Shown here: piece after piece, positions 1-64,000 of the stretch
How the letters are laid out: every line of letters begins with the position of its first letter
Numbering within the stretch: the first letter of the stretch is position 1
From: Actinomycetota bacterium
GTDB lineage: Bacteria; Actinomycetota; Actinomycetes; S36-B12
Direction: 5' to 3'
Length of the DNA stretch: 64,000 nucleotides
Assembly: GCA_030681835.1 (NCBI GenBank)
Contig: JAUXRN010000032.1
Location: forward strand, 2,487-66,486
Position numbers and translations under genes: made by a program
The notes under the pieces: model-generated
Told to the model about the DNA's origin: nothing
The model's database searches: none
Seen by the model: only the letters and a program-made list of their open reading frames with translations

Positions 1-210
1 GACCTGGCCATGAAGAAGGGCTGCGGCTACCCGATGGGGCCGTTCGAACTGCTCGACGTCGTCGGCCTGGACGTCTCCCTGGCCATCCAGCAGACCCTGT
101 ACCGGGAATTCCGCGAGCCCGGCTTCGCCCCCGCCCCTCGGCTCGAGCACCTGGTCACGGCCGGCTACCTCGGCCGCAAGAGCGGACGCGGGTTCCGGAC
201 CTACACCTGA
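1..210 (+). CDS. 3-hydroxyacyl-CoA / 3-hydroxybutyryl-CoA dehydrogenase, C-terminal end (partial, starts outside window)
   Basis: Frame 1 is open from the window edge. GYPMGPFELLDVVGLDV...GRKSGRGF is the typical C-terminal domain of this family. Confidence 0.75.
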   Translation, partial: DLAMKKGCGYPMGPFELLDVVGLDVSLAIQQTLYREFREPGFAPAPRLEHLVTAGYLGRKSGRGFRTYT

Positions 211-498
211 TGGGGCTGGCGCCTGCATGAATGATTGCTACGCGGGTTCCGGAGTCGATGGAATGGAAGGCAACTGGTTTCCTCGCTGATGGATGGATGT
301 GCTGCACAGGTAGGTGAGTCTTGACCTGCCCCACGGTTCTGTTACCGGGTGAGGCGACGCGACGCCGCAACCAGGGCGATTGCCCGGGTCGCCGAGCTCC
401 AATTGCCGGCCAATCGAACAGGGATCGCTTACTCGAAGAGCGCTAGCCTCGCTGGAGCGGCATTGAGATCAATCCGAAGATGACGGAAGTCCGAGCAG

Positions 499-1032
499 CT
501 AGCACTCGACGAGACTCACAGCGAGACCACCGAGAGATGTCTCCTTGTACCTGCTATTCATGTCTCGGCCGGTCTCACGCATCGTGCGAATCACTCGATC
601 AAGAGTCACTACGTGGACTCCGTCTCCGTTCAGCGCAAGTCTCGCTGCGGCAATGGCCTTGGTCGCGGCGATCGCATTGCGTTCGATGCACGGAATCTGC
701 ACAAGTCCTCCAATTGGATCGCACGTCATGCCGAGATGATGCTCAAGTCCGATCTCGGCGGCATTCTCGACCTGCGCAGGCGTGCCTCCCATTGCCTCGC
801 AAAGCGCAGCTGCAGCCATCGCGCAGGCTGATCCGACCTCTCCCTGACAGCCAAGTTCCGCGCCGGAGATTGAGGCATTTGCCTTGATCAGAAGCGCAAT
901 GGCCGCGGCAGTCAGCAGGAACCTGACGGTCCCCTCTGTCGTCGCTGTTGGGATGAACTTCGAGTAGTAGTGAAGGACGGCGGGGACGACACCTGCTGCC
1001 CCGTTCGTGGATGCTGTGACTACTCGCCCGCC
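499..1032 (-). pseudogene. sdaA: L-serine ammonia-lyase (serine dehydratase) fragment, 5'-truncated by IS6 element
   Basis: The minus frame reads [21 protein letters not shown]...[23 protein letters not shown]...[21 protein letters not shown] to a stop at 499. Only about the C-terminal 180 aa are present, and the frame runs directly into the IS terminal repeat at ~1033. Confidence 0.8.
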
Positions 1033-1855
1033 GGCACCGTTGCATTGACGGACCGCCGGGGTTCGGTGAGGCTGACGGGATGAAGCGCAACCGCCGTCCG
1101 AGGCCGGCCGTGCAGGCTCCTTCGGCGTTCGCGGGGTTCCGTTTCCCTCCTGATGTGATCCTCCTGGCGGTCCGCTGGTACCTGCGATACCCCTTGTCCT
1201 ACCGGGATCTGGAGGAGCTCCTCGCTGAGCGCGGCATCGAGGTCGATCACGTCACCTTGTACCGGTGGGTCCAGCGGTTCACCCCGGAGGTGATTGAGGC
1301 GGCCCGACCTTCCCGGCATGCGGTGGGGGACCGGTGGTTCGTCGACGAGACCTACGTCAAGGTCGCCGAGGTGTGGAGGTACGTGTACCGGGCGGTCGAC
1401 CAGCACGGCGAGGTCATCGATGTCTTCGTCTCCCACCGCAGGGATATCGCCTCTGCCAGGCGGTTCTTCACCACAGCCCTGGCCGGGCATCGCGCGCCGG
1501 TCGAGGTCATCACGGACCGGGCACCGGCCCTGGCGATCGTGATCGAGGAGCTGATCCCGGCCGCGTTCCACAACACCGGCCAGTACGAGAACAACCGGTG
1601 CGAAGCCGACCATGGAAGGCTCAAGGCCCGACTGCGACCGATGCGAGGCCTGAAGACTGATCGCACAGCGAGCGTCGTGATCCGAGGGCACGCGTTCATC
1701 CAGAACCTGCCCCGAGGCCACTACGAACTGGGAGTCGACGCGTCACCGGTGTTCCGCTTGGCGTCAGCCTTCGACGAGCTCCGGCTCGCGATCTGAAGGA
1801 TCCCTCCTCCGCCAACGATTCCGCACGCCCTACGTACGCCGAACGCAACACCGCC
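1033..1855 (+). mobile_element. IS6-family insertion sequence (~823 bp)
   Basis: The left end GGCACCGTTGCATT resembles the IS26-type IR GGCACTGTTGCAAA. An imperfect inverted copy (AACGCAACACCGCC) ends at 1855, matching 10/14 by hand. It carries a single transposase ORF and has the size typical of IS6. Exact ends are uncertain by a few nt. Confidence 0.75.
1080..1796 (+). CDS. IS6-family DDE transposase (238 aa)
   Basis: [47 protein letters not shown]...[10 protein letters not shown]...DRAPAL...[12 protein letters not shown] is colinear with IS6/IS26/IS6100 transposases. Confidence 0.9.
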
Positions 1856-1868
1856 GTCGGCGTGCCCG

Positions 1869-3497
1869 CTAGCGCGCCGAGTCGCGAAGGCCAAGGAGTT
1901 CTGAGCTCCTTTGTCGCATCTCAACTTTTCGAACCTTTCCAGTGACAGTAAGTGGGAAATCTTCCACAACGATGACGTACCGCGGGATCTTGAATCGCGC
2001 AAGCCGTCCGTCCGCGAAAGCGGCAATGCCAACGGCGTCCACTGCTGGAGCACCAGGACGCATCCTGACCCAGGCGCACAACTCCTCTCCGTAGTCGGCG
2101 TCTGGAACGCCAACAACTTGGACATCTTCGATATCCGGATGGGTGAACAGGAACTCTTCGACTTCCCTCGGATAGATGTTCTCTCCCCCTCGAATCACCA
2201 TGTCCTTGATTCTGCCGACGATTGCGCAGTATCCGTCCTCCTGCATGACAGCAAGATCGCCGGAATGCATCCACCCGTCTCTGTCGATCGCCTCAGCTGT
2301 GAGCGACGGTTCTCCCCAGTAGCCGAGCATCACTGAGTAGCCGCGGGTGCAGAACTCTCCGGGTGTCCCACGTTCGACCGTCTCCCCCGTATCGGGATCG
2401 ATCACTTTGATCTCGACGTGTGGATGTGCTCGGCCAACGGATTCCGTCCGATGTGTCAGGTCGTCATGGCGAGAGGTCTGGCACGACACGGGAGACGTCT
2501 CCGTCATGCCGTAGGCTATTGCGACCTCCGACATATGCATCTCAGAAATGCATCGACGCATCACCTCAACTGGACACGGCGAGCCGGCCATGATCCCAGT
2601 TCTAAGAGTCGAGAGATCGCGGTTCGCCACCGCCTGCGCTCGCAGCATCGCCACGAACATCGTCGGCACCCCGTAGACAGCGGTGCAGCGCTCACGTTCG
2701 ATAGCAAGCAGCGCTGCCTCCGGATCGAACGCGACGCTGGGAATGACGATCGTCGCGCCGTGGCTGATACATCCGAGATTCGCCATTACCATGCCGAAGC
2801 AGTGGTAGAACGGGACCGGCACAGCGAGCCGGTCCCGGGATGTTATGCCTATAAGTTCGGTCGTAAAGAATCCATTGTTGAGAATGTTGGCATGGCTGAG
2901 GGTCGCGCCTTTGGGAATGCCCGTCGTTCCGGACGTGTACTGAATGTTGACAGGGTCCGATGGATGCAACTCCCGATCTCGCTCCGCAAGCATTTCGTCA
3001 TCCTGAGGAGTGCACGGCGACAGGAGATGGACCCATTCAACGCTGTCGAAGAAGACCACGTGCTCGAGGCTCGGCACCTCACTTCGACACTCGCTGAGCA
3101 TCCGGTCGTACTCCGAAGTTTTGAACTGCCGGACCGCGAAAACCCATCGAGTCCCCGATTGTTTGAGTGCGAACTCGAGTTCACGAGTCCGGTACGCAGG
3201 GTTTATCGTCACTAGGATCGCGCCAACTCGTGCGGTCGCAACTTGGACGACGACCCACTCCGGGCAGTTTGGTGCCCAGATCCCGATTCGGTCGCCCGCT
3301 TGTATTCCGGCGTGAACTAACCCTTTAGCGACGGCGTCGACATCTGCGGCGAGCTCGCTGTAGGTCCAACGACGCCCACTAGCCACGTCAACCAAGGCGT
3401 CGTTCCCCCCGAAGGCGGTGGCGGCACGACGAAAGGTTGCTCCAATCGTCTCGTCGAGCAACGGCGTCGAACTAGGCCCAGCAGCGTAACTTCTCAT
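1869..3497 (-). CDS. AMP-dependent acyl-CoA synthetase/ligase (FadD-like)
   Basis: 542 aa. It has the AMP-binding motifs [18 protein letters not shown]-like (AYGMTETS) and a GDL...DGY...GRIKD core. An RBS (GGGAGGG) lies upstream. Confidence 0.85.
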
Positions 3498-3606
3498 TCG
3501 ATTACCCTCCCTTGTCGTCGTTCGAGACTGCCTCCGCCGAGCACAACGACTTGCGACCGAGGAAGAGCGAACTCTCAGATTTCTTCGTCACCTTGATTGC
3601 TAGATC

Positions 3607-4614
3607 TCAGCCTCGACCGATCGCTATCGGCCGCGACTCTCGTACCGACTGCCAGGCGGCGATCCCTATTGCTAGAGCCGATCGTCCGTCAGCACCTGAG
3701 ATCGGCGATTTCCCTCCATCTGCGACGTAGTCGATGAATGCAGTCCATTCGTCTAGGTAGGACTCCCGATAGCGGTCTAGGAAGAAGTGCTGGAGCGTCG
3801 CGCCTACCTCGCCGTCGACGGTAATCAAGCGCGCCGCGTCTCGCGGAACGTTCTCCGACATCGCCACGCCCGCGGACCCGAATACCTCAACACGCTGGTC
3901 GTATCCGTAGACGGCCTGGCGACTGTTGTCGATAGTTGTGAGCGCGCCATTCGCATGCGTCAGGACGATGACGGCGGTGTCGACGTCGCCAGCGTCTGCG
4001 AATGCGGGGTCGATGAGTGCTGCGCCCTTGGCGAAGACCTCGACGACAGGGGATCCGACGACAAATCGAGCCATGTCGAAATCGTGGATCGTCATGTCGA
4101 CGAACATGCCGCCGCTGTTGACGACGTAACTAAGTGGTGGTGGCTCGGGATCGCGACTGGTGATGCGAGCGAGGTGAACATCGCCGACGTCCCCCAGTTG
4201 CACCCTCATCTGGACGGAACGATGGCTCGGGTCGAAGCGGCGATTGAAGCCGACCATGAACGGCACTCCTGAACTCTCGATAGCGCACAGCGCGCGATCG
4301 ACTTCATCGAGGTCGAGGCTGATCGGCTTCTCGCAGAAGATCGCTTTCCCTGCTGCCGCGGCCCGGACGATTAGGTCGACGTGGGTGGAACTCGGGGTGC
4401 AGATCGCGACCGCGTCGATATCGGGAGAGTCGATTAGTTCGTCGACGGACAGCACCCCAACTCGGAGGTCGTCCGCGACTTCCACGGCTAGATGCTCCTG
4501 GGCGTCCGCGACGGCAATGACAGTTGCCCGCAGCGTATGTCGCGTAAGGATCTCTGCGTGCATCCGGCCTATGCGACCGACGCCTGCAATGCCGATGCGC
4601 ACCTGGGACGTCAC
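3607..4614 (-). CDS. iolG: inositol 2-dehydrogenase (Gfo/Idh/MocA family)
   Basis: It has an N-terminal Rossmann motif IGIAGVGRIGRMH, FCEKP and GFNRRFD motifs, and sits in the iol cluster. Confidence 0.75.
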   Translation of the reverse strand: MTSQVRIGIAGVGRIGRMHAEILTRHTLRATVIAVADAQEHLAVEVADDLRVGVLSVDELIDSPDIDAVAICTPSSTHVDLIVRAAAAGKAIFCEKPISLDLDEVDRALCAIESSGVPFMVGFNRRFDPSHRSVQMRVQLGDVGDVHLARITSRDPEPPPLSYVVNSGGMFVDMTIHDFDMARFVVGSPVVEVFAKGAALIDPAFADAGDVDTAVIVLTHANGALTTIDNSRQAVYGYDQRVEVFGSAGVAMSENVPRDAARLITVDGEVGATLQHFFLDRYRESYLDEWTAFIDYVADGGKSPISGADGRSALAIGIAAWQSVRESRPIAIGRG

Positions 4615-5516
4615 GAGGGGCTGCCCGCCAGTCGAGGCTCGATCTCACGGCCGACATACTCAAGACACGTGCGGACGTCGCCGATCGGTCCCTCGCGGTC
4701 GGCGGGCATCTCGCCCATGATCGCCGTGTCCTGCTCCAGAACGTAGAGGCCTTGGTAGCCGGCGTTCTCGAGCGCCACGACGATCTCGCTGATCGAGACG
4801 TCGCCCTGTCCGAAGGGCACGAACATGTCCGCCTGCACCGCCTCGAGCAGAGTCAGTTCACGACTGAGCGCTTTACTCGCGATGTCGAGGTTGACGTCCT
4901 TCAGGTGAGCGAGCCCAATGCGATCAGCGTTGTCTCGGGCGAACTGCAACGGATCCGTGCCGCCAATCGCTAGGTGGCCGGTGTCCAGGCACCACATCAC
5001 GTCGGACAGTTCCAGAGCGAGCCCGACGTCGGCCTTCGTCTCGACGAGCGTGTCCACATGCGGATGTAGGACTTGCACGACTCCGTAGTCGGCGCACACT
5101 TCGTCGATGAGCCGCAGGCCACGAGCGAGCAGGGCCATTCCACCGCGGTCGAGCGGAATGGGCCTCGACCACGAGTAGTCCTGCACCGCAGCTGTGACGA
5201 AACGGTCTCCGCCGCAGTACGCGAACAGCTCCGCGGCTGCCTTAGCATTCTCGACTGCGACGGCCAGCTGGTCCGGATCATGGAGGACCAGCGGTACGAA
5301 GCCGCCGGTCAGTGCCATGCCATGGGACTCCAGGATTTCCTTGACCTGCTCCTTGCTCTTCGGGAAGAAGCCGGGGGCCCCGAGCTCGGTAGCGCGCAGG
5401 CCGACCTCGCGCATCTCGGGCAGCACTCGGCTCGCGGGCATGATCGCGCCCCAGCCGGGAACCTCACAGACCCCCCACGAGATCGGAGCACCAACCAGTC
5501 GACATCGCACATCCAT
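4611..5516 (-). CDS. iolE: sugar phosphate isomerase/epimerase (xylose-isomerase-like TIM barrel), inosose dehydratase-like
   Basis: Start chosen at MDVRCRLVGAPISWGV, preceded by AGGAGAA. The upstream 50 codons of the raw ORF look non-coding. It overlaps the iolG start by 4 nt. The function is inferred from context. Confidence 0.65.
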   Translation of the reverse strand: MDVRCRLVGAPISWGVCEVPGWGAIMPASRVLPEMREVGLRATELGAPGFFPKSKEQVKEILESHGMALTGGFVPLVLHDPDQLAVAVENAKAAAELFAYCGGDRFVTAAVQDYSWSRPIPLDRGGMALLARGLRLIDEVCADYGVVQVLHPHVDTLVETKADVGLALELSDVMWCLDTGHLAIGGTDPLQFARDNADRIGLAHLKDVNLDIASKALSRELTLLEAVQADMFVPFGQGDVSISEIVVALENAGYQGLYVLEQDTAIMGEMPADREGPIGDVRTCLEYVGREIEPRLAGSPS

Positions 5517-5602
5517 AAACTTCTCCTGTACCTCTGTTGGACGCTGGAACGCTCGGCGGGGTGGGTTTTGCCCAGGCACGTCGGGCAACTGGCCTGGCAC
5601 GC

Positions 5603-6442
5603 CTAGCTGACCGTTCGTGTTGCCCTGAGGGCATTGGTCGCGATGGCGTCCACGATCTCGGGCCACAACTCTTTGGGAAGCTCATGCCCCATGCCGTCGA
5701 AGATGATGAGTTCGCTGCCCGGAATGGCATCGTGGATCGCTTCGCTTCCTGCGGGCTCGATCAGTCTGTCGTCGGAGCCATGGATAACCAACGTGGGGCA
5801 GGTTAGGTCCGGGAGTTGTGGCAGGGTGTCAAAGCCTCCCGCGATGGCTTGGCGCTGGCGAGCGATTCCGTCTGGGGCATAGCAGCGGTCCCACATGAGC
5901 CCGCCCTTCTCTCTGACCCATTGGACATCGAACGGATACGCGGTGGAACGGACGTCTGACTCGGATTCGACGAACAGCTCGATGGCCTCTTCCCGCGTCG
6001 TGGCGCGGGGGGCCTTGAGCAACCCGTCAATGCTCCGGCGTCCAGGCAGGATGTACGCGTCGGAGGGCGCCGTGTAGCACATCGTCAGGCTGAGCACTCG
6101 CTCGGGGAAGTTGATCGCGAAGATCTGGCCGATCATTCCGCCCATCGACTGACCCACGACGTGGGCCTGTGAAATACCGAGGCCGTCGAGGAGCTCCTCG
6201 ACGTCACGGGCCATATCAAGCAAGGTGTAGCCGCCGAGGGGGAACTTCTGTGAAAGCCCGGCGTCGCGGTTGTCGAACCGAACTACCCGAAACCCGCAGG
6301 CCGCCAATAGCTCGCAGAACTCGTCCCGCCATCCCACGAGCTGCGCGCCGAGACCCTCGATCAGGAGCATCGGAGTCGCGTCAGGCCTGCCAACGCTGTC
6401 CCATTCGATCGCGTTGCCGTCGCTGGTAGTAAGGGTCGTCAT
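5603..6442 (-). CDS. alpha/beta-fold hydrolase
   Basis: 279 aa with the nucleophile elbow GQSMGG and a C-terminal His region (GMGHELP). Confidence 0.8.
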   Translation of the reverse strand: MTTLTTSDGNAIEWDSVGRPDATPMLLIEGLGAQLVGWRDEFCELLAACGFRVVRFDNRDAGLSQKFPLGGYTLLDMARDVEELLDGLGISQAHVVGQSMGGMIGQIFAINFPERVLSLTMCYTAPSDAYILPGRRSIDGLLKAPRATTREEAIELFVESESDVRSTAYPFDVQWVREKGGLMWDRCYAPDGIARQRQAIAGGFDTLPQLPDLTCPTLVIHGSDDRLIEPAGSEAIHDAIPGSELIIFDGMGHELPKELWPEIVDAIATNALRATRTVS

Positions 6443-6500
6443 CAGAACTCATCTCGTGCGAGGTGCGTGGGCGGGGTCAGTTATCGGTGGGTCCTGGGCG

Positions 6501-7301
6501 CTACTCGGTGTGGCGCCGCATCTCGTCGACCTCGAGTTCCAAGTTCTCGAACTCCTCACCGCCGGCCATGAGGTTGAGCAGATCGTCTTTGGTCCGTTCG
6601 CCTCGACGGAAGTCCGCGGCGACTTCTCCTTGGATGAGAACGATGAAGCGGTCTCCGACCGTCATCGCGTGATGGGCGTTGTGCGTGATGAAGATGACGG
6701 CCAGGCCGTTGTTCTTGGCACGCATCACAAGCTTCAAGGTCTCGGCGGCTTCCTTGACACCAAGCGCCGACGTTGGCTCGTCGAGGATCAGCACCCGAGC
6801 CCCGAAGTACATGGCGCGCGCGATCGCCAGCGCCTGCCTCTCTCCTCCGGACAGAGTGCCGGCCAACTGCTGTCCGTCCTTGACGCGACGGATACCGATC
6901 TTGTGTATCTGCTCCAGCGAGACACGGTTCGCGAATGCATCGTCGTATCGCTGGAACGGTCCCCACCCGAGAGTTGGCTCGGCACCGAGGAAGAAGTTGC
7001 GGGCCACGCTCATCAGGGGGACCGTGCCGCCGTACTGGTGAACCGTGGAGATGCCCAGAGCGCGGGCGTCGTGGGCATCGGCGAACGACACCTCGTCTCC
7101 GTCGACGAGGAGCTTTCCGCCACTTGGGCGATGCACTCCGGACATGATCTTGATCAGCGTCGACTTGCCAGCGCCGTTGTCGCCCAAAAGGCAGATGGTC
7201 TCGCCGGCGAAAGCCGTCATGTTGATGTCGGTGAGCGCGTGAACACCAAGGAAGTTCTTCGAGATATGCCTGAGTTCGAGCACGGGGTCTGTGTTGCTCA
7301 T
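6501..7301 (-). CDS. sugar ABC transporter ATP-binding protein
   Basis: Walker A GDNGAGKST, signature LSGGERQ, Walker B ILDEPT. Start taken at MSNTDP (ATG 7301), just after the permease stop. Confidence 0.85.
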   Translation of the reverse strand: MSNTDPVLELRHISKNFLGVHALTDINMTAFAGETICLLGDNGAGKSTLIKIMSGVHRPSGGKLLVDGDEVSFADAHDARALGISTVHQYGGTVPLMSVARNFFLGAEPTLGWGPFQRYDDAFANRVSLEQIHKIGIRRVKDGQQLAGTLSGGERQALAIARAMYFGARVLILDEPTSALGVKEAAETLKLVMRAKNNGLAVIFITHNAHHAMTVGDRFIVLIQGEVAADFRRGERTKDDLLNLMAGGEEFENLELEVDEMRRHTE

Positions 7302-7305
7302 GGGA

Positions 7306-8427
7306 CTAGGAACCTCCGGACGACAGGGCAAGCTTGCGGAAGTAGTTGTTCATCAGAACCGCGAGGAGGACGAGCGCTCCGAGAAACAGTTGAACCCAGT
7401 CCGTGCTCCATCCGGTGTAGTAGATGCCGCTGGACACGACTCCGTAAGTGATCGCACCAAGGGACACCCCAATCGGGGATCCGTATCCGCCGGTGAGCAG
7501 GACCCCGCCGATGACGGCGGCGGCGATCGCGCTGAACACGAACGATGAGCCGCGAGAAGTGTCCGCCCCGTTGAACTGCAGGGTTTGCAGCACCCCGATC
7601 AGGGCAGCACCCATTGATGAGCAAATGAATAGGGTCCGCTTGACTCGGCGCACTGGGACGCCGTTCATCTTGGCGCTTTCCAAGTCGCCTCCGGTGGCAT
7701 ACACCCAGCTTCCGAAGACCGTCCTAAACAGGACCCAGGTGGCCACGGCACCGATGAGGAGCCACCAGCCGAGCGTTGCACTGAATGGGCCGATCTCGCC
7801 TGCGAAGAGCGCGTGGGCTAGCCCATCCGATTCGATGGAGATGCTGGTCGTTCCCGAGAGCAGGCGCGAGAATCCGAGCGTTAGACCTGTCAGCGCCATG
7901 AGCATGGCGAGCGTCACGATGAACGAGCCGACTCCCGTGCGCAAGGTGATATAGCCGTTGATCGCACCCACTACAGCGCCAAGGCCGATCGCCATCGCGA
8001 TGCTAAGCCAAATCGGCAGGCCGTAGTGGGTCGTCGCGATGGCCGTGGTCATCGAGCTTGCGGCGACCACCGCCCCGATCGACAGGTCGAACTCCCCGGC
8101 GATCAGCAGAGCGGCTACCGGGATGGCAATTACGCCAATCTCCGAGGCGGTATCGACCCAACCGGACGTGCCCAGCGGAGTGAGGAATCCATTGCCGCCA
8201 GCCGTGATCGCGAAGAAGACGAATAGTGCCAGCGCCGCCAAGGCGACGCCCGCTTCGGGGCGACGCGCGAGGGAGCGCAGCCGACCGCTCGATGCTGCGG
8301 GTTGTCCTCGTCCACTGTCGGACGAGGACAACCCCCCTGGGTTTGAGTGCGGCGCCGTGCTCGAACCGTGAACGAGCGACTCCGAATCGTTCGCCTGATG
8401 CGTCGTCATCGCACTCAACTCCCTCAA
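7306..8427 (-). CDS. sugar ABC transporter permease (RbsC/BPD_transp_2-like)
   Basis: A multi-TM hydrophobic protein lying between the SBP and ATPase genes. The N-terminal start is uncertain. Confidence 0.8.
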   Translation of the reverse strand: MRELSAMTTHQANDSESLVHGSSTAPHSNPGGLSSSDSGRGQPAASSGRLRSLARRPEAGVALAALALFVFFAITAGGNGFLTPLGTSGWVDTASEIGVIAIPVAALLIAGEFDLSIGAVVAASSMTTAIATTHYGLPIWLSIAMAIGLGAVVGAINGYITLRTGVGSFIVTLAMLMALTGLTLGFSRLLSGTTSISIESDGLAHALFAGEIGPFSATLGWWLLIGAVATWVLFRTVFGSWVYATGGDLESAKMNGVPVRRVKRTLFICSSMGAALIGVLQTLQFNGADTSRGSSFVFSAIAAAVIGGVLLTGGYGSPIGVSLGAITYGVVSSGIYYTGWSTDWVQLFLGALVLLAVLMNNYFRKLALSSGGS

Positions 8428-8433
8428 CCTTGA

Positions 8434-9513
8434 CTACGCCGCGCCGCGCACGCCGTTGTTGTCATTGTTCAACTGGATCGTCTTGTCGACGTTGTCCAGC
8501 GTGACCATTAGCGGTGCGGTCTTGACCTGACCGATGGGGTGCAGTCCGAGCTTTGCGTTCTGCGCTGCGGCAAGAACCCCGTAGTAGCCCTGCAGGTATG
8601 GCTGCTGGTCGACCGCGAACAGGATGGTTCCGGCCTTGACCGCTTCGAGCACGTTCTTCGACAGGTCGCCAGTGGCGAGCTTGGCCGACGACCCGGAATC
8701 GGAGATCGCGCGCAGTGCATTCTCGGCAATGCCCGAGCCGAGTGTGAAGACGCCATCGATGCTGGGATCCGAGCGCAGTGCACCTGCGATGGCGTTGGTC
8801 ACGGCAGTCGGGTTGCCCGCCTGGTCAGACGGGATGGTCAGCAGCGTCGCTGTCCCGCCAGCCGCCTCAAGCGCCTCTTGGTAGCCCTTGCACCGGTCTT
8901 CAAGCGTCGGGTTCCCAGGTACGTGGTTGACGCACAGTCCGTGCGTGACGCCGGCCTCGGCCATCGACTTGCCGGCACCGCTACCGAACACCGCGGGATC
9001 CTCACCGATGTAGGTGAGCGCACCGAGTTCCTCCCAGTTCGGGCCTGCGTTGATCAGCACCAAGGGGATACCTGCATCCGTGATCGCGTTGAAGCCAGGA
9101 TCCTGCACATCGGGAATGTATTCGCCTGCGACGACACCATCCGGATTGGCAGCCAGAGCCGCGTCCGCGAGACGAGTGAGGTCCGGGCCAAGGTTGGTGA
9201 GGTCTTTCGGAGCGGTGTAGTCGACCTGGATCCCGAGATCCTTGCCGGCCTGCTCGGCGCCGGCCTTCAGCGCACTGAAGAACGGATCGGACAGCGGGCC
9301 ACTGATGACGACAATCTTGATCTCGCTCGAGTCTTGCGGTGCTGCCTCTGACGCCTCCTCCGACACGGACGACGATCCGGCGGCGGCCGGGGAGGAGTCG
9401 CTGCTATCGCTCGAGGATGACGTGCTCGAACACGCGGCCACGAGTGCCAGGGCGGAAACGGCGATTGCCCCAACCACCGCACGGCGACGTGCGGTGTTCA
9501 ATCTTGTACCCAT
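8434..9513 (-). CDS. sugar ABC transporter substrate-binding lipoprotein
   Basis: It has a signal peptide with lipobox LVAACSS, a Ser-rich linker and a periplasmic-binding-protein type I fold pattern. Start taken at MGTRLNT (ATG 9513). Confidence 0.85.
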   Translation of the reverse strand: MGTRLNTARRRAVVGAIAVSALALVAACSSTSSSSDSSDSSPAAAGSSSVSEEASEAAPQDSSEIKIVVISGPLSDPFFSALKAGAEQAGKDLGIQVDYTAPKDLTNLGPDLTRLADAALAANPDGVVAGEYIPDVQDPGFNAITDAGIPLVLINAGPNWEELGALTYIGEDPAVFGSGAGKSMAEAGVTHGLCVNHVPGNPTLEDRCKGYQEALEAAGGTATLLTIPSDQAGNPTAVTNAIAGALRSDPSIDGVFTLGSGIAENALRAISDSGSSAKLATGDLSKNVLEAVKAGTILFAVDQQPYLQGYYGVLAAAQNAKLGLHPIGQVKTAPLMVTLDNVDKTIQLNNDNNGVRGAA

Positions 9514-9532
9514 TGGGTCCCCAATCGATATG

Positions 9533-9554
9533 GTTACTAACACGAATTAGTAAC
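9533..9554. promoter_or_regulatory. perfect 8-6-8 inverted repeat GTTACTAA-CACGAA-TTAGTAAC, candidate LacI-family operator
   Basis: Read directly from the sequence. It lies in the 100-nt divergent region between the SBP operon and the LacI gene. A second palindrome, AACACGA-N9-TCGTGTT, overlaps it. Confidence 0.4.
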
Positions 9555-9613
9555 TCGTGTTGGGTACAGTGCCGGTACTGCTGTCACCTGTCAAGACTCT
9601 GGGCGGAATCGTT

Positions 9614-10630
9614 ATGACTCGAGCGAGGAAGCGCGTGACGAGCGCGGATGTCGCGCGCGTCGCCGGTGTCTCCCGCACAACTGTCAGCTTCGTGCTGAAT
9701 GACACCAAGAACCAGTCAATCGCACCGGCGACGCGACGGGCAGTCTTCGATGCCGCTGAGGAACTTGGGTACACCCCATCGCCCGAAGCTCGAGCGTTGC
9801 GCTCAGGGCGCAGCGGAATTGTGCTGGGAATCCTGCCTGATTGGCCGATCGGTGGTGCCTTCGGCATGTTCCTCAGCAACCTGACTCATGAACTCTCATC
9901 GAAAGGGATGACCTTCCTGACGCACCAGATTCAGGATGCCGATGCCGACCTAGCCTCCGTGTGGGGCGCGCTCACGCCAGACATCGTCCTGGCTATGGGC
10001 GACCTCACCAGTTCCGATGTCTCGGCTCTAAGAGCACGAGGAGTGGGGATTGTCCGCTGGTTGGGCAGCGTCGAGGGATATCCGGACTCCGCCGTGATCT
10101 CACAGCACGAGGTCGGCGTGACTCAAGCCCGAATCCTCCTCGATCAGGGACACAAGCGACTCGCGTACGTGCAGCCGGCTGAGTCGTACTACCAATGGTT
10201 CAGTGACCGTCGCCTCGCCGGAGTCGCTGCGGAGTGCGCGGCTGCGAGAGTGCCGCGGCCTCGGGTTATGGTCGGCGACTTCAAGGCGGACAGCCTTGAG
10301 GAAAGCCTGTCCGCATTGCTGCACGGACCTTCCGCCGTGACGGGAATCTGCGCCTATAACGACGAAGTCGCGCTACTCCTCCTGACGACGATGAGACGAC
10401 TCAACCTCGTGGCGCCCACCGACGTTTCCGTAGTAGGCGTGGACAACTCCGAACTGGGAGCGGCGTGGGAGCCTGCGTTGTCGACCGTCGAGTTCGCCCT
10501 CACGGACGAGGCTGAACACGTCGCCAACCAGATTCGGCGCGTGGCGTCTGGACGCCCGCTCGGCAGGTCCAAGAAGACCGACGCGATCATTGCCATCGTC
10601 CGCGATTCGACTGGCGCACCTCGCAACTAG
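9614..10630 (+). CDS. LacI-family transcriptional regulator
   Basis: It has the HTH VTSADVARVAGVSRTTVSFVLN and a periplasmic-binding-like effector domain. Start taken at MTRARKR. Confidence 0.85.
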   Translation: MTRARKRVTSADVARVAGVSRTTVSFVLNDTKNQSIAPATRRAVFDAAEELGYTPSPEARALRSGRSGIVLGILPDWPIGGAFGMFLSNLTHELSSKGMTFLTHQIQDADADLASVWGALTPDIVLAMGDLTSSDVSALRARGVGIVRWLGSVEGYPDSAVISQHEVGVTQARILLDQGHKRLAYVQPAESYYQWFSDRRLAGVAAECAAARVPRPRVMVGDFKADSLEESLSALLHGPSAVTGICAYNDEVALLLLTTMRRLNLVAPTDVSVVGVDNSELGAAWEPALSTVEFALTDEAEHVANQIRRVASGRPLGRSKKTDAIIAIVRDSTGAPRN

Positions 10631-10705
10631 CGCACGGTGCCACGGAACTGCGAGACCCAGATGTGCTCGATGCTGGCCTTCGCCCGATGCCGCAGGCCGT
10701 CGCGG

Positions 10706-11497
10706 TCAGGCCGTCCGCAGGTGCACTTCGATGCTGTACAGACTTGCGACGTACACATGGTCGCCATACTCCACGATTCGGCCGCGGTCGTCATGCGTCG
10801 TGCGCTGCACGGTCAGGAGGGCGGTGCCCTTCGGCTGTTCGAGCAGTCGTGCCTCGCCGACCGTGGCGCTCCTTGCACCGATGGCCTGTGTTGCGGAGTG
10901 CAGCGTGATCCCGGAGCTTCGAAAGCGTTGGTAGAGACCACCGCCCTCGAGGGCGGCGGGGTCCAGCTCGATGATGCTGACGGGGATGGCGTTGGTCATG
11001 CGAGCGATCGGTACCCCTCCGGCGGACCGAACTCTTTCCAGATTCGTTACTGCGTCGCCGGGGGCGACCCCAAGGAGAATCGCGGTGTTGGAGTCGGCCT
11101 CGACGACCTCCATCCGCACAAGACGGGTCGTCGGAGTCCGACCGGATCTCTCAAGGTCGTCATACAGACTCGTGAGCTCGAGTGGCCGATGCACCTTTGG
11201 TTGAACAACGCGAGTGCCGATCCCCCGTCTGCGAACGATGAGACCCTGCTCCACGAGATACTGCATGGCCTGGCGCATCGTCGGCCGAGAGAGCGACAGC
11301 CTGTCGGCCAACTCAATCTCATTGCTGAACTGGCTGCCCGGGGGAATCTCTCCGCACGTGATCGCGGCCTGCAGGGCCTGAGCGACCTGGAAGTAGAGCG
11401 GTACGGGGCTGGACCTGTCCAAGTCCATGCGCGCCAGGACGTCGTCGATGTCGACCGGGACTAGGCGCTGCTGCGGTCGGACCGGGACGGCTTTCAT
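10706..11497 (-). CDS. GntR/HutC-family regulator with UTRA domain (IolR-like by context)
   Basis: It has the wHTH PLYFQVAQALQAAI...LSLSRPTMRQAMQYLVEQGLIVRRRGIGTRV and a C-terminal UTRA-like domain. It is divergent from iolA. Start at MKAVPV is uncertain. Confidence 0.8.
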   Translation of the reverse strand: MKAVPVRPQQRLVPVDIDDVLARMDLDRSSPVPLYFQVAQALQAAITCGEIPPGSQFSNEIELADRLSLSRPTMRQAMQYLVEQGLIVRRRGIGTRVVQPKVHRPLELTSLYDDLERSGRTPTTRLVRMEVVEADSNTAILLGVAPGDAVTNLERVRSAGGVPIARMTNAIPVSIIELDPAALEGGGLYQRFRSSGITLHSATQAIGARSATVGEARLLEQPKGTALLTVQRTTHDDRGRIVEYGDHVYVASLYSIEVHLRTA

Positions 11498-11540
11498 GCG
11501 CACAGCCTGCCAGTACTTAGGGCGAAAGTCCGATGAACCT

Positions 11541-11565
11541 AATGTCAGGACAAAGTATTGACATT
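11541..11565. promoter_or_regulatory. inverted repeat AATGTCA-N11-TGACATT in GntR/iolA divergent promoter, candidate operator
   Basis: Read directly. It sits in a locally AT-richer stretch between 11497 and 11672. Confidence 0.3.
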
Positions 11566-11671
11566 CGATAGCTCGACACTGTTTAGTGAGGCTTCCACCC
11601 GAGGTCGCGGTGCGGCGTCCGTGCCTGTCGTGCGGATGCCTTGAGATGGCGCCGCACGGAAGGAAGATGTC

Positions 11672-13171
11672 GTGACCACGATCGACCACTGGATCGGTGG
11701 CCGGACCGCCAGCGGCATGTCGCAGCGGACCAGCACCGTGTTCAACCCTGCAACGGGGGCGCCGTCCGCGGAGCTGCGCCTAGCGTCGGCATCGGACGTC
11801 GCAGACGCCGTGGGTGTCGCGGAAGCGGCGTTCGAGGGCTGGGCGCAGTCTTCGATCTCCAAGCGGGCGAAGGTGCTCTTCGCATTCCGTGAACTGGTGA
11901 ACAACCATGTCGACGAGTTGGCGGCGTTGATCGTGGATGAGCACGGCAAGGTGTTCAGCGACGCGCAGGGAGAGGTCCAGCGCGGACTGGAGGTCATCGA
12001 GTTCGCCTGCGGTATCCCCAGCTTGCTCAAGGGCGACTACAGCGACCAGGTCTCCAGTGGAGTCGATACCTTCTCTTTCCGCGAGCCGCTTGGTGTCGTC
12101 GCTGGCATCACGCCGTTCAACTTCCCCGTCATGGTCCCGATGTGGATGTACCCGGTGGCCATCGCCTGTGGCAACACTTTCATCCTCAAGCCCTCAGAGC
12201 GGGATCCGTCCGCATCGATGCTGGTTGCTGACCTCTGGCAGCGTGCTGGACTGCCGGACGGCGTCTTCAACGTCGTCCACGGCGACAAGGTGGCCGTCGA
12301 CGCACTCCTGGATGACCCGCGGGTCGCGGCCGTGTCGTTCGTCGGGTCGACGCCGATTGCCCAGTACATTCATGAGCGCGGCAGCGCCAACGGCAAGCGC
12401 GTGCAGGCGCTCGGCGGAGCCAAGAACCACGCCATCGTCATGCCCGACGCGGGCATCGACTTCGCGGCCGACCACCTTTCGGCTGCTGCATTCGGCTCGG
12501 CTGGCGAGCGCTGCATGGCGATTTCCGTAGCCGTTGCGCTGGGGTCGGCGGCGGATGCAATCGTCGAGGCGGTCACCGCCAGGGCGCTCGCTGTGAAGGT
12601 GGGCAACGGCCACGACGCGTCGCGCGAGATGGGTCCCGTCGTGTCGGCGGCCGCCCAGCAACGCATCAAGCGGCTGATCGGCACCGGAGAGGCACAGGGC
12701 GCACGCATCGCGGTCGACGGTCGTGACCTCGTGGTACCCGGCTACGAGAATGGGTTCTTCGTCGGACCGACGGTCCTGGACGACGTCACGACAAAGATGG
12801 ACGTGTACCAGGAGGAGATCTTCGGCCCGGTCTTGTCGGTCGTGCGCGCGGACAACATCGATGATGCGATCGCCATTATCAATGCGAATCCCTTCGGCAA
12901 CGGCACCGCCATCTTCACTGCCAGTGGTGAGTCCGCCCGACGATTCCAGCGGGGGGTTCACGTGGGGATGATCGGGATCAATGTTCCTGTTCCTGTGCCG
13001 ATGGCCTTCTACTCGTTTGGTGGCTGGAAGAACTCGTTGTTCGGTGACAAGCACGTGCACGGTCCCGAGGGCGTGTCGTTCTACACCCGTGCCAAGGTCG
13101 TCACAAGCCGCTGGCCTGAGGTGGCGGCATCGGCCGGTGCCAACTTCAACTTCAGTACTACAGCCCGCTGA
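11672..13171 (+). CDS. iolA: CoA-acylating methylmalonate-semialdehyde dehydrogenase
   Basis: 499 aa aldehyde dehydrogenase with ITPFNFPVMVPMWM, a FILKPSERDP core and a catalytic Cys region GERCMA. GTG start. Confidence 0.9.
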   Translation: MTTIDHWIGGRTASGMSQRTSTVFNPATGAPSAELRLASASDVADAVGVAEAAFEGWAQSSISKRAKVLFAFRELVNNHVDELAALIVDEHGKVFSDAQGEVQRGLEVIEFACGIPSLLKGDYSDQVSSGVDTFSFREPLGVVAGITPFNFPVMVPMWMYPVAIACGNTFILKPSERDPSASMLVADLWQRAGLPDGVFNVVHGDKVAVDALLDDPRVAAVSFVGSTPIAQYIHERGSANGKRVQALGGAKNHAIVMPDAGIDFAADHLSAAAFGSAGERCMAISVAVALGSAADAIVEAVTARALAVKVGNGHDASREMGPVVSAAAQQRIKRLIGTGEAQGARIAVDGRDLVVPGYENGFFVGPTVLDDVTTKMDVYQEEIFGPVLSVVRADNIDDAIAIINANPFGNGTAIFTASGESARRFQRGVHVGMIGINVPVPVPMAFYSFGGWKNSLFGDKHVHGPEGVSFYTRAKVVTSRWPEVAASAGANFNFSTTAR

Positions 13172-14166
13172 TGGCGAAGCCAAAGGAGAGGAGGGACGTG
13201 ACGGACGAACTTGACGTTCTGGCGGTCGGGCGAGTGAGCGTGGACCTCTACCCCGAGCAGTCCGGGGTACGGCTCGCTGATGTCAGAACCTTTGCCAAGT
13301 CGCTCGGCGGCACGGCGACCAACGTTGCTGTGGCGGCGTCGCGACTGGGGCACAGGTCAGCGGTATTGACGAAAGTCGGCGCCGACGGTTTCGGTGACTA
13401 CGTTCGAAGCGCGCTGACCGAGTTCGGGGTAGATGCTGCATACGTGTCGACGGCGGTGGGCCTGAACACTCCTGTGGTGTTCTGCGAGCTGTTCCCTCCG
13501 GAGGATCCGCCCCTGCTCTTCTACCGGGCACCAGCGGCACCGGACCAGATGCTCGTGCCCTCGGACGTTCCGTGGGACCTGGTCACAACGGTGCCCGTGC
13601 TCTGGGTAACAGGCACGGGCGTGTGCCAGGACCCGGCTCGCTCGACTCAACACGACATGCTCGCCCGTCGCGGTCGCCCATCTGCCGGCTCGGGGCGCCA
13701 CACGGTGCTCGACCTCGACTGGCGTCCCTCATTCTGGTCCTCGGCGGAGGAAGCCCGGGAGCAGTACGAGCGAATGCTCCCCTTTGCCACGGTCGCGGTC
13801 GGAAATAGGGCCGAGGTCGAGGTCGCGGTTGGCACCAGCGACCCGGAAGAGGCGGCTCGGCGCCTACTCGACTGCGGAGTCGAGCTCGTCCTGGTCAAGA
13901 AGGGCGCTGATGGCGTCCTTGTGGCCTCCCCCTCCGAGATGGTGACCGTCCCGCCCCACCTTGTGAAGGTCCTGTGCGGACTGGGAGCCGGCGACGCCTT
14001 CGGCGGAGCCCTCATTCACGGTCTACTCACCGGCCTTTCTCCCGAACGCACCGCTGCCCTGGCCAACGCGGCCGGCGCGATCGTCGCCTCGCGGCTGGCA
14101 TGTGCCGATGCCATGCCCACTCTGTCCGAGCTCGACGCTCTCGGGTCAGCACCACGGACGATCTGA
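13171..14166 (+). CDS. iolC: 5-dehydro-2-deoxygluconokinase (PfkB family)
   Basis: PfkB kinase pattern with GAGDAFGGALIHGL near the C-terminus. Its ATG overlaps the iolA TGA. Confidence 0.8.
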   Translation: MAKPKERRDVTDELDVLAVGRVSVDLYPEQSGVRLADVRTFAKSLGGTATNVAVAASRLGHRSAVLTKVGADGFGDYVRSALTEFGVDAAYVSTAVGLNTPVVFCELFPPEDPPLLFYRAPAAPDQMLVPSDVPWDLVTTVPVLWVTGTGVCQDPARSTQHDMLARRGRPSAGSGRHTVLDLDWRPSFWSSAEEAREQYERMLPFATVAVGNRAEVEVAVGTSDPEEAARRLLDCGVELVLVKKGADGVLVASPSEMVTVPPHLVKVLCGLGAGDAFGGALIHGLLTGLSPERTAALANAAGAIVASRLACADAMPTLSELDALGSAPRTI

Positions 14167-14194
14167 TGGCGAAGCCGATCACGAGGAGCACGTC

Positions 14195-15115
14195 ATGACC
14201 GATCACATCATCGATGAGAGGTGGTGCGAGCTCCTGGAAACCCGGGCGACGAACCCCGGCGCCATCGCCGAGGCCTACGCCCGGCGCGCTCGGCCAGAAG
14301 GACTTCTATCCGATCGCGGGACGATCTTCCTGGTCGCCGCGGACCACCCCGCGCGAGGCTCCCTCAGTACTGGGGGCGACCCCATGGCGATGGCTGATCG
14401 ACGATCCCTGCTTGAGCGTCTAGTGACCGCGCTCGCGGACCCGGAGGTCGACGGGGTGCTCGGCTCACCTGACGTCGTTGAGGAACTCCTCCTCCTGGGG
14501 GCGCTTGAAGGCAAGGTCGTCATCGGATCGATGAACCGGGGTGGCCTTGACGGAGCCTCGTGGACGTTGGACGATCGATTCACCGGCTACGACGCAGCCT
14601 CCATCGCCGCTGACGGCTTGCAAGGCGGGAAGATGCTGTTGCGCATCGAGGACGAAGCCGAAGGTGTGGCGCGCACGATCGAGGCCTGCTCGTCGGCGGT
14701 GACCGAACTCGCGCGGCATGGATTGATGGCGATGGTCGAGCCGCTCCCGTACCAGTGGGACGGTGAGGGCCAGTTGCGCCTGCTCAACGACACTCGATCG
14801 CTCGCACGCGCGATCACCATCGGTTCCGCACTGGGGAACACCAGTGCCTACACCTGGCTGAAGATGCCATCGTGCGCAGATCCGGAGGCGGTCTTCGGCG
14901 CGACGACCCTGCCGTGCGTCGTCCTCGGAGGCATACCGGGCCAGGACCCAGGTGCGGACCTGGTCTCCTGGGGTCGAAGCCTGACCCAGCCCACAGTGCG
15001 CGGCCTGGTTGTCGGCCGAGCATTGCTGTATCCCCGCGACGGCGACGTCGCCGCCGCCGTCTCTGCCGCGGCCCGTGTCCTGCGCGCAGCGCAGGACACC
15101 GAGGTCCCCGCGTGA
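14195..15115 (+). CDS. DhnA-type class I aldolase-like (beta/alpha)8 protein, probable 5-dehydro-2-deoxyphosphogluconate aldolase
   Basis: Start at MTDHIIDER, preceded by GAGGAG. It is the family usually found between iolC and iolB in actinobacterial iol clusters. The function is inferred from context. Confidence 0.65.
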   Translation: MTDHIIDERWCELLETRATNPGAIAEAYARRARPEGLLSDRGTIFLVAADHPARGSLSTGGDPMAMADRRSLLERLVTALADPEVDGVLGSPDVVEELLLLGALEGKVVIGSMNRGGLDGASWTLDDRFTGYDAASIAADGLQGGKMLLRIEDEAEGVARTIEACSSAVTELARHGLMAMVEPLPYQWDGEGQLRLLNDTRSLARAITIGSALGNTSAYTWLKMPSCADPEAVFGATTLPCVVLGGIPGQDPGADLVSWGRSLTQPTVRGLVVGRALLYPRDGDVAAAVSAAARVLRAAQDTEVPA

Positions 15116-16074
15116 ACCTGCATCGGCCCTTCCCCGAGGCGCGCGGTTCTACACCCGGGCTCGTCGTCGACATCTCGCCCGCCTCAGCTGGGTGGGAGTT
15201 CTGCGGCCTGACGGTGCTCGAGCTGCAGGCTGGTGTACCTCAAGACATCGTCACCGGCGACAGCGAGTACTTCGTACTCCCATTGCAGGCAGGGTTGCGA
15301 GTCGACGTCATGGCGGTGTCGGAACCCGACACGATCGAAGACACGTTCGAACTCCAGGGACGGGCCCACGTGTTCGACCGCATAACTGACTTCTGCTACG
15401 CCGGCCGGGATTCCATCGTACGACTCACCAGCGACCTTCCCGCCGTGGTCGCACTCCCGAACGCACGCTGCAGCACTCGGCTTTCCCCGCGCTACGGTCC
15501 TGCAGAAGGCGTGCCTGTTGAGGTCCGTGGAGCGGGAGAGGCGACCCGGCAGGTGACCAACTTCGGCGTCCCGGGCGTATGGGACCACGTAGAGAAGCTC
15601 ATTTGTTGCGAACTCATCACGCCCGCCGGAAACTGGTCGAGCTATCCACCCCACAAGCACGACCCCACGGCGCCATGCCCCGTGGTCAATGAGGAGATCT
15701 ACTACTACCGAATCTCCGGCGCTGACGGCGTGACTCCTGACCGCGGCGGGGTCGGCTATCACCGCTCCTACACGACCGGCGAGCACGAGGTCGCCGGACT
15801 GGCGAGCATTGACGTCATGCTGGAAGTACGCGACCACGACGTGGTCCTGGTTCCTCACGGCTACCACGGCCCGTGCATTGCGGACCCGAGCTACTCGATG
15901 TATTACCTGAACGTGATGGCCGGCCCCGCACCTGGCCGTGCCCTGAATGCGTGCGACGACCCGCCGCACGCCTGGATCAGGGATTCGTGGAGTGGGGCAA
16001 ATCCCGATCCACGCGTTCCCGTCACGTCGGCCGACGGTCGATGCGACCCGCATCGAACCGGGAGCCTGCGATGA
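15112..16074 (+). CDS. iolB: 5-deoxy-glucuronate isomerase
   Basis: Cupin core with NWSSYPPHKHD...EEIYYYR...HGYHGP. The GTG start overlaps the upstream TGA (GTGA). Confidence 0.85.
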   Translation: MNLHRPFPEARGSTPGLVVDISPASAGWEFCGLTVLELQAGVPQDIVTGDSEYFVLPLQAGLRVDVMAVSEPDTIEDTFELQGRAHVFDRITDFCYAGRDSIVRLTSDLPAVVALPNARCSTRLSPRYGPAEGVPVEVRGAGEATRQVTNFGVPGVWDHVEKLICCELITPAGNWSSYPPHKHDPTAPCPVVNEEIYYYRISGADGVTPDRGGVGYHRSYTTGEHEVAGLASIDVMLEVRDHDVVLVPHGYHGPCIADPSYSMYYLNVMAGPAPGRALNACDDPPHAWIRDSWSGANPDPRVPVTSADGRCDPHRTGSLR

Positions 16075-17987
16075 CCTCGAAAAGCATTCGACTGAGCACC
16101 GCTGAAGCCCTCGTCAAGTGGATGACGGCCCAGCGAGCCGAGCTGCTCGACGGGACCGAGGTGCCGCTGTTCGCGGGAGTCTTCGCGATCTTCGGCCACG
16201 GCAACGTACTCGGGCTCGGCACGGCCCTCCATGAGGTGCGGGACACCCTGCCCACGTGGCGTGGCCAGACCGAGGAAGGTATGGCGCTGGCCGCGGTGGC
16301 ATATGCGCGCGCCATGGACCGCAGACAGGTGATGGCTGCGACGTCTTCGGTTGGCCCGGGAGCGCTGAATATGGTCACTGCCGCGGGTGTTGCCCATGCA
16401 AACCGGCTGCCCATCCTCTTGCTCCCGGGCGACACGTTCACCGGACGTGGACCTGACCCGGTGCTGCAGCAGGTCGAGCACTACGGCGATCCGACGATAA
16501 CGGCCAACGATGCGTTCAGACCCGTGAGCCGCTACTTCGATCGAATCACCAAGCCCGAGCAGCTTCTGTCGTCGCTGCCCCAGGTGGCTCGCGTTCTCAC
16601 CGACCCTGTCGACGCGGGGCCGGTTGTCCTCGCGTTACCGCAGGACGTACAGGTAGAGGAGTTCGACTTCCCGCGAGGAATGTTCGAGGTCCGCGTTCAT
16701 CGAGTACCACGCACCCGGCCGGACGAGCAGCAGCTGGGCCACGCGGCTCGACTCCTTCGCACCAGCGAGCGACCGCTCCTTATCCTCGGGGGAGGCGTCC
16801 GATACTCCGGCGCGAATCTCGAAGTGATCTCATTCGCGGAAACGCACGGGATCCCGATCGTCGACACAGTCGCCGGACGAACCCTGATCGACCACGATCA
16901 CCCGTTGTACGCCGGGCCGCTCGGCATTATCGGCTCCTCGTCGGCCAATGTGATGGCGCGCGACACCGATGTGGTTCTCGCGGTCGGCACTCGCCTCCAG
17001 GACTTCATGACCTCGTCCTGGACAGCGTTCGCCCCGGACGTTCGTATCCTCGCGGTGAACGCAGCCGGGTTCGACGCTGTCAAGCACTCCGCCCTCAGCA
17101 TCGTCGGCGACGCGCGGGCCGCGGTGACCGAACTGCACGCCCAACTCAACGGGTGGGCCGCGGCGGCAGCGTGGACCCAAGCTGCTCGGAGTGGGCGTGC
17201 GGAGTGGGATCTGCATGTGGACTCGTTGCGCGACGGGGCCGCCGCTGACGGCTCTCTGACTTACGCGCAGGTACTTGGCGCTGTCAACGACGCAAGCACA
17301 CCGGATGACTACCTCGTCGGGGCCTCCGGTGGCTTTCCGGGTGAGATCCATGGTGGCTGGCGATCCGCAGCCTCTGCGCGCACCACCACATCCGGATCCA
17401 CGATGGACCTTGAGTATGGGTTCTCGTGCATGGGCTACGAGATCGCCGGTGCCTGGGGCGCGGCGATGGCGCGAGCAGCCACGCACGCGGGTGGGATTGT
17501 CACGACGCTGCTCGGCGACGGCTCGTACCTCATGCTGAACAGTGAGTTGTATTCAGCAGCCTTCTCCGGCCATCCGTTCGTCGCCATAGTCTGCGACAAC
17601 GGCGGCTTCGCGGTGATTCACCGGCTGCAGACTAATCAGGGTGCGACAGGGTTCAACAACCTGCTCGCTGACTGTTCCGGGCCCGGCGCGGACGGCGGCG
17701 GGCTGCGAGTCGACTTCGCCATGCACGCCCGTTCACTCGGCTGCCTAGTTGAGGACGTGCCGTCAGGTGGCTCACTCGAGGACTTCCGAGCCGCGTACGA
17801 CCGGGCGCGAGCGGCGGTTGCGACAGGCAAAGGTCCTGTCGTAGTGATCTGCCGGACGCACCCGTCCACGTGGACGGACTCGGGGGCCTGGTGGGAGGTC
17901 GGTGTGCCGGTATCGCTCAGCGGTCGTGCGGCGTTCGAGGCGGGCAAGGTCCAACAGCTTCGTTGGGTTTCGGACTCGGGTTCCTGA
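16071..17987 (+). CDS. iolD: 3D-(3,5/4)-trihydroxycyclohexane-1,2-dione acylhydrolase (ThDP-dependent)
   Basis: ThDP enzyme pattern (GHGNVLGLG, GPGALN, LLGDGSYLM...N). ATGA overlap with iolB. Confidence 0.9.
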   Translation: MTSKSIRLSTAEALVKWMTAQRAELLDGTEVPLFAGVFAIFGHGNVLGLGTALHEVRDTLPTWRGQTEEGMALAAVAYARAMDRRQVMAATSSVGPGALNMVTAAGVAHANRLPILLLPGDTFTGRGPDPVLQQVEHYGDPTITANDAFRPVSRYFDRITKPEQLLSSLPQVARVLTDPVDAGPVVLALPQDVQVEEFDFPRGMFEVRVHRVPRTRPDEQQLGHAARLLRTSERPLLILGGGVRYSGANLEVISFAETHGIPIVDTVAGRTLIDHDHPLYAGPLGIIGSSSANVMARDTDVVLAVGTRLQDFMTSSWTAFAPDVRILAVNAAGFDAVKHSALSIVGDARAAVTELHAQLNGWAAAAAWTQAARSGRAEWDLHVDSLRDGAAADGSLTYAQVLGAVNDASTPDDYLVGASGGFPGEIHGGWRSAASARTTTSGSTMDLEYGFSCMGYEIAGAWGAAMARAATHAGGIVTTLLGDGSYLMLNSELYSAAFSGHPFVAIVCDNGGFAVIHRLQTNQGATGFNNLLADCSGPGADGGGLRVDFAMHARSLGCLVEDVPSGGSLEDFRAAYDRARAAVATGKGPVVVICRTHPSTWTDSGAWWEVGVPVSLSGRAAFEAGKVQQLRWVSDSGS

Positions 17988-17988
17988 C

Positions 17989-19149
17989 ATGCGTACGCAC
18001 CGCAGGTTTGGCGTCGGGATCATCGGCGCGGGATGGCTCGGCGATGTGCACGCCCGGGCTTGGACCCGGCTGAGCCACCACTACCCCGAACTCGGCCTGA
18101 CTCCGGACTTGGTTGCCGTGGCCGACCCGTCGGAAGCTGCGCGTCGTAACGCCATCGATAGGCACGGTTTTCACCGTGCGTACGAAGACCCGTACGAACT
18201 CATCGCCGACCCCCGGGTCGATGTGGTCAGCGTGACAGCCCCCAACCTGCTGCACCGTGATCTCGGGGTTGCGGTGGCTCGTTCGGGCAAGCATCTATGG
18301 ATCGAGAAGCCGGTCGGTCTGACAGCCGACGATGCGCGCGCCGTCCGCGACGCGGTCGCGGACGCTGGTGTTCACGCTGTCGTCGGCTTCAACTATCGCG
18401 CCGTCCCTGGAATTGTCGCTCTCCGCGAACTCGTGGCGACTGCCCAGATCGGACGGCCGACACACGCACGAATCCGCATGCTTACCGACTACGCCGCACA
18501 TCCCCTTGCGCCGCTCAGCTGGCGATACACCTTGGCCGAGGGCGGGCATGGAGTCCTTGCGGATCTGGCCTCGCACGCGGTCGACCTCATCCGGCATGTA
18601 CTTGGTGGCATCGCCAGTCTTGTTGCCGTGACCGGTGTTTTCGTCCCGCAGCGGCCCCTTGCGCCAGAAGGAGCAGCCCACTATTCGCTAGCGGAGGCAG
18701 GTTCGCCGTTCGGGGAGGTCGAGAATGAGGACTACGTCTGCGCGCTGCTTCGCACCGTCGATGGCGTCCTGGTTACGCTCGAGTGCAGCAGGGTGGCGGT
18801 GGGCGAGCAAAACAACTACGGGCTGGAGATCCATGGCTCTCAGGGCCTGGTCTCCTGGGACTTTCGCACTCCTGGGGAGATTCTGCGTTCCGTCGGTGTC
18901 GGGTATTCCAATCAGCCGGTTGAGCGTTACCTGACAGGACCCATCGACGGCGACTACGGGCGCTTTCAACCTGGTGCGGGCATCGCGATGAGCTACGACG
19001 ACACAAAGGTCATCGAGCTCGCCCAGTTGGCCGGCGCGGTGCTGGGCGGGCCGACGGACGGTCCGACCCTTGACGACGCGATTGCGTCCGCGATCGTCCT
19101 GGAGGCCCTGGTGCGCTCGGCACAGGCCAAGGCATGGATTGACCTGTGA
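17989..19149 (+). CDS. Gfo/Idh/MocA-family oxidoreductase (second inositol dehydrogenase-like)
   Basis: GVGIIGAGWLGDVH Rossmann motif and EKP motif (WIEKPVG). Last gene of the iol plus-strand operon. Confidence 0.8.
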   Translation: MRTHRRFGVGIIGAGWLGDVHARAWTRLSHHYPELGLTPDLVAVADPSEAARRNAIDRHGFHRAYEDPYELIADPRVDVVSVTAPNLLHRDLGVAVARSGKHLWIEKPVGLTADDARAVRDAVADAGVHAVVGFNYRAVPGIVALRELVATAQIGRPTHARIRMLTDYAAHPLAPLSWRYTLAEGGHGVLADLASHAVDLIRHVLGGIASLVAVTGVFVPQRPLAPEGAAHYSLAEAGSPFGEVENEDYVCALLRTVDGVLVTLECSRVAVGEQNNYGLEIHGSQGLVSWDFRTPGEILRSVGVGYSNQPVERYLTGPIDGDYGRFQPGAGIAMSYDDTKVIELAQLAGAVLGGPTDGPTLDDAIASAIVLEALVRSAQAKAWIDL

Positions 19150-19465
19150 TTGCGCACACTCGATTCGATTGTTCTTCGGCGTGTTTCTGGGTTGCTGCCC
19201 GGATGGGACTGACGTGCCTGAGTGCGTGGGCGGTCGTTCGCCAGTCCATTGCCGGCATGGACTTCTCGGAATGATGAGCGGTTCCCACGAATTGCCCGGC
19301 GGGTTCGGGGACCTCAGAGTGGTGACTTCTCCGCAATGTCGGACAACTCGTCATTGTTGTCACCTTGCTGGAGAGTGAGGATTGAAGGCGTCACTCGATC
19401 ATTCGGGCGCGAGCACCAAGCGAAGCTTGCGAAGAAGCAGATAACTGGACACATTCCCGACTGCC

Positions 19466-19552
19466 GCGCGCACCTGGACGACTGCACCCAGCAAAGCTTG
19501 GATCCCGTGGGACATCGGGTCACTATCCTGCCCATCAGCATGGGCGGTGCTA
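19466..19552 (+). pseudogene. remnant of the 3' end of a DUF5615/PIN-like toxin gene
   Basis: It translates to RAHLDDCTQQSLDPVGHRVTILPISMGGA, compared with RTHLETGALVTVDPVGHRVTVLPISMGGA at the end of the intact gene (22571-22948). No N-terminal part and no partner antitoxin are present. Confidence 0.45.
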
Positions 19553-19598
19553 ATGTCCACGCGCCGACGCGATCGAATCTACGCATGGACGCCCACCC
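19501..19598 (+). repeat. 98-nt degenerate direct repeat, copy A
   Basis: Hand alignment to 22895-22992 gives 76/98 identities without gaps, including a 24-nt perfect block TCCTGCCCATCAGCATGGG and ATCTACGCATGGA. Confidence 0.6.
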
Positions 19599-19627
19599 GG
19601 AGGCCCTGAAGTCGTGCGTGAGTCACG

Positions 19628-20317
19628 TCACAGGTCTGCGTCACGAGCTGACCGGCGGCCTCCAGGCAGCCCCAAGAGGTCTGCGATGCGTGCCAGGATC
19701 GGCTCGCGCTCGCTGTCGTTGTGTGCCGCCGGGAAGCGATTGCCCTCGAGCGCGAGAGCTCCGTAGACGGGCTGGAGTCCTTGAATCAGACGAGTCACAT
19801 TGCGCAAGGCGGTGTCGTGCGGAAGGTCGATCCAGCGGAATCCCTTTCGTGCGCTCGTCACGCCCTCGTCCCAGGAGCGAAAGTTCGCGTGTTCTGCAAC
19901 TCGGTCCTTCTTCGCTTGGGTCCTTCGTCGTCCTTCTAGGCGCTTGGTCGCGGTTTCGGGACTTACCTCTAGGAGGATGCATGACGGATCAACACGCTCT
20001 CGGAAGGCGGCGAGTTCAGGGTTGCGGGATGGCGCCACGAGCCACGGGCCCGCAGCGATAAGGACGGCATCGTCACTACGCAGCTGGGAGCTTAGAAACT
20101 CGCGCTCCAAGCGGGCTATCTCGACGAGGGCCGCTTCGCGGCCAAGTTTGAGAAACAGCCCGTAGATGTGTTTCCCGATCATGTTGTCCTGGTGCTGGGC
20201 CGCAATCCAATCGTCGGAGTCCAAGGTCGTGATGTCAGACCCCCATCGCTTGCGCGCCGCGGCTGCGACGTTGGATTTCCCGGCGCAGGAGAAGCCGATC
20301 AGCACGACGGTGGGCAT
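19628..20317 (-). CDS. P-loop NTPase, shikimate-kinase-like fold with C-terminal extension
   Basis: Walker A is GFSCAGKS directly after the start (MPTVVLIGFSCAGKS). An LDSDD motif sits where shikimate kinases have DTD. ILLEVSPETATKRL resembles the SK lid region, but the SK GGG motif is absent. An alternative GTG start lies at 20365. Confidence 0.6.
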   Translation of the reverse strand: MPTVVLIGFSCAGKSNVAAAARKRWGSDITTLDSDDWIAAQHQDNMIGKHIYGLFLKLGREAALVEIARLEREFLSSQLRSDDAVLIAAGPWLVAPSRNPELAAFRERVDPSCILLEVSPETATKRLEGRRRTQAKKDRVAEHANFRSWDEGVTSARKGFRWIDLPHDTALRNVTRLIQGLQPVYGALALEGNRFPAAHNDSEREPILARIADLLGLPGGRRSARDADL

Positions 20318-20392
20318 GGGACCAGCCTGACAGCCGGATCCTGCCGAGAGAGTAAGAATACTCACTCAGACGTTGGAGAATGGGGGTGGACT

Positions 20393-21304
20393 TTGGTTTC
20401 GACGTTCCACATCTTGCGTCTGCTTTCCGGCTTCGCCCGGTCGGATACTGACGAGGCACGCACTTTGGTCACGTGGCAGAGCGCGGCAGGTGACTACCGG
20501 TCGGTTCCGCCCGAGGAGTGGACGACGTTCAATTTTGCGTTGCGCATCGCACGGCTCGGGACGCTCGTTGGTCATGACAAAATGACCGCCAGCCTTCACA
20601 ATCGATCACTTGAGGGCGGAGACACTCGCACGCGTAGGCCGCCGAGTGGTGCCGATGTCGAGCTTGCTATTCAGACTCCTGTTGGTTGGGTCAACCTCGT
20701 GCTTCAAGCGAAGCGTGCAGAGCATCGACGAGATAGTTCGCTTGCCTTCCCCTCCTGGAAAGCAGACCAGGTCCGGTCGCTTCGAGCGTGGTGCAGAGAT
20801 CGAACGGCGAGCGAAGGATCCGAGCGCCAACCTGCGATGCTTCTGTATCTCCCCTTGATTGGCCCGATCGACCGTGAATCCGACGGGAGGGTTCTCCAGG
20901 GCCTCTGCTGCTACGGCGCTTTGTGGCAGACCCCTGTAGCGAGCACGTTCGCCTTCGGTACCTCTCCCGAGTTTTCGCCTCTGGGCATCTCGATCGTCCC
21001 GTTCTGGTCTAGCGGCCGACTTCCAGGGTTGCTGGCCAGCGACCGCGCGACCTTCCGAGAGGCGTGCCCTCGCATGCATCCAATCGAGTGTCTGGCGTGC
21101 CCCTATTCCTCGGGCATGCGGGCGATCAGTTCGCCGATCGATTGGGGAGGTGTCTTGTATCACCCCGACATTCCCGAATGGGCACGTCAGGTTGAACAAC
21201 GAGCGAACGACCCGCGGAACTACGGCCCCGACCAGGAGCCATCGGATGAACAGACTCCGCGGCTGTCAGTCGTGATGCGCTCACCGCAGGACGAACCCGG
21301 CTAA
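20393..21304 (+). CDS. hypothetical protein with Mrr-like PD-(D/E)xK (QxK) nuclease core motif
   Basis: SGADVELAIQTPVGWVNLVLQAKR resembles the Mrr_cat signature (D...QAKR). The C-terminal ~190 aa is unrecognised and contains Cys/His (HPIECLACP). Start is proposed at TTG 20393 after GGAGAATGGGGGTGG, because the upstream part of the raw ORF overlaps the kinase gene. Start is uncertain. Confidence 0.45.
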   Translation: MVSTFHILRLLSGFARSDTDEARTLVTWQSAAGDYRSVPPEEWTTFNFALRIARLGTLVGHDKMTASLHNRSLEGGDTRTRRPPSGADVELAIQTPVGWVNLVLQAKRAEHRRDSSLAFPSWKADQVRSLRAWCRDRTASEGSERQPAMLLYLPLIGPIDRESDGRVLQGLCCYGALWQTPVASTFAFGTSPEFSPLGISIVPFWSSGRLPGLLASDRATFREACPRMHPIECLACPYSSGMRAISSPIDWGGVLYHPDIPEWARQVEQRANDPRNYGPDQEPSDEQTPRLSVVMRSPQDEPG

Positions 21305-21485
21305 CGGACCGTCTCATCTGACCCTCTGCTCGTGCCGTTGGTGCGGAGATCGTGGCCGACTTCGAGTCGTTCCTTCTCGAGGTCGGCGACTGGCGGGCCC
21401 TCGAGCCGCCGACTCGTTGGCGCCACTAGCCCTCCCCGACGGCTGGGCGACCTAGTCGAGATCGACAGTGGGCGCGATCCCGCGT

Positions 21486-22274
21486 TCAGGGGCGGTGAAA
21501 GGACACCGAAGGGTCGGCTCCGAGGAGCTGCCGGGCCAGTGCCCGGATGTGCCCGGGTAGTTCCGTCAGCGAGGTCATGGCTGGCACGTCTTCGGGCTGT
21601 CCACCTCGACGATGGCGGTCGATCCACACGGGCGTCAGGCCCGCCGCGCGTGCCCCGATCGCGTCAGCGGCGAGGTCGTCGCCGACGTACACGACCGCCG
21701 AAGCGGGCAGGTGCAGGGTCGAGCAGAGGGACTCGAAGGCGAGCTTGTCCGGTTTGAACGCCGGCAGGGCGCTTGCAGCCAGGACCGCGTCGAATTCGTC
21801 GAGGACGCCCATGCGGCGGAGCTTGTCCTCCTGCTGGTCCTGCTCGCCGTTGGTGAGCACGGCCAGCACCATGCCCATCGAACGGAGCTCGCTCAGGGTG
21901 GCCGTCACGTCGGGGTAGGGCAACCATGCACTGCGGTAGTGATCCAGGTAGTCGGCGAAGAGGGCATCGACGTCCTGAGCTCCGGACTCGAGGTCGATGG
22001 AGTCGAGCAGGCCGCGCATTCGCCGTCGGCGCTGCTCCTGGAAGTTGATCGAACCGGCGGCGTACTCGCGGAAGTGGACGTCCTCGAGCTCCAGCCACGC
22101 GGCGCCTGGGTCCCCTGGGTGGGTCCAATCGCGCGACGACAGGAAACTGACGATGGCTGAGCGCGCAGCACCCGCGTGGTCGAAGAGCGTTCCATCGAGG
22201 TCGAATCCCACCGCTGCAACCACGAGGGCAGCGTATGTCGTCCAAACAGAGGTTCTCCCACGAGCCGACGGCAT
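21486..22274 (-). CDS. HAD-superfamily hydrolase
   Basis: Motif I FDLDGTLFD, motif II VLTNG, motif IV YVGDD. The N-terminal start is uncertain. Confidence 0.8.
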   Translation of the reverse strand: MPSARGRTSVWTTYAALVVAAVGFDLDGTLFDHAGAARSAIVSFLSSRDWTHPGDPGAAWLELEDVHFREYAAGSINFQEQRRRRMRGLLDSIDLESGAQDVDALFADYLDHYRSAWLPYPDVTATLSELRSMGMVLAVLTNGEQDQQEDKLRRMGVLDEFDAVLAASALPAFKPDKLAFESLCSTLHLPASAVVYVGDDLAADAIGARAAGLTPVWIDRHRRGGQPEDVPAMTSLTELPGHIRALARQLLGADPSVSFHRP

Positions 22275-22346
22275 GGGCGGAGCTACTGCTGCGGGGCACC
22301 AGCCACGACGTAGTCCCGTGACGCCCCCTGCCGCTATCGTTCAGGC

Positions 22347-22574
22347 ATGGCTCCACTTGATCGCGTGACCCGGTCCATCGACGTGATGGGCGGCAAGCCG
22401 TGCGTGGGCGGCACCCGCGTGACGGTCGGCACCGTCGTCGGCCTCGTTGCGGCGGGCAAGTCGATCGCGGAGATCCTGGACGCCTACCCGTACCTGGACG
22501 AGCAGGACGTGATGCAGGCCCTCGCGTACGCCGCCTGGCGAGTCGAGGAGATCGAGATCCCGATCTCCGCATGA
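22347..22574 (+). CDS. DUF433-family antitoxin-like protein
   Basis: GGKPCVGGTRVTVGTVVGLVAAGKSIAEILDAYPYLDEQDVMQALAYA is the canonical DUF433 pattern. Confidence 0.85.
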   Translation: MAPLDRVTRSIDVMGGKPCVGGTRVTVGTVVGLVAAGKSIAEILDAYPYLDEQDVMQALAYAAWRVEEIEIPISA

Positions 22575-22948
22575 GGTTCCTCGTCGACATGAACCTCAGC
22601 CCGAGGTGGATCGACTTCCTCACAGCCGCAGGTCACGAAGCTATCCACTGGATCGACGTCGGCGAGCCAAACGCCCTTGATCGCATGATCCTGGAGCACG
22701 CCCACCGCAACGGGCAGGTCATCCTCACCCAGGACCTCGACTTCGGCACCCTGCTCGCGGTTGGCGGCCTGGCGACACCGAGCGTGATCCAGTTCCGGGC
22801 GCAGGCAGTCCTGCCCAGTGACGTAGGCGAGCAACTGCTGGCCGCCATCGCTGTGGCGCGCACTCACCTCGAGACCGGGGCGCTGGTCACCGTGGATCCC
22901 GTAGGGCATCGAGTCACAGTCCTGCCCATCAGCATGGGTGGTGCTTAG
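22571..22948 (+). CDS. DUF5615 (Mut7-C/PIN-like) toxin-like protein
   Basis: MRFLVDMNLSPRW...ILTQDLDFG. ATGA overlap with the DUF433 gene. Confidence 0.85.
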   Translation: MRFLVDMNLSPRWIDFLTAAGHEAIHWIDVGEPNALDRMILEHAHRNGQVILTQDLDFGTLLAVGGLATPSVIQFRAQAVLPSDVGEQLLAAIAVARTHLETGALVTVDPVGHRVTVLPISMGGA

Positions 22949-22992
22949 GTCCGGGCGGAGCATGAACCGGATCTACGCATGGAGTCCCGCCC
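22895..22992 (+). repeat. 98-nt degenerate direct repeat, copy B (last 54 nt of toxin gene plus 44 nt downstream)
   Basis: See copy A. 76/98 identities by hand. Confidence 0.6.
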
Positions 22993-23104
22993 TTTCCGTC
23001 GCCCTTTCTCGGTGTCGCTGGGTGCGACTCGGGGTGGCGCTCGGCGTCACGAAACCCTTTGATACGCAATAGCTCCTAGGGGCGGATCCATGCGTGGGGG
23101 CAGT

Positions 23105-23123
23105 CTCGTAATGCGTAGGTCCG
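23105..23123 (+). other. short copy of tRNA-Thr anticodon-loop/stem core (att-like)
   Basis: CTCGTAATGCGTAGGTCCG. The first 15 nt are identical to 26055-26069, and similarity ends after ~19 nt. Confidence 0.4.
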
Positions 23124-23167
23124 ACTGGGAACCGTTGCCGTTGTAGCCCAGACGAGGATCGGGCTCG

Positions 23168-24574
23168 TCAAGTGCTGACGTCTGGTGCTGGACTTTGCGC
23201 GTCGGCCGGAACCAGTTTGAGTAGGCGGTCACGGAGGCATTCGCCTACGGCGAGCGGGTCGGGGCCGCAGGTGGGGTCGGCGACGACGCTGATGGTCAGC
23301 TGCCCGGCGTAGGTGATGCTCGCGAAGGCGATCGTCGTGTTGCCTTGGTTGAGCACCAGCGGGGTGATTCGGGTGACCGGTGTGCCGACGAGTGCCACGG
23401 GGTGGGTGGGTCCAGGCAGGGCGGTGGCGAACGTGTTGACAAGGCGCTGTCTGTCGGTGAACCAGCGCACGAGGTGCAGCGCGTGCAGGACCCGGAACGC
23501 GGCAAGCGCCAGCGGTAGCGACGCTCCGGCGTCTTCGCCATCGCCTTCCAGCCGGGCGTGCCGCCAGGCGGCGACCGCAGCGATCCTGTGGGTGACCGGA
23601 CCTCGGGTGGGTACTGGGGTGGGCATGACTCCCACCGCGTTGGTCGCGGCCGCGTCAACCAGGCCGGCCCGGACTGCGGTGCTGCGGTGTCGGGCGGCGA
23701 CAGGGACGGACACGACGACCGGGTCAAGGTCCTGCCCGCGTTGTGCTGCCTGCTCGGCGAGGATTTCCGCGAGGACTGTGAGGACGGCGTCGTTGAGCGA
23801 CCCTCCTGAGCCGCGTGCGGCACTGCGCAAGGGCGCTTCGGGCAGGGTGACGGCTGCGTGGCGGCGCGCAGGGCCAGTGCGGCGGTTCAATGTGCTGCGC
23901 GGGGCGAGGGTGCCGTGGCCGATACCGAGCTCGTGCAGCGCGGGGCGCAAGGATCGGGCTACCGACGGTGCTCGCCCAAGTGCACGCAATCTCCCGGCCC
24001 ACGCGTTCCGGGCCAGTGCCGGCCACGACGGCATGGTGCTGGGCAGTCTCTGAGTGCCCGTGTCAGGACCGGTCCCCGTCATTACCGGTGGATCGGGCCG
24101 TGCCAGGGCTGTGAGGAGTTGGATGCCGGCGAGGCCGTCGGCCAGAACGTGGTGCAGCACGACAAGCACGGCGACGGGCGTGCCCTCCTCATCGGTGAGG
24201 ACATGGGCGGCCCATGGCGCTCTCCCGGGCGGGAACGGCTGGCTCATGAGCACGGTCGCGCGGGCGAGGAGGCTCTCGTCAGCGTGCCCGACCTGGTTCT
24301 GGATGGATACGTGGTCGCGAACCGAGCCGTTATCGGCTAGCCAGATCGGGTTCCCGGCCCCGAACGGCGGCTTCACCGGAAATCGGGCCAGGGATGGCAC
24401 TCTGGCGAGCCGTCGACGGAGGTGGTCGACCAGCTCCGCGGCGGTAAGAGACGTGGGCCCGAGGTGGAGCAGGCCGGCGATGTGTTGCGGCACCGGGCCT
24501 ACGTCGGCCTGCCACTGCATGAGGTCGCCGCCGGACAATCGAGCGATCCGCCTACCGTTCTGTGGCTTCGACAC
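23168..24574 (-). CDS. wax ester synthase/diacylglycerol acyltransferase (WS/DGAT) family
   Basis: 468 aa with the catalytic HHxxxDG motif (HHVLADG). Confidence 0.85.
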   Translation of the reverse strand: MSKPQNGRRIARLSGGDLMQWQADVGPVPQHIAGLLHLGPTSLTAAELVDHLRRRLARVPSLARFPVKPPFGAGNPIWLADNGSVRDHVSIQNQVGHADESLLARATVLMSQPFPPGRAPWAAHVLTDEEGTPVAVLVVLHHVLADGLAGIQLLTALARPDPPVMTGTGPDTGTQRLPSTMPSWPALARNAWAGRLRALGRAPSVARSLRPALHELGIGHGTLAPRSTLNRRTGPARRHAAVTLPEAPLRSAARGSGGSLNDAVLTVLAEILAEQAAQRGQDLDPVVVSVPVAARHRSTAVRAGLVDAAATNAVGVMPTPVPTRGPVTHRIAAVAAWRHARLEGDGEDAGASLPLALAAFRVLHALHLVRWFTDRQRLVNTFATALPGPTHPVALVGTPVTRITPLVLNQGNTTIAFASITYAGQLTISVVADPTCGPDPLAVGECLRDRLLKLVPADAQSPAPDVST

Positions 24575-24580
24575 GATCGC

Positions 24581-25204
24581 TCATCCACGCCTAGCTGGAA
24601 GCTCGGCCTGGGTCTCTGCTCGGCTGCGGATTCCAACGAGCATGCGTCTCATCATCGGGAAGTCGCCCACCTCCATGAGCATGAGGGTCACGGGCAGGAA
24701 GGGACCGAGCTGATAGCGGGCTTTGAGTCGAGTCACGAGTCTCGTTCCACCAGCGTCATCGGCGGTGAGTTTCCACGCCCACGTCGAGTCAGGCTTGCTC
24801 CAGACCAGCACCGACGGTTCAACGGCCTCAGCGACGACGAACGAGTTCTGGTCGTTGGCAGGCGAGGCCATGGGTGCGGCCACGTCACCCACGGCGACTG
24901 ACGCGAAGTCGGGCAGGATCTCAGTGGCGCTCGGACGCCCCAGATTGTCGAGCAGGTCGTAGGAGTAGAAGCCTGCTCGTCCGAAGCCCACCTGGAGTAG
25001 CCACGGCCACACCCGACCCGGCGGCGCGGCGATGGAGACGGCACGGGTCGCGGTGAAAGCGGCGCCATCGAGGAGGTCATCTCCGGGCATCGGCCTATTG
25101 ATCTCCTCGTCCGTGGCACCCCACCGCAGGTGCCAGGACCGGTACTTCGCTCCCGCTGTCGCTAGGCATAGGGCGACGCACGTTGCCAGTAGGAATCGGC
25201 GCAC
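24581..25204 (-). CDS. SRPBCC-family protein with N-terminal hydrophobic segment
   Basis: 207 aa. The RVWPWLLQVGFGRAGFYSYDLLDN pattern is recalled from actinobacterial SRPBCC/polyketide-cyclase-like proteins. It lies 6 nt upstream of WS/DGAT. Confidence 0.55.
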   Translation of the reverse strand: MRRFLLATCVALCLATAGAKYRSWHLRWGATDEEINRPMPGDDLLDGAAFTATRAVSIAAPPGRVWPWLLQVGFGRAGFYSYDLLDNLGRPSATEILPDFASVAVGDVAAPMASPANDQNSFVVAEAVEPSVLVWSKPDSTWAWKLTADDAGGTRLVTRLKARYQLGPFLPVTLMLMEVGDFPMMRRMLVGIRSRAETQAELPARRG

Positions 25205-25388
25205 GTCATTCAGGCTAGTGAGGGGGTCGAGACGTGTCCCGTCGTCTCGACCGTCAACGCACGACGATCCCCGCTCGACGCATGACCTGCCGCAGGGGCC
25301 GGGGCTGAAGGAAAGGGGTGAGGCTCTGCGCCGTGCAGGCCTGTTTTGGTTCCGTGCACGGGCCGATATTCGGGCCTATCGTTGTCTC

Positions 25389-25670
25389 ATGCAGACGCTT
25401 CCGATCTCCAAGGTGAAGGACCGGCTCAACGATCTGGTCGATGCCGCGTCGATCACGCACGAGCAGGTCACGATCACCAAGAACGGCACCCCGGCTGCGG
25501 TGCTGATCGGTATGGATGAGTGGGAGTCGCTGCAGGAGACGCTGTTCTGGCTGTCCCAGCCTGGGATCCGAGAGTCGATAGGTGAGGCGAGGGCAGATGT
25601 GGTCGCGGGCCGCGGCCACACCCAGGAGCAGATCCGGGCGGAGTTCAACGTCCCGACCCGTGATCGGTGA
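25389..25670 (+). CDS. Phd/YefM-family type II antitoxin
   Basis: MQTLPISKVKDRLNDLVDAA...VTITKNGTPAAVLIGMDEWESLQETL is the canonical pattern. Confidence 0.85.
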   Translation: MQTLPISKVKDRLNDLVDAASITHEQVTITKNGTPAAVLIGMDEWESLQETLFWLSQPGIRESIGEARADVVAGRGHTQEQIRAEFNVPTRDR

Positions 25671-25933
25671 GTTACGAGGTCGTCGTGACCGCCACGGCGA
25701 GGCGGGACCTGCAGCGAATCGCGCCGCGCATCGTCCCGGCGATCGTCGAGTTCGCGTTCGGTGACCTGGCCGCCGCGCCGCGCCGCGTGGGGAAGCCGTT
25801 GCAGCGGGAGCCCGAGGGCCTGTACGGCGCCCGACGCGGCCCCTACCGGAACTTGTATTCCGTCGATGACGACGCCAACCGAGTCGAGATCCTGCGTATC
25901 GACCACCGTTCCGACGTCTACCGAAGCGACTGA
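25667..25933 (+). CDS. RelE/ParE-family type II toxin
   Basis: 88 aa. GTGA overlap with the antitoxin. It has ARRDLQRI...YRNLYSVDDDANRVEILRIDHRSDVY. Confidence 0.8.
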   Translation: MSYEVVVTATARRDLQRIAPRIVPAIVEFAFGDLAAAPRRVGKPLQREPEGLYGARRGPYRNLYSVDDDANRVEILRIDHRSDVYRSD

Positions 25934-26054
25934 CCGAGGACGGCCGGAATGCCCCGGAAATGACCCGGAACAAGCACGGTGCATGGCCGGACATGGCTGG
26001 GTAGGCCCGGGGTATGCACGAGTAAGAGCGTGGCCTTAGGGGGCCGGCGAGCGG

Positions 26055-26099
26055 CTCGTAATGCGTAGGCCCGGGGTTCAAACCCCCGAGGCGGCTCCA
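26055..26099 (+). pseudogene. 3' half of a tRNA-Thr(CGU): anticodon loop to CCA, no 5' half (attachment-site remnant)
   Basis: It reads CTCGTAA (loop, U33, anticodon CGT, A37), TGCGT, AGGCC (variable), CGGGG-TTCAAAC-CCCCG (T arm), AGGCGGC, T, CCA. No complementary acceptor, D arm or anticodon 5' strand lies upstream. Confidence 0.6.
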
Positions 26100-26328
26100 C
26101 GGGAAATCCGTTGATCCCCACGAGCATGACCGGCGCCTGACCGTCGTGGCCTTGACCGGCCGCGGCCGGGTCCTGGCCGAATCCGCCATCCGGTTCCGCC
26201 CCGCCTACCTGGCCCACATCACTCGCACCTGGTCCGGCGACGAGCGATCCATCTTCGCGGACCTGGTGACGCGCTTCGCGGACGAGATCATCGCCACCCC
26301 ACCCCTCGGCCTTGAGGAGCCCGGATGA
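26100..26328 (+). pseudogene. MarR-family regulator, N-terminally truncated (wing plus C-terminal helices only)
   Basis: The frame reads ...SVDPHEHDRRLTVVALTGRGRVLAESAIRFRPAYLAHITRTWSGDERSIFADLVTRF. The DxxDRR...LT..G wing motif begins immediately after the tRNA fragment. The stop overlaps the next gene (ATGA). Confidence 0.65.
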
Positions 26329-26957
26329 ACATCACCGTCCTTGGCGCGACAGGGCGCACCGGCAGCCCGTTGGTGGAGGAGCTGCTCCGCCGCGGGCACA
26401 CCGTCACGGCCCTGGTCCGTGACCCCGCCAAGCTCGGGCCGGTCGTCGACCGGGTCCGCGTCGTCGTCGGCGACAGCACCGACCCCCGCGCCGTCGACGA
26501 CGCCTTGCACGGCGCCGACGCCGTCGTATCCGCACTCGGCCCCACGAGCAAGGAACCGGACCTGCACACCCGCACTGCGCAGGCGCTGATCGGGGCCATG
26601 CCCGCGGCCGGCGTGACCCGGTTCGTCGGTGTCAGTGGCGCAGGGATCGACGTCCCGGGGGACCGCAAGGGCACCCGCGACAAGATCATTTCCACCCTGA
26701 TCCAGCGACTCGGCGGAGCGGTCGTGGCCGACAAGCCCCGCGAGTACTCCGCGTTCGCAGCCAGCGACCTGGACTGGACCCTGGTGCGCCCGCCTCGCCT
26801 GATCGACGGGCCGGCCACCGGGCGGATCACCCACGACGCCCACGCGCCCGGTCGTGCAACCACGATCAGACGGGCCGACCTCTCGGTCTTCTTGGCTGAC
26901 GTACTCGACCAGCACCTCTACCCGCGGCAGGCGCCCTTCGTCTCAGCGGCGAAATAG
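26325..26957 (+). CDS. NAD(P)H-binding NmrA/SDR-like protein
   Basis: MNITVLGATGRTGSPLVEELLRRGHTVTALVRDP Rossmann motif. Confidence 0.85.
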   Translation: MNITVLGATGRTGSPLVEELLRRGHTVTALVRDPAKLGPVVDRVRVVVGDSTDPRAVDDALHGADAVVSALGPTSKEPDLHTRTAQALIGAMPAAGVTRFVGVSGAGIDVPGDRKGTRDKIISTLIQRLGGAVVADKPREYSAFAASDLDWTLVRPPRLIDGPATGRITHDAHAPGRATTIRRADLSVFLADVLDQHLYPRQAPFVSAAK

Positions 26958-27433
26958 TCTCCCTGGAGCACACTAGGGACGGTTCGGTCAGTCGCTGGGT
27001 TCGATCTCGCTGGGTCGCCAGGCTCGACCTGGACGACCTCGGCGAGGTACGCCCGGGCCGACGGTGCAGAACGGCACGGGCAAGCCCTCGCCGTCCTAGA
27101 TTCGTGGCGATCGTGACGGGACCGGCATCCAGGCCGCGTCCCAGCCGCCGGCCCGCCCGGGCGAGCGGCGTGCCCACCCAGACCGTCGACCTCGCGTCTT
27201 GCCTACGGTGCATCACCGAGCCAGCTATCGGGGCGCCGATGTCTCTCAATGCGATACATGGTCCGGCCGCGTCTAAGCCAGCAACGAGGCTGAGTGGCCT
27301 CGGGAATCCGGAGGCGCCATCAGGCTGCTAGTGGTTGGTTCAGCGGAAGTGACGGGGTTACGCTCTGCTCCCGGACGCTGGGGCGACCTGCCGCCCATGA
27401 TGATGATGCGACGAGCCTGAGAGGAGCGCAACG

Positions 27434-28411
27434 ATGTCACGACCGGTCTTCGACGCGAGCGAGCCCGCGACGCCGCTGGACTTCCGGTCAGCCGCCCAGC
27501 TCGTTCTGAGCTACCTCAATGCGAACCTTCCCTTGGCGCTGTGGTCGGTGACGCGAGTGGAGAACGGCCGCCAGACGTTCCTGATTCTCAACGAGGAGAA
27601 CGGTTACGCAAAGGTGCGAGGCGACTCCCACGCATGGGAGGACTCCTTCTGCATTCACATGGCTGCCGGCCGCGCCCCGGCCATCGCGACTGACGCTCAG
27701 GCGGTGCCTACCTACGCGATGGCCGGCGTCAACGAGACGACGAGGATCGGAACCTACGCCGGAGCCGTCATCCGTGAGCCGAGCGGCGAGCTCTTCGGAG
27801 CCATCTGTGGCCTGGATCCCGACCGGCACGTCGACGATGTGGCCCTGGCATCGGCCGGCCCTCTACTGCAGATGTTCGGTGAACTACTGACACTGGCACT
27901 TGCCAACGACCGCGTCCACGACCAGCTCGCCGTCGAGCTGTCGAGCGCCCGAGTCGCGTCAGAGACCGATGCGCTCACCGGGCTGGCAAACCGGCGATTC
28001 TGGGACCGGGCCATCGCGGACGAGGAGATTCGCTTCTCCCGGCACGCCGATCCCACGGTGGCCGTGATGATGGACCTCGACCGCCTCAAGCACATCAACG
28101 ACACCCACGGCCATGCGGCCGGCGACGACTACATCAAGGCCAGCGCTGGTGCTCTGCGTGACTGCGTCAAGGACCACGACGTCGTCGCGCGACTCGGTGG
28201 AGACGAGTTCGGCATCCTGCTCCGAGGCTGCACCACAGTCCTTGCAGCCGAGGTGGTGGATCGCATTCAACAGCGTCTGGACACGGTCGGCGTGTCCGGT
28301 TCCCTGGGTTGGTCACCCGTTACCTTGCTCCGCGGATTTCCGGACGCCTTGGCGTACGCCGAGGAGCAGATGTACGCGATGAAGGCATCGCGCAGGGTCG
28401 AGCGTGCCTGA
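27434..28411 (+). CDS. diguanylate cyclase, GAF-like sensor plus GGDEF
   Basis: It has an N-terminal GAF-like ~150 aa, DALTGLANRR, and an intact GGDEF motif (RLGGDEFGILL). An RBS (GAGAGGAG) is present. Confidence 0.85.
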   Translation: MSRPVFDASEPATPLDFRSAAQLVLSYLNANLPLALWSVTRVENGRQTFLILNEENGYAKVRGDSHAWEDSFCIHMAAGRAPAIATDAQAVPTYAMAGVNETTRIGTYAGAVIREPSGELFGAICGLDPDRHVDDVALASAGPLLQMFGELLTLALANDRVHDQLAVELSSARVASETDALTGLANRRFWDRAIADEEIRFSRHADPTVAVMMDLDRLKHINDTHGHAAGDDYIKASAGALRDCVKDHDVVARLGGDEFGILLRGCTTVLAAEVVDRIQQRLDTVGVSGSLGWSPVTLLRGFPDALAYAEEQMYAMKASRRVERA

Positions 28412-28493
28412 TCGAACAAGCGGGTCGACATGCGGCTCACGAATCGCCCCTTCTCGCGGGCCTTGACCCAGCCCATATATAGCGATTACGTTT

Positions 28494-28538
28494 CTACACA
28501 CATCGATCATCGATATATTTCGAACGATTACTGTGTAG
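28494..28538. promoter_or_regulatory. AT-rich promoter region with inverted repeat CTACACA-N31-TGTGTAG and repeated CGATTAC
   Basis: Read directly. This is the only strongly AT-rich stretch in this part of the window, immediately upstream of the DUF2975/HTH operon. Confidence 0.3.
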
Positions 28539-28551
28539 TGAAAGGGTCACC

Positions 28552-29037
28552 ATGGCTCGCCTGGCTACTGCTGCTCTTAGGCTCGTGATTGCCATCGCCC
28601 TTCTTGGGTCTCTCGGCGTGCAAACGGTCATGATGCCCGTCGTCTGGCACGACCTTGAAGGCACCGACAACTGGGTGAGAACGGCTTTCGTCGTCAGCGT
28701 GACTTTGGGGATCGTCACTTTGCAGGTGATCGCCCTCTGCATCTGGCGCCTGCTGACGCTTGTCCGCCGGGGCGAGGCCTTGTCGCGGTCGGCATTCCCC
28801 TACGTGGATACCGTGATTGGCTCATTGTTCGCGGGCGCGGTCCTGATGGGATCAATCGCGTTCGTACTTGCACCGGGAGCGACGCCGCCGGGGATCGTCG
28901 GACTGGTGTGCGGAGCCGCGTTGGTCATCGGAGGAGTCGCTCTCGTGGTCCTGGTCCAGCGCACGCTGCTGGCCCAGGCTGTGGCGCAGAACGCCGAGGT
29001 GCAGGAACTGCGCACAGAGCTCAACGAGGTGATCTGA
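28552..29037 (+). CDS. DUF2975-like 4-TM membrane protein
   Basis: It has four hydrophobic segments and forms the classical pairing with a downstream YozG-type HTH gene, with a TGATG overlap. Confidence 0.7.
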   Translation: MARLATAALRLVIAIALLGSLGVQTVMMPVVWHDLEGTDNWVRTAFVVSVTLGIVTLQVIALCIWRLLTLVRRGEALSRSAFPYVDTVIGSLFAGAVLMGSIAFVLAPGATPPGIVGLVCGAALVIGGVALVVLVQRTLLAQAVAQNAEVQELRTELNEVI

Positions 29038-29267
29038 TGCCCATCGTCGTGGACATTGACGTGATGCTCGCACGCCGGAAGATGGCCGTGGGCACCCTCG
29101 CTGGTCGCGTGGGCCTTTCCCCGGCCAACATCGCGGTGTTGAAGAACGGCCGGGCGAGGGCGATCCGGTTCTCCACCCTCGCCGCTCTCTGCGAAGTCCT
29201 CGAGTGCCAGCCCGGAGACCTGCTCCGGTGGGAGCCTGACACCCATTCAGAAGTCGCGGCGACGTAG
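29037..29267 (+). CDS. XRE/YozG-type helix-turn-helix regulator
   Basis: IVVDIDVMLARRKMAVGTLAGRVGLSPANIAVLKNGRARAIRFSTLAALCEVLECQPGDLL is the canonical pattern. Confidence 0.85.
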   Translation: MPIVVDIDVMLARRKMAVGTLAGRVGLSPANIAVLKNGRARAIRFSTLAALCEVLECQPGDLLRWEPDTHSEVAAT

Positions 29268-29316
29268 CTACCGCAGGAGCACCGCTACCCGCGACGGAGA
29301 TGAGCCTGCTCAGAAC

Positions 29317-29916
29317 CTACCTCGGGGACCTTGCGGACAGCCGCCGCACCGACAGCGCCACCGCCAGCGGCCACACGTTCAGAAGGACGGCAGCGGCGCG
29401 CTCCGACAGTCCCACAGTCGCCCCCTCGGCGACCGCGTCGTGGAAGAACCATGCGGTCACGGCCATCAGTCCGCATCCTGCGGTGAGGGCGACATCGCGG
29501 CGCAGGCCCCAGGCAACCGACTCGCCCCGGCGCCAGCTGGCCAACGGCCAGGTGGCGAGTGCCGCGAAGGATCCCGCAGCTGCGACGGCGTGCACGGTCG
29601 CCGACTGCCCCGCTGTGGGTAGCGGGTTCAGTCCGACGAGGATCGTGCACACGCCTCCCGTGGCGTAGACGAGCCGACCGGGCAGAGCCGCCGGTCGAAG
29701 GGCGACAGCGGTCGCGACCTGGCAGGCACCTGTGCCCAGGATGGCGGTGGTCATCACCCACCGCTGCGACGCATCGGCCCCGGCCAGATCGCTGATCGTC
29801 TCGGTGACCGCGTCGAAGCTGCCCGGCTGGAGGCGAGCGGCGATCGTCCAGCCGGCGACGAGCAGGATCGGGGCGGCCGCGGCCGTAACCACCCCCCACA
29901 CCGGCAATCGCCCCAT
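29317..29916 (-). CDS. DUF998-like integral membrane protein
   Basis: 199 aa with ~6 TM segments and an ETISDLA motif. Confidence 0.65.
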   Translation of the reverse strand: MGRLPVWGVVTAAAAPILLVAGWTIAARLQPGSFDAVTETISDLAGADASQRWVMTTAILGTGACQVATAVALRPAALPGRLVYATGGVCTILVGLNPLPTAGQSATVHAVAAAGSFAALATWPLASWRRGESVAWGLRRDVALTAGCGLMAVTAWFFHDAVAEGATVGLSERAAAVLLNVWPLAVALSVRRLSARSPR

Positions 29917-30043
29917 CGCGTCAGACTAGGCCCGGTTGCTCGAGCGCATGTGGCGCGGCCCTTGTGGCGCCGACGCACCGCCCGGCGTGACGTCATGCTC
30001 TCGCACGCTCACCGGAGGGCTGCCGAGCGCGCTCCCCCCGGTC

Positions 30044-30823
30044 TCAGCGGCAGGCGAGCTCGACGGTGCCGAGTCGATCGAACCGGGCGACGACGGTGTC
30101 CCCGGGTGCCACGGCGACCGCCTCGGTCAGCGCGCCCGCCATGACGACCTGGCCGGCCCGCAGGCCCTGGCCGCGAGCGGCCATCCGACGGATCATCCAC
30201 GCGACGCTGGCCGCCGGGTGTCCGAGCACCGCCGCACCAGCCGCCGTGGCGAGCAGGACGCCGTTCTTCTCGAAGGCGCAGCCGACGAGGCGCAGGTCGA
30301 TCCCGCGCGGATCCACCCCCTGCCCGCCGAACACGAAGCCCGCGCAGGAGGAGTTGTCGGCGATGACGTCGCTGCCCGTGAACTTGTAGCCAGCGAAGCG
30401 GGAATCGAGCACGTCGATGGCCGGGAACACCAGGGTGGTGGCGGCCAGCACGTGAGCGGCCAGGACATGCGGCCCGGCGAGGTCATGGCCGAGGAGAAAG
30501 GCGACCTCGGGCTCGCACCGGGGCTGGATGTAGTCGCTGCACGTGAGTTGCCCGCCTGTGTCGAGCTGCATGTCGTCGGTGAGCCAGCCGTACAGCGGCT
30601 CGGAGACGGCCATCTGCCGCTGCTTGGCCACGCTGGTCAGGCCGAGTTTCGCGCCCACGATGATTGCTCCGGCCTCCAGCCGAGCGTGGACCACGGCGTC
30701 CTGGACCTCGTAGGCAGTCTCGGGGTCGAGGTCGGGGTAGTCGTCGGTCAGGGGATGCACGGCCGTGCGCGTGCGCGCCGCCTCGATGAGCGTCTGGGCG
30801 ATCTGCTCCTTGGGGAGGTTCAT
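30044..30823 (-). CDS. 2-oxopent-4-enoate hydratase / 4-oxalocrotonate decarboxylase family (dmpH position)
   Basis: FAH-like fold with GAKLGLTS...EPEVAF...GALT. ATGA overlap with the aldolase gene. Decarboxylase versus hydratase cannot be decided from sequence reading. Confidence 0.8.
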   Translation of the reverse strand: MNLPKEQIAQTLIEAARTRTAVHPLTDDYPDLDPETAYEVQDAVVHARLEAGAIIVGAKLGLTSVAKQRQMAVSEPLYGWLTDDMQLDTGGQLTCSDYIQPRCEPEVAFLLGHDLAGPHVLAAHVLAATTLVFPAIDVLDSRFAGYKFTGSDVIADNSSCAGFVFGGQGVDPRGIDLRLVGCAFEKNGVLLATAAGAAVLGHPAASVAWMIRRMAARGQGLRAGQVVMAGALTEAVAVAPGDTVVARFDRLGTVELACR

Positions 30824-31860
30824 GACTGGGGCTCCTGTGCGGCGTGCTGGGCGGCCAGCTCGAGGGCGACGTCGATGATCATGTCCTCCTGGCCGCCGAC
30901 GACCTGGCGCCTGCCGAGTTCGAGGAGGATCTCGGCCTGGCTGACGTTGTACCGCTTGGCGGCGCGCTCGGCGTGCAGGAGGAACGAACCGTAGACGCCG
31001 GCGTAGCCCAGGATGAGGCCTGCGCGATCGATGACCTGCTGGCGGGGCATGAGGGGCCGGACGACCTCCTCGGCGAGGTCCATGAGCTTGAGGGCATCGA
31101 CGCCGGTGGTGATGCCGTACTTGTCGCTGACGGCGGCGAGGATCTCGGTGGGGCAGTTGCCCGCCCCGGCCCCCAGTCCGGCGCTGGTGCCGTCGAGGTT
31201 GCGGGCGCCTTCCTCGTAGGCGGCGATGGAGTTGGCGACGGCCATCGAGAGGTTGTTGTGGGCGTGGACGCCGACCGGGACATCGAGGGCCCCGACGAGG
31301 GCGTTGACCCGGGTGCGGACGTCGTGCGTGGTCATGGCACCGGCGGAGTCGGCGATGTAGATGGTGTCGGCCCCGTAGGACTGCATGAGCAGGGCCTGCT
31401 CGACCAGCCCTTCCGGGGAGTTCATGTGGGCCATCATCAGGAAGCCGATCGCCTCCATGCCCAGGCCCTTGGCCACCTTGATGTGCTGCTCGGTGATGTC
31501 GGCCTCGGTGCAATGCACCGCGATGCGTGCCACCTGCACGCCCATCTCGGCGACCTCGCGCAGGTCGTCGGCCAGGCCGATGCCCGGGAGCAGCAGGCAG
31601 GCGATCTGCGCGTTCGTGGTCGACTCGCATGCCTTCGCGATGAGCTCCTTCTCGGGCACCGCGGAGAAGCCGTAGTTGAAGCTCGAGCCACCGAGGCCGT
31701 CGCCGTGGGCGATCTCGATGACCTGCACGCCGGCGGCGTCGAGGCCCTTGACGATCGCGATGACATCCTCGTCGTGGTACTGGTGGCTGATCGCGTGCGA
31801 CCCGTCCCGCAGGGTGGAGTCGATCAGCCGGAAGTCGGCCTGCGCGGTCGCGGCGGTCAT
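30820..31860 (-). CDS. mhpE: 4-hydroxy-2-oxovalerate aldolase
   Basis: [17 protein letters not shown]...[13 protein letters not shown] is the canonical DmpG/MhpE pattern. Confidence 0.9.
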
Positions 31861-32786
31861 GCCGGCACTCCTGCCTTGTGGTGGGCGATGGCCTCGCCCA
31901 CTCGCTGGGCGGCGGCGGTCATGATGTCCAGGTTCCCTGCGTATGGCGGCAGGTAGTCCCCTGCCCCTTCGACCTCGAGCAGCACTACTGCGCGGTGCGG
32001 CACGACACCGCCCGGCGTGTTGAACGGGCCCTCCTCGATCACCGGCGGGTTCTTCAGCCGGTAGCCCGGCACGTACGCCTGGACCGCCCGCTCCATCTCA
32101 TGGACCGAGGCGAGGACGGCGTCATGGTCGGTGCCCTCGGGCAGGGCCGCGAAGACGGTGTTGCGCATCATGATGGGCGGCTCGGCCGGGTTCAGGATGA
32201 TGATCGCCTTGCTCAGCTCCGCGCCGCCGATCTCCCGCAGCGCCGTCGATGTCGTCTTGGTGAACTCGTCGATGTTCTGCCGCGTCCCCGGTCCCGCTGA
32301 CTTGCTTGCCACGGTCGACACCATCTCCGCGTACGGCAGCGACTCCACGGCCCGGCGCACCGCGTAGACCATCGGGGTGGTCGCCTGGCCGCCGCACGTG
32401 ACCATGTTGATGTTCGGCGAGGAAAGGTGCTGCGTCAGGTTCACTGCCGCGATCACCTTCGGCCCCCGCGCCGCCGGCGTGAGGTCGACCGCCACGATGC
32501 CCGCCTCCGCGTACTGCTTGCAGTGGCGCACGTGCACGTAGGCGCTCGTCGCGTCGAACAACATGTCGATGTCGTCAGCGTGGTCCAGGATCCACTGAGG
32601 GCCTTCATGCGGGCCCTCGATCCCCAGCGCCTTCGCCCGGGCCAGGCCGTCCGAGGCAGGGTCGATGCCCACCAAGGCCACCAGTTCCAGTGGTGTCCGG
32701 CCGCTGCCGGACGCCTCCGTGCCCTTGAGCAGCTTCATCATCAGGTCCGTACCGATGTTCCCGGACCCCAGAATCACGCACCGCAT
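31857..32786 (-). CDS. mhpF: acetaldehyde dehydrogenase (acetylating)
   Basis: [16 protein letters not shown]...[14 protein letters not shown]...NLDIMT is the canonical DmpF/MhpF pattern. Start at 32786; the upstream part of the raw ORF is rejected. Confidence 0.9.
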
Positions 32787-32788
32787 TG

Positions 32789-33589
32789 TCAGTCCCTCGC
32801 CATCGTGATCGTGATCGGGCCGAGCCGGTCGAAATCGGCGCGGAAGACGTCCCCGGGAGCCACCGGCACCATCGCGTGCAGCGCGCCGGTCATGATGACG
32901 CTCCCGGCCGGGAGCGTGACGCCCATCGGGGCGAGCGTGTTCGCCAGCCACGCCACCGCGGCCAGCGGATCCCCCAGGGCGGCCGCGCCTGCACCAGTCG
33001 CCACGACCTCGCCGTTCCTGGTGAACACCATCCCGACCAGGCGCGGGTCGAAAGCGTCGATCGGGACGACCAGGCTGCTCAGCGCGATGGCCCCGCTGCT
33101 GGCCAGGTCTGCGACGGTGTCGGCGAGCTTGATCTTCCAGTCCCGGATCCGGGAGTCCACGATCTCCAGCGCCGCGACCAGGCCGCGTGTCGCCAGCCGT
33201 GCGGTCGCGGGCGTGCAATGCGGTCCCGACAGGTCCGAACCCAGGATCACCGCGATCTCGGCCTCCATGCGCGGCGCGATGAACCGGTCGACCGGCAGCA
33301 CCTCACCATCGCGATACACCGTCGAGGCGAACACCGGGCCGAAGTCCGGCTGATCCACGCCCAGCAGTTGCTGCATCGGCGCAGACGTCAGGCCCAGCTT
33401 GTAGCCGACGATCGCCTCCCCGTCATCGAGCAGTCGGCGGACCAGGTGCTGCTGGATGGCGTACCCGTCCTCCATCCCCAGCGCGGGGAGGCCGTCAGTG
33501 AAGGCCGCGATCGGCATCATCGTGCGACGAGCCTCGTACAGCGCATCGCCGAATGCCTGCACCTGCACCGGGGACAGGATCACGGTCAT
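32789..33589 (-). CDS. 2-keto-4-pentenoate hydratase (dmpE position)
   Basis: GYKLGLTS...EAEIAV...TGAL. Paralogue of 30044-30823. Confidence 0.85.
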
Positions 33590-33721
33590 CGGTTCTCCTC
33601 AGCTTGGATCCGGAGGGTGCATTTGTCTATGCAGGGTACGGCTGCCGCGGTCCGTGCGTTCATGGGCGCACTCCTGGGCGGACGCCCGGCGAGCGGGAGT
33701 GCGGTTGCGCCACCTCCGCCG

Positions 33722-34630
33722 TCAGCGCCAGTACCTGGTCAGTGGCTCGCCGCTGAAGAACTCCGAGAGGGTTGCGATCATCTCGGCTGCGGCGTCGGTG
33801 CTGGTGGCCCATGGGGGATCAACGATGACGTGAATGAAGCCCATCCTCTCGATGGCATCGCGGACGACGTCCACGACGCGATGCTGTGAGTTCACATCGG
33901 AGTGGAGCTTCAGCACCGGACGCGCCGTGGTGCCCAACTCCGTGCACCAGTGCGAATAGGCCTGCAGGGATGCGGACATAGCGCCCGAATCCCATGCGTG
34001 CGCGGCAGAGATCGCCATCCAGCCGCCGGCGCGAGCGGCGCGCCTGAGCGCGGGCGCGGCCATCCCGCCGACCAGCAGTGGGACTTCCCTGCCGTTCGCC
34101 GGCGTCGGGTGCAGGACGATGTCCGACGGGATCCGGACCTGCTCCCCATCGAAGGCCCCCGGCCTGCCCGACCACGCATCGGCCAGGACTTCGAGTTGCT
34201 CCTCGAACCTCCGGGTACGGCCCTTGAACGGGTAGCCCAGGGCCTCCATCTCCGGGATGTTCCAGCCGGAGCCGACACCCAGAATGAAGCGGCCGTTGCT
34301 GAGCCGGTCGATCGTTGTTGCCTCCTTGGCGACCTGAAGCACATTGCGCTGAGGAAGAATCAGGACGGCAGGCCCGACGACCGCAGTCCGCGTTGCTGCG
34401 GCTAGCGCGGCGCAGCACACGAGTGTCTCGAGGTAGTCGTCAGCGACGTCCCACGTGAGCCGTCCGTCGTCGCTGTAGGGGTAGTAGTCGACGGGTGTGT
34501 CGACCATGAGCAGGTGGTCGCTGAGCCACAGGCCCTCCGCTCCGGCCGACTCGGCGACGCGGGCCATGTCGACAGGATGGAGCCGGGAGGCGACGGCTCC
34601 GCTGTTGGGGATGATCACACCGATGCTCAT
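33722..34630 (-). CDS. LLM-class (luciferase-like) flavin/F420-dependent oxidoreductase
   Basis: Start at MSIGVIIPNSG after GGAGG. It has GLWLSDHL...LSNGRFILGVGSGW motifs. Confidence 0.8.
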   Translation of the reverse strand: MSIGVIIPNSGAVASRLHPVDMARVAESAGAEGLWLSDHLLMVDTPVDYYPYSDDGRLTWDVADDYLETLVCCAALAAATRTAVVGPAVLILPQRNVLQVAKEATTIDRLSNGRFILGVGSGWNIPEMEALGYPFKGRTRRFEEQLEVLADAWSGRPGAFDGEQVRIPSDIVLHPTPANGREVPLLVGGMAAPALRRAARAGGWMAISAAHAWDSGAMSASLQAYSHWCTELGTTARPVLKLHSDVNSQHRVVDVVRDAIERMGFIHVIVDPPWATSTDAAAEMIATLSEFFSGEPLTRYWR

Positions 34631-34725
34631 GCTGCCTCCGTTGAGCGTGCTCCCGAAAAGGGTGAGCGCCTGCTGCGGCGAGAATACGGTGCAGTCACGC
34701 CTACCGAGCGGATCTCCCGCAGCGC

Positions 34726-35250
34726 TTAGCCCCCGAGCTCCAAGACGTGCGCACGGCTCCACAGTCCGGTGTCGTCGCTGGTGAACACCGTCAGCGATGA
34801 CATCGTGCAGTGCACCGGTAGCCCTCCGGTGAAGGCGTCGGATAGCTCCCGGTGCAGGGCGGCCTGCGCTGGGGGTGAATTCGCGAGGCCCACCGTGAGG
34901 TGAGGTTGCGGGTCCGGAAAGGCCCCGCCATAGGGAGGGAATTCCGGGAACGCTGTCCACAAGGCGCGGGTCAGCGCCCTGAACGGGTTGTCGGGTTCGG
35001 GGCGAAGCCACAGGACCCCGGGGAACTCGTCTACGCCGGCGAGGAGGCACGCGAACGGCTTCACATCGGCGAGCACCATGCGCAGCCGCTCGATCACGGC
35101 CGCGTCGAGGTCCGGGGGTGGGACGAACGGCCACAGCGCGGTGATGTGGGCCGGGATACCGCGGGCGGTGACCGGGTCATAGCGCTCGCGCCAAGGGCCG
35201 ACAAGGGGCTCGGCCTCGGGCACCTCGATGAGGAGCGCTGTCTCGCGCAC
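34726..35250 (-). CDS. 2H phosphoesterase / 2'-5' RNA ligase superfamily protein
   Basis: Two HxT motifs (HITALWPF and HLTVG) at the expected spacing. Confidence 0.75.
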   Translation of the reverse strand: MRETALLIEVPEAEPLVGPWRERYDPVTARGIPAHITALWPFVPPPDLDAAVIERLRMVLADVKPFACLLAGVDEFPGVLWLRPEPDNPFRALTRALWTAFPEFPPYGGAFPDPQPHLTVGLANSPPAQAALHRELSDAFTGGLPVHCTMSSLTVFTSDDTGLWSRAHVLELGG

Positions 35251-35371
35251 GGACCGAGTCTGCCAGCCCTCCGCTCGCAGCGGCTACAGCGGACAGGCGT
35301 GAACGAGCGGCAACGCATCGACGTAGTGGGACTGGTTGAGCACTCGGGGCCCGGTGCGTACTGTCGGCTGG

Positions 35372-35740
35372 ATGGATGTCGCCGAGTACCTCACCGGGCT
35401 TCAGCATTCACGTAAGTCCGACGTTGAGCGGATCAGGGCGGCCATTCTGGGCGCGGAACCTGCAATGTCCGAGACGATCAAGTGGAACGCGCCCAGCTAC
35501 GTCTTCGCGGGGGAGGATCGTGTGACATTCCGGCTGCAGCCGGGAGACCGCGTCGACCTGGTGCTTCATCGGGGAGCGCGCACCCGCGCCGACGCCGACG
35601 ACTTCGTGTTCGATGATCCTTCGGGCTTGATCCAGTGGGCGACTCCGGACCGCGGGGTCATCTCGATCCCGGAGGGTGCCGACCTTGACGAGCTCCTGGA
35701 CCAGATCCTCCCGGTCATCTGGGCGTGGGTCCGGTCGTAG
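35372..35740 (+). CDS. DUF1801 (YdhG-like) domain protein
   Basis: IKWNAPSY...F motif. ~122 aa. Confidence 0.65.
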   Translation: MDVAEYLTGLQHSRKSDVERIRAAILGAEPAMSETIKWNAPSYVFAGEDRVTFRLQPGDRVDLVLHRGARTRADADDFVFDDPSGLIQWATPDRGVISIPEGADLDELLDQILPVIWAWVRS

Positions 35741-35789
35741 TGCGTGGCAGTGACGCGCCCCGTCCCGCTGCAGGGGACGGGGATTTGTC

Positions 35790-36788
35790 ATGAGCGACTT
35801 CGATGGCGAGCTTGACGCAGCCGCTCGCGAGTCAGGCTTCTCCGGTGCCGTCCTGGTCGATCGGGCCGGTTCCGTGATCACCGCGGCGGCGTATGGCCTC
35901 GCCGATCGTCGATCGGCCATTGCTGTCGAGTTGTCCACCCAATTCGGCCTGGCGAGCGGTACGAAGCTGTTCACGGCACTGACCGTGACGAGCCTGATCG
36001 AGTCCGGGCAGCTTCAGCTCGACCTACCCGTTCGCGGTCCGCTCGGGACGGACCTGCCCCTCATCGGTGACGACGTCACGATCGAGCAGCTCCTGTCGCA
36101 CCGCTCGGGCATCGGGGACTATCTCGACGAGTCGCTCTTCGACGACATCACGGACTTCGAGCTGCCGGTGCCGGCTCAACGGCTGTGGTCGACCGAGCAG
36201 TACGTCCCGATCCTCGACGGCCATCCACGGGTGTCGGCGCCAGGAGCGGAGTTCGAGTACAACAACGGCGGCTACGTCGTCCTTGCGCTGATCGCGGAGC
36301 GGGCAGCAGGCCGACCCTTCGACGTGCTCGTCCGCGAGCGCGTCTGCGACCGCGTTGGGGTCAAGGCAACCCGCTTCCTGCGCTCCGACGAGCTCCCAAG
36401 GTCCGCAGCGCTGGGCTACCTCGACGGGGAGGGCCTGCGCACCAATGTGTTCCACCTTCCCGTTCTCGGCAGCGGTGACGGTGGCATCTACTCGACCGTT
36501 GCGGATGTCGGCGCTGTCTGGCGTGCCTTCGTAGGTGGCCGGATCGTGTCGCCCGAACTGGTCCGTCAGATGCTCGTCCCGCGTAGGGGCTCGGGGGACG
36601 CTCTTGATTACGGACTCGGTGTGTGGATCCATCGCGACGGAGTGCTCGAGGTTCACGGCTACGACGCCGGTGTTTCGTTCTACAGCCTGCACGACCCCGC
36701 GTCGTCCACGACGTGCACAGCCATCTCCAACACCGGGAAAGGGACCTGGGCGCTCGAAGAGTTGCTGGCGCATCGCGTCAGGCAGTGA
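35790..36788 (+). CDS. serine hydrolase, beta-lactamase/PBP4-like (class C fold)
   Basis: SxxK motif (ASGTK) near the N-terminus and a YNNGGY (Y-x-N-like) region. Confidence 0.85.
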   Translation: MSDFDGELDAAARESGFSGAVLVDRAGSVITAAAYGLADRRSAIAVELSTQFGLASGTKLFTALTVTSLIESGQLQLDLPVRGPLGTDLPLIGDDVTIEQLLSHRSGIGDYLDESLFDDITDFELPVPAQRLWSTEQYVPILDGHPRVSAPGAEFEYNNGGYVVLALIAERAAGRPFDVLVRERVCDRVGVKATRFLRSDELPRSAALGYLDGEGLRTNVFHLPVLGSGDGGIYSTVADVGAVWRAFVGGRIVSPELVRQMLVPRRGSGDALDYGLGVWIHRDGVLEVHGYDAGVSFYSLHDPASSTTCTAISNTGKGTWALEELLAHRVRQ

Positions 36789-36796
36789 CGGGGACT

Positions 36797-36830
36797 GTGT
36801 GGTCCTTGAGGTGAACCTCAAGGACCACAC
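36797..36830. terminator. perfect 15-bp stem hairpin between convergent genes
   Basis: GTGTGGTCCTTGAGG-TGAA-CCTCAAGGACCACAC, read directly. It lies 9 nt after the hydrolase stop and 10 nt from the stop of the minus-strand small ORF. There is no U-tract. Confidence 0.6.
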
Positions 36831-36839
36831 ACGAGCCCT

Positions 36840-36995
36840 TCACTCGTCCTGAGTTGAGGCTTCCTTCAGTTCATCGGTGACGACGCCGGTGGGCGGGCCT
36901 GCATCCTCGTAGCCGTCCTGGACCTGGCGCACCTCTTCACGCGCGTCGGCATCCTCCGGGAGCTGGGGCGCATTGACAGTCGGGCCCTCAGACAT
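36840..36995 (-). CDS. small acidic protein (51 aa), hypothetical
   Basis: It is not in the ORF track (<60 aa). The sequence is MSEGPTVNAPQLPEDADAREEVRQVQDGYEDAGPPTGVVTDELKEASTQDE, with high GC3. Its ATG overlaps the upstream stop (ATGTCTGA). Confidence 0.35.
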   Translation of the reverse strand: MSEGPTVNAPQLPEDADAREEVRQVQDGYEDAGPPTGVVTDELKEASTQDE

Positions 36996-37305
36996 GGGAG
37001 TTCCCGGCCGGACTGGGCGCCCTCTGAATGCGGGTCTGGGCGTCCAAGAGTTGCTGTTCCACCTTGTCGGCCGCCGTGTCTACGACGTCGCGTGTTGCCG
37101 AAGTCGCGAGATCGGCTGAAGCCTTGGCGACGCCCTCACCGCTCTCCTGAATTCGATCCGCAGCGTCCTTGAGCCCCAGATCGGATGCCAGCGAACTGGT
37201 CCTGGCCCGGATCCGTTCGTAGGCTGGCCGCCCGGCCGCCGCCCCAGTGACGTATCCGGCTGCAAAGCCGGCCCCCAGAGCAATCAGGGTGCGCAAACGC
37301 ATCAT
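36988..37305 (-). CDS. membrane-anchored helical protein, YtxH-like (hypothetical)
   Basis: It has an N-terminal TM (LIALGAGFAAGYVTGAAAG) followed by an Ala/Asp-rich helical region. An RBS (GAGGAG) is present. Confidence 0.5.
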   Translation of the reverse strand: MMRLRTLIALGAGFAAGYVTGAAAGRPAYERIRARTSSLASDLGLKDAADRIQESGEGVAKASADLATSATRDVVDTAADKVEQQLLDAQTRIQRAPSPAGNSHV

Positions 37306-37455
37306 CGCAGCTCATCTCCTCGTCGCCGTGCTCCTTCTGGAGCCCAGGCGTTGGTGTGTGTTCGACCAGTCGGCATACGTGTGTCTCGTCCGTCACCGAC
37401 ATGTCGACTGCCTTTCGCAGAACATGTACCCCCGCCACAGGACGCGAAACTGCTG

Positions 37456-37683
37456 TCAACGGAAGCGCTGGGCGACATTTCGGACAGAATCCAGGACGAG
37501 GTGCCACTCGCGGCTGATCGGCCGCTCGGTGCAACCGCACCAGCCGCAGACAGATGTGGGTGCGGCCTGGTTGACCCAGTTCATCCGCCATTCATGGGCA
37601 CCGAGGAGGCAGCCGGTGGGAATGTCGATGACGCGCGAGGTCATCGACCCCGTCTGTCGGTTCGTGAGGTGGTTCTGGCGCAT
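37456..37683 (-). CDS. small Cys-containing hypothetical protein (75 aa)
   Basis: Start at MRQNHL directly after GGAGGAGAACC. It contains C...CGWCGC. Family not recognised. Confidence 0.45.
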   Translation of the reverse strand: MRQNHLTNRQTGSMTSRVIDIPTGCLLGAHEWRMNWVNQAAPTSVCGWCGCTERPISREWHLVLDSVRNVAQRFR

Positions 37684-37881
37684 GGTTCTCCTCCATGGTT
37701 GCCGGGGGATGGAGAAGTACCCCGCTACAGCTCCGTGACACATCAGCCAGTGCCGGCCTTGGACCGACGGTCCGCGGCGGCCACCCAGGCCGGGGATCAG
37801 CATGCCCGGCACGGTCGTTTGGATCAGGACGAGAGCGGGTAAGTGGACCGCGACACTGGATTCACGAGCAAAGGAAGATCA

Positions 37882-38157
37882 ATGGACTTTGTGTGGGCGA
37901 TTCTCTCGGCCATTGTTACCGGGCTCATCATCGGTGCCCTAGCGCGCCTGGTCGTCCCCGGCACAAGGGGGATCAGCATCATCGTCACGATCCTGCTGGG
38001 AATTGCTGGCGCAATCGTCGGCAGCCTCGTTTACGGACTTCTCGGTGGCGGGGACACATCCGGCATCGACTGGATCCGACTCGTCGTCGAGGTCATCGTC
38101 GCGGCGGTCTTCGTGTGGATCTACGTTGCCGTGTCGGGGCGAAGGTCCAACGTCTGA
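37882..38157 (+). CDS. GlsB/YeaQ/YmgE-family stress membrane protein
   Basis: WAILSAIVTGLIIGALARLVVPG...ILLGIAGAIVGS is the canonical pattern. Confidence 0.85.
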   Translation: MDFVWAILSAIVTGLIIGALARLVVPGTRGISIIVTILLGIAGAIVGSLVYGLLGGGDTSGIDWIRLVVEVIVAAVFVWIYVAVSGRRSNV

Positions 38158-38234
38158 CGAGATGCGGTCGCTGCCAGACCGGAGCCAAGAACACGAACGC
38201 CAGCACCATATGGGTCGCGTGACGGGTAGCGAGT

Positions 38235-38594
38235 TCAGGCCAGCGGGACACCGTAGTAGTCGACGCGGGCCATGAGGCCGACTCGAAACGTGAACAGGTC
38301 GTTGAACGCGAAGCGGAAGGGGCCGTGCTCGACGCTGACTCCACGTCCTTCGCCAGTCGTCACGACGACGTTCCCGTCTTCGAGGACCCTGTGGACCTCG
38401 AGTTGGGGGCTTCCGGAGAACGCTGGGTTCTCGATCTCCTCGCCGAACTCGGTCTTGCCGCTCGTGATGCGATGCCCGTGGATCACCCACACGACGTCAT
38501 CCGTGAGAGTGGAGAGGATGCGTGCGTTGTCGCTGACCCGAAAGCCGTCGAAGTACTGCTCGACGAGAACGCGCTGGCGGGTTCGTTCCGACAT
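38235..38594 (-). CDS. SnoaL/NTF2-like fold protein
   Basis: 119 aa with the pattern VEQYFDGF...DDVVW...HG. Confidence 0.7.
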   Translation of the reverse strand: MSERTRQRVLVEQYFDGFRVSDNARILSTLTDDVVWVIHGHRITSGKTEFGEEIENPAFSGSPQLEVHRVLEDGNVVVTTGEGRGVSVEHGPFRFAFNDLFTFRVGLMARVDYYGVPLA

Positions 38595-38647
38595 GCTGAG
38601 CTCCGATCGGGGCGGCAGAACGTCCTGGATGGCTGCGAGTGGTGGCC

Positions 38648-39292
38648 CTAGCGGCTGAAGGTGACGTGGGTGACGCCGCTCGGTGCGGCAACGGCAGTGA
38701 CGCGAGCGTCGTTCTCTAGCCCACGAAGGTCGTCCCAGAGGCGGATCCCCCGCCCGAGGACTATCGGGGCGATCGCGAGGTGCAGATCGTCGACCAGCCC
38801 TGCCTGGAGGAAGTCCCGGACCGTCGACGCGCCGCCCCCGATGCGGACGTCCTGACCCCCCGACGCGGCGGCCGCGTGCGCAAGCGCCTCGGCAGGGGAG
38901 GCGGACAGGAAGTGGAACGTGGTGCCGCCCTTCATCGGGATCGGCTCGCGGGGACTGTGGGTGAGCACGAAGACGGGCACCCCGAATGGCGGCTCGTCGC
39001 CCCACCATCCCGTCCAGTTGGGGTTGTCTGGGAAGGAATGAAACCCGAACATCCCGGCGCCCATGATCTCCGCGCCGATTCCCTCGAAGTACCGAGCCGC
39101 GAACTCGTCATCGACGTCGGTAGTGCCTGCGCCGGTCGTGTCACCAAAGACCCGAGATCTGACGGTGCGCGTGGCGGCATAGGCCTGCGTGAGTCGCAAC
39201 CAGTCCTGGCCGATCGGATCCTCGGGTGTCTGGTCGGTTGTGCTGGCGAACCCGTCGAGGGAGATGTTGAGGTCGACCCTCACTCGCGTCAT
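38648..39292 (-). CDS. dihydrofolate-reductase-family (RibD C-terminal domain) protein
   Basis: DLNISLDGF...FVLTH...GGGASTVRDFLQAGLVDDLHLAIAPIVLGRG. Confidence 0.8.
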   Translation of the reverse strand: MTRVRVDLNISLDGFASTTDQTPEDPIGQDWLRLTQAYAATRTVRSRVFGDTTGAGTTDVDDEFAARYFEGIGAEIMGAGMFGFHSFPDNPNWTGWWGDEPPFGVPVFVLTHSPREPIPMKGGTTFHFLSASPAEALAHAAAASGGQDVRIGGGASTVRDFLQAGLVDDLHLAIAPIVLGRGIRLWDDLRGLENDARVTAVAAPSGVTHVTFSR

Positions 39293-39697
39293 GGCTGCTC
39301 CTGCTTCTGGTGGTGGCGGAATGGTGGCAGCGCCACCACGTCCATCTTGGGCCGGCGACGCGCTCGAGCGCGACGCATCGCCGCCGCACGCAGGGACGGA
39401 GTTGAACGTATCCAAGCCATGTGGCGATGACAAGGCCCTTCCGGGCACTCATGCCGGACACGCCTGGCCTGGAGGCAAACGCGATGGTCGGCACCTGGGA
39501 AGCCCGGGGAATCCGTCGCCAGTGATCGCAAGGCGAGGGACCTGCCCGGTGGGTGGGCCTGCACTCCCCGGATGCTCCGCTCCAGGTGTGCCGGGCCTGC
39601 GTTTGGCGTGGGCACAAGTGGGTATGTGGCCAATCGGGAACGCATCGCGTTCGGACAGGCCCGTACCCGTTCCACGAGAGGACAGAAGGGGAGAGCG

Positions 39698-39862
39698 ATG
39701 ATGCCTGCTACGCCGGAGGGCAACAACCCTCCAGAGCCGATCTTGCCGGACATCCCCGACGTCGGACCATCGCCCGACGTGCCCGTCTCCCCGCCCGACG
39801 TGGGGCCGCCCCCAGATGAGCCTTTCAACGCCACTGGGGGAGTGACAGACGCAAGTCGGTAG
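39698..39862 (+). CDS. small proline-rich hypothetical protein (54 aa)
   Basis: An RBS (GAAGGGGAG) precedes ATGATG. PDV/PPD repeats. GC3 is only moderately high. Weak call. Confidence 0.3.
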   Translation: MMPATPEGNNPPEPILPDIPDVGPSPDVPVSPPDVGPPPDEPFNATGGVTDASR

Positions 39863-39958
39863 TCAGCGTTTGGACACCTGCGCTTCTCGGCGGCTCTGGT
39901 CTGTCAAGCCACTCGGGGCTACCGTTGCCCGTGTCAGTCTGATCAAGAAGGGGTCGCT

Positions 39959-40165
39959 ATGAGCGTTTACCGGGTAGTGGATGTGATCGGGACGAGCTCC
40001 GCGTCGTGGGAGGCCGCAGCTGCGGATGCCATCGCGACAGCCGGGGGAACGCTGCGCGACATCAGGGTCGCCGAAGTCACGAAGCAAGACGTCGTCGTCG
40101 GTGACGAAGGATCGCTGGTCTACCGGACCCGGCTCCAGCTGTCCTTCAAGTACGAGTCGGAGTAG
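39959..40165 (+). CDS. dodecin-family flavin-binding protein
   Basis: MSVYRVVDVIGTSSASWEAAAADAIATAGGTLRDIRVAEV...SFKYE is canonical dodecin. Confidence 0.85.
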   Translation: MSVYRVVDVIGTSSASWEAAAADAIATAGGTLRDIRVAEVTKQDVVVGDEGSLVYRTRLQLSFKYESE

Positions 40166-40231
40166 CCCAGTATCTGGACTCGGCGCGCTGCGGATCATCA
40201 CCACCGCCTGACCCGCAGCAGTTTTCGCACG

Positions 40232-41317
40232 TCAGCTTGGTCGTGCCCGTCGCCGCGAGTACATGTCGTGATCGGCCCGGCGGATTAGTGCGTCGACGTC
40301 GAGGTGCTGGTCGTCAACGATGGCGCTGCCGATACTGACCTCGAGCGGCCAGGTACCCAAGGCGGCTCGGCTGCGTCGGATGCTCTCCCGCACGCGCTGG
40401 GCCAGGGCATCGGGTTCTTGCGGCGATCCGACGCCGAGGACGAGGAACTCGTCCCCGCCCCACCGCCCGAGGATGTCGCCGTGGCGCACGCTCGCCTTGA
40501 GCGCGTCGGCGACCACGGTGATGACCTGGTCGCCGAACCCGTGCCCATGCGTGTCATTGGCCTGCTTCAACCCGATGATGTCGACGAACACGGCGAACAC
40601 GGGCGACTGCTCTCGACCCGCCGAGGCGACGAGGTCCGGAAGGCTTCGCTCCACCCCGTGTCGATTGAGCAGGCGGGTGAGCTGGTCCTCGGACGCCAGG
40701 GCCGCGACGCGGGCTGCCAACTCACCCAGCTCGGCGATGCTGCGCAGCCGCAACCACAGCAGCGTCATCCCGATTGCGACAGCCGCCAGCGACGCGATCA
40801 CCCAGTCGGTGGCCTCGGTCGACGGGAACTGCCGGGAGACGAGGACGCATCCGACAACCATGGGTGCTGCCACCACGACGGCGGGCGTCCAGGCAAGCGT
40901 CAGCGGCGAGTAGGCGACCACGATGAGCAGGACGTAGGCGAACGCGGCCCCGTCGGGGTGCATCCACACCTGGATCTGGCCGGCCGTCACCATGGCCAGG
41001 GCGCACGCGGCTGCTACCCACGGCGTGACGCGCGACGGCACCCAAGACCGGTGGGTGAGCACCGCCCCTGCCCCGAGGAGCAGAGCCACCAGTCCGTTGA
41101 GGAGGATCGTCGTGGCGGACATGGGCGGCCCGAAGAGCGCATTGATGACCGTGATGGAGACGAAGCACACCGCGACGACCGCCAGAGTACGAGGCGTCTC
41201 ACGCGAGGCCACCGACAACCGGAACGCGGTCCTGCCCGCCGCGCTGAGTGTCATCGAATGCCTACCCCGTCTTGCCGGCGGTGCCGCGATCGCTTGATGG
41301 CTAGACGGTAGCGTCAT
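40232..41317 (-). CDS. membrane-anchored diguanylate cyclase (GGDEF)
   Basis: ~5-6 TM N-terminus, then DQLTRLLNRH...GGDEFLVLG. Start is uncertain. Confidence 0.85.
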   Translation of the reverse strand: MTLPSSHQAIAAPPARRGRHSMTLSAAGRTAFRLSVASRETPRTLAVVAVCFVSITVINALFGPPMSATTILLNGLVALLLGAGAVLTHRSWVPSRVTPWVAAACALAMVTAGQIQVWMHPDGAAFAYVLLIVVAYSPLTLAWTPAVVVAAPMVVGCVLVSRQFPSTEATDWVIASLAAVAIGMTLLWLRLRSIAELGELAARVAALASEDQLTRLLNRHGVERSLPDLVASAGREQSPVFAVFVDIIGLKQANDTHGHGFGDQVITVVADALKASVRHGDILGRWGGDEFLVLGVGSPQEPDALAQRVRESIRRSRAALGTWPLEVSIGSAIVDDQHLDVDALIRRADHDMYSRRRARPS

Positions 41318-41388
41318 GACGCGCCACCCGCGTTCCCATGTCCACGCATCCGGGAGACACGGGACGCACGGCTAGGGAGGGAAGCACG

Positions 41389-42609
41389 ATGGCCGGACGA
41401 CGCATGCCGCGGCCGAGCGAGGTGTTGCCGCTGATCGGCCGGCCTGATCGCAGCCGCACCGCCCTCCAGCGTCGGCTCGAGCGCTGCGCCAGCGTATGGG
41501 ACGTGCGGACGATGGCTCGCCGGCGTGCGCCCCGAGCGGTGTTTGACTACGCGGACGGCGCGGCGATGTCCGAGGCCAGCCTGGCCCGCAGCCGCGACGC
41601 GTACCGCCGCGTGGAGTTCACTCCGCGGGTGCTGCGCGACGTCGCGCAGGTCGACCTGCAGGTGGAGATCCTCGGCCAGCGCAGCGCGCTGCCGTTCGTG
41701 TTCGCCCCGACCGGGTTCACGCGCATGATGCACCACTCCGGCGAGCGCGCGGTCGCGGCCGTCGCGGCGGACAAGGGCATCCCTTACGGGCTGTCTACCC
41801 TGGGCACGACCAGCATCGAGGATCTCGCGAATGCCTGCCCGGACGCCCGCCGGTGGTTCCAGCTGTATGTCTCGCGCGACCGCGGATCTGCGGAGGGCCT
41901 CATGCGACGGGCCGACGAGACCGGCTACGACACGCTCATCCTCACGGTCGACACCGCCGTCGGAGGGATCCGCCGCCGAGAGGTCCGCAATGGCCTGACG
42001 ATCCCGCCGCAACTGCGGCTGTCAACCCTGGCCGAGATGGCCCGTCATCCACGGTGGTGGTTCGACGTCCTGACCACCGAACCGCTGACCTTCGCCAGCC
42101 TGTCGTCAAGCGGCGGCACCGTCGGCGACCTCCTGACCCGCGTCTTCGACCCTGGAGTCACCGGAGCGGACATCACCTGGATCCGCGAGAACTGGTCCGG
42201 AAAGGTGATGCTCAAAGGCATCCAGAGCCGGGCCGATGCGGAGCTCGCGGCCGACCTCGGCGTGGATGCCATCGTGCTGTCCAACCACGGTGGCCGCCAG
42301 GTCGACATGGGCAACGTCCCTCTTGAGCTCCTGCCGGAGGTCGTCGCAGCCGTGGGAGACCACGTCGAGGTCTACATCGACGGCGGCATCATGAGCGGCA
42401 CGGACATCGTGGCCGCGCTCGCCTTCGGTGCCCGGGCGGCACTGGTCGGCCGCGCGTATCTCTACGGGCTCATGGCCGGTGGCGAGGAGGGCGTACGCAG
42501 GGTGGCGGAGATCCTCGAGAAGGAGGTGCGCACCACTATGCAACTCATCGGGACGAGGACGGTGGCGGAGGTACGCACGGCAGAGGTCCGGCTCAGAGGT
42601 CGCCCTTGA
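41389..42609 (+). CDS. FMN-dependent alpha-hydroxy-acid oxidase/dehydrogenase (L-lactate dehydrogenase-like)
   Basis: RRAPRAVFDYADGAA...SNHGGRQ...DGGI. Start at MAGRR after GGGAGGGAAG. Confidence 0.85.
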   Translation: MAGRRMPRPSEVLPLIGRPDRSRTALQRRLERCASVWDVRTMARRRAPRAVFDYADGAAMSEASLARSRDAYRRVEFTPRVLRDVAQVDLQVEILGQRSALPFVFAPTGFTRMMHHSGERAVAAVAADKGIPYGLSTLGTTSIEDLANACPDARRWFQLYVSRDRGSAEGLMRRADETGYDTLILTVDTAVGGIRRREVRNGLTIPPQLRLSTLAEMARHPRWWFDVLTTEPLTFASLSSSGGTVGDLLTRVFDPGVTGADITWIRENWSGKVMLKGIQSRADAELAADLGVDAIVLSNHGGRQVDMGNVPLELLPEVVAAVGDHVEVYIDGGIMSGTDIVAALAFGARAALVGRAYLYGLMAGGEEGVRRVAEILEKEVRTTMQLIGTRTVAEVRTAEVRLRGRP

Positions 42610-42657
42610 GCAGGGCACCCGAATGCCGGGGCCGGTGAACATCGCCGGCCCGAGCGT

Positions 42658-44055
42658 TCACCGGGTCACTGACCCGTCTCCCCGCTGGGCGATCAGGTCG
42701 CGCAGGGCGGGCTCGAACGCCTCGCCGTAGGTGGGAAAGGCATGGACGACGTCGACCAGGACGGTGAGAGGGATCTGGGCCCGGATGGCCAAGGCCGCCT
42801 CGGCCAGCCATTCGTCGGCATTCGGGCCGATCGCGGCCGCGCCCACGAGCACTCCGCTCGCACGGTCTGCCGTCAGAACCAGGATTCCCTCCGAGGGGCC
42901 GTCGATCGCCGCTCGACCCGTCTGGTCCAGATCCATCATGGCGGTGAGCAGGCCCTCGTCCGGAGTGCCCGTCCCGGCGCTCCGTCCCACGCTGGCGACA
43001 GGAGGATCGGTGTAGATGGCTCGCGGAATGGCGATGTAGCTGGCCGATCGATCGCATCCGAGGAGGTTGTCGGCGACGATGCGTGCCTGGTAGTTCGCGG
43101 TGTGGGTGAAGGGGGCGACGCCGGTGACATCCCCTGCTGCCCAGACATGCTCGTGGCCCGTGACCCGGCACTGGTCGTCGATGGGGATGGCACCCCCTTT
43201 GTCGACCTCGATGCCGAGGGTATCCAGCCCGAGGTTGTCAGTATCCGGGTACCGCCCCGTGGCCACGATGATGCGCTCCACGTCGACGCTCGTGCCGTCC
43301 GACAGGCTCGCGCGCACCGCTCGGTCTGAGGCCGTGACCTGCACGGCGGTCGTCCCCAGCCTGACGTCGATGCCGTCACTCCTCAGCACCCGGGCCAGCC
43401 GTGCGGCCACCTGAGCCTGCTCGCGGCCAGCCAACTGTGGCCCCGCCTCAATGAGGGTCGTGACAGCTCCGAAGCGGGCGAAGACCTGCGCGAGCTCGCA
43501 GCCGACGGGCCCGCCGCCCAGCACGAGGACTGACGATGGGCGGTGCGAGGCCGAAAGGGCCTCATCGCTCGTCCACGTCGCCACTCCGGTGAGCCCCTCG
43601 ATCTCCGGCCTGGCTGGTTGCGATCCAGTGCTGATCACCAGGTCGGTCCAGCCGAGTTCTCGGTCATCCACGGCCACCACCCCCTGGCGCCGGATGCGGG
43701 CCTTGCCACGAACCAGCTCGACGCCGTGGGACTGAAGCCTGGCTGCGGCGCGGTGGTCGTCACGGTGCTCTGCGATCTCGTCCCGTCGCCGAACTGCTCG
43801 CTGGAAGGCTGCGTCGTCGATGAGGGACGCTGACGCGACGGATGCGGCTCCGAGTGGATGGGAAGCCACGTCGTCGTGGTGCTCCCGGGCGCTTCGAAGC
43901 ATGGCCTTGCTCGGCATGCAGGCGACGTAGGGGCACTCACCGCCGACGCGACTTCCCTCAACGAGCGCGACGGTCCGACCAGCGTCCACGAGGAGCGTCG
44001 AGAGCAACTCCCCGGCCGACCCGCCCCCTACGACAACGACATCGAAGTGCTCCAT
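42658..44055 (-). CDS. FAD-dependent pyridine nucleotide-disulfide oxidoreductase (class I, dihydrolipoamide/mycothione reductase-like)
   Basis: VVVVGGGSAG, redox-active GGECPYVAC, C-terminal HAFPTYGE. Start at MEHFD after GAGGAG. Confidence 0.85.
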   Translation of the reverse strand: MEHFDVVVVGGGSAGELLSTLLVDAGRTVALVEGSRVGGECPYVACMPSKAMLRSAREHHDDVASHPLGAASVASASLIDDAAFQRAVRRRDEIAEHRDDHRAAARLQSHGVELVRGKARIRRQGVVAVDDRELGWTDLVISTGSQPARPEIEGLTGVATWTSDEALSASHRPSSVLVLGGGPVGCELAQVFARFGAVTTLIEAGPQLAGREQAQVAARLARVLRSDGIDVRLGTTAVQVTASDRAVRASLSDGTSVDVERIIVATGRYPDTDNLGLDTLGIEVDKGGAIPIDDQCRVTGHEHVWAAGDVTGVAPFTHTANYQARIVADNLLGCDRSASYIAIPRAIYTDPPVASVGRSAGTGTPDEGLLTAMMDLDQTGRAAIDGPSEGILVLTADRASGVLVGAAAIGPNADEWLAEAALAIRAQIPLTVLVDVVHAFPTYGEAFEPALRDLIAQRGDGSVTR

Positions 44056-44251
44056 CGGCGTCTCCTCGGGCATGGTCTTGCAGTGGCAAGGCTTTGGAGC
44101 GTTCATGCCCGCCTTCGGCGACGGCCGAGTGGACGGCCCCGGCCGCAATGCCGACGCTAGCCCGGTGCGGGGGTTGTTGTCAGTCGGGTGAGACCTCCGG
44201 CACGGGCGGAGTACAGCCAACCGCGCGGTGGCCTGGGCGCTATGTTGAAGC

Positions 44252-44791
44252 ATGGGTACTGCGCATCACGTCGATCGCATCGACCCCCCAGTGGCCGCCG
44301 ACGAGGCCCGGACGCTCCTAGGTTTTCTCGACTACCAGCGTGCGACGCTGCGCTGGAAGTGCATGGGTCTGAGCGCGAGCCAACTCGGCACACCGGTTGC
44401 GCCAACGACCCTCACGCTCGGGGGCCTGCTCAAGCACCTGGCCGTCGTGGAGGCGGGATGGGTGAACCAGACCTTCGCCGGGGGAATCGTCAAGCCGTCG
44501 TGGTTCGACGAACTTGACCATGACGACCCGGATTGGTCCTTCACCTCGGCGGCGGGCGTCTCACCCGAGCAGTTGTTCGCGTGGTTAGACGAGTCCATCG
44601 CGGTGTCAGATCGTGTTATTGCCGATGCGCTGGCAGGCCCTGACGGCCTCGGATCTCTATCCGTAGGGGTCGAGGACGGGCGGCCCATCTCCCTGCGCTG
44701 GATCATCTGTCACTTGATCGAGGAGTATGCCCGCCACAACGGCCACGCCGACCTCCTTCGCGAGGCGATAGACGGGTCTACCGGCGAGTAG
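44252..44791 (+). CDS. DinB/DUF664-family protein (mycothiol-transferase-like fold)
   Basis: LLGFLDYQR...LLKHL...HLIEEYARHNGHADLLRE. Confidence 0.8.
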   Translation: MGTAHHVDRIDPPVAADEARTLLGFLDYQRATLRWKCMGLSASQLGTPVAPTTLTLGGLLKHLAVVEAGWVNQTFAGGIVKPSWFDELDHDDPDWSFTSAAGVSPEQLFAWLDESIAVSDRVIADALAGPDGLGSLSVGVEDGRPISLRWIICHLIEEYARHNGHADLLREAIDGSTGE

Positions 44792-44934
44792 CAGCCGGGC
44801 AGAGCGCGTCGGTACTGCGCACGGCCCACCGGATCCGACGTTGCGCTTCCGACCGCCGTTGGCGTGCCGTTTGAAGAGCATCAGTGCGGGTACATAACGG
44901 CGACCCCGCGGAGGGGCATCGATCGGAGGAAGCC

Positions 44935-45171
44935 ATGAATCTTGTCGGGTTGAATGCGGCACGGTGCGCCGAGGGTCGCCACGCGTGGGTACCGATGGAC
45001 GTTCTGCGTCGTCCCGGTCAGCACCAGGAGCGGTGCCGGGGGTGTGGGGCACACGGGGTGTGGATGTCGGCAGCGGACGCCGTCAGCGGGACCGAGAGGC
45101 AGGCTAGCCACGCGACTTCGTCGCTTCTGGCGACTTCAGGCACGCTGGCGACGGGTCGGCTGGGGAGCTAG
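44935..45171 (+). CDS. small hypothetical protein with C-x5-H...C-x2-C pattern (78 aa)
   Basis: A strong RBS (GGAGGAAGCC) precedes the ATG. Family not recognised and coding quality is moderate. Confidence 0.3.
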   Translation: MNLVGLNAARCAEGRHAWVPMDVLRRPGQHQERCRGCGAHGVWMSAADAVSGTERQASHATSSLLATSGTLATGRLGS

Positions 45172-45324
45172 CCGGCTGCGCCCTGGCGCACCTCGTTCCG
45201 CTCGCTTCCCTGCTCCGCAACGTCGGTGATGCGTTGCTGTCTGAGCTGCGCCGGTGCCGGGTATCTCCCACCCAATCGGGGCTGGCACGCCTGCTGGGGC
45301 CGACCCAGACGAGCGAGGATCACG

Positions 45325-46578
45325 ATGACATCTGATACGCAGTTCCCTGTCTCCGGATACGATCCGCAGGCCTCGGAAGTCCCCACTACATCACAAGGAA
45401 CGCCGCTCGCGTACACGGAGCGCTCCTTGAAGGTCGGTCGACGAGGCCCGACGCTCCTCGCGGATCACCATTTGCGTGAGATGACCACGAATCCTGACTA
45501 CGAGCGCATTCCCGAGCGCGTGGTGCACGTTCGAGGGGCGGGCGCCCATGGAACCTTCGTCGGTAACGGTGCCGCGGCGGCCTTCTGCCGGGCAGGCTTC
45601 CTGGCGAAGGGCGTGGAAACTCGACTGTTCGCGCGCTTCTCCACTGTGGTCGGATCTCGCGGCTGAGCAGACACGGCTCGCGATACCCGTGGGTTCGCGG
45701 TGAAGTTCTATACCGGAGAGGGGACCTTCGACCTCGCGGGGAACAACATCCCGGTGTTCTTCATCCAGGACGGCATCAAGTTCCCTGACCTCATCCATGC
45801 CGCCAAACCCCACCCGGACACGGAGGTCCCGCAAGCGCAATCGGCCCACGACACCTTCTGGGACTTCGTCTCATTGCACACGCAGGCAACCCACCACGTG
45901 CTGTGGGTCATGAGCGACCGCGGGATACCGCGGTCCTATCGGATGATGGAGGGCTTCGGAGTGCGCACCTTCCGCGTCTCCGACGCCGAGGGCAAGACGG
46001 CACTGGTGCCCGATCTCGCAGCCGAGGTTGGAGCGCAGCTCGGGCTCACCCCGCCCTCTGTCGATGAGGCGCCCAAGGGCTTCCTGTCACCGGCACCCAG
46101 CCAGCTGAATCGCGGCGTGTTTCCCGCACAGGGGCGCGTCATCGGGATTGTGGTTGGCAGCACGACCGCCGTCGCGGGCTTCGACGATGCACTGGCAGTG
46201 GCTGCGGAGGCGGGAGTCACCGTGCGGCTGGTCGCTTCGACGGGAGCGCCGGTTGACGTGGACGGCGCCGCGATCGGTCCGGACCGCACCTACGCCGCGA
46301 CACGATCGATCGAGTTCGACGCGGTGGTCATCCTCGCCGCCCCGGAAGCGGAGCTCGATGCGCGCGTCATCACCCTGATCGAGGAGGCATACCGCCACGG
46401 CAAGGCGATGGCTTTCGCAGGAGGCTTCACTGCCATGGACGCCGGGATCGTCGAGGACGAAGGCGCATTGACGACGGAGTCACTCGCTGATGCGGTCGCC
46501 ACGCTGATCGAAGCACTCGGTACCCACCGGGTCTGGTCGCGGCTGGAGATGCTGGGCGCACAGACCCACGCCAGCTAG
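45325..46578 (+). pseudogene. katE: large-subunit (HPII/KatE-type) catalase, inactivated by in-frame TGA and ~300-aa internal deletion
   Basis: The N-terminal part reads ERIPERVVHVRGAGAHGTF...RFSTVVGSRG, then TGA (45664-45666), then continues in the same frame as [16 protein letters not shown]...[16 protein letters not shown]...[16 protein letters not shown]. After ...GKTALV it jumps to the linker and C-terminal DJ-1/flavodoxin-like domain ([10 protein letters not shown]...). Confidence 0.8.
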
Positions 46579-48413
46579 GTCCCGGCAGGGCGATCGTTTG
46601 GGTCGTTGCTCCGGGGGCGTGCGGCCGGTGCCAATCGCGCGTTACCGGAGTCGAGCAGTCGACTCGCCGTTTCGTCGATCCGACCGATTCCGGGGCGGAG
46701 GGCATCTAGCCCCGCGGGGAGTGCCTGGGGAGGCACGCCCCGGCGGGCCAGCAGGTGCTCGAGCCAACCGAGGAACTCGAAGAACACGGTGTCGTCGCGC
46801 GCCGCGAGCGCGGCCGCCAGGAACTGCACGACATAGACGAGATCCTCCCGGGTCCGGGCGAGCTTGGCCTCGTCGTACGCAGCCATGGCCGGGAACGATC
46901 GGGCGAGGCCCTGCATCGCCTCCGCGCCAAGCGCGTCGGCATCAGCGAAGAGTTGAGCAGCGACCGGGTCGAGGGGGATCGGTGCAGGGTTGACGGTGGG
47001 GCGGGTGGAGCGCCAACTGGCAATGACGGGTGCGGCCTCCTGGGCGGAGGCCGCCCAGGCGTCGGCTCCAAGGTGCAGGGCGCGACGCGAGTCCGTGCCG
47101 AAGGCCCGGCCGCCGACGATGGCAGGGATCCCGCGTGCATGTGCCGCATCGATGAGTCGGATGACGCCTGGGAAGAAGATCGGCAGGCTGCAGGACACGG
47201 CCAAGGCGTCGCAGCTTGAGCGGTCCAGGAAGTCGGCGACGGCGTCGACGGGCGTGGAGGCCCCGAGCACGCTGACGCCGAAACCATGCGATCGGAGCGA
47301 CTCGCCGAACATCTGCGCGGCCAAGGAGTGCCAGTCCCCTTCCGAGCAGGTCACGACCGTCAGACCGCTCACGTCGACGTGGCTCGTCTCCGCGGCGAGG
47401 GCGTCGAGGGCCGCGGCCGCCACGCCACTCGCCAGGTGCTCGTCGACGGGCGTGAGCTCGTTGCGCTGCCAGCGCTCGCCGACCTCGCACTGCGCGGCAG
47501 CCAGCAGGTCCACCACGATCTGCTCGTAGGGAACGTGGTTGTCCAGGAGGTCGAGCGTCTGGCGGACACCCCCAGTTCGGTCGCCGCTCAGGGCGTCGCC
47601 AAGGTAGGACTCGACGAAATCGCCCGGGGTGGACGTGGTCGTGTGCGTCCCGGCCCGTGCCCAGACCCAGCGGTCGCGTCCGGCCTCCTTCGCCTCGTAT
47701 AGCGCGGCGTCGGCCCTGGCCATCACCTCGGCGGGGTCCCCCGACGACAGCGCGATCCCGGCCGAGAAGGTGATCGGCTGGGGGCGCACCGCCAGCCAGT
47801 GGTCACGCAGCCGGGAGAGGAAGGCGTCGGGGTGGGCCGAGGCAGGAAGGACAACGACGAACTCCTCACCGCCGTAGCGTCCGACGGTGTCGCGACCGCG
47901 GACAGTGGCGAGCAGTGCCGCGCCGAAGGAACGCAGTACGTCGTCCCCCACCGCGTGCCCGAAGTCGTCGTTCACCGCCTTGAAGTGGTCCAGGTCAAGC
48001 ATGATCACGGCTTCGGAATCGGCGAGCCTTCCCAGCGAGCGCTCCAGCATCCTGCGATTCGGCAGCCCCGTGAGGACATCGGTCGACGCCGACTCGGCCA
48101 GTCGCTCCACTCGATCGCTCAGCTCCAGCGCCTGCCGGGCGTCGAGCAGGAACGTCGGCAGGTAGCGGTCGAGGAGAGTGCGTGCGCTCGTGGCGGGCCG
48201 TGCGGCCGCCAGGACGGGAGCGCCTTCCCCGAAGGAGAGGTCTGCTGGGATCGCGCTTCCGTCGGCCGTGTCAGCCGGGACGACGTCGCCGCCGAGGCCC
48301 TGGACCAGCGTCGCAGCAATGCGCGCCGCGTCGGCGGCCGTGTCCACCCACAGCAGCGAGCGCGTCGCCTCAAGGACCGCGTTCGGAACCACGGCCCGGG
48401 CATCATTCGCCAT
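46575..48413 (-). CDS. multidomain diguanylate cyclase: N-terminal domain, GGDEF, B12-binding cap (Wx9EH), Rossmann B12-binding domain, C-terminal helical domain
   Basis: GGDEF with GGEEF (aa ~108-255). [18 protein letters not shown] matches W-x9-[14 protein letters not shown]...SCSL...VGGRAF matches DxHxxG...SxL...GG. A C-terminal ~130-aa helical domain of unknown type follows. Confidence 0.85.
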
Positions 48414-48741
48414 TGCTCACCCCAGGATCAGGGAGGAGCCGGTACCGCCGGAACGCCGTGCCACGGGGGCGTTCGGGGGTGGATGGGATCCGCGCGTGGG
48501 AGCGTCGGTGGTCATCCGACTTCATGTACTCCCCGAATCGCTCGGCGTCGTCCCACCAGGACACCATCTGGAACACTCCCGGCGCGTTGATGTCCTGCCA
48601 CACCTCGAGTCGCTGGAACCCGGGCGCGGCTTCCACCAGGTGCAGGCGGTCGCGGAAGGCTCCGTCGAGCTGGCCGCTGAATTCGGGGGAGATCGTCACC
48701 TCGCTGCTGACGATGAACGCATCTGGCCTGTTGGGAATCAT
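48403..48741 (-). CDS. antibiotic-biosynthesis-monooxygenase (ABM/HmoA-like) domain protein
   Basis: 112 aa ferredoxin-like ABM pattern (FQRLEVWQD...FQMVSWWDDAERFGEYM). It overlaps the downstream GGDEF gene by 11 nt. Confidence 0.7.
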   Translation of the reverse strand: MIPNRPDAFIVSSEVTISPEFSGQLDGAFRDRLHLVEAAPGFQRLEVWQDINAPGVFQMVSWWDDAERFGEYMKSDDHRRSHARIPSTPERPRGTAFRRYRLLPDPGVSNGE

Positions 48742-49454
48742 CGCCTGTCACCGTGCCGTCCGACCGAGCGGATCCCGGTGTCGCAGGAGATCACGACGGG
48801 TGGGGGCTTGTGACCGACGCGAGCATCAACGACGACCGTGGGGCAGTGCATCCCGGCGTCAGCCGTGAACTCCCATGCTCCGCGGTGCACGCGCAGGCTG
48901 AACCCGTCCGCCCCCGATGTGACGGTTCGGTGTCTCGTGCCGGAAGTTGCGGTCACCGTGGCGGACGCCCCAATGGTCTCGCAATCCTCGCCCGGGCGCT
49001 GAACCGGGCAGGTGGGTCCCAGGTCGACTCGGCCCCGCAGCGTGACCATTCCCGGCTCGGTCAGCAGTGCCCGGTAGGTCCGCCAGCGGGCGGTCGCGCA
49101 GCCATCCGCACGGTCGAACCGGGCGTCGACCGGCGAGCCCCGCCACTGTCCGACTACCCGAGCCCTCTCCGGGCCCGAGAAGACCATCGTGCACGCCATC
49201 CCCGTGGGTGCCTTGGCGAACGGGGCAGCGAGGCCGTCCAGGAACGCGCAGGCCTCGACGCGATTGGGATGGGTTCCACCCACGGGGTCGCACTGCAAAG
49301 TCCACGTGTCCGTCAATCCCGGCGCCCAGCGCATGGTCACCGTCAGCTCTGATGCCCGAGGGATGGCCTGCGAAGGCCCCGACGGGCCGATCGTGGAGGC
49401 GAGGACGACGATGACTGCCGCCGTGGTGCTGAAGAGGCGCTGCCCCGGGGTCAT
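48738..49454 (-). CDS. secreted protein with subtilisin-inhibitor (SSI)-like N-terminal domain
   Basis: It has a signal peptide, then LTVTMRW...WTLQCDPVGGTHPNRVEACAFL...CTMVFSGP...G.WRG, typical of SSI. An extra C-terminal ~100 aa follows. Start at MTPGQ. Confidence 0.65.
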   Translation of the reverse strand: MTPGQRLFSTTAAVIVVLASTIGPSGPSQAIPRASELTVTMRWAPGLTDTWTLQCDPVGGTHPNRVEACAFLDGLAAPFAKAPTGMACTMVFSGPERARVVGQWRGSPVDARFDRADGCATARWRTYRALLTEPGMVTLRGRVDLGPTCPVQRPGEDCETIGASATVTATSGTRHRTVTSGADGFSLRVHRGAWEFTADAGMHCPTVVVDARVGHKPPPVVISCDTGIRSVGRHGDRR

Positions 49455-49838
49455 ACACCATTGTGTACCCGATCGGAGCGCCGAGTCGCATGGCATGACA
49501 ACGACGAGGCGATGGTCCTACGGTTGACGTGCATCCGGTGGCCGATGGCCCACGTGGCGGGCGCACTCACCCCGGCGAGTCCGCCGACCCCCCTACGCCG
49601 TGCCGCACAGCTGGCGGCGCCTCGCGAAATCCTCCTCATCGCGGGCGGAGCTGTCGAGGACGAGCTGCCATCCGCCATGTCGATCCAGGCGGGCTCCCCG
49701 GAAACGGTGTCGGCTTGGGCGATTCCCGCAGCAGGCACTGGCCGGACTGGCGAGCCAGCCCCAGGAATGGGAACGACGCGTCAGAGGAATCCTGGATGCC
49801 GAGCTCGGTGCGGCGGGCGGAAGGCCTGCGCCGCGATA

Positions 49839-50828
49839 ATGGCGAGCATGGTGACCAGCCGGCCAGTCCTTGTCGTGGCTTTGGCGGTCGGGTTGGCATG
49901 GGGTGTCGGAGCGGCGCCCGGGATCGTGTCCGCCCAGATTGCTGCGCTGCGCCCGGTGCCCGGCACCGACTGCCCGCTCTTCCCGGCCAACAACTACTGG
50001 CATGCCCGCGTCGATTCCCTGCCGGCCCATGCCGCGTCCGCGCGATGGATGGCGAACATGCATCCCGCGAGCGATCTTCATCCCGACTTCGGCCCCTCCT
50101 TCGGGGAGCAGGAGGTTCCGTACGGCATCCCGATAACCGTGGTTCACGGTGCTGCCCGCGTTCCTGTCGCCTTTGACTACGCCGATGAAAGCGACCGGGT
50201 CCCGTATCCGCTGAACAAGGACACCGCGATAGAAGGCGGCAGGAATGCTGATGGCGACCGGCACGCCATCGTGGTGGACGCCGACACCTGCACGCTGTTC
50301 GAGACGTGGAACACCCGGCAGACAAGCGCAGGATGGACGGCCGGGTCGGGTGCTGTGTGGTCACTGCGGTCGAACAAGCTGAGGCCCCGGTCATGGACGT
50401 CGGCTGACGCTGCCGGATTGCCGATACTTCCCGGCCTGCTGAGGTGGGACGAGGTCGAGGCCGGTCGGGTCGACCACGCCATCCGCTTCACGACCGACGT
50501 CACCCAACGGGCATTCATCTGGCCCGCCCGCCACCAGGCGGGGTCGACCCCATCCCGGGCCTTCCCGCCGATGGGCGCGCGGTTCCGCATGAAGCCCGGC
50601 TACTCCACTGCGGGCTTCTCGGCAAGGGCGAAGGTGGTCCTCACCGCCATGAAGCGATACGGCCTGGTCCTCGCAGACAACGGCTCCCCGTGGTACTTCC
50701 AGGGTGATGCGGATCCGGCATGGCCCGCCGACCTGATCGAGGAGCTCAAGCGCATCCCCGCCTCCGCATTCGAGGCCGTGGATACGGCCGGGCTCCGGAT
50801 ATCGCCAAACTCAGCGGCGTCCAGATAG
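49839..50828 (+). CDS. secreted conserved hypothetical protein
   Basis: Start at MASMVTS with a signal peptide ending AQIAA. It has strongly conserved-looking motifs (FPANNYWH, GDRH, WTSADAAGLPILPGL, HAIRFT, ADNGSPWY). Family not recognised. Confidence 0.6.
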   Translation: MASMVTSRPVLVVALAVGLAWGVGAAPGIVSAQIAALRPVPGTDCPLFPANNYWHARVDSLPAHAASARWMANMHPASDLHPDFGPSFGEQEVPYGIPITVVHGAARVPVAFDYADESDRVPYPLNKDTAIEGGRNADGDRHAIVVDADTCTLFETWNTRQTSAGWTAGSGAVWSLRSNKLRPRSWTSADAAGLPILPGLLRWDEVEAGRVDHAIRFTTDVTQRAFIWPARHQAGSTPSRAFPPMGARFRMKPGYSTAGFSARAKVVLTAMKRYGLVLADNGSPWYFQGDADPAWPADLIEELKRIPASAFEAVDTAGLRISPNSAASR

Positions 50829-52979
50829 AGCCAGCCGGTCGTTTGCCGACTTCTGCGAATCGCCGTGAATGTCAATGGTCGGCAGCAGCCTGGCAAGCCA
50901 CGCCGGTAGCCACCAGTTGGCCTTGCCCATGAGCGTCATCGTCGCGGGGACAAGCACCATGCGCACGATCGTCGCGTCGATGAGGATCGCGGTGGCCAAC
51001 CCCAGGCCCATCATCTTGGTCGCTGGGTCCTCGCCGAACACGAAACTGAAGTACACGCAGATCATGATGAGGGCGGCCGACGTGATGACCCGGGCCGACG
51101 ATGCGATGCCACGCACGACGGATGCCGTGATGTCGCCTGTGCGCACGTACTCCTCGCGGATGCGCGAGAGCAGGAAGACCTCGTAGTCCATCGACAGTCC
51201 GAACAGCACCGCGAACATGAACATCGGGATGAACGGGATCACGGGGACCGTCGACTCGAGACCGATGAGGTTCATGCCCCATCCCCACTGGAACACCATG
51301 ACGATGACGCCGTACGCGGCGCCGATGCTCAGCAACGTCATGCCCGCAGCCTTGAGGGGTACCAGCACCGACCGGAACACCACCAGCAGCAGCAGGCAGG
51401 ACAGGAGGATGACACCGGTGATGAACAGCGGGAGGCGGTCACGCACCTTGTGGCCGATATCGGCCCAACTGGCCGTCTGACCGCCGATGTGGGCGGAAGC
51501 GGCACTGCCGGCGAGCACCGGTGGGAACACATCCTCACGAAGTCTCTCGATTGTCGCGACTGTGGCGTCCTCCTGCGGAGCGGTGGTGGGGAACGCGAGC
51601 ATCGTGGCGACCCCCGCGGAGGTCTGTACCTCGGGGTCCGTCACGAAGGCGATCCCTGGATCCGCAGCGACGGCCTCGCGCAGCGGCTCGACTACGGCCG
51701 GGTCGGCCGACACGTCGACTGCGATCAGGAGCGGACCGTTGATGCCGGGACCGAAGCCCTGGGCAACGAGGTCGTAGGCGAGGCGCTCGGTGCGTGACTG
51801 CGGCAGCGAGCCCTCGTCGGGGAAGCCCAGGCGCAGGGCCAGCACGGGAGCGGTGAGGGCAAGCAGGAGCGCCGTCGTGCCGACGAGGTAGAACCAGGCG
51901 TTGCGGGAGACATGCGACCCCCACCGCATCCAGCGGGCACTGACATGGTGAGCGTCGGCCGTGACGATCCCGCGGCGGCCGCGGCGGTTGATGCGTTGAC
52001 CAGCGACACCCAGCAAGGCCGGCAGCAGGGTCACCGAAGCCGCGACCATGACGAGCACGATGATCGAAGTGGCGATGCCTGCCGCGGTCATGAAGGGGAT
52101 GCCCGCAAACGCCATTCCGAGGACGGCGATGACGACCGTCCCGCCCGCGAAGATGACCGTCTGGCCCGCCGTGGCAACTGCACGGCCGGCGGCCTCGGGC
52201 ACCGGAAGCCCTTGCGCGAGGAACTCGCGATGCCGGGTAACCAGCAGGAGGGCGTAGTCGATGCCCACACCGAGCGCGATCATGCTGGCCATCTGTGGCG
52301 CCCAGCTGGGGATGTCGAAGATGCGAGTGACGAGCGCCATGGAGCTGACGCCTACGACTAGGCCGATCAAGGCGATCCCGATGGGCAGGCCCATCGCGAT
52401 GAGAGATCCGAATGCGATGAGCAGGATGATCATCGCGGCGATCAGGCCGACCAGCTCACTGGTGGCGGAAGCGGTTTCCTCGAACGTGAAGAAGAGGTCA
52501 CCGCCGGCCTCGATCTGTAGGGGCGACCCGACCCGCGCCTCGGCGACGGCAGCCTTGAGGCTCTCGAGGTCGGCGGTGGTGAGGTCGGCAACCATCGGGT
52601 ACTGCAGGCGGACGATTGCGACGGTGCCATCAGGCGATACCTCCTCGGTGGTCTCCAGTACGTGCGGCAGTCCGGCAACGATGGACTGGACCTCGTCGAG
52701 TGCAACCCGGGCGGCGGGCGAGGTTGTGAAGGTGGTGGCGGCATCGAGCGGCGTCATGACGACCTGCGCGGTGATGCCGCCGCCGGTCGCGCCCGCGGAC
52801 TGAAGGAGGTCGACGGCGGCCTGGGAGTCCAGCCCCGGCACGACGAAGGAGTCCTCCATCTGCTCGCCAAGGCCTACCGAGGCGCCGACAACGAGTACGG
52901 CTGCGACCACCCATGCAGCGATGACCGCCCACGTGTGCGTCGCGGCGAATCTTCCCCAGCGGAACAGGTAACTCGACAT
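50811..52979 (-). CDS. MMPL-family (RND superfamily) membrane transporter
   Basis: Start at MSSYLFRWGRFA. 722 aa with a 2 x 6 TM plus two extracytoplasmic loops pattern and GVGIDYALLLV / GLSMDYEVFLL motifs. Confidence 0.85.
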   Translation of the reverse strand: MSSYLFRWGRFAATHTWAVIAAWVVAAVLVVGASVGLGEQMEDSFVVPGLDSQAAVDLLQSAGATGGGITAQVVMTPLDAATTFTTSPAARVALDEVQSIVAGLPHVLETTEEVSPDGTVAIVRLQYPMVADLTTADLESLKAAVAEARVGSPLQIEAGGDLFFTFEETASATSELVGLIAAMIILLIAFGSLIAMGLPIGIALIGLVVGVSSMALVTRIFDIPSWAPQMASMIALGVGIDYALLLVTRHREFLAQGLPVPEAAGRAVATAGQTVIFAGGTVVIAVLGMAFAGIPFMTAAGIATSIIVLVMVAASVTLLPALLGVAGQRINRRGRRGIVTADAHHVSARWMRWGSHVSRNAWFYLVGTTALLLALTAPVLALRLGFPDEGSLPQSRTERLAYDLVAQGFGPGINGPLLIAVDVSADPAVVEPLREAVAADPGIAFVTDPEVQTSAGVATMLAFPTTAPQEDATVATIERLREDVFPPVLAGSAASAHIGGQTASWADIGHKVRDRLPLFITGVILLSCLLLLVVFRSVLVPLKAAGMTLLSIGAAYGVIVMVFQWGWGMNLIGLESTVPVIPFIPMFMFAVLFGLSMDYEVFLLSRIREEYVRTGDITASVVRGIASSARVITSAALIMICVYFSFVFGEDPATKMMGLGLATAILIDATIVRMVLVPATMTLMGKANWWLPAWLARLLPTIDIHGDSQKSANDRLALSGRR

Positions 52980-53180
52980 GGTGGCTACTCCCGGTATCTC
53001 AAGCGCGTCGGTCTGGTACCGACCCGGATACAGGGTGATCGCCCGAAGGTCCGTGGGGATCGGCCTCCCGGCCGGAACTCCCTCGGCCATGCGGTGGGCT
53101 CTGGGCTCGTCCTTTCGACCGATCCGTCCGCACCCCACAGCATCTACGCTGCAGGCGTGGTGCGATCCGGATTGCTCTCC

Positions 53181-54302
53181 ATGTGGGATGAGCCGGCTGT
53201 TCCAGATCCCCCGCGCCGCGTGTGGCGTGACTGGGTCCTCATCGCCGTGCTCGAGACCGCTGCCGTCCTCGAAGGCATCCTTCGTCCGGACGTGACATGG
53301 CGACCGATCGTCACCGCCCTGTGCATGGCGCTGATCCCGTCGCTTCTCTGGCGTCGGACTCACCCGTTGGCAGTCATCGTCGTCGTCTTCGGTGCCATCA
53401 CCGTGGTTGACGTGCTCGCCCCGGTCACTCCCGACGACCCCGTCGGTCTGTACGCCACCGCGTTCGTGCTGCTGCTGCCGTATGCGCTGGCTCGGTGGGG
53501 CTCAGGGCGCCACATCGTCATCGGTCTCGCAGTCACCATTGGGCTCCACGTCGTGCGCACGCTCGTGCACCTCAACGTGGGCGACATGGTCATTGGCATG
53601 CCGTTCCTGCTCCTGCCCGCTCTGCTCGGCCTCGCCGTTCGGTACCAGCTCAGTTCGCGCGCTCGCGAGCTCGAACAGGTGACGATGCGCGAACGCGAGC
53701 AGCTGGCCCGGGAGCTCCACGACACCGTCGCGCACCACGTCTCCGCGATCGTCATCCAGGCGCAGGCGGGGCGCGTCACGGCCGGCGTCCGGCCGGAGGC
53801 GGCCCTCGAAGCGCTTCGCGTCATCGAGTCGGAGGCCTCGCTCACTCTTGCGGAGATGCGCGACATCGTTGGGACCCTGCGCACCGGGGAGGCGGCAGAG
53901 CTGGTTCCTCATCGCGGTGTGGCCGACCTGCCGGCCCTCGCGGGCCTGGCTGGCGGCTCGCCACTCGTCGACATACGGGTATCCGGCGACATGGATGACC
54001 TGCGCCCGTCGGTGGGAGCGGCGGTTTACCGCCTCGCGCAGGAATCGATCACCAACGCCGTACGGCACGCGCGCCACGCAACTCGGGTCGATGTGCATGT
54101 GGTCGGCGACGCGGACGCTGTCCGCCTCACCGTCGTCGACGACGGCGACCCGACGTCGGCTGCCCGGTCACCCTTCGGTTACGGGATCGTGGGGATGAAG
54201 GAGCGAGCGGCCCTGCTGGGCGGGACCCTCGAGGCTGGTCCCGATCCCGGGCGCGGCTGGACCGTCTCGGCAGTCCTTCCGCGTGCGGGAGGCGGGCGAT
54301 GA
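53181..54302 (+). CDS. sensor histidine kinase (HisKA_3/NarX-DesK type) with multi-TM N-terminus and no obvious ligand-binding domain
   Basis: ~5 TM segments, then the H-box ELHDTVAHHVSAIVIQ and the HATPase region (NAVRHA...DDG...GYGIVGMKERA). Confidence 0.85.
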   Translation: MWDEPAVPDPPRRVWRDWVLIAVLETAAVLEGILRPDVTWRPIVTALCMALIPSLLWRRTHPLAVIVVVFGAITVVDVLAPVTPDDPVGLYATAFVLLLPYALARWGSGRHIVIGLAVTIGLHVVRTLVHLNVGDMVIGMPFLLLPALLGLAVRYQLSSRARELEQVTMREREQLARELHDTVAHHVSAIVIQAQAGRVTAGVRPEAALEALRVIESEASLTLAEMRDIVGTLRTGEAAELVPHRGVADLPALAGLAGGSPLVDIRVSGDMDDLRPSVGAAVYRLAQESITNAVRHARHATRVDVHVVGDADAVRLTVVDDGDPTSAARSPFGYGIVGMKERAALLGGTLEAGPDPGRGWTVSAVLPRAGGGR

Positions 54303-54952
54303 TCCGGGTGCTCGTCGCTGACGACCAGGAACTGGTCCGCACTGGCCTCACGATGATTCTCGAAGCCCAGCCCGACATCGAGGTGGTGGGCAGTGCGGCC
54401 GACGGACGCGAAGCGGTGGCGATGGCGATGGCGTTGCGGCCCGACGTGTGCCTCTTCGACATCCGTATGCCCGAGGTCGACGGCATTGAGGCCACGCGCC
54501 GACTCGCTGGTGCCGGAGTGGCCGACCCCATCGCCATCGTCGTCATCACCACATTCGACCTTGACGAGTACGTCCACGGTGCGTTGAAGGCGGGGGCTCG
54601 GGGCTTCCTGCTGAAGGACTGTGGGCCTGATCTGCTCGTTCAGGCGATCCATGCCGCGGCCGATGGGGATGCGCTCATCGCACCCAACGTCACGGCCAGG
54701 CTGCTTGCCGAGTTCGCTCGATCGGGGGCGGGTCCGGCACCGGCGCAGCCGATCGCGCCACTGACCAGCCGCGAGGAGGAGGTGCTCGTCACGCTGGCCA
54801 AGGGGCGCACGAACGCCGAGATTGCCGACGAGCTCCACATCAGCCTCAGCACGGTCAAGACGCATCTCACCAGCCTCATGGGCAAGCTTGGCGCCCGGAA
54901 CCGCGTCGAGATGGCGATGTGGGCTTACGAGACCGGACGCGTGCGGGCATAG
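54299..54952 (+). CDS. NarL/LuxR-family response regulator
   Basis: MIRVLVADDQELVR...DVCLFDIRMP receiver plus a C-terminal LuxR HTH (LTSREEEVL...EIADELHISLSTVKTHL). ATGA overlap with the HK. Confidence 0.9.
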   Translation: MIRVLVADDQELVRTGLTMILEAQPDIEVVGSAADGREAVAMAMALRPDVCLFDIRMPEVDGIEATRRLAGAGVADPIAIVVITTFDLDEYVHGALKAGARGFLLKDCGPDLLVQAIHAAADGDALIAPNVTARLLAEFARSGAGPAPAQPIAPLTSREEEVLVTLAKGRTNAEIADELHISLSTVKTHLTSLMGKLGARNRVEMAMWAYETGRVRA

Positions 54953-55055
54953 GCGTCGTGGGATGGTCATGGCGACGCGACGACCACCGGGGCCACCCGA
55001 ACTCCGGGAGCACCGTGGTGGATCCTTGGAAGGTGACCATCGAAAGGACCAAGCA

Positions 55056-55853
55056 ATGACCGCGTCCCCGGCAGCCGTGTCAGACAGCGCCACGATCAGT
55101 CAGCTCGGCAGGATCCGGCGATGGAACGTCATCGCAGGGTTCGCGCATCTCGCGCAGCTGTTTGCGATCCTGGTGCTCGCCAACGATTTCACCTTGCCGG
55201 TGACCGCGAGCTACATGGCCGGGCCTCCCGGCACGCCCTCATCCGATCCGGTCGTATTGTTCGACACGCGGATCGCCTGGGGTGTAGCCCTCTTCTTCGG
55301 ACTGTCGGCCGTGTTCCACTTCGCTGTGTCCCTGCCGCCCTTCAACCGGCGATACATGGCCGGGTTGGTCGCCCAGCACAACTACTTCCGGTGGGTGGAG
55401 TACTCGCTCAGCTCTTCGGTGATGATGGTCCTCATCGCCCAGATCGTCGGCATCTCCGACGCCGCCGCGCTCATCGCCATCTTCGGTGTCAACGCGTCCA
55501 TGATCCTGTTCGGCTGGCTCCAGGAGAGGTACGAGACCCCCGGGAGTGGCGGATGGATGCCGTTCGTTTTCGGATGCATCGCAGGCATCGTCCCCTGGCT
55601 CGCGGTCGCGCTCTACGTGATTGCGCCGGGCTCGACCACCGGCGCAGAACCGCCCGCCTTTGTTTACGGGATCGTCATCTCGCTGTTCGTCTTCTTCAAC
55701 TCCTTCGCCCTCGTCCAGGTGTTGCAGTACAAGCGTCTGGGCAAGTGGTCGAACTACCTCAACGGGGAACGCACCTACATCACGCTCAGCCTGGTGGCCA
55801 AGTCGCTGCTCGCGTGGCAGATCTTCGCTGGCACCCTTGCGCCTGGTTCGTGA
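55056..55853 (+). CDS. heliorhodopsin (7-TM retinal protein, inverted topology family)
   Basis: 265 aa, nearly colinear with heliorhodopsin 48C12 as recalled: ANDFTLPVT, GPPGT, FRWVEYSLSSSVMMVLIAQ (counterion Glu), FGVNASMILFGWLQERY, FGCIAGIVPW, FFNSFALVQ, GKWSNYL, SLVAKSLLAWQIF (Schiff-base Lys). Confidence 0.9.
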   Translation: MTASPAAVSDSATISQLGRIRRWNVIAGFAHLAQLFAILVLANDFTLPVTASYMAGPPGTPSSDPVVLFDTRIAWGVALFFGLSAVFHFAVSLPPFNRRYMAGLVAQHNYFRWVEYSLSSSVMMVLIAQIVGISDAAALIAIFGVNASMILFGWLQERYETPGSGGWMPFVFGCIAGIVPWLAVALYVIAPGSTTGAEPPAFVYGIVISLFVFFNSFALVQVLQYKRLGKWSNYLNGERTYITLSLVAKSLLAWQIFAGTLAPGS

Positions 55854-56389
55854 GCCATGCTGTCGACCAGTTCCTGAGGGCGGTCGTGACCGACCAGTCC
55901 TGGGTGTTCCCCGAGGTCCCAGGCCGAGACCTGCTGATACATGAGTACCTGCTGCCGGGAGAGTTCCCGGCGAAGGTCAGCATCACGATCATCGCCTTCA
56001 AGCAATGGCAGCAAGGCCAGGTCGACGCGTGGATCAGCAGGATTGCGCAGGAGGGGATCCCGCAGACGCCTCACGGGTGCACCGACCTCGACCAGGTGAT
56101 CCTCGAGTTGCCGGTCATATCGGGGCGCTATCAGGTCGTCCGCCGGTTCATCGATGGCGGCATGGCTGCCAGCATCCGGGACCCTGAGGTCCTCGCACGG
56201 ACCATCACGCTGTACGGCTCTGTGGATCGCTTCTGCTCGCCGCTGGGAATCTCGTCTCGCGAGGACGTCTCCGTTCGGGTCGTCCGGCGCGATGGCTCAG
56301 TGGTGTGGGGAACCACAGGGCGCGTCAGCGAGCCGGGCATCGTGGACCTGCTCGTGGCACTGGGAGGGATCGATCCCTCGGCGCAGTGA
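55850..56389 (+). CDS. hypothetical protein (179 aa) translationally coupled to heliorhodopsin
   Basis: The GTG at 55850 overlaps the heliorhodopsin TGA (GTGA). GC3 is high throughout. It has no TM segment or signal peptide. Family not recognised; there is a vague thioredoxin-fold/ATP10-like feel (ITIIAFKQW...VRVVRRDGSVVWGTTG). Confidence 0.6.
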   Translation: MSHAVDQFLRAVVTDQSWVFPEVPGRDLLIHEYLLPGEFPAKVSITIIAFKQWQQGQVDAWISRIAQEGIPQTPHGCTDLDQVILELPVISGRYQVVRRFIDGGMAASIRDPEVLARTITLYGSVDRFCSPLGISSREDVSVRVVRRDGSVVWGTTGRVSEPGIVDLLVALGGIDPSAQ

Positions 56390-56412
56390 TCGGAGCGGGT
56401 ACTGCCCTGTGC

Positions 56413-56853
56413 TCAGGTGGCGGCGAGTCGTGCGGCCAGGCGGGTGATCGACGTCTGGAATCCCTTGCGGGCGGCAGCCGCAACGGGCCGTGCAAGAAAC
56501 TGGGGCACTCCGGGAACGCGAATGTCCTCGACCCAGGTGAGGCGTGAGGTGGAGTCACCGGTCGAGGCGACCGACAGGTGGACCTGCCCGGTCAGCACGG
56601 GGCCGATCTTCGTGATGCGCACGGTCATCGCCGCTGGATCGAGTTCGTCGACGCGCATGCGGTCCGGCAGGGCAAGGGGCCCGATACCTGAAGTGGCGAC
56701 AAACTCGGTGCCTGGCCCACCGTCGCCGGAGATGACCTTCACCCGGGTCAGGGGCACCCAATTTGCGTGGCCTCTCCAGTCGATCAGCTCGCCGAAGACG
56801 ACATCGGCAGGCAGTGGCAAGTCACGTATGACCGTGAAGCAGACACTCGCCAT
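56413..56853 (-). CDS. SRPBCC (polyketide cyclase/dehydrase-like) family protein
   Basis: 146 aa with the typical pattern V...L..W..W.P.... Confidence 0.7.
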   Translation of the reverse strand: MASVCFTVIRDLPLPADVVFGELIDWRGHANWVPLTRVKVISGDGGPGTEFVATSGIGPLALPDRMRVDELDPAAMTVRITKIGPVLTGQVHLSVASTGDSTSRLTWVEDIRVPGVPQFLARPVAAAARKGFQTSITRLAARLAAT

Positions 56854-56903
56854 GAGATTGATCCTTCGTTTCGTTGTTGCGCCGTCCGTCCGTCCGTGCT
56901 TCC

Positions 56904-57284
56904 CTAGCCGTCGACGATGACCTCACCGTCTCTCACCGATGCGGGCAGGACGGTCAAGGGCGCCGGCGACTTGCCCATCGCGATGAGCCGACGCGACCAC
57001 GTGGGGGCCTTCAAGCCGGCGAAGCCCGGAGTCCAATCCAGGTTCTGCCCCGAGCAGACGTCGAAGCTCGAGTTGTGCCACGGACAGGTGATGACCCCGT
57101 TGTCATAGCCTCCCCGCGGACCTCGGCTCAGACTGAGCCCGGCATGGGGGCACCTGTCCCTCACCACGCAGACCTCGTCGGGGGACTGGGACCGGCGGAC
57201 CACGAGATACGCGTCGCCGTCAATGGTGACTTGCGTGGGCTCGTCCACGGCGAAATCGGTGAGCAGACCCAGTGACGTTGGCAC
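56904..57284 (-). CDS. Rieske [2Fe-2S] domain protein
   Basis: CPH (RDRCPHAG) and CPWH (ITCPWHNSSF) ligand boxes. Start proposed at GTG 57284. The upstream part of the raw ORF overlaps the photolyase promoter and start. Confidence 0.7.
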   Translation of the reverse strand: MPTSLGLLTDFAVDEPTQVTIDGDAYLVVRRSQSPDEVCVVRDRCPHAGLSLSRGPRGGYDNGVITCPWHNSSFDVCSGQNLDWTPGFAGLKAPTWSRRLIAMGKSPAPLTVLPASVRDGEVIVDG

Positions 57285-57341
57285 ACGGCCACAGTACGCG
57301 TTGCCGACGGGCTCGCACGCTGGGCGGCGGGCGGGGGAGGG

Positions 57342-58835
57342 ATGCGATTGACTGGGGTCGTGACGAGGCGCTGGCTGTTCGGCGACCAGCTCGGCCCGCA
57401 CTTCCTGGACGACCACGACCAGCCGGTGCTGATGATTGAGTCACGCGAGGTGTTTGCCCGTCGCAGGTTCCATCGAGCGAAGGCCCACCTGGTGCTTTCG
57501 GCAATGCGCCATCGGGCGGCGGAGCTGGGCGAGCAGTGCGTGTATGTGCGGGCCGCCAACTACACGGTGGCGCTGGACCGCATTGGTGAGCCGCTGAGCG
57601 TGTGCCACCCGACGTCCCGTTCGGCCCTCACGTTCGTCCTGGGGCATGGCGACATCGACATCCTGCCGGCGCGTGGCTTCGCGACGTCAGCTGATGACTT
57701 CGCACGCTGGGTGCAGTCCCGCGGGCGCAGGCGACTGCTGATGGAGGACTTCTACCGAGACTCGCGACGTCGGCTCCGAGTGTTGATGGATGGCGAGGAG
57801 CCAGTCGGGGGCCGCTGGAACTTCGACGCCGACAACCGGGAGCCACCACCCCGTTCGTCATCGCTCGGCGTTGCCGAGCCGGCATGGCCCGTGGAGGACG
57901 AGATCGATCAGGAGGTGCGCGACGACCTGGATCGGTGGCAGCGCGATGGGCACGTGAGGTTTCTGGGCGTGGACGGACCTCGGCGTTTCGGCGTCACCCG
58001 CGATGAGGCGCTGGCCATTCTCGACCGCTTCATCACCCATCGCCTACCCAAGTTCGGCCCGCACGAGGACGCAATGCTGTCCGGTGATCCCTGGATGGCG
58101 CACTCGATGCTGTCGGCGCCGATGAACCTGGGCCTGCTCGAGCCCGTTGAGGTCGTCGCGCGGGCCGAGGGTGCCTATCGGCGTGGCGAGGCCCCGCTGG
58201 GGTCCGTTGAGGGGTTCATCCGGCAGGTCCTGGGCTGGCGCGACTTCGTCTGGCACCTGTACTGGCATCTGCCGGCGTCGTACCGCGACCTCAATGAGCT
58301 CCGCGCGACGGAGCCCCTGCCGGACTGGTTCGCCGAACTCGACGCGGGCTCAGTCGATGCGGCCTGCCTGTCCGGGATCCTTGCCGACGTGCGCGATCAC
58401 GGCTGGGTGCACCACATCCCGCGGCTGATGGTGTTGGGCAACTACGCAATGCAGCGCGGGTGGGACCCAGCGCAGGTCACTGACTGGTTCCATCGCGCGT
58501 TCGTCGACGGGTACGACTGGGTGATGGTGCCCAACGTGGTCGGGATGTCGCAGTATGCCGACGGCGGCATCCTGGCGACCAAGCCGTACGCCGCCGGGGG
58601 CGCCTACATCAACCGGATGGGCGACTATTGCCGTGGCTGCCGCTATGACCCCCGCACGAGGGTCGGGGACGACGCCTGCCCGTTCACAGCGGGCTACTGG
58701 TCCTTCTTGCACCGCAACCGTGAACTCCTCGCCGGCAACGCACGCCTGGCCCAGCCACTGAGCGGACTGGCCCGACTCAACGACCTCGAGGAAGTCCTCG
58801 CTCAGGAGTCCGCGCGCGGGTCCTCTGCTCCCTGA
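57342..58835 (+). CDS. FeS-BCP cryptochrome/photolyase family protein (PhrB/CryB-like, bacterial (6-4) photolyase type)
   Basis: Colinear with Agrobacterium PhrB as recalled: GDQLGP, SAMRH, PVGGRWNFDADNREPP, VEGFIRQVLGWRDF, HHIPRLMVLGN, PNVVGMSQYADGG, and the Fe-S Cys cluster CRGCRYDP...DACPF. Confidence 0.9.
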   Translation: MRLTGVVTRRWLFGDQLGPHFLDDHDQPVLMIESREVFARRRFHRAKAHLVLSAMRHRAAELGEQCVYVRAANYTVALDRIGEPLSVCHPTSRSALTFVLGHGDIDILPARGFATSADDFARWVQSRGRRRLLMEDFYRDSRRRLRVLMDGEEPVGGRWNFDADNREPPPRSSSLGVAEPAWPVEDEIDQEVRDDLDRWQRDGHVRFLGVDGPRRFGVTRDEALAILDRFITHRLPKFGPHEDAMLSGDPWMAHSMLSAPMNLGLLEPVEVVARAEGAYRRGEAPLGSVEGFIRQVLGWRDFVWHLYWHLPASYRDLNELRATEPLPDWFAELDAGSVDAACLSGILADVRDHGWVHHIPRLMVLGNYAMQRGWDPAQVTDWFHRAFVDGYDWVMVPNVVGMSQYADGGILATKPYAAGGAYINRMGDYCRGCRYDPRTRVGDDACPFTAGYWSFLHRNRELLAGNARLAQPLSGLARLNDLEEVLAQESARGSSAP

Positions 58836-60112
58836 AATGGCTGTGGCCCACGGGCGGCGCCGAGAGCTCCGTCGAGGACGGCGCGGAAGTCGATGGTGGC
58901 GGAGATGCTGGTGAGCAGGGCGAGCATCCCGGTGACTGCTCGATGCTCCAGCAGCAGGCCCGGCGGGAAGGTCAACTTGCCGACGTTCTGCAATGACGCT
59001 GCCGGGTCGGACCAGCCATCGGCGCGCCCGGTCATCCACTCGGACGTGAACTGGAACTCCTCCTGCTCGTAAGGCGTGAGGTCGATCGCCAGAAGTGCCA
59101 CGAGTTCCTCCGCCGTCGTGGAGTCGACGAGCATTCCCGCGTCCAGCCACATCTGTCGCAGGCCGTCGAGGTCATCGGCGGCGGCGTACTCGAACGTCCG
59201 CACGAAGAGGTCGGTGAATGCGCGGGCGGGATGCCCGACCGAGCCGAAGTCCAGGACGCCGAGGGAGCCGTCGTCGAGCAGGCGGTAGTTGCCCGGATGC
59301 GGGTCGGCATGGATGGCTCCCACGAGGTGCGCGGACCACAACGTGAACCGAGCGAGGCCCCGGCCCGCTGCATCGCGTTGCTCCTCTGGGGCATCGGCGA
59401 GGCTTGAGTACGGAATGCCCGGGAGCCATTCGGTCACGAGCAGCGTGGGCTCGGCGAACAGGACCCTCGGGATCGTGACCACGCCCGGGTGCACCTCGCT
59501 CCACGCCTTGCGGAAGGTCTCCTGCCAGCGAGCCTCGCGCGTGTAGTCGAGTTCCTCCCACAATCGCTCCGCGTGCTCGTCGAGCAGGGCCTTCACGTCC
59601 AATGTCGGGAGCAGCCGGTGGATAAGGGGGATGAAGGTCCGCAACTGCAGCAAGTCCGCGCGGACGATGCGGTGGGCGTCGGGGTACTGGATCTTCACGG
59701 CAATGGGAGTTCCGTCTGGCCACGTCCCGGCATGCACCTGGCCGAGGCTGGCGGCGGCGATCGCATCCGGCTCGATGTGGGTGCCGGGCGGGAGCCCCAC
59801 GACGAGGGCCTCGACCTTGGACCACGGACGCGGTCGCGCGTTCTCATACAGGCGTCCGAGCGAGGCCAGCATGGCCGCCTGCTCCGGCGGGAGGGTGGAG
59901 GAGAAGAGCGCCAGGATCTGGCCGAACTTCAGGGCGGGACCCCGCGCCTTCGCCAGTGCGCTGGTGAGGGACTCCACCGATGCCTGCATCGCATTGCCGT
60001 ACGCGGCGTCGCGATCGGCTCCAAAGGCGGTCGCCGTCGCGGCTGAGGCGAAGCGGGCACCTGACTTCACCGGGACAGCAGCGAGCGAGGCCGCGCGAGC
60101 AAATAGCCCCAT
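58802..60112 (-). CDS. ABC1/UbiB/AarF-family atypical protein kinase
   Basis: LKFGQILA...AAASLGQVH...AVKIQYP...HADPHPGN...LDFG. Start at MGLFAR, 6 nt after AGGAGA. Confidence 0.85.
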   Translation of the reverse strand: MGLFARAASLAAVPVKSGARFASAATATAFGADRDAAYGNAMQASVESLTSALAKARGPALKFGQILALFSSTLPPEQAAMLASLGRLYENARPRPWSKVEALVVGLPPGTHIEPDAIAAASLGQVHAGTWPDGTPIAVKIQYPDAHRIVRADLLQLRTFIPLIHRLLPTLDVKALLDEHAERLWEELDYTREARWQETFRKAWSEVHPGVVTIPRVLFAEPTLLVTEWLPGIPYSSLADAPEEQRDAAGRGLARFTLWSAHLVGAIHADPHPGNYRLLDDGSLGVLDFGSVGHPARAFTDLFVRTFEYAAADDLDGLRQMWLDAGMLVDSTTAEELVALLAIDLTPYEQEEFQFTSEWMTGRADGWSDPAASLQNVGKLTFPPGLLLEHRAVTGMLALLTSISATIDFRAVLDGALGAARGPQPFQGAEDPRADS

Positions 60113-60282
60113 CGGCATTCTCCTAGCGTTCAGTTCACGGCAACGGTGTCCTCCGCAGCACCAGTCTGCCTGTTCCCGGATCGAGCGCCGAATCGGTCTC
60201 GGGGGCTGTATCTGAACATGGTTAGGCAAGCATGACTTGTGTGACAGCATGGCGTCGCACGCGGTACCCAAGGAGGGCCCGG

Positions 60283-61314
60283 ATGAGCGTTGCACGCAAG
60301 GGCCTGATCGCCGGCCTGTGCGTCGTCCTCCTGGGACTGGCACCCTCGACAGCGCTCGCAGACGACGCCGACGTGCAGACCCAGGCGGCCAAGGAGCCGG
60401 TCACGGTCTCCATCCCCATACGCACGATCAACACCCCCGGTCGATCCGGGCAGAACGGCATCGTGGAGATCCGGGTAGGCAGGTCGGCCCCCATGGCGGT
60501 CATGCTGGACACCGGGTCGGTGGGGCTGCGGCTGTGGGGAGGCCGGCCAGCCGGCGCCGCGCTGTCGTCGACAGCCGTGTCGTCGCAACTGGACGGTGCG
60601 AGCGTCAGCGGCCTTCTCGGCAAGGCGCGCATGGCGCTGGGCGGCGTGACCACGACTCTGGCTGTCCCCTTCCAGTACATCAACACGGACAGCGCCTACA
60701 TCCAGCAGTGGAAGGACCGCGGCATCGTCGGCATCCTCGGCGTCGGCGTGGGAAGCGGAGCACTCACGAACCCGCTCGTGGCCCTGCCGGGTGTCCTGGG
60801 GCTCCGGTGGAGCGTGCACTTCGCCCGAGGCGCGGGCGATGGCGCGGGCCGAATGGGGGCGCTCGTCCTCGGTGCCGAGCCGGACCCTTCGTCGCTCATG
60901 CACTTCACGCTCCCCTTCCTTGGGGAGAACGTGAATGGCGCCCGGCTATGGGATGACCACGCAGCCGACGGTTGCTGGACGTTCGGCACGATGCGCGAGC
61001 AGTGCGTACCCACATGGTTCGACTCCGGGTTCACCACCATGCGGATCAAGGGCACGATCTTCTCGCGACTGCCCACTGCCAAGTCCGGACTTCTGCGCCT
61101 TGGCACGCGCGTGCGCCTTGCCGCGGGCTCCAGCGCCTTCATCGGGCATCGTTTCGTGGCGGGCCGTTCCGGCTCGCAGAACCTCGCCCGGGTGTTCCCC
61201 CGGGGGCGTGCGGGGATCAACACGGGCAACTCGTTCTACTTCGACTACACCGTCACGTACGACGTGGCGACCGGCGACATCTACCTGAGTGAACCCGCCC
61301 GGAAGGGTCGCTGA
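60283..61314 (+). CDS. secreted bilobal aspartic-protease-like (pepsin-fold) protein
   Basis: It has a signal peptide (ALA-DD). The first lobe has VMLDTGSVGLRLWG, a GIVGILGVG motif and GALVLGAEPD. The second lobe has WFDSGFTTMRI, 171 aa after the first Asp. An RBS (AAGGAGGG) is present. Confidence 0.6.
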   Translation: MSVARKGLIAGLCVVLLGLAPSTALADDADVQTQAAKEPVTVSIPIRTINTPGRSGQNGIVEIRVGRSAPMAVMLDTGSVGLRLWGGRPAGAALSSTAVSSQLDGASVSGLLGKARMALGGVTTTLAVPFQYINTDSAYIQQWKDRGIVGILGVGVGSGALTNPLVALPGVLGLRWSVHFARGAGDGAGRMGALVLGAEPDPSSLMHFTLPFLGENVNGARLWDDHAADGCWTFGTMREQCVPTWFDSGFTTMRIKGTIFSRLPTAKSGLLRLGTRVRLAAGSSAFIGHRFVAGRSGSQNLARVFPRGRAGINTGNSFYFDYTVTYDVATGDIYLSEPARKGR

Positions 61315-61318
61315 CGCC

Positions 61319-63283
61319 ATGGCGCAAGGCACGGGAAGCCAGCTGGGCCTGAACCGGCGGCGACTGCTACAGGCGGCGGGGATTGCCGGAGTCGCCGCAG
61401 CGGGCCTGGCGGCTACGGGCGGACCGGCCCATGCGGCCCCAGTCGCCCCATTCAAGCCCCGCGGCCGGCTGCGCCGCCGCCCCAACTTCCTCATCGTCAT
61501 GATGGACGAGCAGCGGACCGCGCCGTTCTACGAGAGCGCGGAGCTCCAGGCCTGGCGGCTGGCGAACCTGCCTTCCCAGAACTTCCTGCGCCGCCACAGC
61601 CTCGAGTTCACCCATCACCACGTGATGTCGGTGGCCTGCCAGCCGAGCCGTGCCTCCATCTACACCGGCCAGTACCCCTCCCTGCACGGGATCGCCCAGA
61701 CCTCGGGGGCGGCGAAGACGGCCATCGAGCAGGACCTCTTCTGGCTCGATCCGACGACCGTCCCGACCTTGGGGTCCTGGTTCCGCACTGCGGGCTACGA
61801 CACCTACTGGAAGGGCAAGTGGCATATCTCGGACGCCGACCTCTACCAGCCGGGCAGCTACAACCCCGTCCCGTCATACAACGACATCGGCGGGCGTGAC
61901 CGCTACCTGGAGGACATCTACCTCGAGTCCGAGCGATTGGAGAGGTACGGGTTCACGGGGTTCATCGGACCGGAGCCGCACGGCAGCAATCCGCTGAACT
62001 CCGGATCGTCGGGACCGGGCGGCAGGGGCCGCGACGAGGTGTATGCGCAGCTCGGGGTCGAGCAACTGCAGCACCTTCGGGCATCGAGCAATCCGTGGCT
62101 CCTCGTCACGTCGTTCGTCAACCCGCACGACATCACGCTGTGGGGGAGCCTGGCGCTGGCCGGGGACCTCTCCGGGGCGCAGGGGTCCTTCTACCTCGCC
62201 GAACAGCTGGTGGGCTCGAACGTGCCGCGCAATCTGTTCGGGCCGGCGTACAACCAGTCGGCGAACGAGGACCTCAGCACGAAGCCCGTGGCGCAGAAGA
62301 GCTTCGTCGCGCAGTACCCGAAGGCGTTCCAGCCGCTGCGCAACGACATGGAGTACCACCGCTTCTACTACCAGCTGCAGAAGAACGTGGACGAGCAGAT
62401 CGGCAAGGTGATCGACGCGCTGACGGATGACCGGAAGCAGTACCGCGACACCATCATCATCTACCTGTCCGATCACGGTGAGATGCTCGGAGCGCACGGC
62501 GGGATGTACCAGAAGTGGCATGCCGCGTACGACGAGATGCTGCGGGTGCCGTTCGTGTTCCACAATCCCGAGCTGTTCCCAGCCCATGAGACCAGCGACA
62601 TCCTCACCAGCCACGCCGACCTGATCCCGACCATGCTCGGCCTCGCAGGGCTCGACGAGGACGTGCTGGGCAAGCAGTTGCGCGAGACGCACACCCAGGT
62701 CCGGCGACTGGTCGGGAACGACCTGTCCGGCATCCTCCTCGGGGAGGAGGACGGTTCCCGGTTCGACGCGAGCCCGGTGTACTTCATGACCGACGACCAG
62801 CCCTTCAAGGGCGCGAACGCGGTATCCATCCTCGGCCTGCAGTACCAGCCCGTTGACCAGCCGAACTGCGTCGAGACCGTGGTCGCCTACCTGCCTACGG
62901 GTCCGGCGGGTGCCAACCATCGCTGGAAGTACTCCCGCTACTGGGACAACCCGCAGTTCTGGACCACGCCCAACGTGCAGGACGTGCAGACGTTCATCCC
63001 GGGGCCTGTCAACCAGCCGGGCAACAAGGTCGCGCAGACGACGGTGAAGGCGATGAACCCAACCGGCGGCCAGGTGGCGCCGCCAGCGGACCAGTTCGAG
63101 CTGTACAACGCGTCCGTTGATCCCGCCGAGTTGACGAACCTCTATGGCAACCCCGAGTACGCAGCGACCCAGCAGGTCATGGCAAAGCTGCTCCAGGCAC
63201 AGCGCAACGCGAAGCGGCTGGCGCCTGTGCAGGAACCGTGGGCAGACGGATCCGCGCAGCAGTTCCCGTTCACGCCGAGCTGA
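61319..63283 (+). CDS. Tat-exported sulfatase (Cys-type, formylglycine-dependent)
   Basis: Twin-arginine signal NRRRLLQAAGIAGVAAAGLAA..AHA, PNFLIVMMDEQR, CxPxR motif (CQPSRASIYTGQ), SDHGEMLG. Confidence 0.85.
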   Translation: MAQGTGSQLGLNRRRLLQAAGIAGVAAAGLAATGGPAHAAPVAPFKPRGRLRRRPNFLIVMMDEQRTAPFYESAELQAWRLANLPSQNFLRRHSLEFTHHHVMSVACQPSRASIYTGQYPSLHGIAQTSGAAKTAIEQDLFWLDPTTVPTLGSWFRTAGYDTYWKGKWHISDADLYQPGSYNPVPSYNDIGGRDRYLEDIYLESERLERYGFTGFIGPEPHGSNPLNSGSSGPGGRGRDEVYAQLGVEQLQHLRASSNPWLLVTSFVNPHDITLWGSLALAGDLSGAQGSFYLAEQLVGSNVPRNLFGPAYNQSANEDLSTKPVAQKSFVAQYPKAFQPLRNDMEYHRFYYQLQKNVDEQIGKVIDALTDDRKQYRDTIIIYLSDHGEMLGAHGGMYQKWHAAYDEMLRVPFVFHNPELFPAHETSDILTSHADLIPTMLGLAGLDEDVLGKQLRETHTQVRRLVGNDLSGILLGEEDGSRFDASPVYFMTDDQPFKGANAVSILGLQYQPVDQPNCVETVVAYLPTGPAGANHRWKYSRYWDNPQFWTTPNVQDVQTFIPGPVNQPGNKVAQTTVKAMNPTGGQVAPPADQFELYNASVDPAELTNLYGNPEYAATQQVMAKLLQAQRNAKRLAPVQEPWADGSAQQFPFTPS

Positions 63284-63289
63284 CCGGCC

Positions 63290-64000
63290 ATGTGCCTGTC
63301 GCCTCAGTTCGACCTGGTGGCGGGACTCGCGATCTCCGTTGTCGCGGTCGACGCGCTCTGGCACTGCCGTAACCCCCGGCTCCTGGGCCTTGCGGCCCTC
63401 CCGGCGATCTTCGCCGTGCACACCTTCAGCTCTGCAGCGGTGTGGCTAGGGCTGCAGGGCAGCGTTTCGGCGACAGTCCTCGACGTCGCGACGGCGTCCT
63501 ACCTTTTCGTGGCATTCGTGATGCTGCCCGTCTACCTGCCTCTCGCGATCCTTGTCATCGAGCCGCGCGGCTGGCGACGACCGACCTTGCTCCTGCTCAC
63601 GGCCGCGGGCGGCTACGCGGCGGTGGAGTTCATGCTCGCCATGGCCAGCGGGCGAGGCAGCGCGGCGGCCTGCGACGGCTACATCGACTTCAGCGTCACC
63701 GCCACGAGCAGCTACTCGGCCGTCCTGTATGTGCTGGCGACCTGCGGGGCCCTTCTCCTGTCGGGCCAGCGGATCCTGTTCATCTGGGGCGTCACGAACG
63801 TCGTCGCCGTCGGGGCGCTGTCCATCTGGGCGAGCCGGGGGCTGCCGTCGTTGTGGTGCCTGTGGGCAGCCTGCAGCAGCGTCCTGGTGGCGTGGTACCT
63901 GCGGCGCCTGACGAAGGGTCGCGCTGAGGGGAACCCATGGCCGTGGGAGCCGGGAGGTCTGGACAGTCAGCGCCTCCGAGCCGACACTGGTGCTGGCCCC
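63290..64000 (+). CDS. integral membrane protein, hypothetical (partial, runs off window)
   Basis: I translated it by hand from ATG 63290. The frame is open to the window end, with ~6 hydrophobic segments and high GC3. It is not in the ORF track because no stop lies inside the window. Confidence 0.5.
   Translation, partial: MCLSPQFDLVAGLAISVVAVDALWHCRNPRLLGLAALPAIFAVHTFSSAAVWLGLQGSVSATVLDVATASYLFVAFVMLPVYLPLAILVIEPRGWRRPTLLLLTAAGGYAAVEFMLAMASGRGSAAACDGYIDFSVTATSSYSAVLYVLATCGALLLSGQRILFIWGVTNVVAVGALSIWASRGLPSLWCLWAACSSVLVAWYLRRLTKGRAEGNPWPWEPGGLDSQRLRADTGAGP

Follow-up and report, generated by a model that had tools for sequence, protein, structure and literature searches.

The analysed window, a stretch of 64,000 nucleotides from a contig of an Actinomycetota bacterium, contains at 19628-21304 two divergently oriented genes, one for a P-loop kinase-like protein and one, here called ORF2, for a larger protein of a rare family (Table 1). 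The G+C content of this segment is 61.8%, while stretches of the same length in the window have a mean of 66.4% (sd 2.6), which places it at the 4th percentile. The low-GC islet that had been proposed in an earlier, sequence-only reading of the DNA is real but modest, and the three line counts given there were all exact on recount (30/60 at 20341-20400, 36/60 at 20581-20640 and 43/60 at 12301-12360). The first of these counts falls on the intergenic region, where the A+T content is the highest within the pair. The GC3 values are 0.72 for the kinase gene and 0.67 for ORF2, with 0.62 in the N-terminal part of the latter, and 0.73-0.89 for the flanking genes. The shared divergent promoter region of 75 nt and the similar atypical composition of the two genes are compatible with co-acquisition or local co-regulation.

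Table 1. Features at and around the divergent gene pair (positions in the window)
Feature	Position	Strand	Description
Degenerate direct repeat, left copy	19465-19598	+	Relic: 3' end of a DUF5615 toxin gene and downstream sequence
P-loop kinase gene, shikimate-kinase fold, 229 aa	19628-20317 (coding 19631-20317)	-	ATG 20317, stop 19628-19630
Intergenic region	20318-20392		75 nt between the two divergent start codons
ORF2, 303 aa, rare DUF6615-like family	20393-21304	+	TTG start; PD-(D/E)xK-type N-terminal half, Cys/His-containing C-terminal half
Codons D88-K107 (D-x16-Q-A-K) of ORF2	20654-20713	+	Proposed active-site strands beta2 and beta3
HAD-family hydrolase gene	21486-22274	-	Pfam Hydrolase 1.9e-25, HAD_2 4.9e-20
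DUF433 gene, antitoxin-like	22347-22574	+	Pfam DUF433 3.6e-22
DUF5615/PIN-like gene, toxin-like	22571-22948	+	Pfam DUF5615 8.6e-23, PIN_10 1.4e-7
Direct repeat, right copy	22859-22992	+	Intact 3' end of the DUF5615 toxin gene and downstream sequence

It had also been noted that the pair sits between degenerate direct repeats near a toxin-antitoxin (TA) module, and this description was borne out. Over their 134 nt the repeat copies share 72% identity, the match being tighter in a core of about 100 nt, and the frame of the left copy still reads DPVGHRVTILPISMGGA. Besides the kinase gene and ORF2, they enclose the gene of the HAD hydrolase, which is convergent with ORF2 and has a host-like composition (GC3 0.81), and the DUF433/DUF5615 pair itself. 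tRNA fragments were found neither by ARAGORN in the whole window nor by Rfam in 18500-27000. The search of the family libraries gave no credible match for an ORF antisense to ORF2 (20606-21199) or for the ORF at 19222-20061, and neither the kinase-like protein nor the ORF2 protein matched any record of the plasmid and phage collections. A definition of the empty site in relatives via the flanking oxidoreductase was attempted; because the orthologues of this enzyme share just 55-60% identity and gene order downstream differs, it did not lead to an insertion boundary.

The frame of the kinase-like gene extends over 19628-20365 if it is read from an upstream GTG. All homologues start with M-(P/A/G)-T-V-V, hence, the start was fixed at ATG 20317. 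The sequence-only reading had described a Walker A motif immediately behind the start, an LDSDD stretch, a lid-like stretch and a C-terminal extension, all of which are present and, moreover, conserved. In the alignment of the seven family members (A1) the Walker A motif GFSCAGKS at residues 8-15, D33 and D35 (in DSDD), R130 of the lid-like stretch and the sequence AAGP (A88-A89-G90-P91) are invariant, and the C-terminal extension of 60-90 aa keeps F146, S148, W149, W162, N173 and Y185 (conserved region from about residue 146). The protein passes the Pfam profile AAA_33 (PF13671; 37.3 bits, cut-off 27, E 4.3e-9, residues 20-159), stays below the cut-off of SKI (PF01202; 14.8 bits, cut-off 22.1) and fails the NCBIfam shikimate kinase model PRK13947 (15.3 bits, cut-off 204). 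Among PDB sequences the A1 profile found shikimate kinases as best matches (E 5e-5). The AlphaFold model of the protein reached a pLDDT of 87.6, and the top 24 Foldseek matches to it were all shikimate kinases (E 4e-8, target-normalised TM <=0.77).

Shikimate kinases possess a GGG shikimate-binding motif located after strand 3. The kinase-like protein resembles AroK/AroL (SKI) in its fold, the N-terminal Walker A motif, the DxD (D33, D35) and the arginine-bearing lid, but differs from them by the invariant AAGP, which occupies the GGG position and is paired with G-G when HMMER aligns the family with shikimate kinases, and by the conserved additional C-terminal cap. The earlier description as shikimate-kinase-like without the GGG site could thus be corroborated. 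A separate true aroK exists elsewhere in the genome (SKI 151 bits, G000:C190:8807-9268). Because the SKI cut-off is failed, AAGP replaces GGG and a true aroK is encoded elsewhere, the protein is not AroK and not the product of the housekeeping gene. It is a member of a rare accessory family of P-loop kinases with shikimate-kinase fold, which is lacking in 32 further genomes of the genus and, in contrast to shikimate kinases, occurs sporadically in mobile or defence-like DNA. The supposed relatives from Chloroflexota (L006-L013) were taken as ordinary AroK and set aside, since their identity of about 30% is confined to the first 130 residues and they lie in a conserved chromosomal operon. Regarding its biochemistry, the protein would act as a stand-alone ATP-dependent phosphotransferase, in which D35 would serve as the base and activate an acceptor hydroxyl, and the family-specific cap, rich in invariant aromatic residues, would replace the shikimate site and bind a different substrate.

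The reading frame of ORF2 is open from 20168; the start consistent with its homologues is the TTG at 20393, which is preceded by GGAGAA at 20375-20380, 12 nt upstream. The resulting 303 aa and the 75 nt to the ATG of the kinase gene agree well with the approximately 300 aa and the spacing of 28-76 nt estimated before. The automatic gene call had kept only the C-terminal 155 aa, a word-indexed search of 5.8 billion proteins returned no match, and comparison with Pfam, NCBIfam, PHROGs and PADLOC yielded no family match. The resulting view of ORF2 as an orphan gene was dropped after an exhaustive HMMER search identified 41 homologues of roughly 300 aa each. An open frame of 303-378 codons is improbable by chance at 62% G+C, and the existence of about 40 homologues makes ORF2 a real gene. 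Like the kinase gene it is accessory, since no copy was found in 40 relatives of the genus or order and in 400 genomes of the phylum.

The suspicion that one or both frames are non-functional, having arisen by chance or belonging to pseudogenes that decay within a degraded islet, could draw on the weak coding signal of ORF2 with its low GC3, on the truncated gene call, on the toxin-gene relic adjoining the pair and on the substitution of the near-invariant N153 by Leu in the ORF2 copy of this genome. However, both frames are unbroken and full-length in comparison with their homologues, all other near-invariant positions checked are retained, and the structure predictions are confident for both proteins. 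A lack of function is therefore regarded as very improbable.

The Mrr-type QxK nuclease core that had been proposed for ORF2 turned out to be valid in its motif and predicted topology, but not as a family assignment. The span indicated for the motif corresponds exactly to D88 to K107, and the peptide encoded at 20645-20716 is SGADVELAIQTPVGWVNLVLQAKR. In the family alignment A3, which comprises 36 divergent sequences, E41, E42, T45, H69, E74, S85, D88, Q105, A106 and K107 are invariant (36/36). The D...QxK stretch is not a chance resemblance, as D88, Q105 and K107 are kept by all these members. The AlphaFold model (pLDDT 81, pTM 0.83; core pLDDT 85-95) shows a core with helix 41-58, strands 64-69, 89-94 and 99-108, helix 124-141 and strand 146-152. 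This predicted alpha-beta-beta-beta-alpha-beta order is the arrangement of PD-(D/E)xK proteins. E41 and E42 are situated on helix 1, D88 just before beta2, and Q105 and K107 in beta3, as read from the secondary structure and not from coordinates. The Cys/His-containing C-terminal half mentioned in the sequence-only reading is present as well.

Structural comparison gave mostly weak matches for ORF2, with resolvase-like folds in first place. The sequence and the profile found nothing meaningful among PDB sequences. With the model, the best PDB match in Foldseek was Rep15 (probability 0.99, E 1.8e-3), the fold of which has been described by its authors as similar to the Holliday-junction resolvase Hjc (PMC9308819). 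Nearly all weaker named matches were PD-(D/E)xK proteins, namely Hjc, HincII, a cap-snatching endonuclease, Cas4 and DUF2800; for the first four of these the E values were 0.4-1 only, the best true nucleases, among them the Hjc entries, had E values of 0.5-1 and TM values of 0.26-0.31, and no match to a solved PD-(D/E)xK nuclease was significant. The matches in BFVD were likewise mostly annotated as PD-(D/E)XK, Hjc or Cas4 (E 0.08-1.6). As a group, Hjc resolvases and Rep15 are the closest structural neighbours of the model (TM 0.26-0.38, identity 9-17%), but ORF2 has double their length, owing to an additional helix at the N-terminus and to the C-terminal half. Furthermore, Rep15 is a eukaryotic Rab effector without catalytic residues. 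Since this top match is no enzyme, ORF2 might be a catalytically dead scaffold.

The catalytic domain of Mrr has been described as 'PD-QXK' (PMC11037411). ORF2 shares with Mrr_cat, the type IV restriction nuclease domain, a beta hairpin carrying D-x16-Q-A-K-R (in related genomes, members of Mrr_cat read DG...LQAKRY with equal spacing) and, as seen for its relatives, the location in restriction or defence neighbourhoods. However, the invariant motifs around it are different (PPEE.TT.N, H-x4-E-G-G and LLYN), as is the C-terminal half of about 150 aa, and the Mrr-type N-terminal DNA-binding domain is missing. ORF2 gave no match to Mrr_cat (PF04471) at E<=1, its own genome contains no match to this domain, and hhalign of A3 against the Mrr_cat alignment aligned just LQAKR over 11 columns at a probability of 0.5%, by which membership in Mrr_cat was rejected. 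A closer connection exists to DUF6615 (PF20320). Although the ORF2 of the window has no match at E<=1, 14 of the 36 family members show matches to profile positions 26-135 (best E 9e-4), all of them below the curated cut-off of 23.8 bits. The comparison of the ORF2 family profile with a borderline DUF6615 protein (L058) by hhalign gave a probability of 91.7% (E 8e-7), and both carry E..T, GAD.E, QAKRL, YxLYN and P.xCLA. At the level of sequence, the ORF2 family thus appears to be a distant outlier of DUF6615, the sole link being this alignment to a borderline member. DUF6615 is not mentioned in the literature searched, and Pfam gives no function for it.

The idea of a module composed of an NTPase and a nuclease was examined by the joint occurrence of both families. 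The loci of kinase relatives that were searched (L001, L002 with a contig identical to L004, and L005-L015) represent nine independent cases, four of which are family members while the remainder was taken as true AroK. Neither sequence nor profile searches found an ORF2 relative in any of the nine, and the kinase family profile was not found in any of the 26 loci of ORF2 relatives; the sample is small, comprising four kinase-family loci that are informative and about 12 independent loci of ORF2 relatives whose flanks could be used. At L001, the locus of the closest kinase relative (67% identity), the divergent neighbour is an unrelated protein of 189 aa. No recurrent neighbour family was detected beside the four family-level kinase relatives or, leaving duplicate contigs aside, beside the ORF2 relatives in metagenome loci. 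The ORF2 loci of Corynebacterium have common neighbours, a 211-aa protein and an 87-aa membrane protein, which is local synteny. Neighbours of 207-216 aa in this genus were considered as possible kinases and discarded, as they are unrelated and either secreted or located in the membrane. Searches of PDB sequences with three proteins encoded beside the ORF2 relatives at L072 and L074 gave no match. In PADLOC-DB no family matched the kinase-like protein or the ORF2 protein at E<=1, hence, neither is recognised as part of a known or candidate defence system.

The genomic surroundings of the relatives are of defence type at most loci with usable flanks, which holds for each family separately and is a qualitative statement; many contigs of the homologues are short. 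ORF2 relatives often adjoin known phage-defence genes. AbiLi and AbiLii are found directly downstream, with a ThsA-like SIR2 gene upstream, at L036-38, and others are accompanied by PDC-S06 (L032), a GmrSD-like gene and an ISL3 transposase (L054), a HamB-like helicase and an M78-HTH regulator (L050), an Eco29kI restriction-modification system and Vsr (L051), a WYL regulator and a DDE transposase (L056) or a NucC-like DUF6602 protein (L048). An exception is the relative on a 538-kb genome contig (L073), which has ordinary metabolic and regulatory neighbours. Around the kinase relatives we observed Mrr_cat, AbiJ, HIRAN, SocA and insertion sequences (L001), a conjugative element (L002), an integrase (L005) or Schlafen/Fic-like and M78 genes (L015), i.e. 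mobile or defence-like surroundings that are yet different at each locus. The horizontally acquired defence islet of the sequence-only reading is supported in so far as both genes are accessory and ORF2 relatives repeatedly adjoin defence genes, but not for the pair as a module.

These observations bear directly on the possibility of a new anti-phage module made up of the two genes, with the nuclease-like protein as effector and the kinase-like NTPase as its regulator or as a sensor of infection. The divergent arrangement around a common intergenic region of 75 nt, the similar atypical composition, the accessory nature of both genes and the mobile or defence-like surroundings of the relatives of both would fit such a system, and one ORF2 relative (L074) even has a divergent upstream P-loop gene (GVNGAGKT), which lies outside the kinase family. 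Against this stand the complete lack of co-occurrence (0/9 kinase-relative loci including the four family members, 0/26 ORF2-relative loci), the unrelated divergent neighbour of the 67%-identical kinase relative and the fact that no PADLOC model fits either protein. Missing co-occurrence elsewhere had been named beforehand as a finding that would refute the module, and because of it the pair is probably not a two-gene system; the module itself is considered improbable.

More weight has to be given to the assumption that ORF2 has a restriction-endonuclease-like fold without being a defence nuclease, either as a non-catalytic binder or scaffold or as a housekeeping or mobile-element enzyme of repair, recombination or resolution. 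The non-enzymatic Rep15 as best structural match, the Holliday-junction resolvases as next ones, the relative among ordinary chromosomal genes (L073), the several relatives beside transposases and the missing PADLOC match are all in line with this view. Catalysis is nevertheless argued for, because E, D and QxK are invariant acidic and lysine residues at canonical catalytic positions. A housekeeping role is at odds with the patchy distribution (0/400 genomes of the phylum) and with the repeated adjacency to AbiL, GmrSD, restriction-modification and SIR2 genes. We regard a role of ORF2 outside defence as rather unlikely, yet clearly less so than the module.

Collectively, the data somewhat favour the view that the locus contains two independent accessory genes, which came to lie side by side in an islet of mosaic origin and slightly lowered G+C content and do not form a dedicated system, with ORF2 as a stand-alone candidate defence nuclease. 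According to this preferred view, E41/E42, D88 and Q105-x-K107 would constitute the metal-binding and catalytic set of ORF2, a D...QxK variant as in Mrr, and the protein would most likely cut nucleic acid in a Mg2+-dependent manner. Its C-terminal half may select or sense the target. ORF2 would act alone, be it in restriction-like defence or as a gene of mobile-element conflict. A more far-reaching version is put forward tentatively: the entire ORF2 family might represent an unrecognised single-gene anti-phage nuclease with a novel C-terminal half behind the E/D/QxK core, which is sporadic in actinobacterial defence islands and invisible to PADLOC and word searches, while the kinase would be a separate cargo gene of mobile elements. 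Taken jointly, it is possible, though doubtful, that the family is a new single-gene defence nuclease and that the uncharacterised kinase cargo acts on a substrate other than shikimate.

Furthermore, the locus illustrates how an apparent orphan can be rescued, since exhaustive profile search and structure prediction provided family and fold despite the blank in the word search and the gene call of 155 aa. It also shows that a plausible pairing of an NTPase with a nuclease in one genome does not make a system unless it is recurrent, which is not the case here. The kinase family represents a second small puzzle, because it has kept the shikimate-kinase scaffold with a remodelled substrate site and travels on mobile DNA. 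If ORF2 is active, a rare and compact stand-alone nuclease family would be added to the restriction-like defences that high-GC Gram-positive bacteria possess, and the DUF6615 group would obtain its first functional handle.

The two divergent open frames at 19628-21304 are best explained as two unrelated accessory genes that came to lie next to each other within a mosaic islet, one encoding a P-loop protein with a shikimate-kinase fold (the kinase gene) and the other, ORF2, a nuclease-like protein. The minus-strand kinase frame is open from GTG 20365, and its start was placed at ATG 20317, giving 229 aa, because all seven family members begin with M-(P/A/G)-T-V-V. The plus-strand ORF2 frame is open from 20168; homologue alignments to the version beginning at TTG 20393 start at about residue 3-12, and GGAGAA lies 12 nt before this codon. 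Hence, ORF2 probably comprises 303 aa from TTG 20393, which would leave a divergent intergenic region of 75 nt. Judged by the homologues, the public automatic gene call P0008 (155 aa) is too short; it covers the C-terminal half only, so the catalytic half is absent from the annotation. The peptides cited in the sequence-only reading were found as quoted, and its coordinates for the nuclease motif delimit exactly D88 to K107.

Coordinates of the features discussed and gene content of loci carrying kinase or ORF2 relatives
Feature	Coordinates	Strand	Content
Kinase gene	19628-20317	minus	229 aa
ORF2	20393-21304	plus	303 aa
D88 to K107 of ORF2	20654-20713	plus	
P0008 gene call	20837-21304	plus	ORF2 residues 149-303
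Left direct repeat	19465-19598		toxin-gene 3' end and ~45 nt downstream sequence
Right direct repeat	22859-22992		toxin-gene 3' end and ~45 nt downstream sequence
Shikimate kinase gene of the source genome	G000:C190:8807-9268		SKI match, 151 bits
Kinase relative, L001			Mrr_cat, AbiJ_NTD4, HIRAN, SocA_Panacea, insertion sequences
Mrr_cat and AbiJ_NTD4 proteins in L001	L001:424-2185		
Kinase relative, L002 (same contig as L004)			relaxase, coupling protein, SSB, RadC
Kinase relative, L005			tyrosine integrase
Kinase relative, L015			Schlafen/AlbA_2-HATPase-Fic-like protein, M78 peptidase
ORF2 relatives, L036-38	L036:6001-9270		AbiLi (E 6e-71) and AbiLii (E 4e-22) directly downstream; ThsA-like SIR2 upstream
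ORF2 relative, L032			PDC-S06/AAA_13 ATPase
ORF2 relative, L054			GmrSD-type enzyme (PADLOC Orf5/HEC-06, E 3e-78), ISL3 transposase
ORF2 relative, L050			HamB/PDC-M23B-like helicase, M78-HTH regulator
ORF2 relatives, L051/52			Eco29kI restriction-modification system with Vsr
ORF2 relative, L056			WYL regulator, DDE transposase
ORF2 relative, L048			NucC-like DUF6602 protein
Gene fragments around P0011	L072:2-1438, L072:2671-3534		
Divergent neighbour of P0014	L074:3-1040	minus	346-aa protein, P-loop GVNGAGKTTLL

The low-GC islet described earlier exists as a dip, albeit of modest size: 19628-21304 has 61.8% G+C compared to 66.4% (sd 2.6), corresponding to the 4th percentile among same-length stretches of the window, and the three G+C counts behind the claim were exact on recount. 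GC3 amounts to 0.72 in the kinase gene and 0.67 in ORF2, and to 0.73-0.89 in the neighbour genes. The toxin-antitoxin module reported to adjoin the pair consists of DUF433 and DUF5615 (PIN-like) genes and is itself adjoined by a HAD hydrolase gene; these genes between the repeats are host-like in composition, so that inside the repeat-bounded segment only the kinase gene and ORF2 look foreign. The degenerate direct repeats were likewise confirmed (72% identity over 134 nt). In the left repeat the reading frame is kept (DPVGHRVTILPISMGGA), while the stop codon and everything upstream are lost. Insertion into, or recombination at, the toxin-antitoxin locus are two possibilities considered for the history of the islet. 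ARAGORN found no tRNA across the whole window, and an Rfam scan of 18500-27000 was negative at E<=1, although a tRNA half of 45 nt may be too short for both tools to pick up.

The kinase protein passes the cut-off of Pfam AAA_33 (37.3 bits against 27) and stays below those of SKI (14.8 bits against 22.1) and of the NCBIfam model for shikimate kinase (15.3 bits against 204); profile searches with PADLOC and PHROGs gave nothing useful. Its relatives are rare, with 7 proteins among 5.8 billion clusters, the closest being 67% identical (ENA metagenome contig) and the second 34% (Obscuribacterales MAG). Matches from Chloroflexota were rejected as family members, since they cover the first 130 residues only and belong to a conserved chromosomal operon, and are read as ordinary AroK. 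The family profile finds shikimate kinases as best hits among PDB sequences (E 5e-5), and the confident AlphaFold model (pLDDT 87.6, pTM 0.85) gave shikimate kinases as all of the top 24 Foldseek matches (E from 4e-8, target-normalised TM 0.52-0.77). Nevertheless, the gene is not the housekeeping shikimate kinase, because an ordinary gene for this enzyme is located on another contig and the family was not found in 32 other genomes of the genus. Walker A (GFSCAGKS), D33, D35 and lid R130 are invariant in the family, as is LIAAGP, which places AAGP where shikimate kinases have GGG; F146, S148, W149, W162, N173 and Y185 are conserved in the C-terminal region. The protein is best read as a phosphotransferase that uses ATP and is built on a shikimate-kinase scaffold, with an acceptor site probably remodelled by AAGP and an aromatic C-terminal cap. 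All four informative loci of the family lie in mobile or defence-like DNA, with neighbours differing from locus to locus. In L001, the locus of the closest relative, two proteins are encoded 4-5 kb from that relative's gene: one of 308 aa that matches Mrr_cat weakly, and one with AbiJ_NTD4. The former shows no relation to ORF2 by sequence or profile.

ORF2 was not recognised by the family libraries searched (Pfam, NCBIfam, PHROGs, PADLOC), had no match in a word-indexed search of 5.8 billion proteins, and was not found in 40 relatives or in 400 genomes spread over the phylum. When 1.84 billion representatives were searched exhaustively with HMMER, 41 proteins came up at E<=1e-3, of which 26 also reached E<=1e-10; most have 290-320 aa and align over almost the full length. 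The gene call P0008 is one of these hits. In the family alignment (36 sequences, mean column identity 22%), E41, E42, T45, H69, E74, S85, D88, Q105, A106, K107, W122, L151 and Y152 are invariant and N47, Y119, P147, N153, C172, P196 and E232 nearly so, the window's copy having Leu in place of N153. The family is a distant outlier of Pfam DUF6615, as judged from profile comparisons: 14 of the 36 members have sub-threshold matches at profile positions 26-135, and another actinobacterial genome encodes a borderline DUF6615 protein that has a motif series in common with the family and aligns to its profile over 165 columns (hhalign probability 91.7%, E 8e-7). No mention of DUF6615 was found in the literature searched.

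The AlphaFold model of ORF2, built on this alignment, is confident, with pTM 0.83 and pLDDT 81 (85-95 over residues 1-150). It comprises a helix at 41-58 (E41/E42), strands at 64-69 (ending at H69), 89-94 (D88 just before) and 99-108 (Q105, K107), a helix at 124-141 and a strand at 146-152. The core layout of PD-(D/E)xK nucleases is well established, and the model predicts the same alpha-beta-beta-beta-alpha-beta order with the conserved residues in canonical places, as read off secondary structure rather than coordinates. Foldseek found no strong match to any solved nuclease; among its weak matches that carry a name, from both PDB and BFVD, the great majority are PD-(D/E)xK proteins (Hjc, HincII, bunyavirus cap-snatching endonuclease, Cas4, DUF2800, 'PD-(D/E)XK nuclease superfamily' entries). 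Of the Mrr-type QxK core proposed earlier, the D88...Q105-A-K107 signature stands and is invariant, whereas membership in Mrr_cat was rejected: there is no HMM match, and an hhalign comparison with aligned Mrr_cat domains of related genomes covered only 11 columns around LQAKR (probability 0.5%). The Mrr catalytic domain has been termed 'PD-QXK' (PMC11037411), hence Gln at the ExK position of ORF2 is compatible with activity.

ORF2 relatives often adjoin recognised defence or mobile genes, a link that is suggestive and not statistical; in L073, a genome contig of 538 kb, the neighbours of the relative are ordinary. In three Corynebacterium contigs (L036, L037, L038) a complete AbiLi/AbiLii pair follows ~370 nt downstream on the same strand, and in L032 and L034, also from Corynebacterium, the ORF2 relative is present and AbiL is absent. 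The region flanked by a DcuC/ABG transporter gene and OCD/LTD genes looks like a defence hotspot. In L072 the relative P0011 stands between two gene fragments. One presumably resembles the C-terminal end of PglX, a BREX/Pgl-type methyltransferase, and the other, which has the motif GSFGSGKSH, presumably a P-loop ATPase of PglY/BrxC type; in that case P0011 would be embedded in a BREX-like locus. The neighbour proteins there had no match in the PDB sequence search. In L074 the protein upstream of P0014 is reminiscent of an ABC/AAA_21-type ATPase and unrelated to the window's kinase family.

The sequence-only reading combined both genes into a novel NTPase-nuclease anti-phage system, which is not supported, as the two families were never found together at other loci, an outcome that this reading had itself named as refuting it. 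No ORF2 was detected in the kinase-relative loci by tblastn or by hmmsearch on six-frame ORFs, and no kinase in 26 ORF2-relative loci with the kinase profile at maximum sensitivity. The two closest kinase relatives each have a divergent neighbour, and these neighbours are related neither to ORF2 nor to one another. Likewise, no neighbour family recurs beside ORF2 relatives among metagenome loci, duplicate contigs aside; in Corynebacterium two neighbours do recur, a secreted protein of 211 aa and a membrane protein of 87 aa, which is local chromosomal synteny. Accordingly, the kinase gene and ORF2 are not a pair, in a small sample made up of four loci informative for the kinase family and roughly twelve independent ORF2 loci that have usable flanks, and a true two-gene module is very improbable. 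Decay or artefact has an even slighter probability. A non-defence or non-catalytic role of ORF2 is unlikely, though it deserves some weight.

Taking the two genes as unrelated neighbours, ORF2 would be a stand-alone protein of restriction-endonuclease fold whose E/D/QxK site looks intact. It is most likely an Mg2+-dependent nuclease that acts by itself, either in defence or in conflicts of mobile elements with one another; its nuclease activity, target and defence role are what we infer from these features. The superfamilies of both proteins are known, but the families within them are rare, uncharacterised and without a name. What is left of the proposed system is a reasonable candidate for a defence nuclease encoded by a single gene, a type that surveys of defence islands regularly yield.

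Follow-up and report, generated by a model that had tools for sequence, protein, structure and literature searches.

An open reading frame of 612 aa in a 64,000-nt stretch of DNA from an uncultured actinomycete (the window) raises the question of whether a light-sensing cobalamin module can be wired directly to cyclic di-GMP synthesis and, if so, whether the design is a new one. A first-pass annotation of the sequence had proposed a light sensor, dependent on AdoCbl, with c-di-GMP synthesis and not DNA binding as its output, and was aware of no characterised B12-photoreceptor diguanylate cyclase. The functional proposal is well supported by homology to the cyclase AbDPcob, 58% identical over the sensor module. 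The statement on precedent is outdated: the GGDEF-B12-photoglobin architecture was predicted in 2021 in the photoglobin paper (PMC8717448), and a diguanylate cyclase-photocobilin was characterised biochemically and structurally by Zhang et al. in Nat Commun in 2024 (PMC10979010). The gene, here called DGC-Pcob (diguanylate cyclase-photocobilin fusion), very probably encodes a photocobilin-type light-activated diguanylate cyclase related to AbDPcob; it is a further member of a known design and not a new kind of photoreceptor. Its architecture, all of its cofactor-contact motifs, its fold and the conservation of these across the family were obtained directly; cofactor binding, photochemistry and activation are predicted from the homologue.

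Domain architecture and nearest relatives

DGC-Pcob occupies positions 46575-48413 of the minus strand, according to the open reading frame list and its translation. The frame reported in the first-pass annotation is real, its strand having been left unsaid, and a 5.4-kb Logan contig carries a call of the same gene at 612 aa. The NCBI entry "MAG: diguanylate cyclase [Actinomycetota bacterium]" is 605 aa long, 100% identical to the frame, and begins at a GTG at codon 8; either start, the ATG (612 aa) or the codon-8 GTG (605 aa), is possible.

The protein, all of whose domains are given here in minus-strand coordinates, was modelled with AlphaFold2 at a pLDDT of 85.9. It begins with a small alpha/beta domain of two helices and three strands (residues 1-75, nt 48189-48413; pLDDT ~88-97) that is conserved in the family, with P10, T17, R18, L20, G41, G42, S60 and G64 among its invariant residues. 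This domain has no Pfam match, and a separate AlphaFold2 model of it (pLDDT 89.6) gave no significant match in Foldseek, where the top entry was a KdpD GAF domain (E=0.16, TM 0.45). A long stalk helix (residues 76-110, nt 48084-48188, from the AlphaFold2 secondary structure) leads into the GGDEF domain; alignments to SiaD, DgcB and PleD in NCBIfam and Foldseek begin at about residues 94-98 and so take in the stalk, which is probably a dimerising coiled coil. The GGDEF diguanylate cyclase domain (residues 109-248, nt 47670-48089; PF00990, E=2.6e-34, also TIGR00254) is followed by a B12-binding_2 four-helix-bundle cap (residues 274-339, nt 47397-47594; PF02607, E=5e-10) and a Rossmann-type B12-binding domain (residues 352-460, nt 47034-47360; PF02310, E=3e-15), all three scoring above their Pfam gathering cut-offs. 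The remainder had been described as a C-terminal helical domain of ~130 aa. It is indeed all-helical from about residue 483 to 594 (nt 46632-46967), but these five helices form a bilin-binding photoglobin domain, identified by Foldseek and by a sequence match to 8J2Y/8J2W that runs to the C-terminus, a second chromophore site that had been missed.

The nearest solved relative is the photoreceptor module of AbDPcob (PDB 8J2Y, AbPcob), deposited as "GGDEF domain-containing protein". A phmmer search against the PDB aligned residues 262-590 of DGC-Pcob to 8J2Y with E=4e-111 and 58% identity over 328 residues, compared with 6e-48 for SasPcob (8J2W/8J2X) and only ~2e-7 for CarH; a match of this quality between the C-terminal 330 residues and a solved photoreceptor module is far beyond chance. 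Foldseek superimposed the AlphaFold2 model on 8J2Y with TM 0.93 and an rmsd of 2.2 Å over 329 columns at 58% identity, and on 8J2W/8J2X with TM 0.87-0.89, and the match to 8J2Y/8J2W extends through the C-terminal five-helix globin fold, which in photocobilins packs against both B12 sub-domains, as far as residue 590.

AbDPcob (GenBank HAS09818), in which a diguanylate cyclase is fused to a photocobilin, comes from an Acidimicrobiaceae bacterium and binds both AdoCbl and biliverdin (PMC10979010). AdoCbl lowers its dark activity relative to the apo protein, green light (530 nm) raises its kcat more than 10-fold, other cobalamins give no activation, and red light is effective only with biliverdin bound; SAXS revealed a light-induced extended state, the oligomeric mechanism of the full-length protein in dark and light being a SAXS and molecular dynamics model and the crystal structure covering the photoreceptor module (PMC10979010). 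AbDPcob has the same order of GGDEF, four-helix cap, Rossmann and photoglobin domains as DGC-Pcob and, compared over the sensor module, the same W-x9-EH, D-x-H and Trp contacts (Trp289 in AbPcob, Trp296 in SasPcob). SasPcob, from Saccharothrix syringae (8J2W, dark state; 8J2X, light state), has the same cap, Rossmann and photoglobin module at 35% identity but stands alone, whereas DGC-Pcob carries a GGDEF output domain. Its chromophore contacts W61/E71/H72, H108, D270 and W296 are identical to W315/E325/H326, H362, D524 and W550 of DGC-Pcob; SasPcob His137, which forms a salt bridge to a biliverdin propionate across the dimer, is replaced by Ala391, and by Val or Ala in other family members. 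Binding of AdoCbl and biliverdin, with Co-C photolysis set off by green and red light, is known only for AbDPcob and SasPcob.

More distant systems share parts of this design. Receptors of the CarH/LitR type, such as Thermus thermophilus CarH (PDB 5C8A/5C8D), have the W-x9-EH cap, as well as the His-on ligation and head-to-tail dimer that are predicted for DGC-Pcob. They carry a MerR-type DNA-binding domain, however, whereas DGC-Pcob has no HTH or MerR match in Pfam, has an enzymatic output and has the additional photoglobin domain; the NCBIfam CarH model reaches E=8e-12 but, at 45 bits, falls short of its cut-off of 400. The earlier term "CarH-type" does not fully describe the sensor, which is a photocobilin predicted to carry two chromophores (B12 and a bilin) and has Gln after the cap Trp. 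Bacteriophytochrome-linked cyclases (for example IsPadC, PDB 5LLW), recovered among the Foldseek matches, are functional analogues in which a bilin photosensor controls, by way of a helical linker, a GGDEF domain that is fused C- or N-terminally. Their PAS-GAF-PHY sensor fold is unrelated to the B12 and globin folds, and their bilin is Cys-linked and photoisomerises, whereas the photocobilin bilin is non-covalent and works as a light antenna for the photolysis of AdoCbl, which is irreversible.

The bilin pocket and the adjacent ABM gene

Alignment places Y513, T521-R-E-D524 (nt 46842-46853) and W550 in the bilin pocket, D524 aligning with SasPcob Asp270 and W550 with SasPcob Trp296 (AbPcob Trp289). 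Asp270 is a key biliverdin contact in SasPcob, and the His at this position of AbPcob is held to hinder biliverdin sterically (PMC10979010). DGC-Pcob differs from AbPcob here and at Tyr513, where AbPcob has Leu252. Among 120 relatives the Asp is found in 115 and the Trp in every one, making AbDPcob, with its His, the outlier. As Asp524 and Tyr513 are the SasPcob residues at which AbPcob departs, these two pocket residues predict that DGC-Pcob would bind biliverdin more tightly than AbDPcob and respond more strongly to red light. The photoglobin family was described by Schneider et al. 2021, and its conserved distal Cys and Asp (CXQD) by Rockwell et al. 2023. The equivalent motif in DGC-Pcob, T521-R-E-D524, retains the Asp and lacks the Cys; the Cys is absent from the two characterised photocobilins as well (PMC10979010), so that DGC-Pcob fits a Cys-less photocobilin subgroup.

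A possible source of the bilin lies next door. Immediately upstream of DGC-Pcob, on the same strand, a gene for a 112-aa ABM-domain protein (nt 48403-48741, minus strand; PF03992, E=8e-12) ends with a stop codon in an 11-nt overlap with the ATG of DGC-Pcob, and the two are translationally coupled. A profile search of the PDB returned TT1380 (1e-11), Bacillus subtilis HmoB (5e-10), MhuD (4e-7), IsdI (3e-5) and IsdG (3e-3), and the nearest solved relatives are ABM-fold heme-degrading monooxygenases of the IsdG family (IsdG/IsdI, MhuD and HmoB). The catalytic triad of IsdG is Asn7/Trp67/His77 (PMC6018153). The axial-ligand His and the ruffling Trp are kept in the ABM protein as His82 and Trp63, whereas the catalytic Asn is replaced by Ser13, invariant in all 11 orthologues aligned; the NCBIfam heme-oxygenase (equivalog) models give 32.6 bits against a cut-off of 119. 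Farther upstream, the stop codon of a subtilisin-inhibitor-like (SSI) gene (nt 48738-49496, minus strand; PF00720, E=8.5e-11) overlaps the ABM start (ATGA), and the two genes are probably co-transcribed at this locus. In two other loci the SSI gene is absent upstream of ABM and a divergent sigma-70 gene takes its place; SSI does not belong to the conserved cassette. At a distance of 9 kb from DGC-Pcob is a photolyase-related gene.

DGC-Pcob loci were gathered by scanning metagenome contigs with a photocobilin-only alignment. An ABM neighbour is present in about 24 of 33 non-redundant loci, this one included (upstream in 23, downstream in one), and ABM orthologues are also found upstream of stand-alone photocobilin genes. 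The canonical Asp/Tyr pocket occurs in 23 of 23 ABM-linked loci versus 5 of 11 unlinked ones (Fisher p=3e-4, in a metagenome sample whose loci are phylogenetically non-independent), a suggestive indication that loss of the pocket residues tracks absence of the ABM neighbour. Three further homologues lacking the Asp had no adjacent ABM gene, and neither did two Asp-bearing controls. The ABM protein, a candidate supplier of chromophore or partner protein, may provide the photoglobin with its bilin. Stated more specifically, and only tentatively, photocobilin and ABM protein (IsdG-like, with a Ser-Trp-His variant of the triad) would form, in this actinobacterial lineage, a conserved two-gene cassette in which the latter makes or delivers the linear tetrapyrrole. 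The pairing parallels that of bphO-bphP operons, in which the gene for a heme-degrading enzyme is co-transcribed with that of the photoreceptor.

These observations bear on an alternative in which AdoCbl would be the sole chromophore in vivo, as in a CarH-type receptor, and the globin-like domain would have only a structural part, as a shield for the corrin edge or as a link to the cyclase, with no physiological bilin. Biliverdin occupancy of AbDPcob is only ~20%, and the authors suggested that the globin domain may serve another function in fusions; photocobilins, DGC-Pcob with its T521-R-E-D524 motif among them, also lack the Cys that anchors bilins covalently in phycobiliproteins (PMC10979010). 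A Pfam scan of part of the window's proteins likewise found no canonical heme oxygenase gene near DGC-Pcob. Yet the His blamed for weak binding in AbDPcob is absent, at Asp524, Tyr513 and Trp550 the protein agrees with SasPcob, a tight binder, the near-complete conservation of Asp and Trp among relatives argues for a pocket under selection, and in most loci the photoreceptor module has an IsdG-like ABM gene linked to it. We consider a B12-only receptor unlikely and favour a photocobilin with two chromophores.

The B12 module, the cyclase and a proposed mechanism

The motifs that the first-pass annotation had read in the B12 module are there as described, residue for residue. The cap motif G312-x-x-W315-x9-E325-H326, has its W-x9-E-H part (nt 47436-47471) within an 18-residue segment at residues 313-330, and its Trp, Glu and His align column for column with W61/E71/H72 of SasPcob and with AbPcob; among the 120 relatives W315 is kept in 120, E325 in 119 and H326 in 120. 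The Rossmann domain contains GDWHSLA (D360-W-H362, nt 47319-47336), followed by SCSL and VGGRAF, and the putative lower axial ligand, His362, corresponds to His108 of SasPcob and occurs in every relative (120/120). All four motifs of the SignatureFinder signature, which was devised to tell photoactive from enzymatic B12 domains (PMC11796333), are present: GxxW (G312-E-R-W315), EH (E325-H326), GxxH (G359-D-W-H362) and GxxxP (G384-A-S-T-P388). The residue that follows W315 is Gln316 and not His. In T. thermophilus CarH the corresponding residue next to the cap Trp, His132, is the upper ligand of the bis-His light state. The light state of SasPcob and photocobilins contains water- or hydroxide-ligated cobalamin and is not bis-His (PMC10979010), and Gln316 fits this state better than that of CarH. 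No B12 biosynthesis or uptake genes were seen in a Pfam scan of part of the window's proteins, and Rfam scans of the locus and of the whole window gave no match to any RNA family, cobalamin riboswitches included.

The GGDEF domain is predicted from its residues to be an active cyclase. The A-site GGEEF, reported as intact in the first-pass annotation, lies at residues 181-185 (nt 47859-47873), an 18-residue segment at 140-157 holds the metal and guanine residues, likewise intact, and TIGR00254 matches at 117 bits (cut-off 37). The I-site RGRD (R172-G-R-D175, nt 47889-47900) stands five residues upstream of GGEEF. The RxxD I-site, which confers product inhibition, is optional in active GGDEF cyclases; here its Arg is kept in all 120 relatives and its Asp in 112, while G181, G182, E184, F185 and R172 are invariant.

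Conservation of the light signature also weighs on the proposal that DGC-Pcob is primarily a sensor of AdoCbl availability, in which cofactor loading would set cyclase activity and photolysis would be incidental in the habitat, a possibility that the first-pass annotation had mentioned too. AdoCbl does lower the activity of AbDPcob relative to the apo protein, and occupancy thus modulates dark output; against this, other cobalamins do not activate that enzyme, and the effect of light on it is large, more than 10-fold (PMC10979010). The full light-responsive signature (GxxW, EH, GxxH, GxxxP, with W-x9-EH) is invariant across the family, and the photolyase-related gene hints weakly at a light-exposed lifestyle, so we regard such a role as improbable. 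The notions that the B12 module is enzymatic (a methyl-transfer corrinoid domain), for which there are weak NCBIfam matches to MtbC and MtgC (E=3e-8 to 1e-4), or that a degenerate GGDEF domain serves as a receptor for c-di-GMP/GTP and not as a cyclase were rejected as effectively refuted by the NCBIfam scores (21-33 bits for MtbC/MtgC (TIGR02370) against cut-offs of 215-370, and a better E-value for the CarH model), by the vastly better matches to photocobilin structures in the PDB, and by motif conservation, the GGEEF, metal/guanine and I-site residues being intact and invariant.

For DGC-Pcob as a light-activated cyclase of the photocobilin type, AbDPcob and SasPcob suggest by analogy the following mechanism. 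AdoCbl in the dark state would be bound base-off/His-on through His362, with Trp315, Glu325 and His326 of the four-helix bundle capping the adenosyl group, and a head-to-tail dimer of B12 modules would hold the N-terminal GGDEF domains in an arrangement of low activity. AdoCbl would absorb green light and its Co-C bond would break; a non-covalent bilin in the photoglobin pocket (Asp524, Tyr513, Trp550) would absorb red light and could bring about the same cleavage through optical coupling. Once the adenosyl group is lost, the Glu-His helix would move and the photoreceptor dimer interface would be disrupted, upon which the protein would open and the GGDEF domains, which the N-terminal domain and stalk helix continue to tether, could form a productive pair. 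This pair, with its intact GGEEF motifs, would convert two GTP to c-di-GMP, subject to product inhibition through the RxxD I-site.

Distribution and significance of the family

A search for the same architecture in other genomes, as the first-pass annotation had suggested, showed the family to be large: the best 120 database clusters all have the ~600-aa three-domain arrangement, at 58-80% identity. In soil and peat Actinomycetota, DGC-photocobilins are thereby confirmed to be common, the architecture being shared by at least 120 sequence clusters. If the ABM protein does supply the tetrapyrrole, the native second chromophore may be an IsdG-type product (mycobilin- or staphylobilin-like, or another isomer) and not biliverdin IX-alpha, and AbDPcob would be an atypical, bilin-poor member of a normally fully dual-chromophore family. 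For B12 photobiology and optogenetics, DGC-Pcob-like proteins, which keep the Asp/Tyr/Trp pocket of SasPcob, would be better candidates for a cyclase that responds to green as well as red light than AbDPcob, the one DGC-photocobilin studied to date, which binds biliverdin poorly, and the conserved IsdG-like neighbour gene offers a lead to the source and identity of the bilin in vivo.

A diguanylate cyclase-photocobilin fusion

The gene at 46575..48413 on the minus strand, here DGC-Pcob, encodes a 612-aa protein, the length given in the first-pass annotation. An alternative start at an in-frame GTG (codon 8) gives a 605-aa product, the form in which the 100% identical NCBI protein ("MAG: Actinomycetota bacterium") is held; residue numbers below follow the 612-aa form. 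Pfam places GGDEF (aa 109-248, E=2.6e-34), B12-binding_2 (aa 274-339, E=5e-10) and B12-binding (aa 352-460, E=3e-15) domains above their gathering thresholds, in agreement with the architecture first proposed, and the GGEEF A-site (aa 181-185), the cap motif W315-x9-E325-H326 (nt 47436-47471), GDWHSLA with His362, SCSL, VGGRAF and a helical C-terminal domain all lie where they had been located. The cyclase domain is intact: besides GGEEF it keeps the residues for metal and guanine (in an 18-residue stretch, 140-157) and, five residues ahead of GGEEF, an RxxD I-site, each of them conserved family-wide. The GGDEF domain is preceded by a family-conserved N-terminal α/β domain and long stalk helix (aa 1-110, window 48084-48413, minus strand). 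In AlphaFold2 models, one of the entire protein, computed with 62 homologues as input (mean pLDDT 85.9), and a separate one of this N-terminal part (pLDDT 89.6), the domain comprises two helices and three strands and the stalk is a 35-residue helix (aa 76-110); Pfam gives no match to the domain, and its top structural hit, weakly GAF-like, is not significant (E=0.16).

A sequence search of the PDB matched aa 262-590 to 8J2Y_A (E=4e-111; "GGDEF domain-containing protein") and to 8J2W/8J2X ("cobalamin-binding protein"), the stand-alone photocobilin SasPcob of Saccharothrix syringae, at ~6e-48; CarH structures reached only ~2e-7. 8J2Y is the photoreceptor module (AbPcob) of AbDPcob, an Acidimicrobiaceae protein that fuses a diguanylate cyclase to a photocobilin (PMC10979010). 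The DGC-Pcob model superimposes on 8J2Y with a TM score of 0.93 (58% identity, rmsd 2.2 Å); for SasPcob the TM scores are 0.87-0.89. The sequence match and the model superposition together show that the C-terminal helical domain is a five-helix, bilin-binding photoglobin domain, and sequence and model alike identify DGC-Pcob as a two-chromophore photocobilin rather than a plain CarH-type module. Residues of SasPcob and AbPcob were mapped onto DGC-Pcob after the numbering offsets of both papers had been verified, and the chromophore contacts of SasPcob correspond one-to-one: the adenosyl cap Trp61/Glu71/His72 to W315/E325/H326 (conserved in 120, 119 and 120, respectively, of 120 relatives), the lower axial ligand His108 to H362 (120/120), Trp296, which touches both the corrin and ring D of the bilin, to W550 (120/120), and the main biliverdin contact Asp270 to D524 (115/120).

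DGC-Pcob also lacks features by which CarH proper is defined. CarH carries a MerR DNA-binding domain, which Pfam and NCBIfam scans did not find in DGC-Pcob, and the cap Trp is followed by His in CarH but by Gln in DGC-Pcob. The light state of CarH is bis-His ligated. The Gln is consistent with a light state like that of SasPcob, reported to be water/hydroxide-ligated (PMC10979010), rather than that of CarH. DGC-Pcob also contains all four SignatureFinder motifs (GxxW, EH, GxxH and GxxxP) that mark light-responsive B12 domains (PMC11796333).

DGC-Pcob belongs to the already described photocobilin-diguanylate cyclase family. Schneider et al. predicted in 2021 (PMC8717448) that photoglobin and B12 domains occur fused to GGDEF, and one such fusion was characterised in 2024 (PMC10979010); the first-pass annotation, aware of no characterised B12-photoreceptor cyclase, has thus been overtaken. 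Such proteins are numerous: each of the 120 top-scoring database clusters is ~600 aa long and has this architecture, at 58-80% identity. Most come from Actinomycetota MAGs or from metagenomes of soil and peat; one is from a cultured genome, Phycicoccus duodecadis.

The bilin pocket and the upstream ABM gene

AbDPcob binds biliverdin weakly, with ~20% occupancy and no 700-nm band (PMC10979010), which Zhang et al. attributed to steric hindrance by the His that replaces SasPcob Asp270, speculating that fusion proteins have a lower need for biliverdin (PMC10979010). At this position DGC-Pcob, like most relatives, has Asp, and at the position of AbPcob Leu252 it has Tyr513, as do SasPcob and 111/120 relatives. 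With Asp and Tyr prevailing among the relatives, it is AbDPcob, and not DGC-Pcob, that is the outlier.

Directly upstream on the same strand lies a gene for a 112-aa ABM-domain protein (48403-48741, minus strand; Pfam E=8e-12), whose stop codon overlaps the DGC-Pcob ATG by 11 nt. Linkage was assessed in 80 metagenomic loci from a photocobilin-only alignment together with loci from an exact-protein look-up, yielding 35 non-redundant full-length DGC-Pcob loci, 33 of them with enough flank to judge. An ABM orthologue (63-70% identical) lies immediately upstream in 23 of the 33 and immediately downstream in one more, L004, bringing linkage to ~24/33. The same ABM family is found directly upstream of stand-alone photocobilin genes without GGDEF (L139, L142, L147 and L160, with L142 checked individually), which ties it to the photoreceptor module rather than to the cyclase. 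The canonical Tyr/Asp pocket is present in 23/23 ABM-linked loci, while the Tyr or Asp is substituted in 6 of 11 loci without the link (Fisher p=3e-4, a value that ignores kinship among phylogenetically non-independent loci). Three additional non-Asp homologues have no ABM neighbour, and two Asp-bearing controls likewise have none. It is suggestive, within this non-independent sample, that loss of the pocket Asp/Tyr tracks absence of the ABM neighbour. In two related loci the upstream ABM gene appears degraded, by an internal deletion (L101, 2928-3129) or by a frame break leaving two fragments (L137, 746-1177), which suggests ongoing loss of the partner in some lineages.

A profile of 11 ABM orthologues searched against solved structures found mostly heme-degrading enzymes of the IsdG family as nearest relatives (B. 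subtilis HmoB, 5e-10; MhuD, 4e-7; IsdI, 3e-5; IsdG, 3e-3), along with the uncharacterised TT1380 (1e-11). An IsdG-type heme oxygenase was nonetheless rejected: of the catalytic triad Asn7/Trp67/His77 (PMC6018153), the Trp and His are kept but the Asn is replaced by an invariant Ser, and the hits of 10/11 orthologues to NCBIfam models for HmuQ and "heme oxygenase" score far below the cut-offs. The photocobilin paper (PMC10979010) mentions neither monooxygenases nor heme oxygenases, and the photoglobin paper (PMC8717448) lists an "ABM monooxygenase" among operon neighbours in passing only; canonical heme oxygenases accompany related globin-B12 systems in Myxococcota (PMC10151467). The ABM protein is a possible bilin supplier or in-trans partner, photocobilins being able to work in trans (PMC10979010), and the analogy with bphO-bphP operons allows the tentative proposal, itself rather doubtful, that it supplies or delivers bilin to the photocobilin.

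Genomic neighbourhood

The stop codon of a 252-aa gene with a subtilisin-inhibitor-like (SSI) domain and a C-terminal extension (48738-49496, minus strand) overlaps the ABM start (ATGA), and on this overlap the SSI gene appears to be co-transcribed with ABM and DGC-Pcob in the window; it is absent upstream of ABM in the loci L001 and L002. On the other side, convergent with DGC-Pcob and with stop codons overlapping at 46575-46578, two adjacent ORF fragments (45226-46578, plus strand; Pfam Catalase and Catalase_C) represent a large-subunit, HPII-type catalase. The matches cover Catalase model positions 1-94 and 107-205 and then pass straight into Catalase_C; with ~180 core residues missing and a frame break, this is probably a pseudogene. 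A gene is called at the same position in the independent Logan contig L166. Together with a 531-aa minus-strand ORF for a pyridine-nucleotide disulphide oxidoreductase and an adjoining mycothiol-S-transferase/DinB-family gene (plus strand), both within 42658-44791, the decayed catalase forms a small redox/thiol-stress neighbourhood beside the photoreceptor. A second GGDEF-domain protein (361 aa, 40232-41317, minus strand; Pfam E=3e-32), with a 200-residue N-terminal region besides the GGDEF, lies ~5 kb away, and a second light-related gene, a 497-aa PF04244 "deoxyribodipyrimidine photolyase-related protein" (57342-58835, plus strand; E=1.7e-36), ~9 kb away. The mycothiol-S-transferase and an ORF whose length would suit an MMPL transporter give the window an actinobacterial look. 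Scans of the locus and of the whole window against Rfam gave neither a cobalamin riboswitch nor any other RNA family.

Proposed light response

The cyclase activity of AbDPcob is lower with AdoCbl bound than in the apo protein, and with AdoCbl its kcat rises more than 10-fold under 530-nm light; methyl-, hydroxy- and cyanocobalamin do not replace AdoCbl, and SAXS revealed an extended light state (PMC10979010). When biliverdin is bound, 660-nm light also triggers Co-C cleavage, and in SasPcob adenosyl loss shifts the Glu-His helix by ~2.4 Å, with a clash expected at the head-to-tail dimer interface (PMC10979010). From this published behaviour we infer cofactor binding and regulation for DGC-Pcob and propose a mechanism in which a photoreceptor dimer bridged by AdoCbl would restrain the GGDEF domains in darkness. 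Photolysis, by green light directly or by red light through the bilin antenna, would release the dimer interface, and the GGDEF domains, still tethered via the conserved N-terminal domain and stalk helix, could then pair productively, with product inhibition acting through the I-site. The light-sensing c-di-GMP cyclase of the first-pass annotation thus keeps its function, by homology to AbDPcob, and gains the second chromophore domain, the photoglobin, which had been missed. By this analogy DGC-Pcob is very probably a light-activated diguanylate cyclase-photocobilin, and on the strength of two pocket residues it is predicted, like most of its family, to be a full dual-chromophore sensor.

Follow-up and report, generated by a model that had tools for sequence, protein, structure and literature searches.

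Genomic context of a heliorhodopsin gene next to an intramembrane-type two-component system in an actinobacterium

Genes at the heliorhodopsin locus

The window, i.e. the whole stretch of 64,000 nucleotides that was analysed, harbours an MMPL transporter gene (minus strand) followed by a HisKA_3 kinase (HK), a NarL-type response regulator (RR), a heliorhodopsin (HeR) and an ORF of 179 amino acids (ORF179). The following features were annotated:

50811-52979, minus strand: MMPL-family RND transporter (Pfam MMPL, E 2e-72), divergent from the kinase operon
50820-55041, no strand: segment absent from the related locus L001 (4222 bp: MMPL, HK, RR and 89 nt of spacer)
52980-53156, no strand: divergent MMPL/HK control region, from an alignment of nine module loci
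53157-54302, plus strand, with the probable start: DesK/LiaS-like membrane histidine kinase (HisKA_3 and HATPase_c by Pfam; six hydrophobic segments)
54299-54952, plus strand: NarL/LuxR-type response regulator (Response_reg and GerE by Pfam), its start overlapping the HK stop
54953-55055, plus strand: RR-HeR spacer without terminator or stable hairpin
55056-55853, plus strand: HeR (PF18761, NCBIfam HeR equivalog, 48C12 alignment)
55850-56389 (alternative start 55886), plus strand: ORF179, an uncharacterised, Actinomycetota-restricted protein with a predicted Cys-less thioredoxin fold
56413-56853, minus strand: SRPBCC/polyketide-cyclase-like protein (Pfam Polyketide_cyc2), convergent with ORF179
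56904-57416, minus strand: Rieske [2Fe-2S] protein (Pfam Rieske), divergent from the DPRP gene
57342-58835, plus strand: photolyase-related protein of the DPRP family (PF04244, E 2e-36)

The four plus-strand ORFs from HK to ORF179 were found where the original prediction had placed them, and its assignments of MMPL, HK, RR and HeR were borne out by Pfam. The same is true for the ATGA overlap of HK and RR (54299-54302), the GTGA overlap of the HeR stop with the ORF179 start (55850-55853, by inspection of the sequence) and the 103 nt between the RR stop and the HeR ATG. As to the HK, the gene stands, but its claimed start at ATG 53181 is to be revised. The other module loci, L115 excepted, have Leu or Ile at this codon, so that translation probably begins at the conserved GTG 53157, or at GTG 53160 right after it, giving 381 or 380 aa as in most homologues. 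The ORF179 start appears ambiguous: homologues mostly have ~160-167 aa, which would match a start at GTG 55886, whereas 4-nt stop/start overlaps of HeR and ORF179 are present in L116 and L108, too.

The HMM check identified a true heliorhodopsin, as had been predicted (PF18761, E 2e-98; NCBIfam HeR equivalog level reached with 334.7 bits at a cutoff of 100). HeR aligned over its entire length with 48C12, a heliorhodopsin of known structure (6SU3; E 2e-104), thereby confirming the TM7 lysine in SLVAKS (K249, Schiff-base Lys241 of 48C12) and the counterion glutamate in WVEYS (E115, Glu107 of 48C12). Also the proposed intramembrane-type architecture of the kinase was recovered: all six hydrophobic segments lie in residues 17-158, separated by loops of at most ~8 residues, and the N-terminus contains neither an extracytoplasmic domain nor PAS/GAF. 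More than 7900 HK homologues were found at E<1e-30, many of them ~60% identical across the full length. The RR reached no NCBIfam equivalog, and the MMPL gene matched NCBIfam MmpL3/actII only under their cutoffs.

The 149 homologues of ORF179 are all hypothetical proteins, none of them with a Pfam domain. Its AF2 model (pLDDT 90.6) matched TlpA/ResA/Sco/peroxiredoxins in Foldseek (E about 4e-6, TM about 0.5) and QWQQ occupies the CxxC position, suggesting a Cys-less thioredoxin-fold protein. Further downstream, the SRPBCC gene is conserved in L001 and L116-L118, while the Rieske gene occurs in L116/L117 but not in L001; its true start is probably located further downstream, because the L116 homologue has 126 aa. 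The DPRP gene lies 1.5 kb downstream of HeR behind two opposite-strand genes; it is conserved with HeR in L116/L117 and absent from L001. DPRP genes with 33-40% identity are also found close to HeR in the acI loci L020, L021, L023 and L031.

The transporter/two-component module and HeR in relatives

The three-gene module with MMPL divergent from HK-RR was found in 11 other loci, Kribbella included, and the HK is 51-93% identical among the 12 loci compared. The order MMPL (minus), HK (plus) and RR (plus) is present in L005, L081, L102-L106, L108/L109 and L115 (HK 61-93%, MMPL 65-97% identity; L106 is Kribbella antiqua), and RR orthologues (72-99%) sit behind the kinase without exception. Since every full module locus examined keeps this divergent layout, MMPL is a likely target of the two-component system (TCS), as originally proposed. 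The alignment of nine module loci revealed a conserved 19-mer, CGTCCTTTCGACCGATCCG, at 53108-53126 covering the -35 zone, and, at 53145-53150, TACGCT as a -10-like element 6 nt upstream of the conserved GTG 53157. The position of the latter suggests a leaderless kinase mRNA, and the 19-mer is a candidate binding site of the regulator. Within the window it was found only in the control region, besides one chance-level match with 3 mismatches, and exact matches among 118 loci are confined to module intergenic regions. The intergenic motifs of the module occur nowhere upstream of HeR, and the sequence that follows the regulator stop shows no conservation.

HeR is absent beside the module in L102-L106 (6-8 kb examined on each side) and in L081, where the sequence covers only 461 bp past the regulator, and the kinase-regulator loci without MMPL (L082, L083) have no HeR either. 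The closest HK orthologues on long contigs (L102, L103 and L104; 80-83%) as well as less similar ones as far as Kribbella (61%) are accompanied by MMPL and have no HeR within 6-8 kb. The HK transmembrane region is 50-92% identical in orthologues with or without HeR nearby, the HeR-linked loci being no more similar than the unlinked ones.

Direct adjacency of module and HeR was detected only in the window and in L115, a 94%-identical contig. In L001 (93% DNA identity), blastn colinearity and junction alignment revealed a clean gap of 4222 bp; HeR (96% aa identity) and ORF179 (89% aa identity) are kept, and the stop of an upstream secreted-protein gene sits 2 nt before the HeR ATG. This state is most simply explained by a deletion, because positions 55007-55055 of the window are homologous to the HeR upstream region in L116 and largely missing in L001. 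In L116 (HeR 90%), a different, divergently oriented gene is located upstream of HeR, and the downstream set is that of the window (ORF179, SRPBCC, Rieske, DPRP, ABC1). No orthologue of the HK-RR pair lies within 10 kb of HeR in L002 and L004 (HeR 82-85%); L002 has, on the opposite strand and 5.3 kb upstream, a NarL-type regulator of just 33% identity. HeR neighbours are heterogeneous in other close relatives, too. In a census of 80 HeR loci (1.24 Mb), one contained a HisKA_3 kinase and nine contained receiver domains (~9 per Mb). Such a density is near background for Actinobacteria. The expected conservation of HK/RR beside HeR in related loci was thus largely not found.

Three diverged lineages, namely window/L115, L005 and L108/L109, have module and HeR-ORF179 less than 5 kb apart. 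In L005, the module is located 4.2 kb upstream of HeR and three minus-strand genes intervene, making co-transcription of regulator and HeR impossible; in L108/L109, it follows 2.1 kb downstream of ORF179. The arrangements differ and share no other neighbours. This proximity exceeds random placement and could reflect selection for linkage instead of inherited synteny, leaving room for a loose link between module and HeR. HeR is followed by ORF179 in L001, L003, L005, L108/L109 and L116-L118, which by gene order makes ORF179 its most consistent neighbour in the clade, steadier than the module. ORF179 is missing at HeR in L002 and L004, and homologues (61-75%) in L110-L114 have no HeR alongside; neither ORF179 nor DPRP is a constant neighbour of HeR.

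Interpretation of the HeR-TCS adjacency

We consider it likely that two mutually independent gene units adjoin each other here, in a region prone to rearrangement, and that the kinase does not have HeR as a dedicated input, because the module recurs without HeR and HeR-ORF179 persists without the module at the L001 locus. The first unit is a widespread actinobacterial module of MMPL and a divergent, putatively leaderless HK-RR operon, in which the kinase may sense a cue from the membrane or envelope, or else the transporter's state. Once phosphorylated, the regulator would act on the motif conserved between MMPL and HK and thereby control MMPL and its own operon. The second unit consists of HeR directly followed by ORF179, in a variable neighbourhood also containing DPRP and a B12-binding diguanylate cyclase. 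Judged by analogy with published cases, HeR most likely works by binding a partner, soluble or in the membrane, directly and depending on light, and ORF179 and DPRP would be the best local candidates.

According to the original prediction, the kinase has HeR as an accessory photoreceptor in the membrane, with light acting through TM-TM contact on the kinase, the NarL regulator and finally MMPL. We regard this as very improbable, although the genes are co-oriented without a terminator, the junction is common to the window and L115, the kinase itself lacks a sensory domain, a general HeR-TCS link has been proposed from genome context (PMC8612252) and in L005 and L108/L109 the module stays 2-4 kb from HeR-ORF179 despite turnover of all other neighbours. 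L001 lost the module precisely at this locus and kept HeR intact, L116, L002 and L004 have no HK-RR orthologue adjoining HeR, and six module loci are without a HeR in their vicinity, among them the long-contig loci with the closest HK orthologues. Moreover, the kinase TM domain is conserved regardless of HeR, its kinase type occurs in just 1/80 HeR loci, and the module already has a constant membrane partner in MMPL. The adjacency is therefore weak evidence for a light-signalling pathway. The same comparative evidence (L001, L116, module loci without HeR) speaks against light-dependent modulation of the MMPL transporter itself by HeR, with kinase and regulator as bystanders. The recurrent proximity would fit MMPL as well as the kinase, and OcHeR, which regulates the ABC transporter OmrDE, is a precedent; but MMPL is encoded on the opposite strand and no MMPL group is among the published HeR operon partners (PMC11109279), so that this reading is hardly credible.

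As regards transcription, consensus scans of 52700-56700 yielded neither an intrinsic terminator nor a sigma-70 promoter, and the spacer folds like shuffled sequence (z = -0.09), in line with the terminator-free RR-HeR junction predicted before. Because HeR lies directly behind RR without a terminator in the window and in L115, read-through from the TCS promoter is plausible. L115 is devoid of 54972-55049 and its spacer has shrunk to 21 nt, which we read as operon fusion being tolerated or favoured there. Coupling might then run in reverse: an autoregulated TCS promoter would drive HeR and ORF179 here and in L115 via operon fusion, and an envelope/membrane signal would set the HeR level, while HeR would not set kinase activity. 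This is possible, if tentative. The 103-nt spacer without terminator or stable hairpin contains no TANNNT hexamer as read from the sequence, and the 21 nt in L115 leave a promoter no space outside the RR coding sequence. Against this stands that about 50 nt at the 3′ end of the spacer, possibly more, are native HeR upstream region (including the Shine-Dalgarno GAAAGGA) with homology to the corresponding region in L116. With a divergent gene upstream, HeR of L116 needs a promoter to itself, and thus an independent HeR promoter may persist in the window. Also, the arrangement is limited to one narrow lineage.

That the partner is soluble, with HeR binding ORF179 or DPRP in the light and modulating it, appears somewhat unlikely. 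It would fit the ORF179 start, which overlaps the HeR stop or lies near it in L001, L003, L005, L108 and L116 (HeR 81-96%), the DPRP genes near HeR in the window, L116/L117 and, independently, the four acI loci, the published HeR-photolyase binding (PMC9769723) and photolyase being among ten recurrent HeR operon partner groups (PMC11109279). However, ORF179 homologues with 61-75% identity exist without HeR, HeR of L002 and L004 is without ORF179, L001 has neither DPRP nor Rieske, two opposite-strand genes part DPRP from HeR, and the published photolyase is of a different class and from a Firmicute (PMC9769723).

Comparison with known systems

DesK-DesR, LiaS-LiaR and BceS-BceR are intramembrane-sensing HisKA_3 kinases with NarL-family regulators. 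The HK-RR pair resembles them in the N-terminus consisting only of TM helices with minimal loops, in HisKA_3 and HATPase_c followed by a REC and LuxR-type regulator, and in the genetic tie to a membrane protein gene. This partner is an MMPL/RND transporter here, and LiaF, BceAB or a desaturase in the known systems; the kinase scored 56 bits for NCBIfam LiaS (cutoff 450) and reached no equivalog. HeR shares with 48C12 (PDB 6SU3/6SU4) the full length, Glu107, Lys241 and the seven-TM pattern, ordinary sequence divergence without extra domains being the sole difference.

HeR as a sensory rhodopsin signalling via a TCS is not a new idea; it was published from genome context by Bulzu et al. 2021 (mSphere, PMC8612252), in agreement with the original statement that it had been suggested on this basis only. 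The loci are alike in an HK and a response regulator adjoining HeR in a monoderm (Actinomycetota). Those of PMC8612252 comprise kinases in which a HisKA domain is fused to PAS/GAF/HAMP and the like, together with Response_reg/Trans_reg_C regulators, whereas the pair described here is of the HisKA_3/NarL type with an all-membrane sensor, belongs to a conserved MMPL module mostly without HeR, and does not keep its adjacency to HeR in close relatives.

The HeR functions demonstrated so far are direct binding to glutamine synthetase, photolyase (TfHeR, in another organism) and an ABC transporter, OmrDE, which OcHeR regulates by light (PMC11109279, PMC9769723); TCS genes are not in the ten frequent same-operon HeR neighbour groups (PMC11109279). 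In these systems, HeR is a regulatory 'helper' encoded beside its target. The neighbours described here differ: they are a DPRP-family protein and an uncharacterised thioredoxin-fold protein, both candidate partners, and DPRP lies outside the HeR transcription unit. The likeness consists in a photolyase-related gene at a distance of 1.5 kb and a gene for a soluble protein directly after HeR, overlapping it if GTG 55850 is used.

Gene content of the locus and identity of its products

The genes at the heliorhodopsin locus are listed below in window coordinates.

50811-52979, minus strand: MMPL transporter gene (Pfam MMPL), oriented opposite to the other four genes
53181-54302, plus strand: kinase gene HK (Pfam HisKA_3 and HATPase_c), inside a longer open frame
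54299-54952, plus strand: regulator gene RR (Pfam Response_reg and GerE), sharing an ATGA overlap with HK
55056-55853, plus strand: heliorhodopsin gene HeR (Pfam Heliorhodopsin, E 2e-98)
55850-56389, plus strand: ORF179, sharing a GTGA overlap with HeR, no family in Pfam

The arrangement of four co-oriented genes with two overlaps, as first described, was confirmed from the ORF list and the sequence. A consensus scan of positions 52700-56700 detected neither sigma-70 promoters nor intrinsic terminators, in agreement with the original observation of no convincing terminator between RR and HeR; the 103-nt spacer between these genes is not unusually structured, its predicted RNA fold being no better than that of shuffled sequence. 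Every component of the locus is an ordinary representative of a known family.

The assignment of HeR as a heliorhodopsin held in profile searches with Pfam PF18761 (328.9 bits, cutoff 26.7, profile positions 1-242 of 242) and the NCBIfam equivalog NF038020 (334.7 bits, cutoff 100), thus exceeding both curated cutoffs over the full domain. HeR was aligned over its full length to the solved heliorhodopsin 48C12 (E 2e-104), and the TM3 counterion Glu and TM7 Schiff-base Lys previously read from the sequence were recovered by alignment to 6SU3/9LJJ, with E115 on E107 and K249 on K241. Given how closely HeR resembles 48C12, it is expected to have an inverted topology, to bind retinal and to run a slow photocycle without pumping.

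HK carries HisKA_3 (PF07730, E 1e-16) and HATPase_c (PF02518, E 4e-10) domains with an H-box reading LHDTVAH. Its N-terminus contains six hydrophobic segments within residues 17-158, connected by loops no longer than about 8 residues; the proposed intramembrane-sensing architecture, with an input region of TM helices only and very short extracytoplasmic loops, was thereby corroborated. RR shows the NarL/FixJ-family domain layout (Response_reg, E 4e-26; GerE, E 6e-20), and the acidic pocket DD at residues 8-9 and phospho-Asp D54 in LFDIRMP were found by reading the sequence. Neither protein could be assigned to a named system; for HK, compared with LiaS, MadS, MctS, MacS, UhpB and NarX/Q, the best NCBIfam score was 80 bits against a cutoff of 408. 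With more than 7900 proteins at E<1e-30, HK belongs to a very large family. Many homologues, including Kribbella, Euzebya and Mycobacteriales entries, share about 60% identity with HK along their full length; faint DUF7134 matches were obtained for HK homologues.

Heliorhodopsin loci in relatives

To compare gene neighborhoods, 80 HeR loci, one per species and each with flanks of up to 10 kb (1.24 Mb in total), were searched with 13 window proteins. According to the original prediction, the HK/RR pair should be syntenic with HeR in relatives. This was not the case: the pair adjoins HeR only in the window and in a further comparison locus, L115, and is absent from L001, L116, L002 and L004. The HisKA_3 catalytic region was detected in one of the 80 HeR loci (L005) and receiver domains in nine, in a phmmer census with single-sequence queries that covered this kinase family and receiver domains only. 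Enrichment of the HisKA_3 kinase/NarL type of two-component system (TCS) around HeR genes was not found in the 80 loci. The HK-RR/HeR juxtaposition is lineage-restricted.

The closest relative, L001 (HeR 96%, DNA about 93% identical), is colinear with the window for a GGDEF-B12 protein, a small antibiotic-biosynthesis-monooxygenase-family protein (ABM), a subtilisin-inhibitor-like protein (SSI), o455 (a secreted protein of unknown function), HeR, ORF179, SRPBCC and ABC1. MMPL, HK and RR are absent from L001, with blastn breakpoints at window positions 50819/50820 and 55041/55042, and the o455 stop lies there 2 nt before the HeR ATG, so that HeR was probably captured into the o455 operon. In the window, the secreted-looking o455 (49800-50828, plus strand; no Pfam/NCBIfam match) overlaps the MMPL stop with its 3′ end. 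A second L001 indel removes the Rieske gene and the photolyase-related gene DPRP (window 56874-58841), and 888 extra bp are present in L001 at 7840-8727. The surroundings of HeR are, judging from these alignments, a hotspot of gene gain and loss. Altogether, the two genomes, about 93% identical, differ by no fewer than three indels over some 12 kb (window 49565-58841 versus L001 7840-11892). A mobile element was rejected as an explanation of the region, no integrase or transposase being located beside the indel.

In L116-L118 (HeR 90%), HeR, ORF179, SRPBCC, Rieske, DPRP and ABC1 are kept, and an unrelated, divergently oriented gene is located upstream of HeR. The MMPL C-termini were too variable to distinguish insertion from deletion in L001; instead, L116 was used as outgroup. 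The stretch of about 50 nt that precedes the HeR ATG in the window has its homologue in L116 but is mostly missing in L001; the L001 state is therefore most simply explained by a deletion, which would have left HeR and ORF179 intact after module loss. Neither ORF179 nor the module was found in L002 and L004 (HeR 82-85%). The immediate HeR neighbors in L002, L004, L006, L009 and L012 are mutually unrelated (aldo-keto reductase, DUF202, GNAT, CMD, META, cation-ATPase fragment).

As a separate observation, four acI/Nanopelagicales loci, L020 (9221-9826, minus strand), L021, L023 and L024, encode a 201-aa receiver protein divergent from HeR, its receiver-domain match lying 211-229 nt upstream of HeR; recurrences of this layout outnumber those of the HK-RR/HeR one. 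Its C-terminal half was judged by eye to be ANTAR-like (PdtaR-like).

ORF179, which has no NCBIfam match either, belongs to a family of 149 proteins, all hypothetical and without Pfam domain, which is apparently restricted to Actinomycetota and has the invariant core RRFIDGGM...P.VLARTIT.Y in the alignment. The AF2 model (pLDDT 90.6) shows a thioredoxin-like fold with 239 PDB matches at E<=0.001, the best being TlpA, ResA, Sco, Etrx and peroxiredoxins (probability 1.0, TM about 0.5). In the family alignment, neither a CxxC motif nor a peroxidatic Cys is present at the start of helix 1, which reads F-K/R-Q-W/G-Q/H-Q, and no Cys is conserved. ORF179 comes directly after HeR, with an overlap or a gap of no more than a few tens of nt, in L001, L003, L005, L108/L109 and L116-L118. 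An HMM search of the 80 HeR loci retrieved it only in L001, L003 and L005, and it is therefore not a universal HeR partner; homologues of 45-75% identity (L107, L110-L114) have no HeR beside them. The 45% homologue in L107 lies directly behind a gene for dodecin, which is flavin-binding. HeR is paired more constantly with ORF179 than with the TCS, which makes the ORF179 family a candidate HeR partner.

DPRP (57342-58835, plus strand) lies 1.5 kb downstream of HeR in the window and in L116/L117, and DPRP genes are also found near HeR in the acI loci L020, L021, L023 and L031, in L020 and L021 behind HeR on the same strand. Interpreting these surroundings as a "light island" was set aside, as the neighboring DPRP is missing from L001. 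The 612-aa GGDEF-B12 protein (46575-48413, minus strand) consists of GGDEF followed by B12-binding_2 and B12-binding domains, the B12 part resembling CarH (NCBIfam E 8e-12). The protein could be a cobalamin-based, light-responsive diguanylate cyclase and has a counterpart in L001 (96%), four genes upstream of HeR. The ORF at 45700-46578 (plus strand) covers only catalase profile positions 107-205 plus Catalase_C, possibly because of truncation or a frameshift in a catalase gene. Bulzu et al. 2021 (PMC8612252) noted catalase in the vicinity of HeR.

The MMPL/two-component module

The divergent order of MMPL and HK-RR is the same across genera in L005, L081, L102-L106, L108/L109 and L115. The HK identity is 82% in L102, 80% in L103, 83% in L104, 68% in L105 and 61% in L106 (Kribbella antiqua), and within 6-8 kb of the module no HeR is present on these five long contigs. 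A metagenome search with HK yielded only four close relatives. L081 contains MMPL-HK-RR, and the 461 bp that follow RR include no HeR; L082 and L083 contain HK-RR with neither MMPL nor HeR. The divergent MMPL gene is linked to HK in every full module locus examined, and HeR is not a constant HK neighbor.

In the MMPL-HK intergenic region of nine aligned loci, a conserved 19-mer, CGTCCTTTNGGCCGAKCCG, is located at 53108-53126 over the -35 zone. A TACGCT -10-like box is followed 6 nt on by a conserved GTG-GTG-CGA (window 53145-53159). Because this block is conserved in all nine loci, HK probably starts at 53157 and not at 53181. The arrangement suggests a leaderless HK mRNA and an autoregulated operon, with the 19-mer as candidate regulator-binding site. 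Within the window and the loci searched, the 19-mer occurs only in module intergenic regions; none lies upstream of HeR, and the idea of a second regulator-binding site belonging to HeR was therefore dropped.

The alignment of module loci revealed no conservation downstream of the RR stop, and therefore the module ends at RR. In orthologues, the HK TM region is kept irrespective of HeR proximity. With its own motifs, nothing kept past RR and a TM region conserved regardless of HeR, the TCS is part of a self-contained MMPL module. Searches for literature on MMPL with HisKA_3 or on DUF7134 returned no papers, and a broader MMPL/TCS search returned only unrelated mycobacterial systems.

Proximity of module and heliorhodopsin, and comparison with known systems

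The RR-HeR junction is real, since it is common to two genomes. In L115, a contig of 3.3 kb that shares about 94% identity with the window, MMPL-HK-RR is followed by HeR, and a 78-nt deletion relative to the window leaves 21 nt between RR stop and HeR ATG (3157-3177). Little of the spacer survives this deletion, which also takes out the Shine-Dalgarno sequence, and the contig stops after 47 HeR codons. Co-transcription of HeR with the TCS would fit the missing terminator and the short spacer of L115; against it, the window spacer retains the native HeR upstream sequence. Looser proximity was found in L005 (HeR 83%), where 4.2 kb with three minus-strand genes separate HeR from the orthologous module upstream, and in L108/L109 (HeR 81%), where it lies 2.1 kb downstream of ORF179, past DUF1269, an ArsR-type regulator and an AHSA1 protein. 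These three lineages (window/L115, L005, L108/L109) have no other tested window gene in common, and the recurrent proximity is not random.

The proximity could derive from one ancestral neighborhood followed by local rearrangement, or, alternatively, from selection. In the latter case, HeR-ORF179 and the module might form a loosely linked functional set in one freshwater/soil Actinomycetota family, light acting via HeR to tune the kinase or the lipid transporter and so the envelope; if true, this would explain two units less than 5 kb apart in three diverged lineages with all other neighbors changed. We consider such a set improbable, and give an equally small chance to a functional link of any kind between HeR and the module. 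Still slightly less probable is the original model in which HeR serves as light input of the kinase. On the preferred explanation, local rearrangement, the locus illustrates how an eye-catching "operon" can form from two independent units. The module-bearing window and L115 on one side, and L001 and L116, which lack the module, on the other, provide a natural comparison for HeR dependence on the kinase.

Little is established so far about the physiological output of heliorhodopsins. If real, a HeR-to-two-component pathway would be the first phototransduction chain of an inverted-topology rhodopsin; the window locus does not deliver it. Instead, the analysis defined a widespread MMPL/HisKA_3-kinase/NarL-regulator module including a candidate regulator-binding motif, and a Cys-less thioredoxin-fold family, often directly behind HeR and hence a candidate HeR partner. 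HK resembles the DesK/LiaS/BceS type, with HisKA_3, HATPase_c and an all-TM input region. Binding of HeR has been shown for photolyase, glutamine synthetase and an ABC transporter (PMC9769723, PMC11109279), and the ten recurrent groups of same-operon HeR neighbors do not include TCS genes (PMC11109279). The idea of HeR signaling to a histidine kinase was put forward by Bulzu et al. 2021 (PMC8612252), together with the claim that TCS domains are statistically enriched near HeR; compared with that work, the window locus is a further instance with a different TCS type, and a weak one on inspection.
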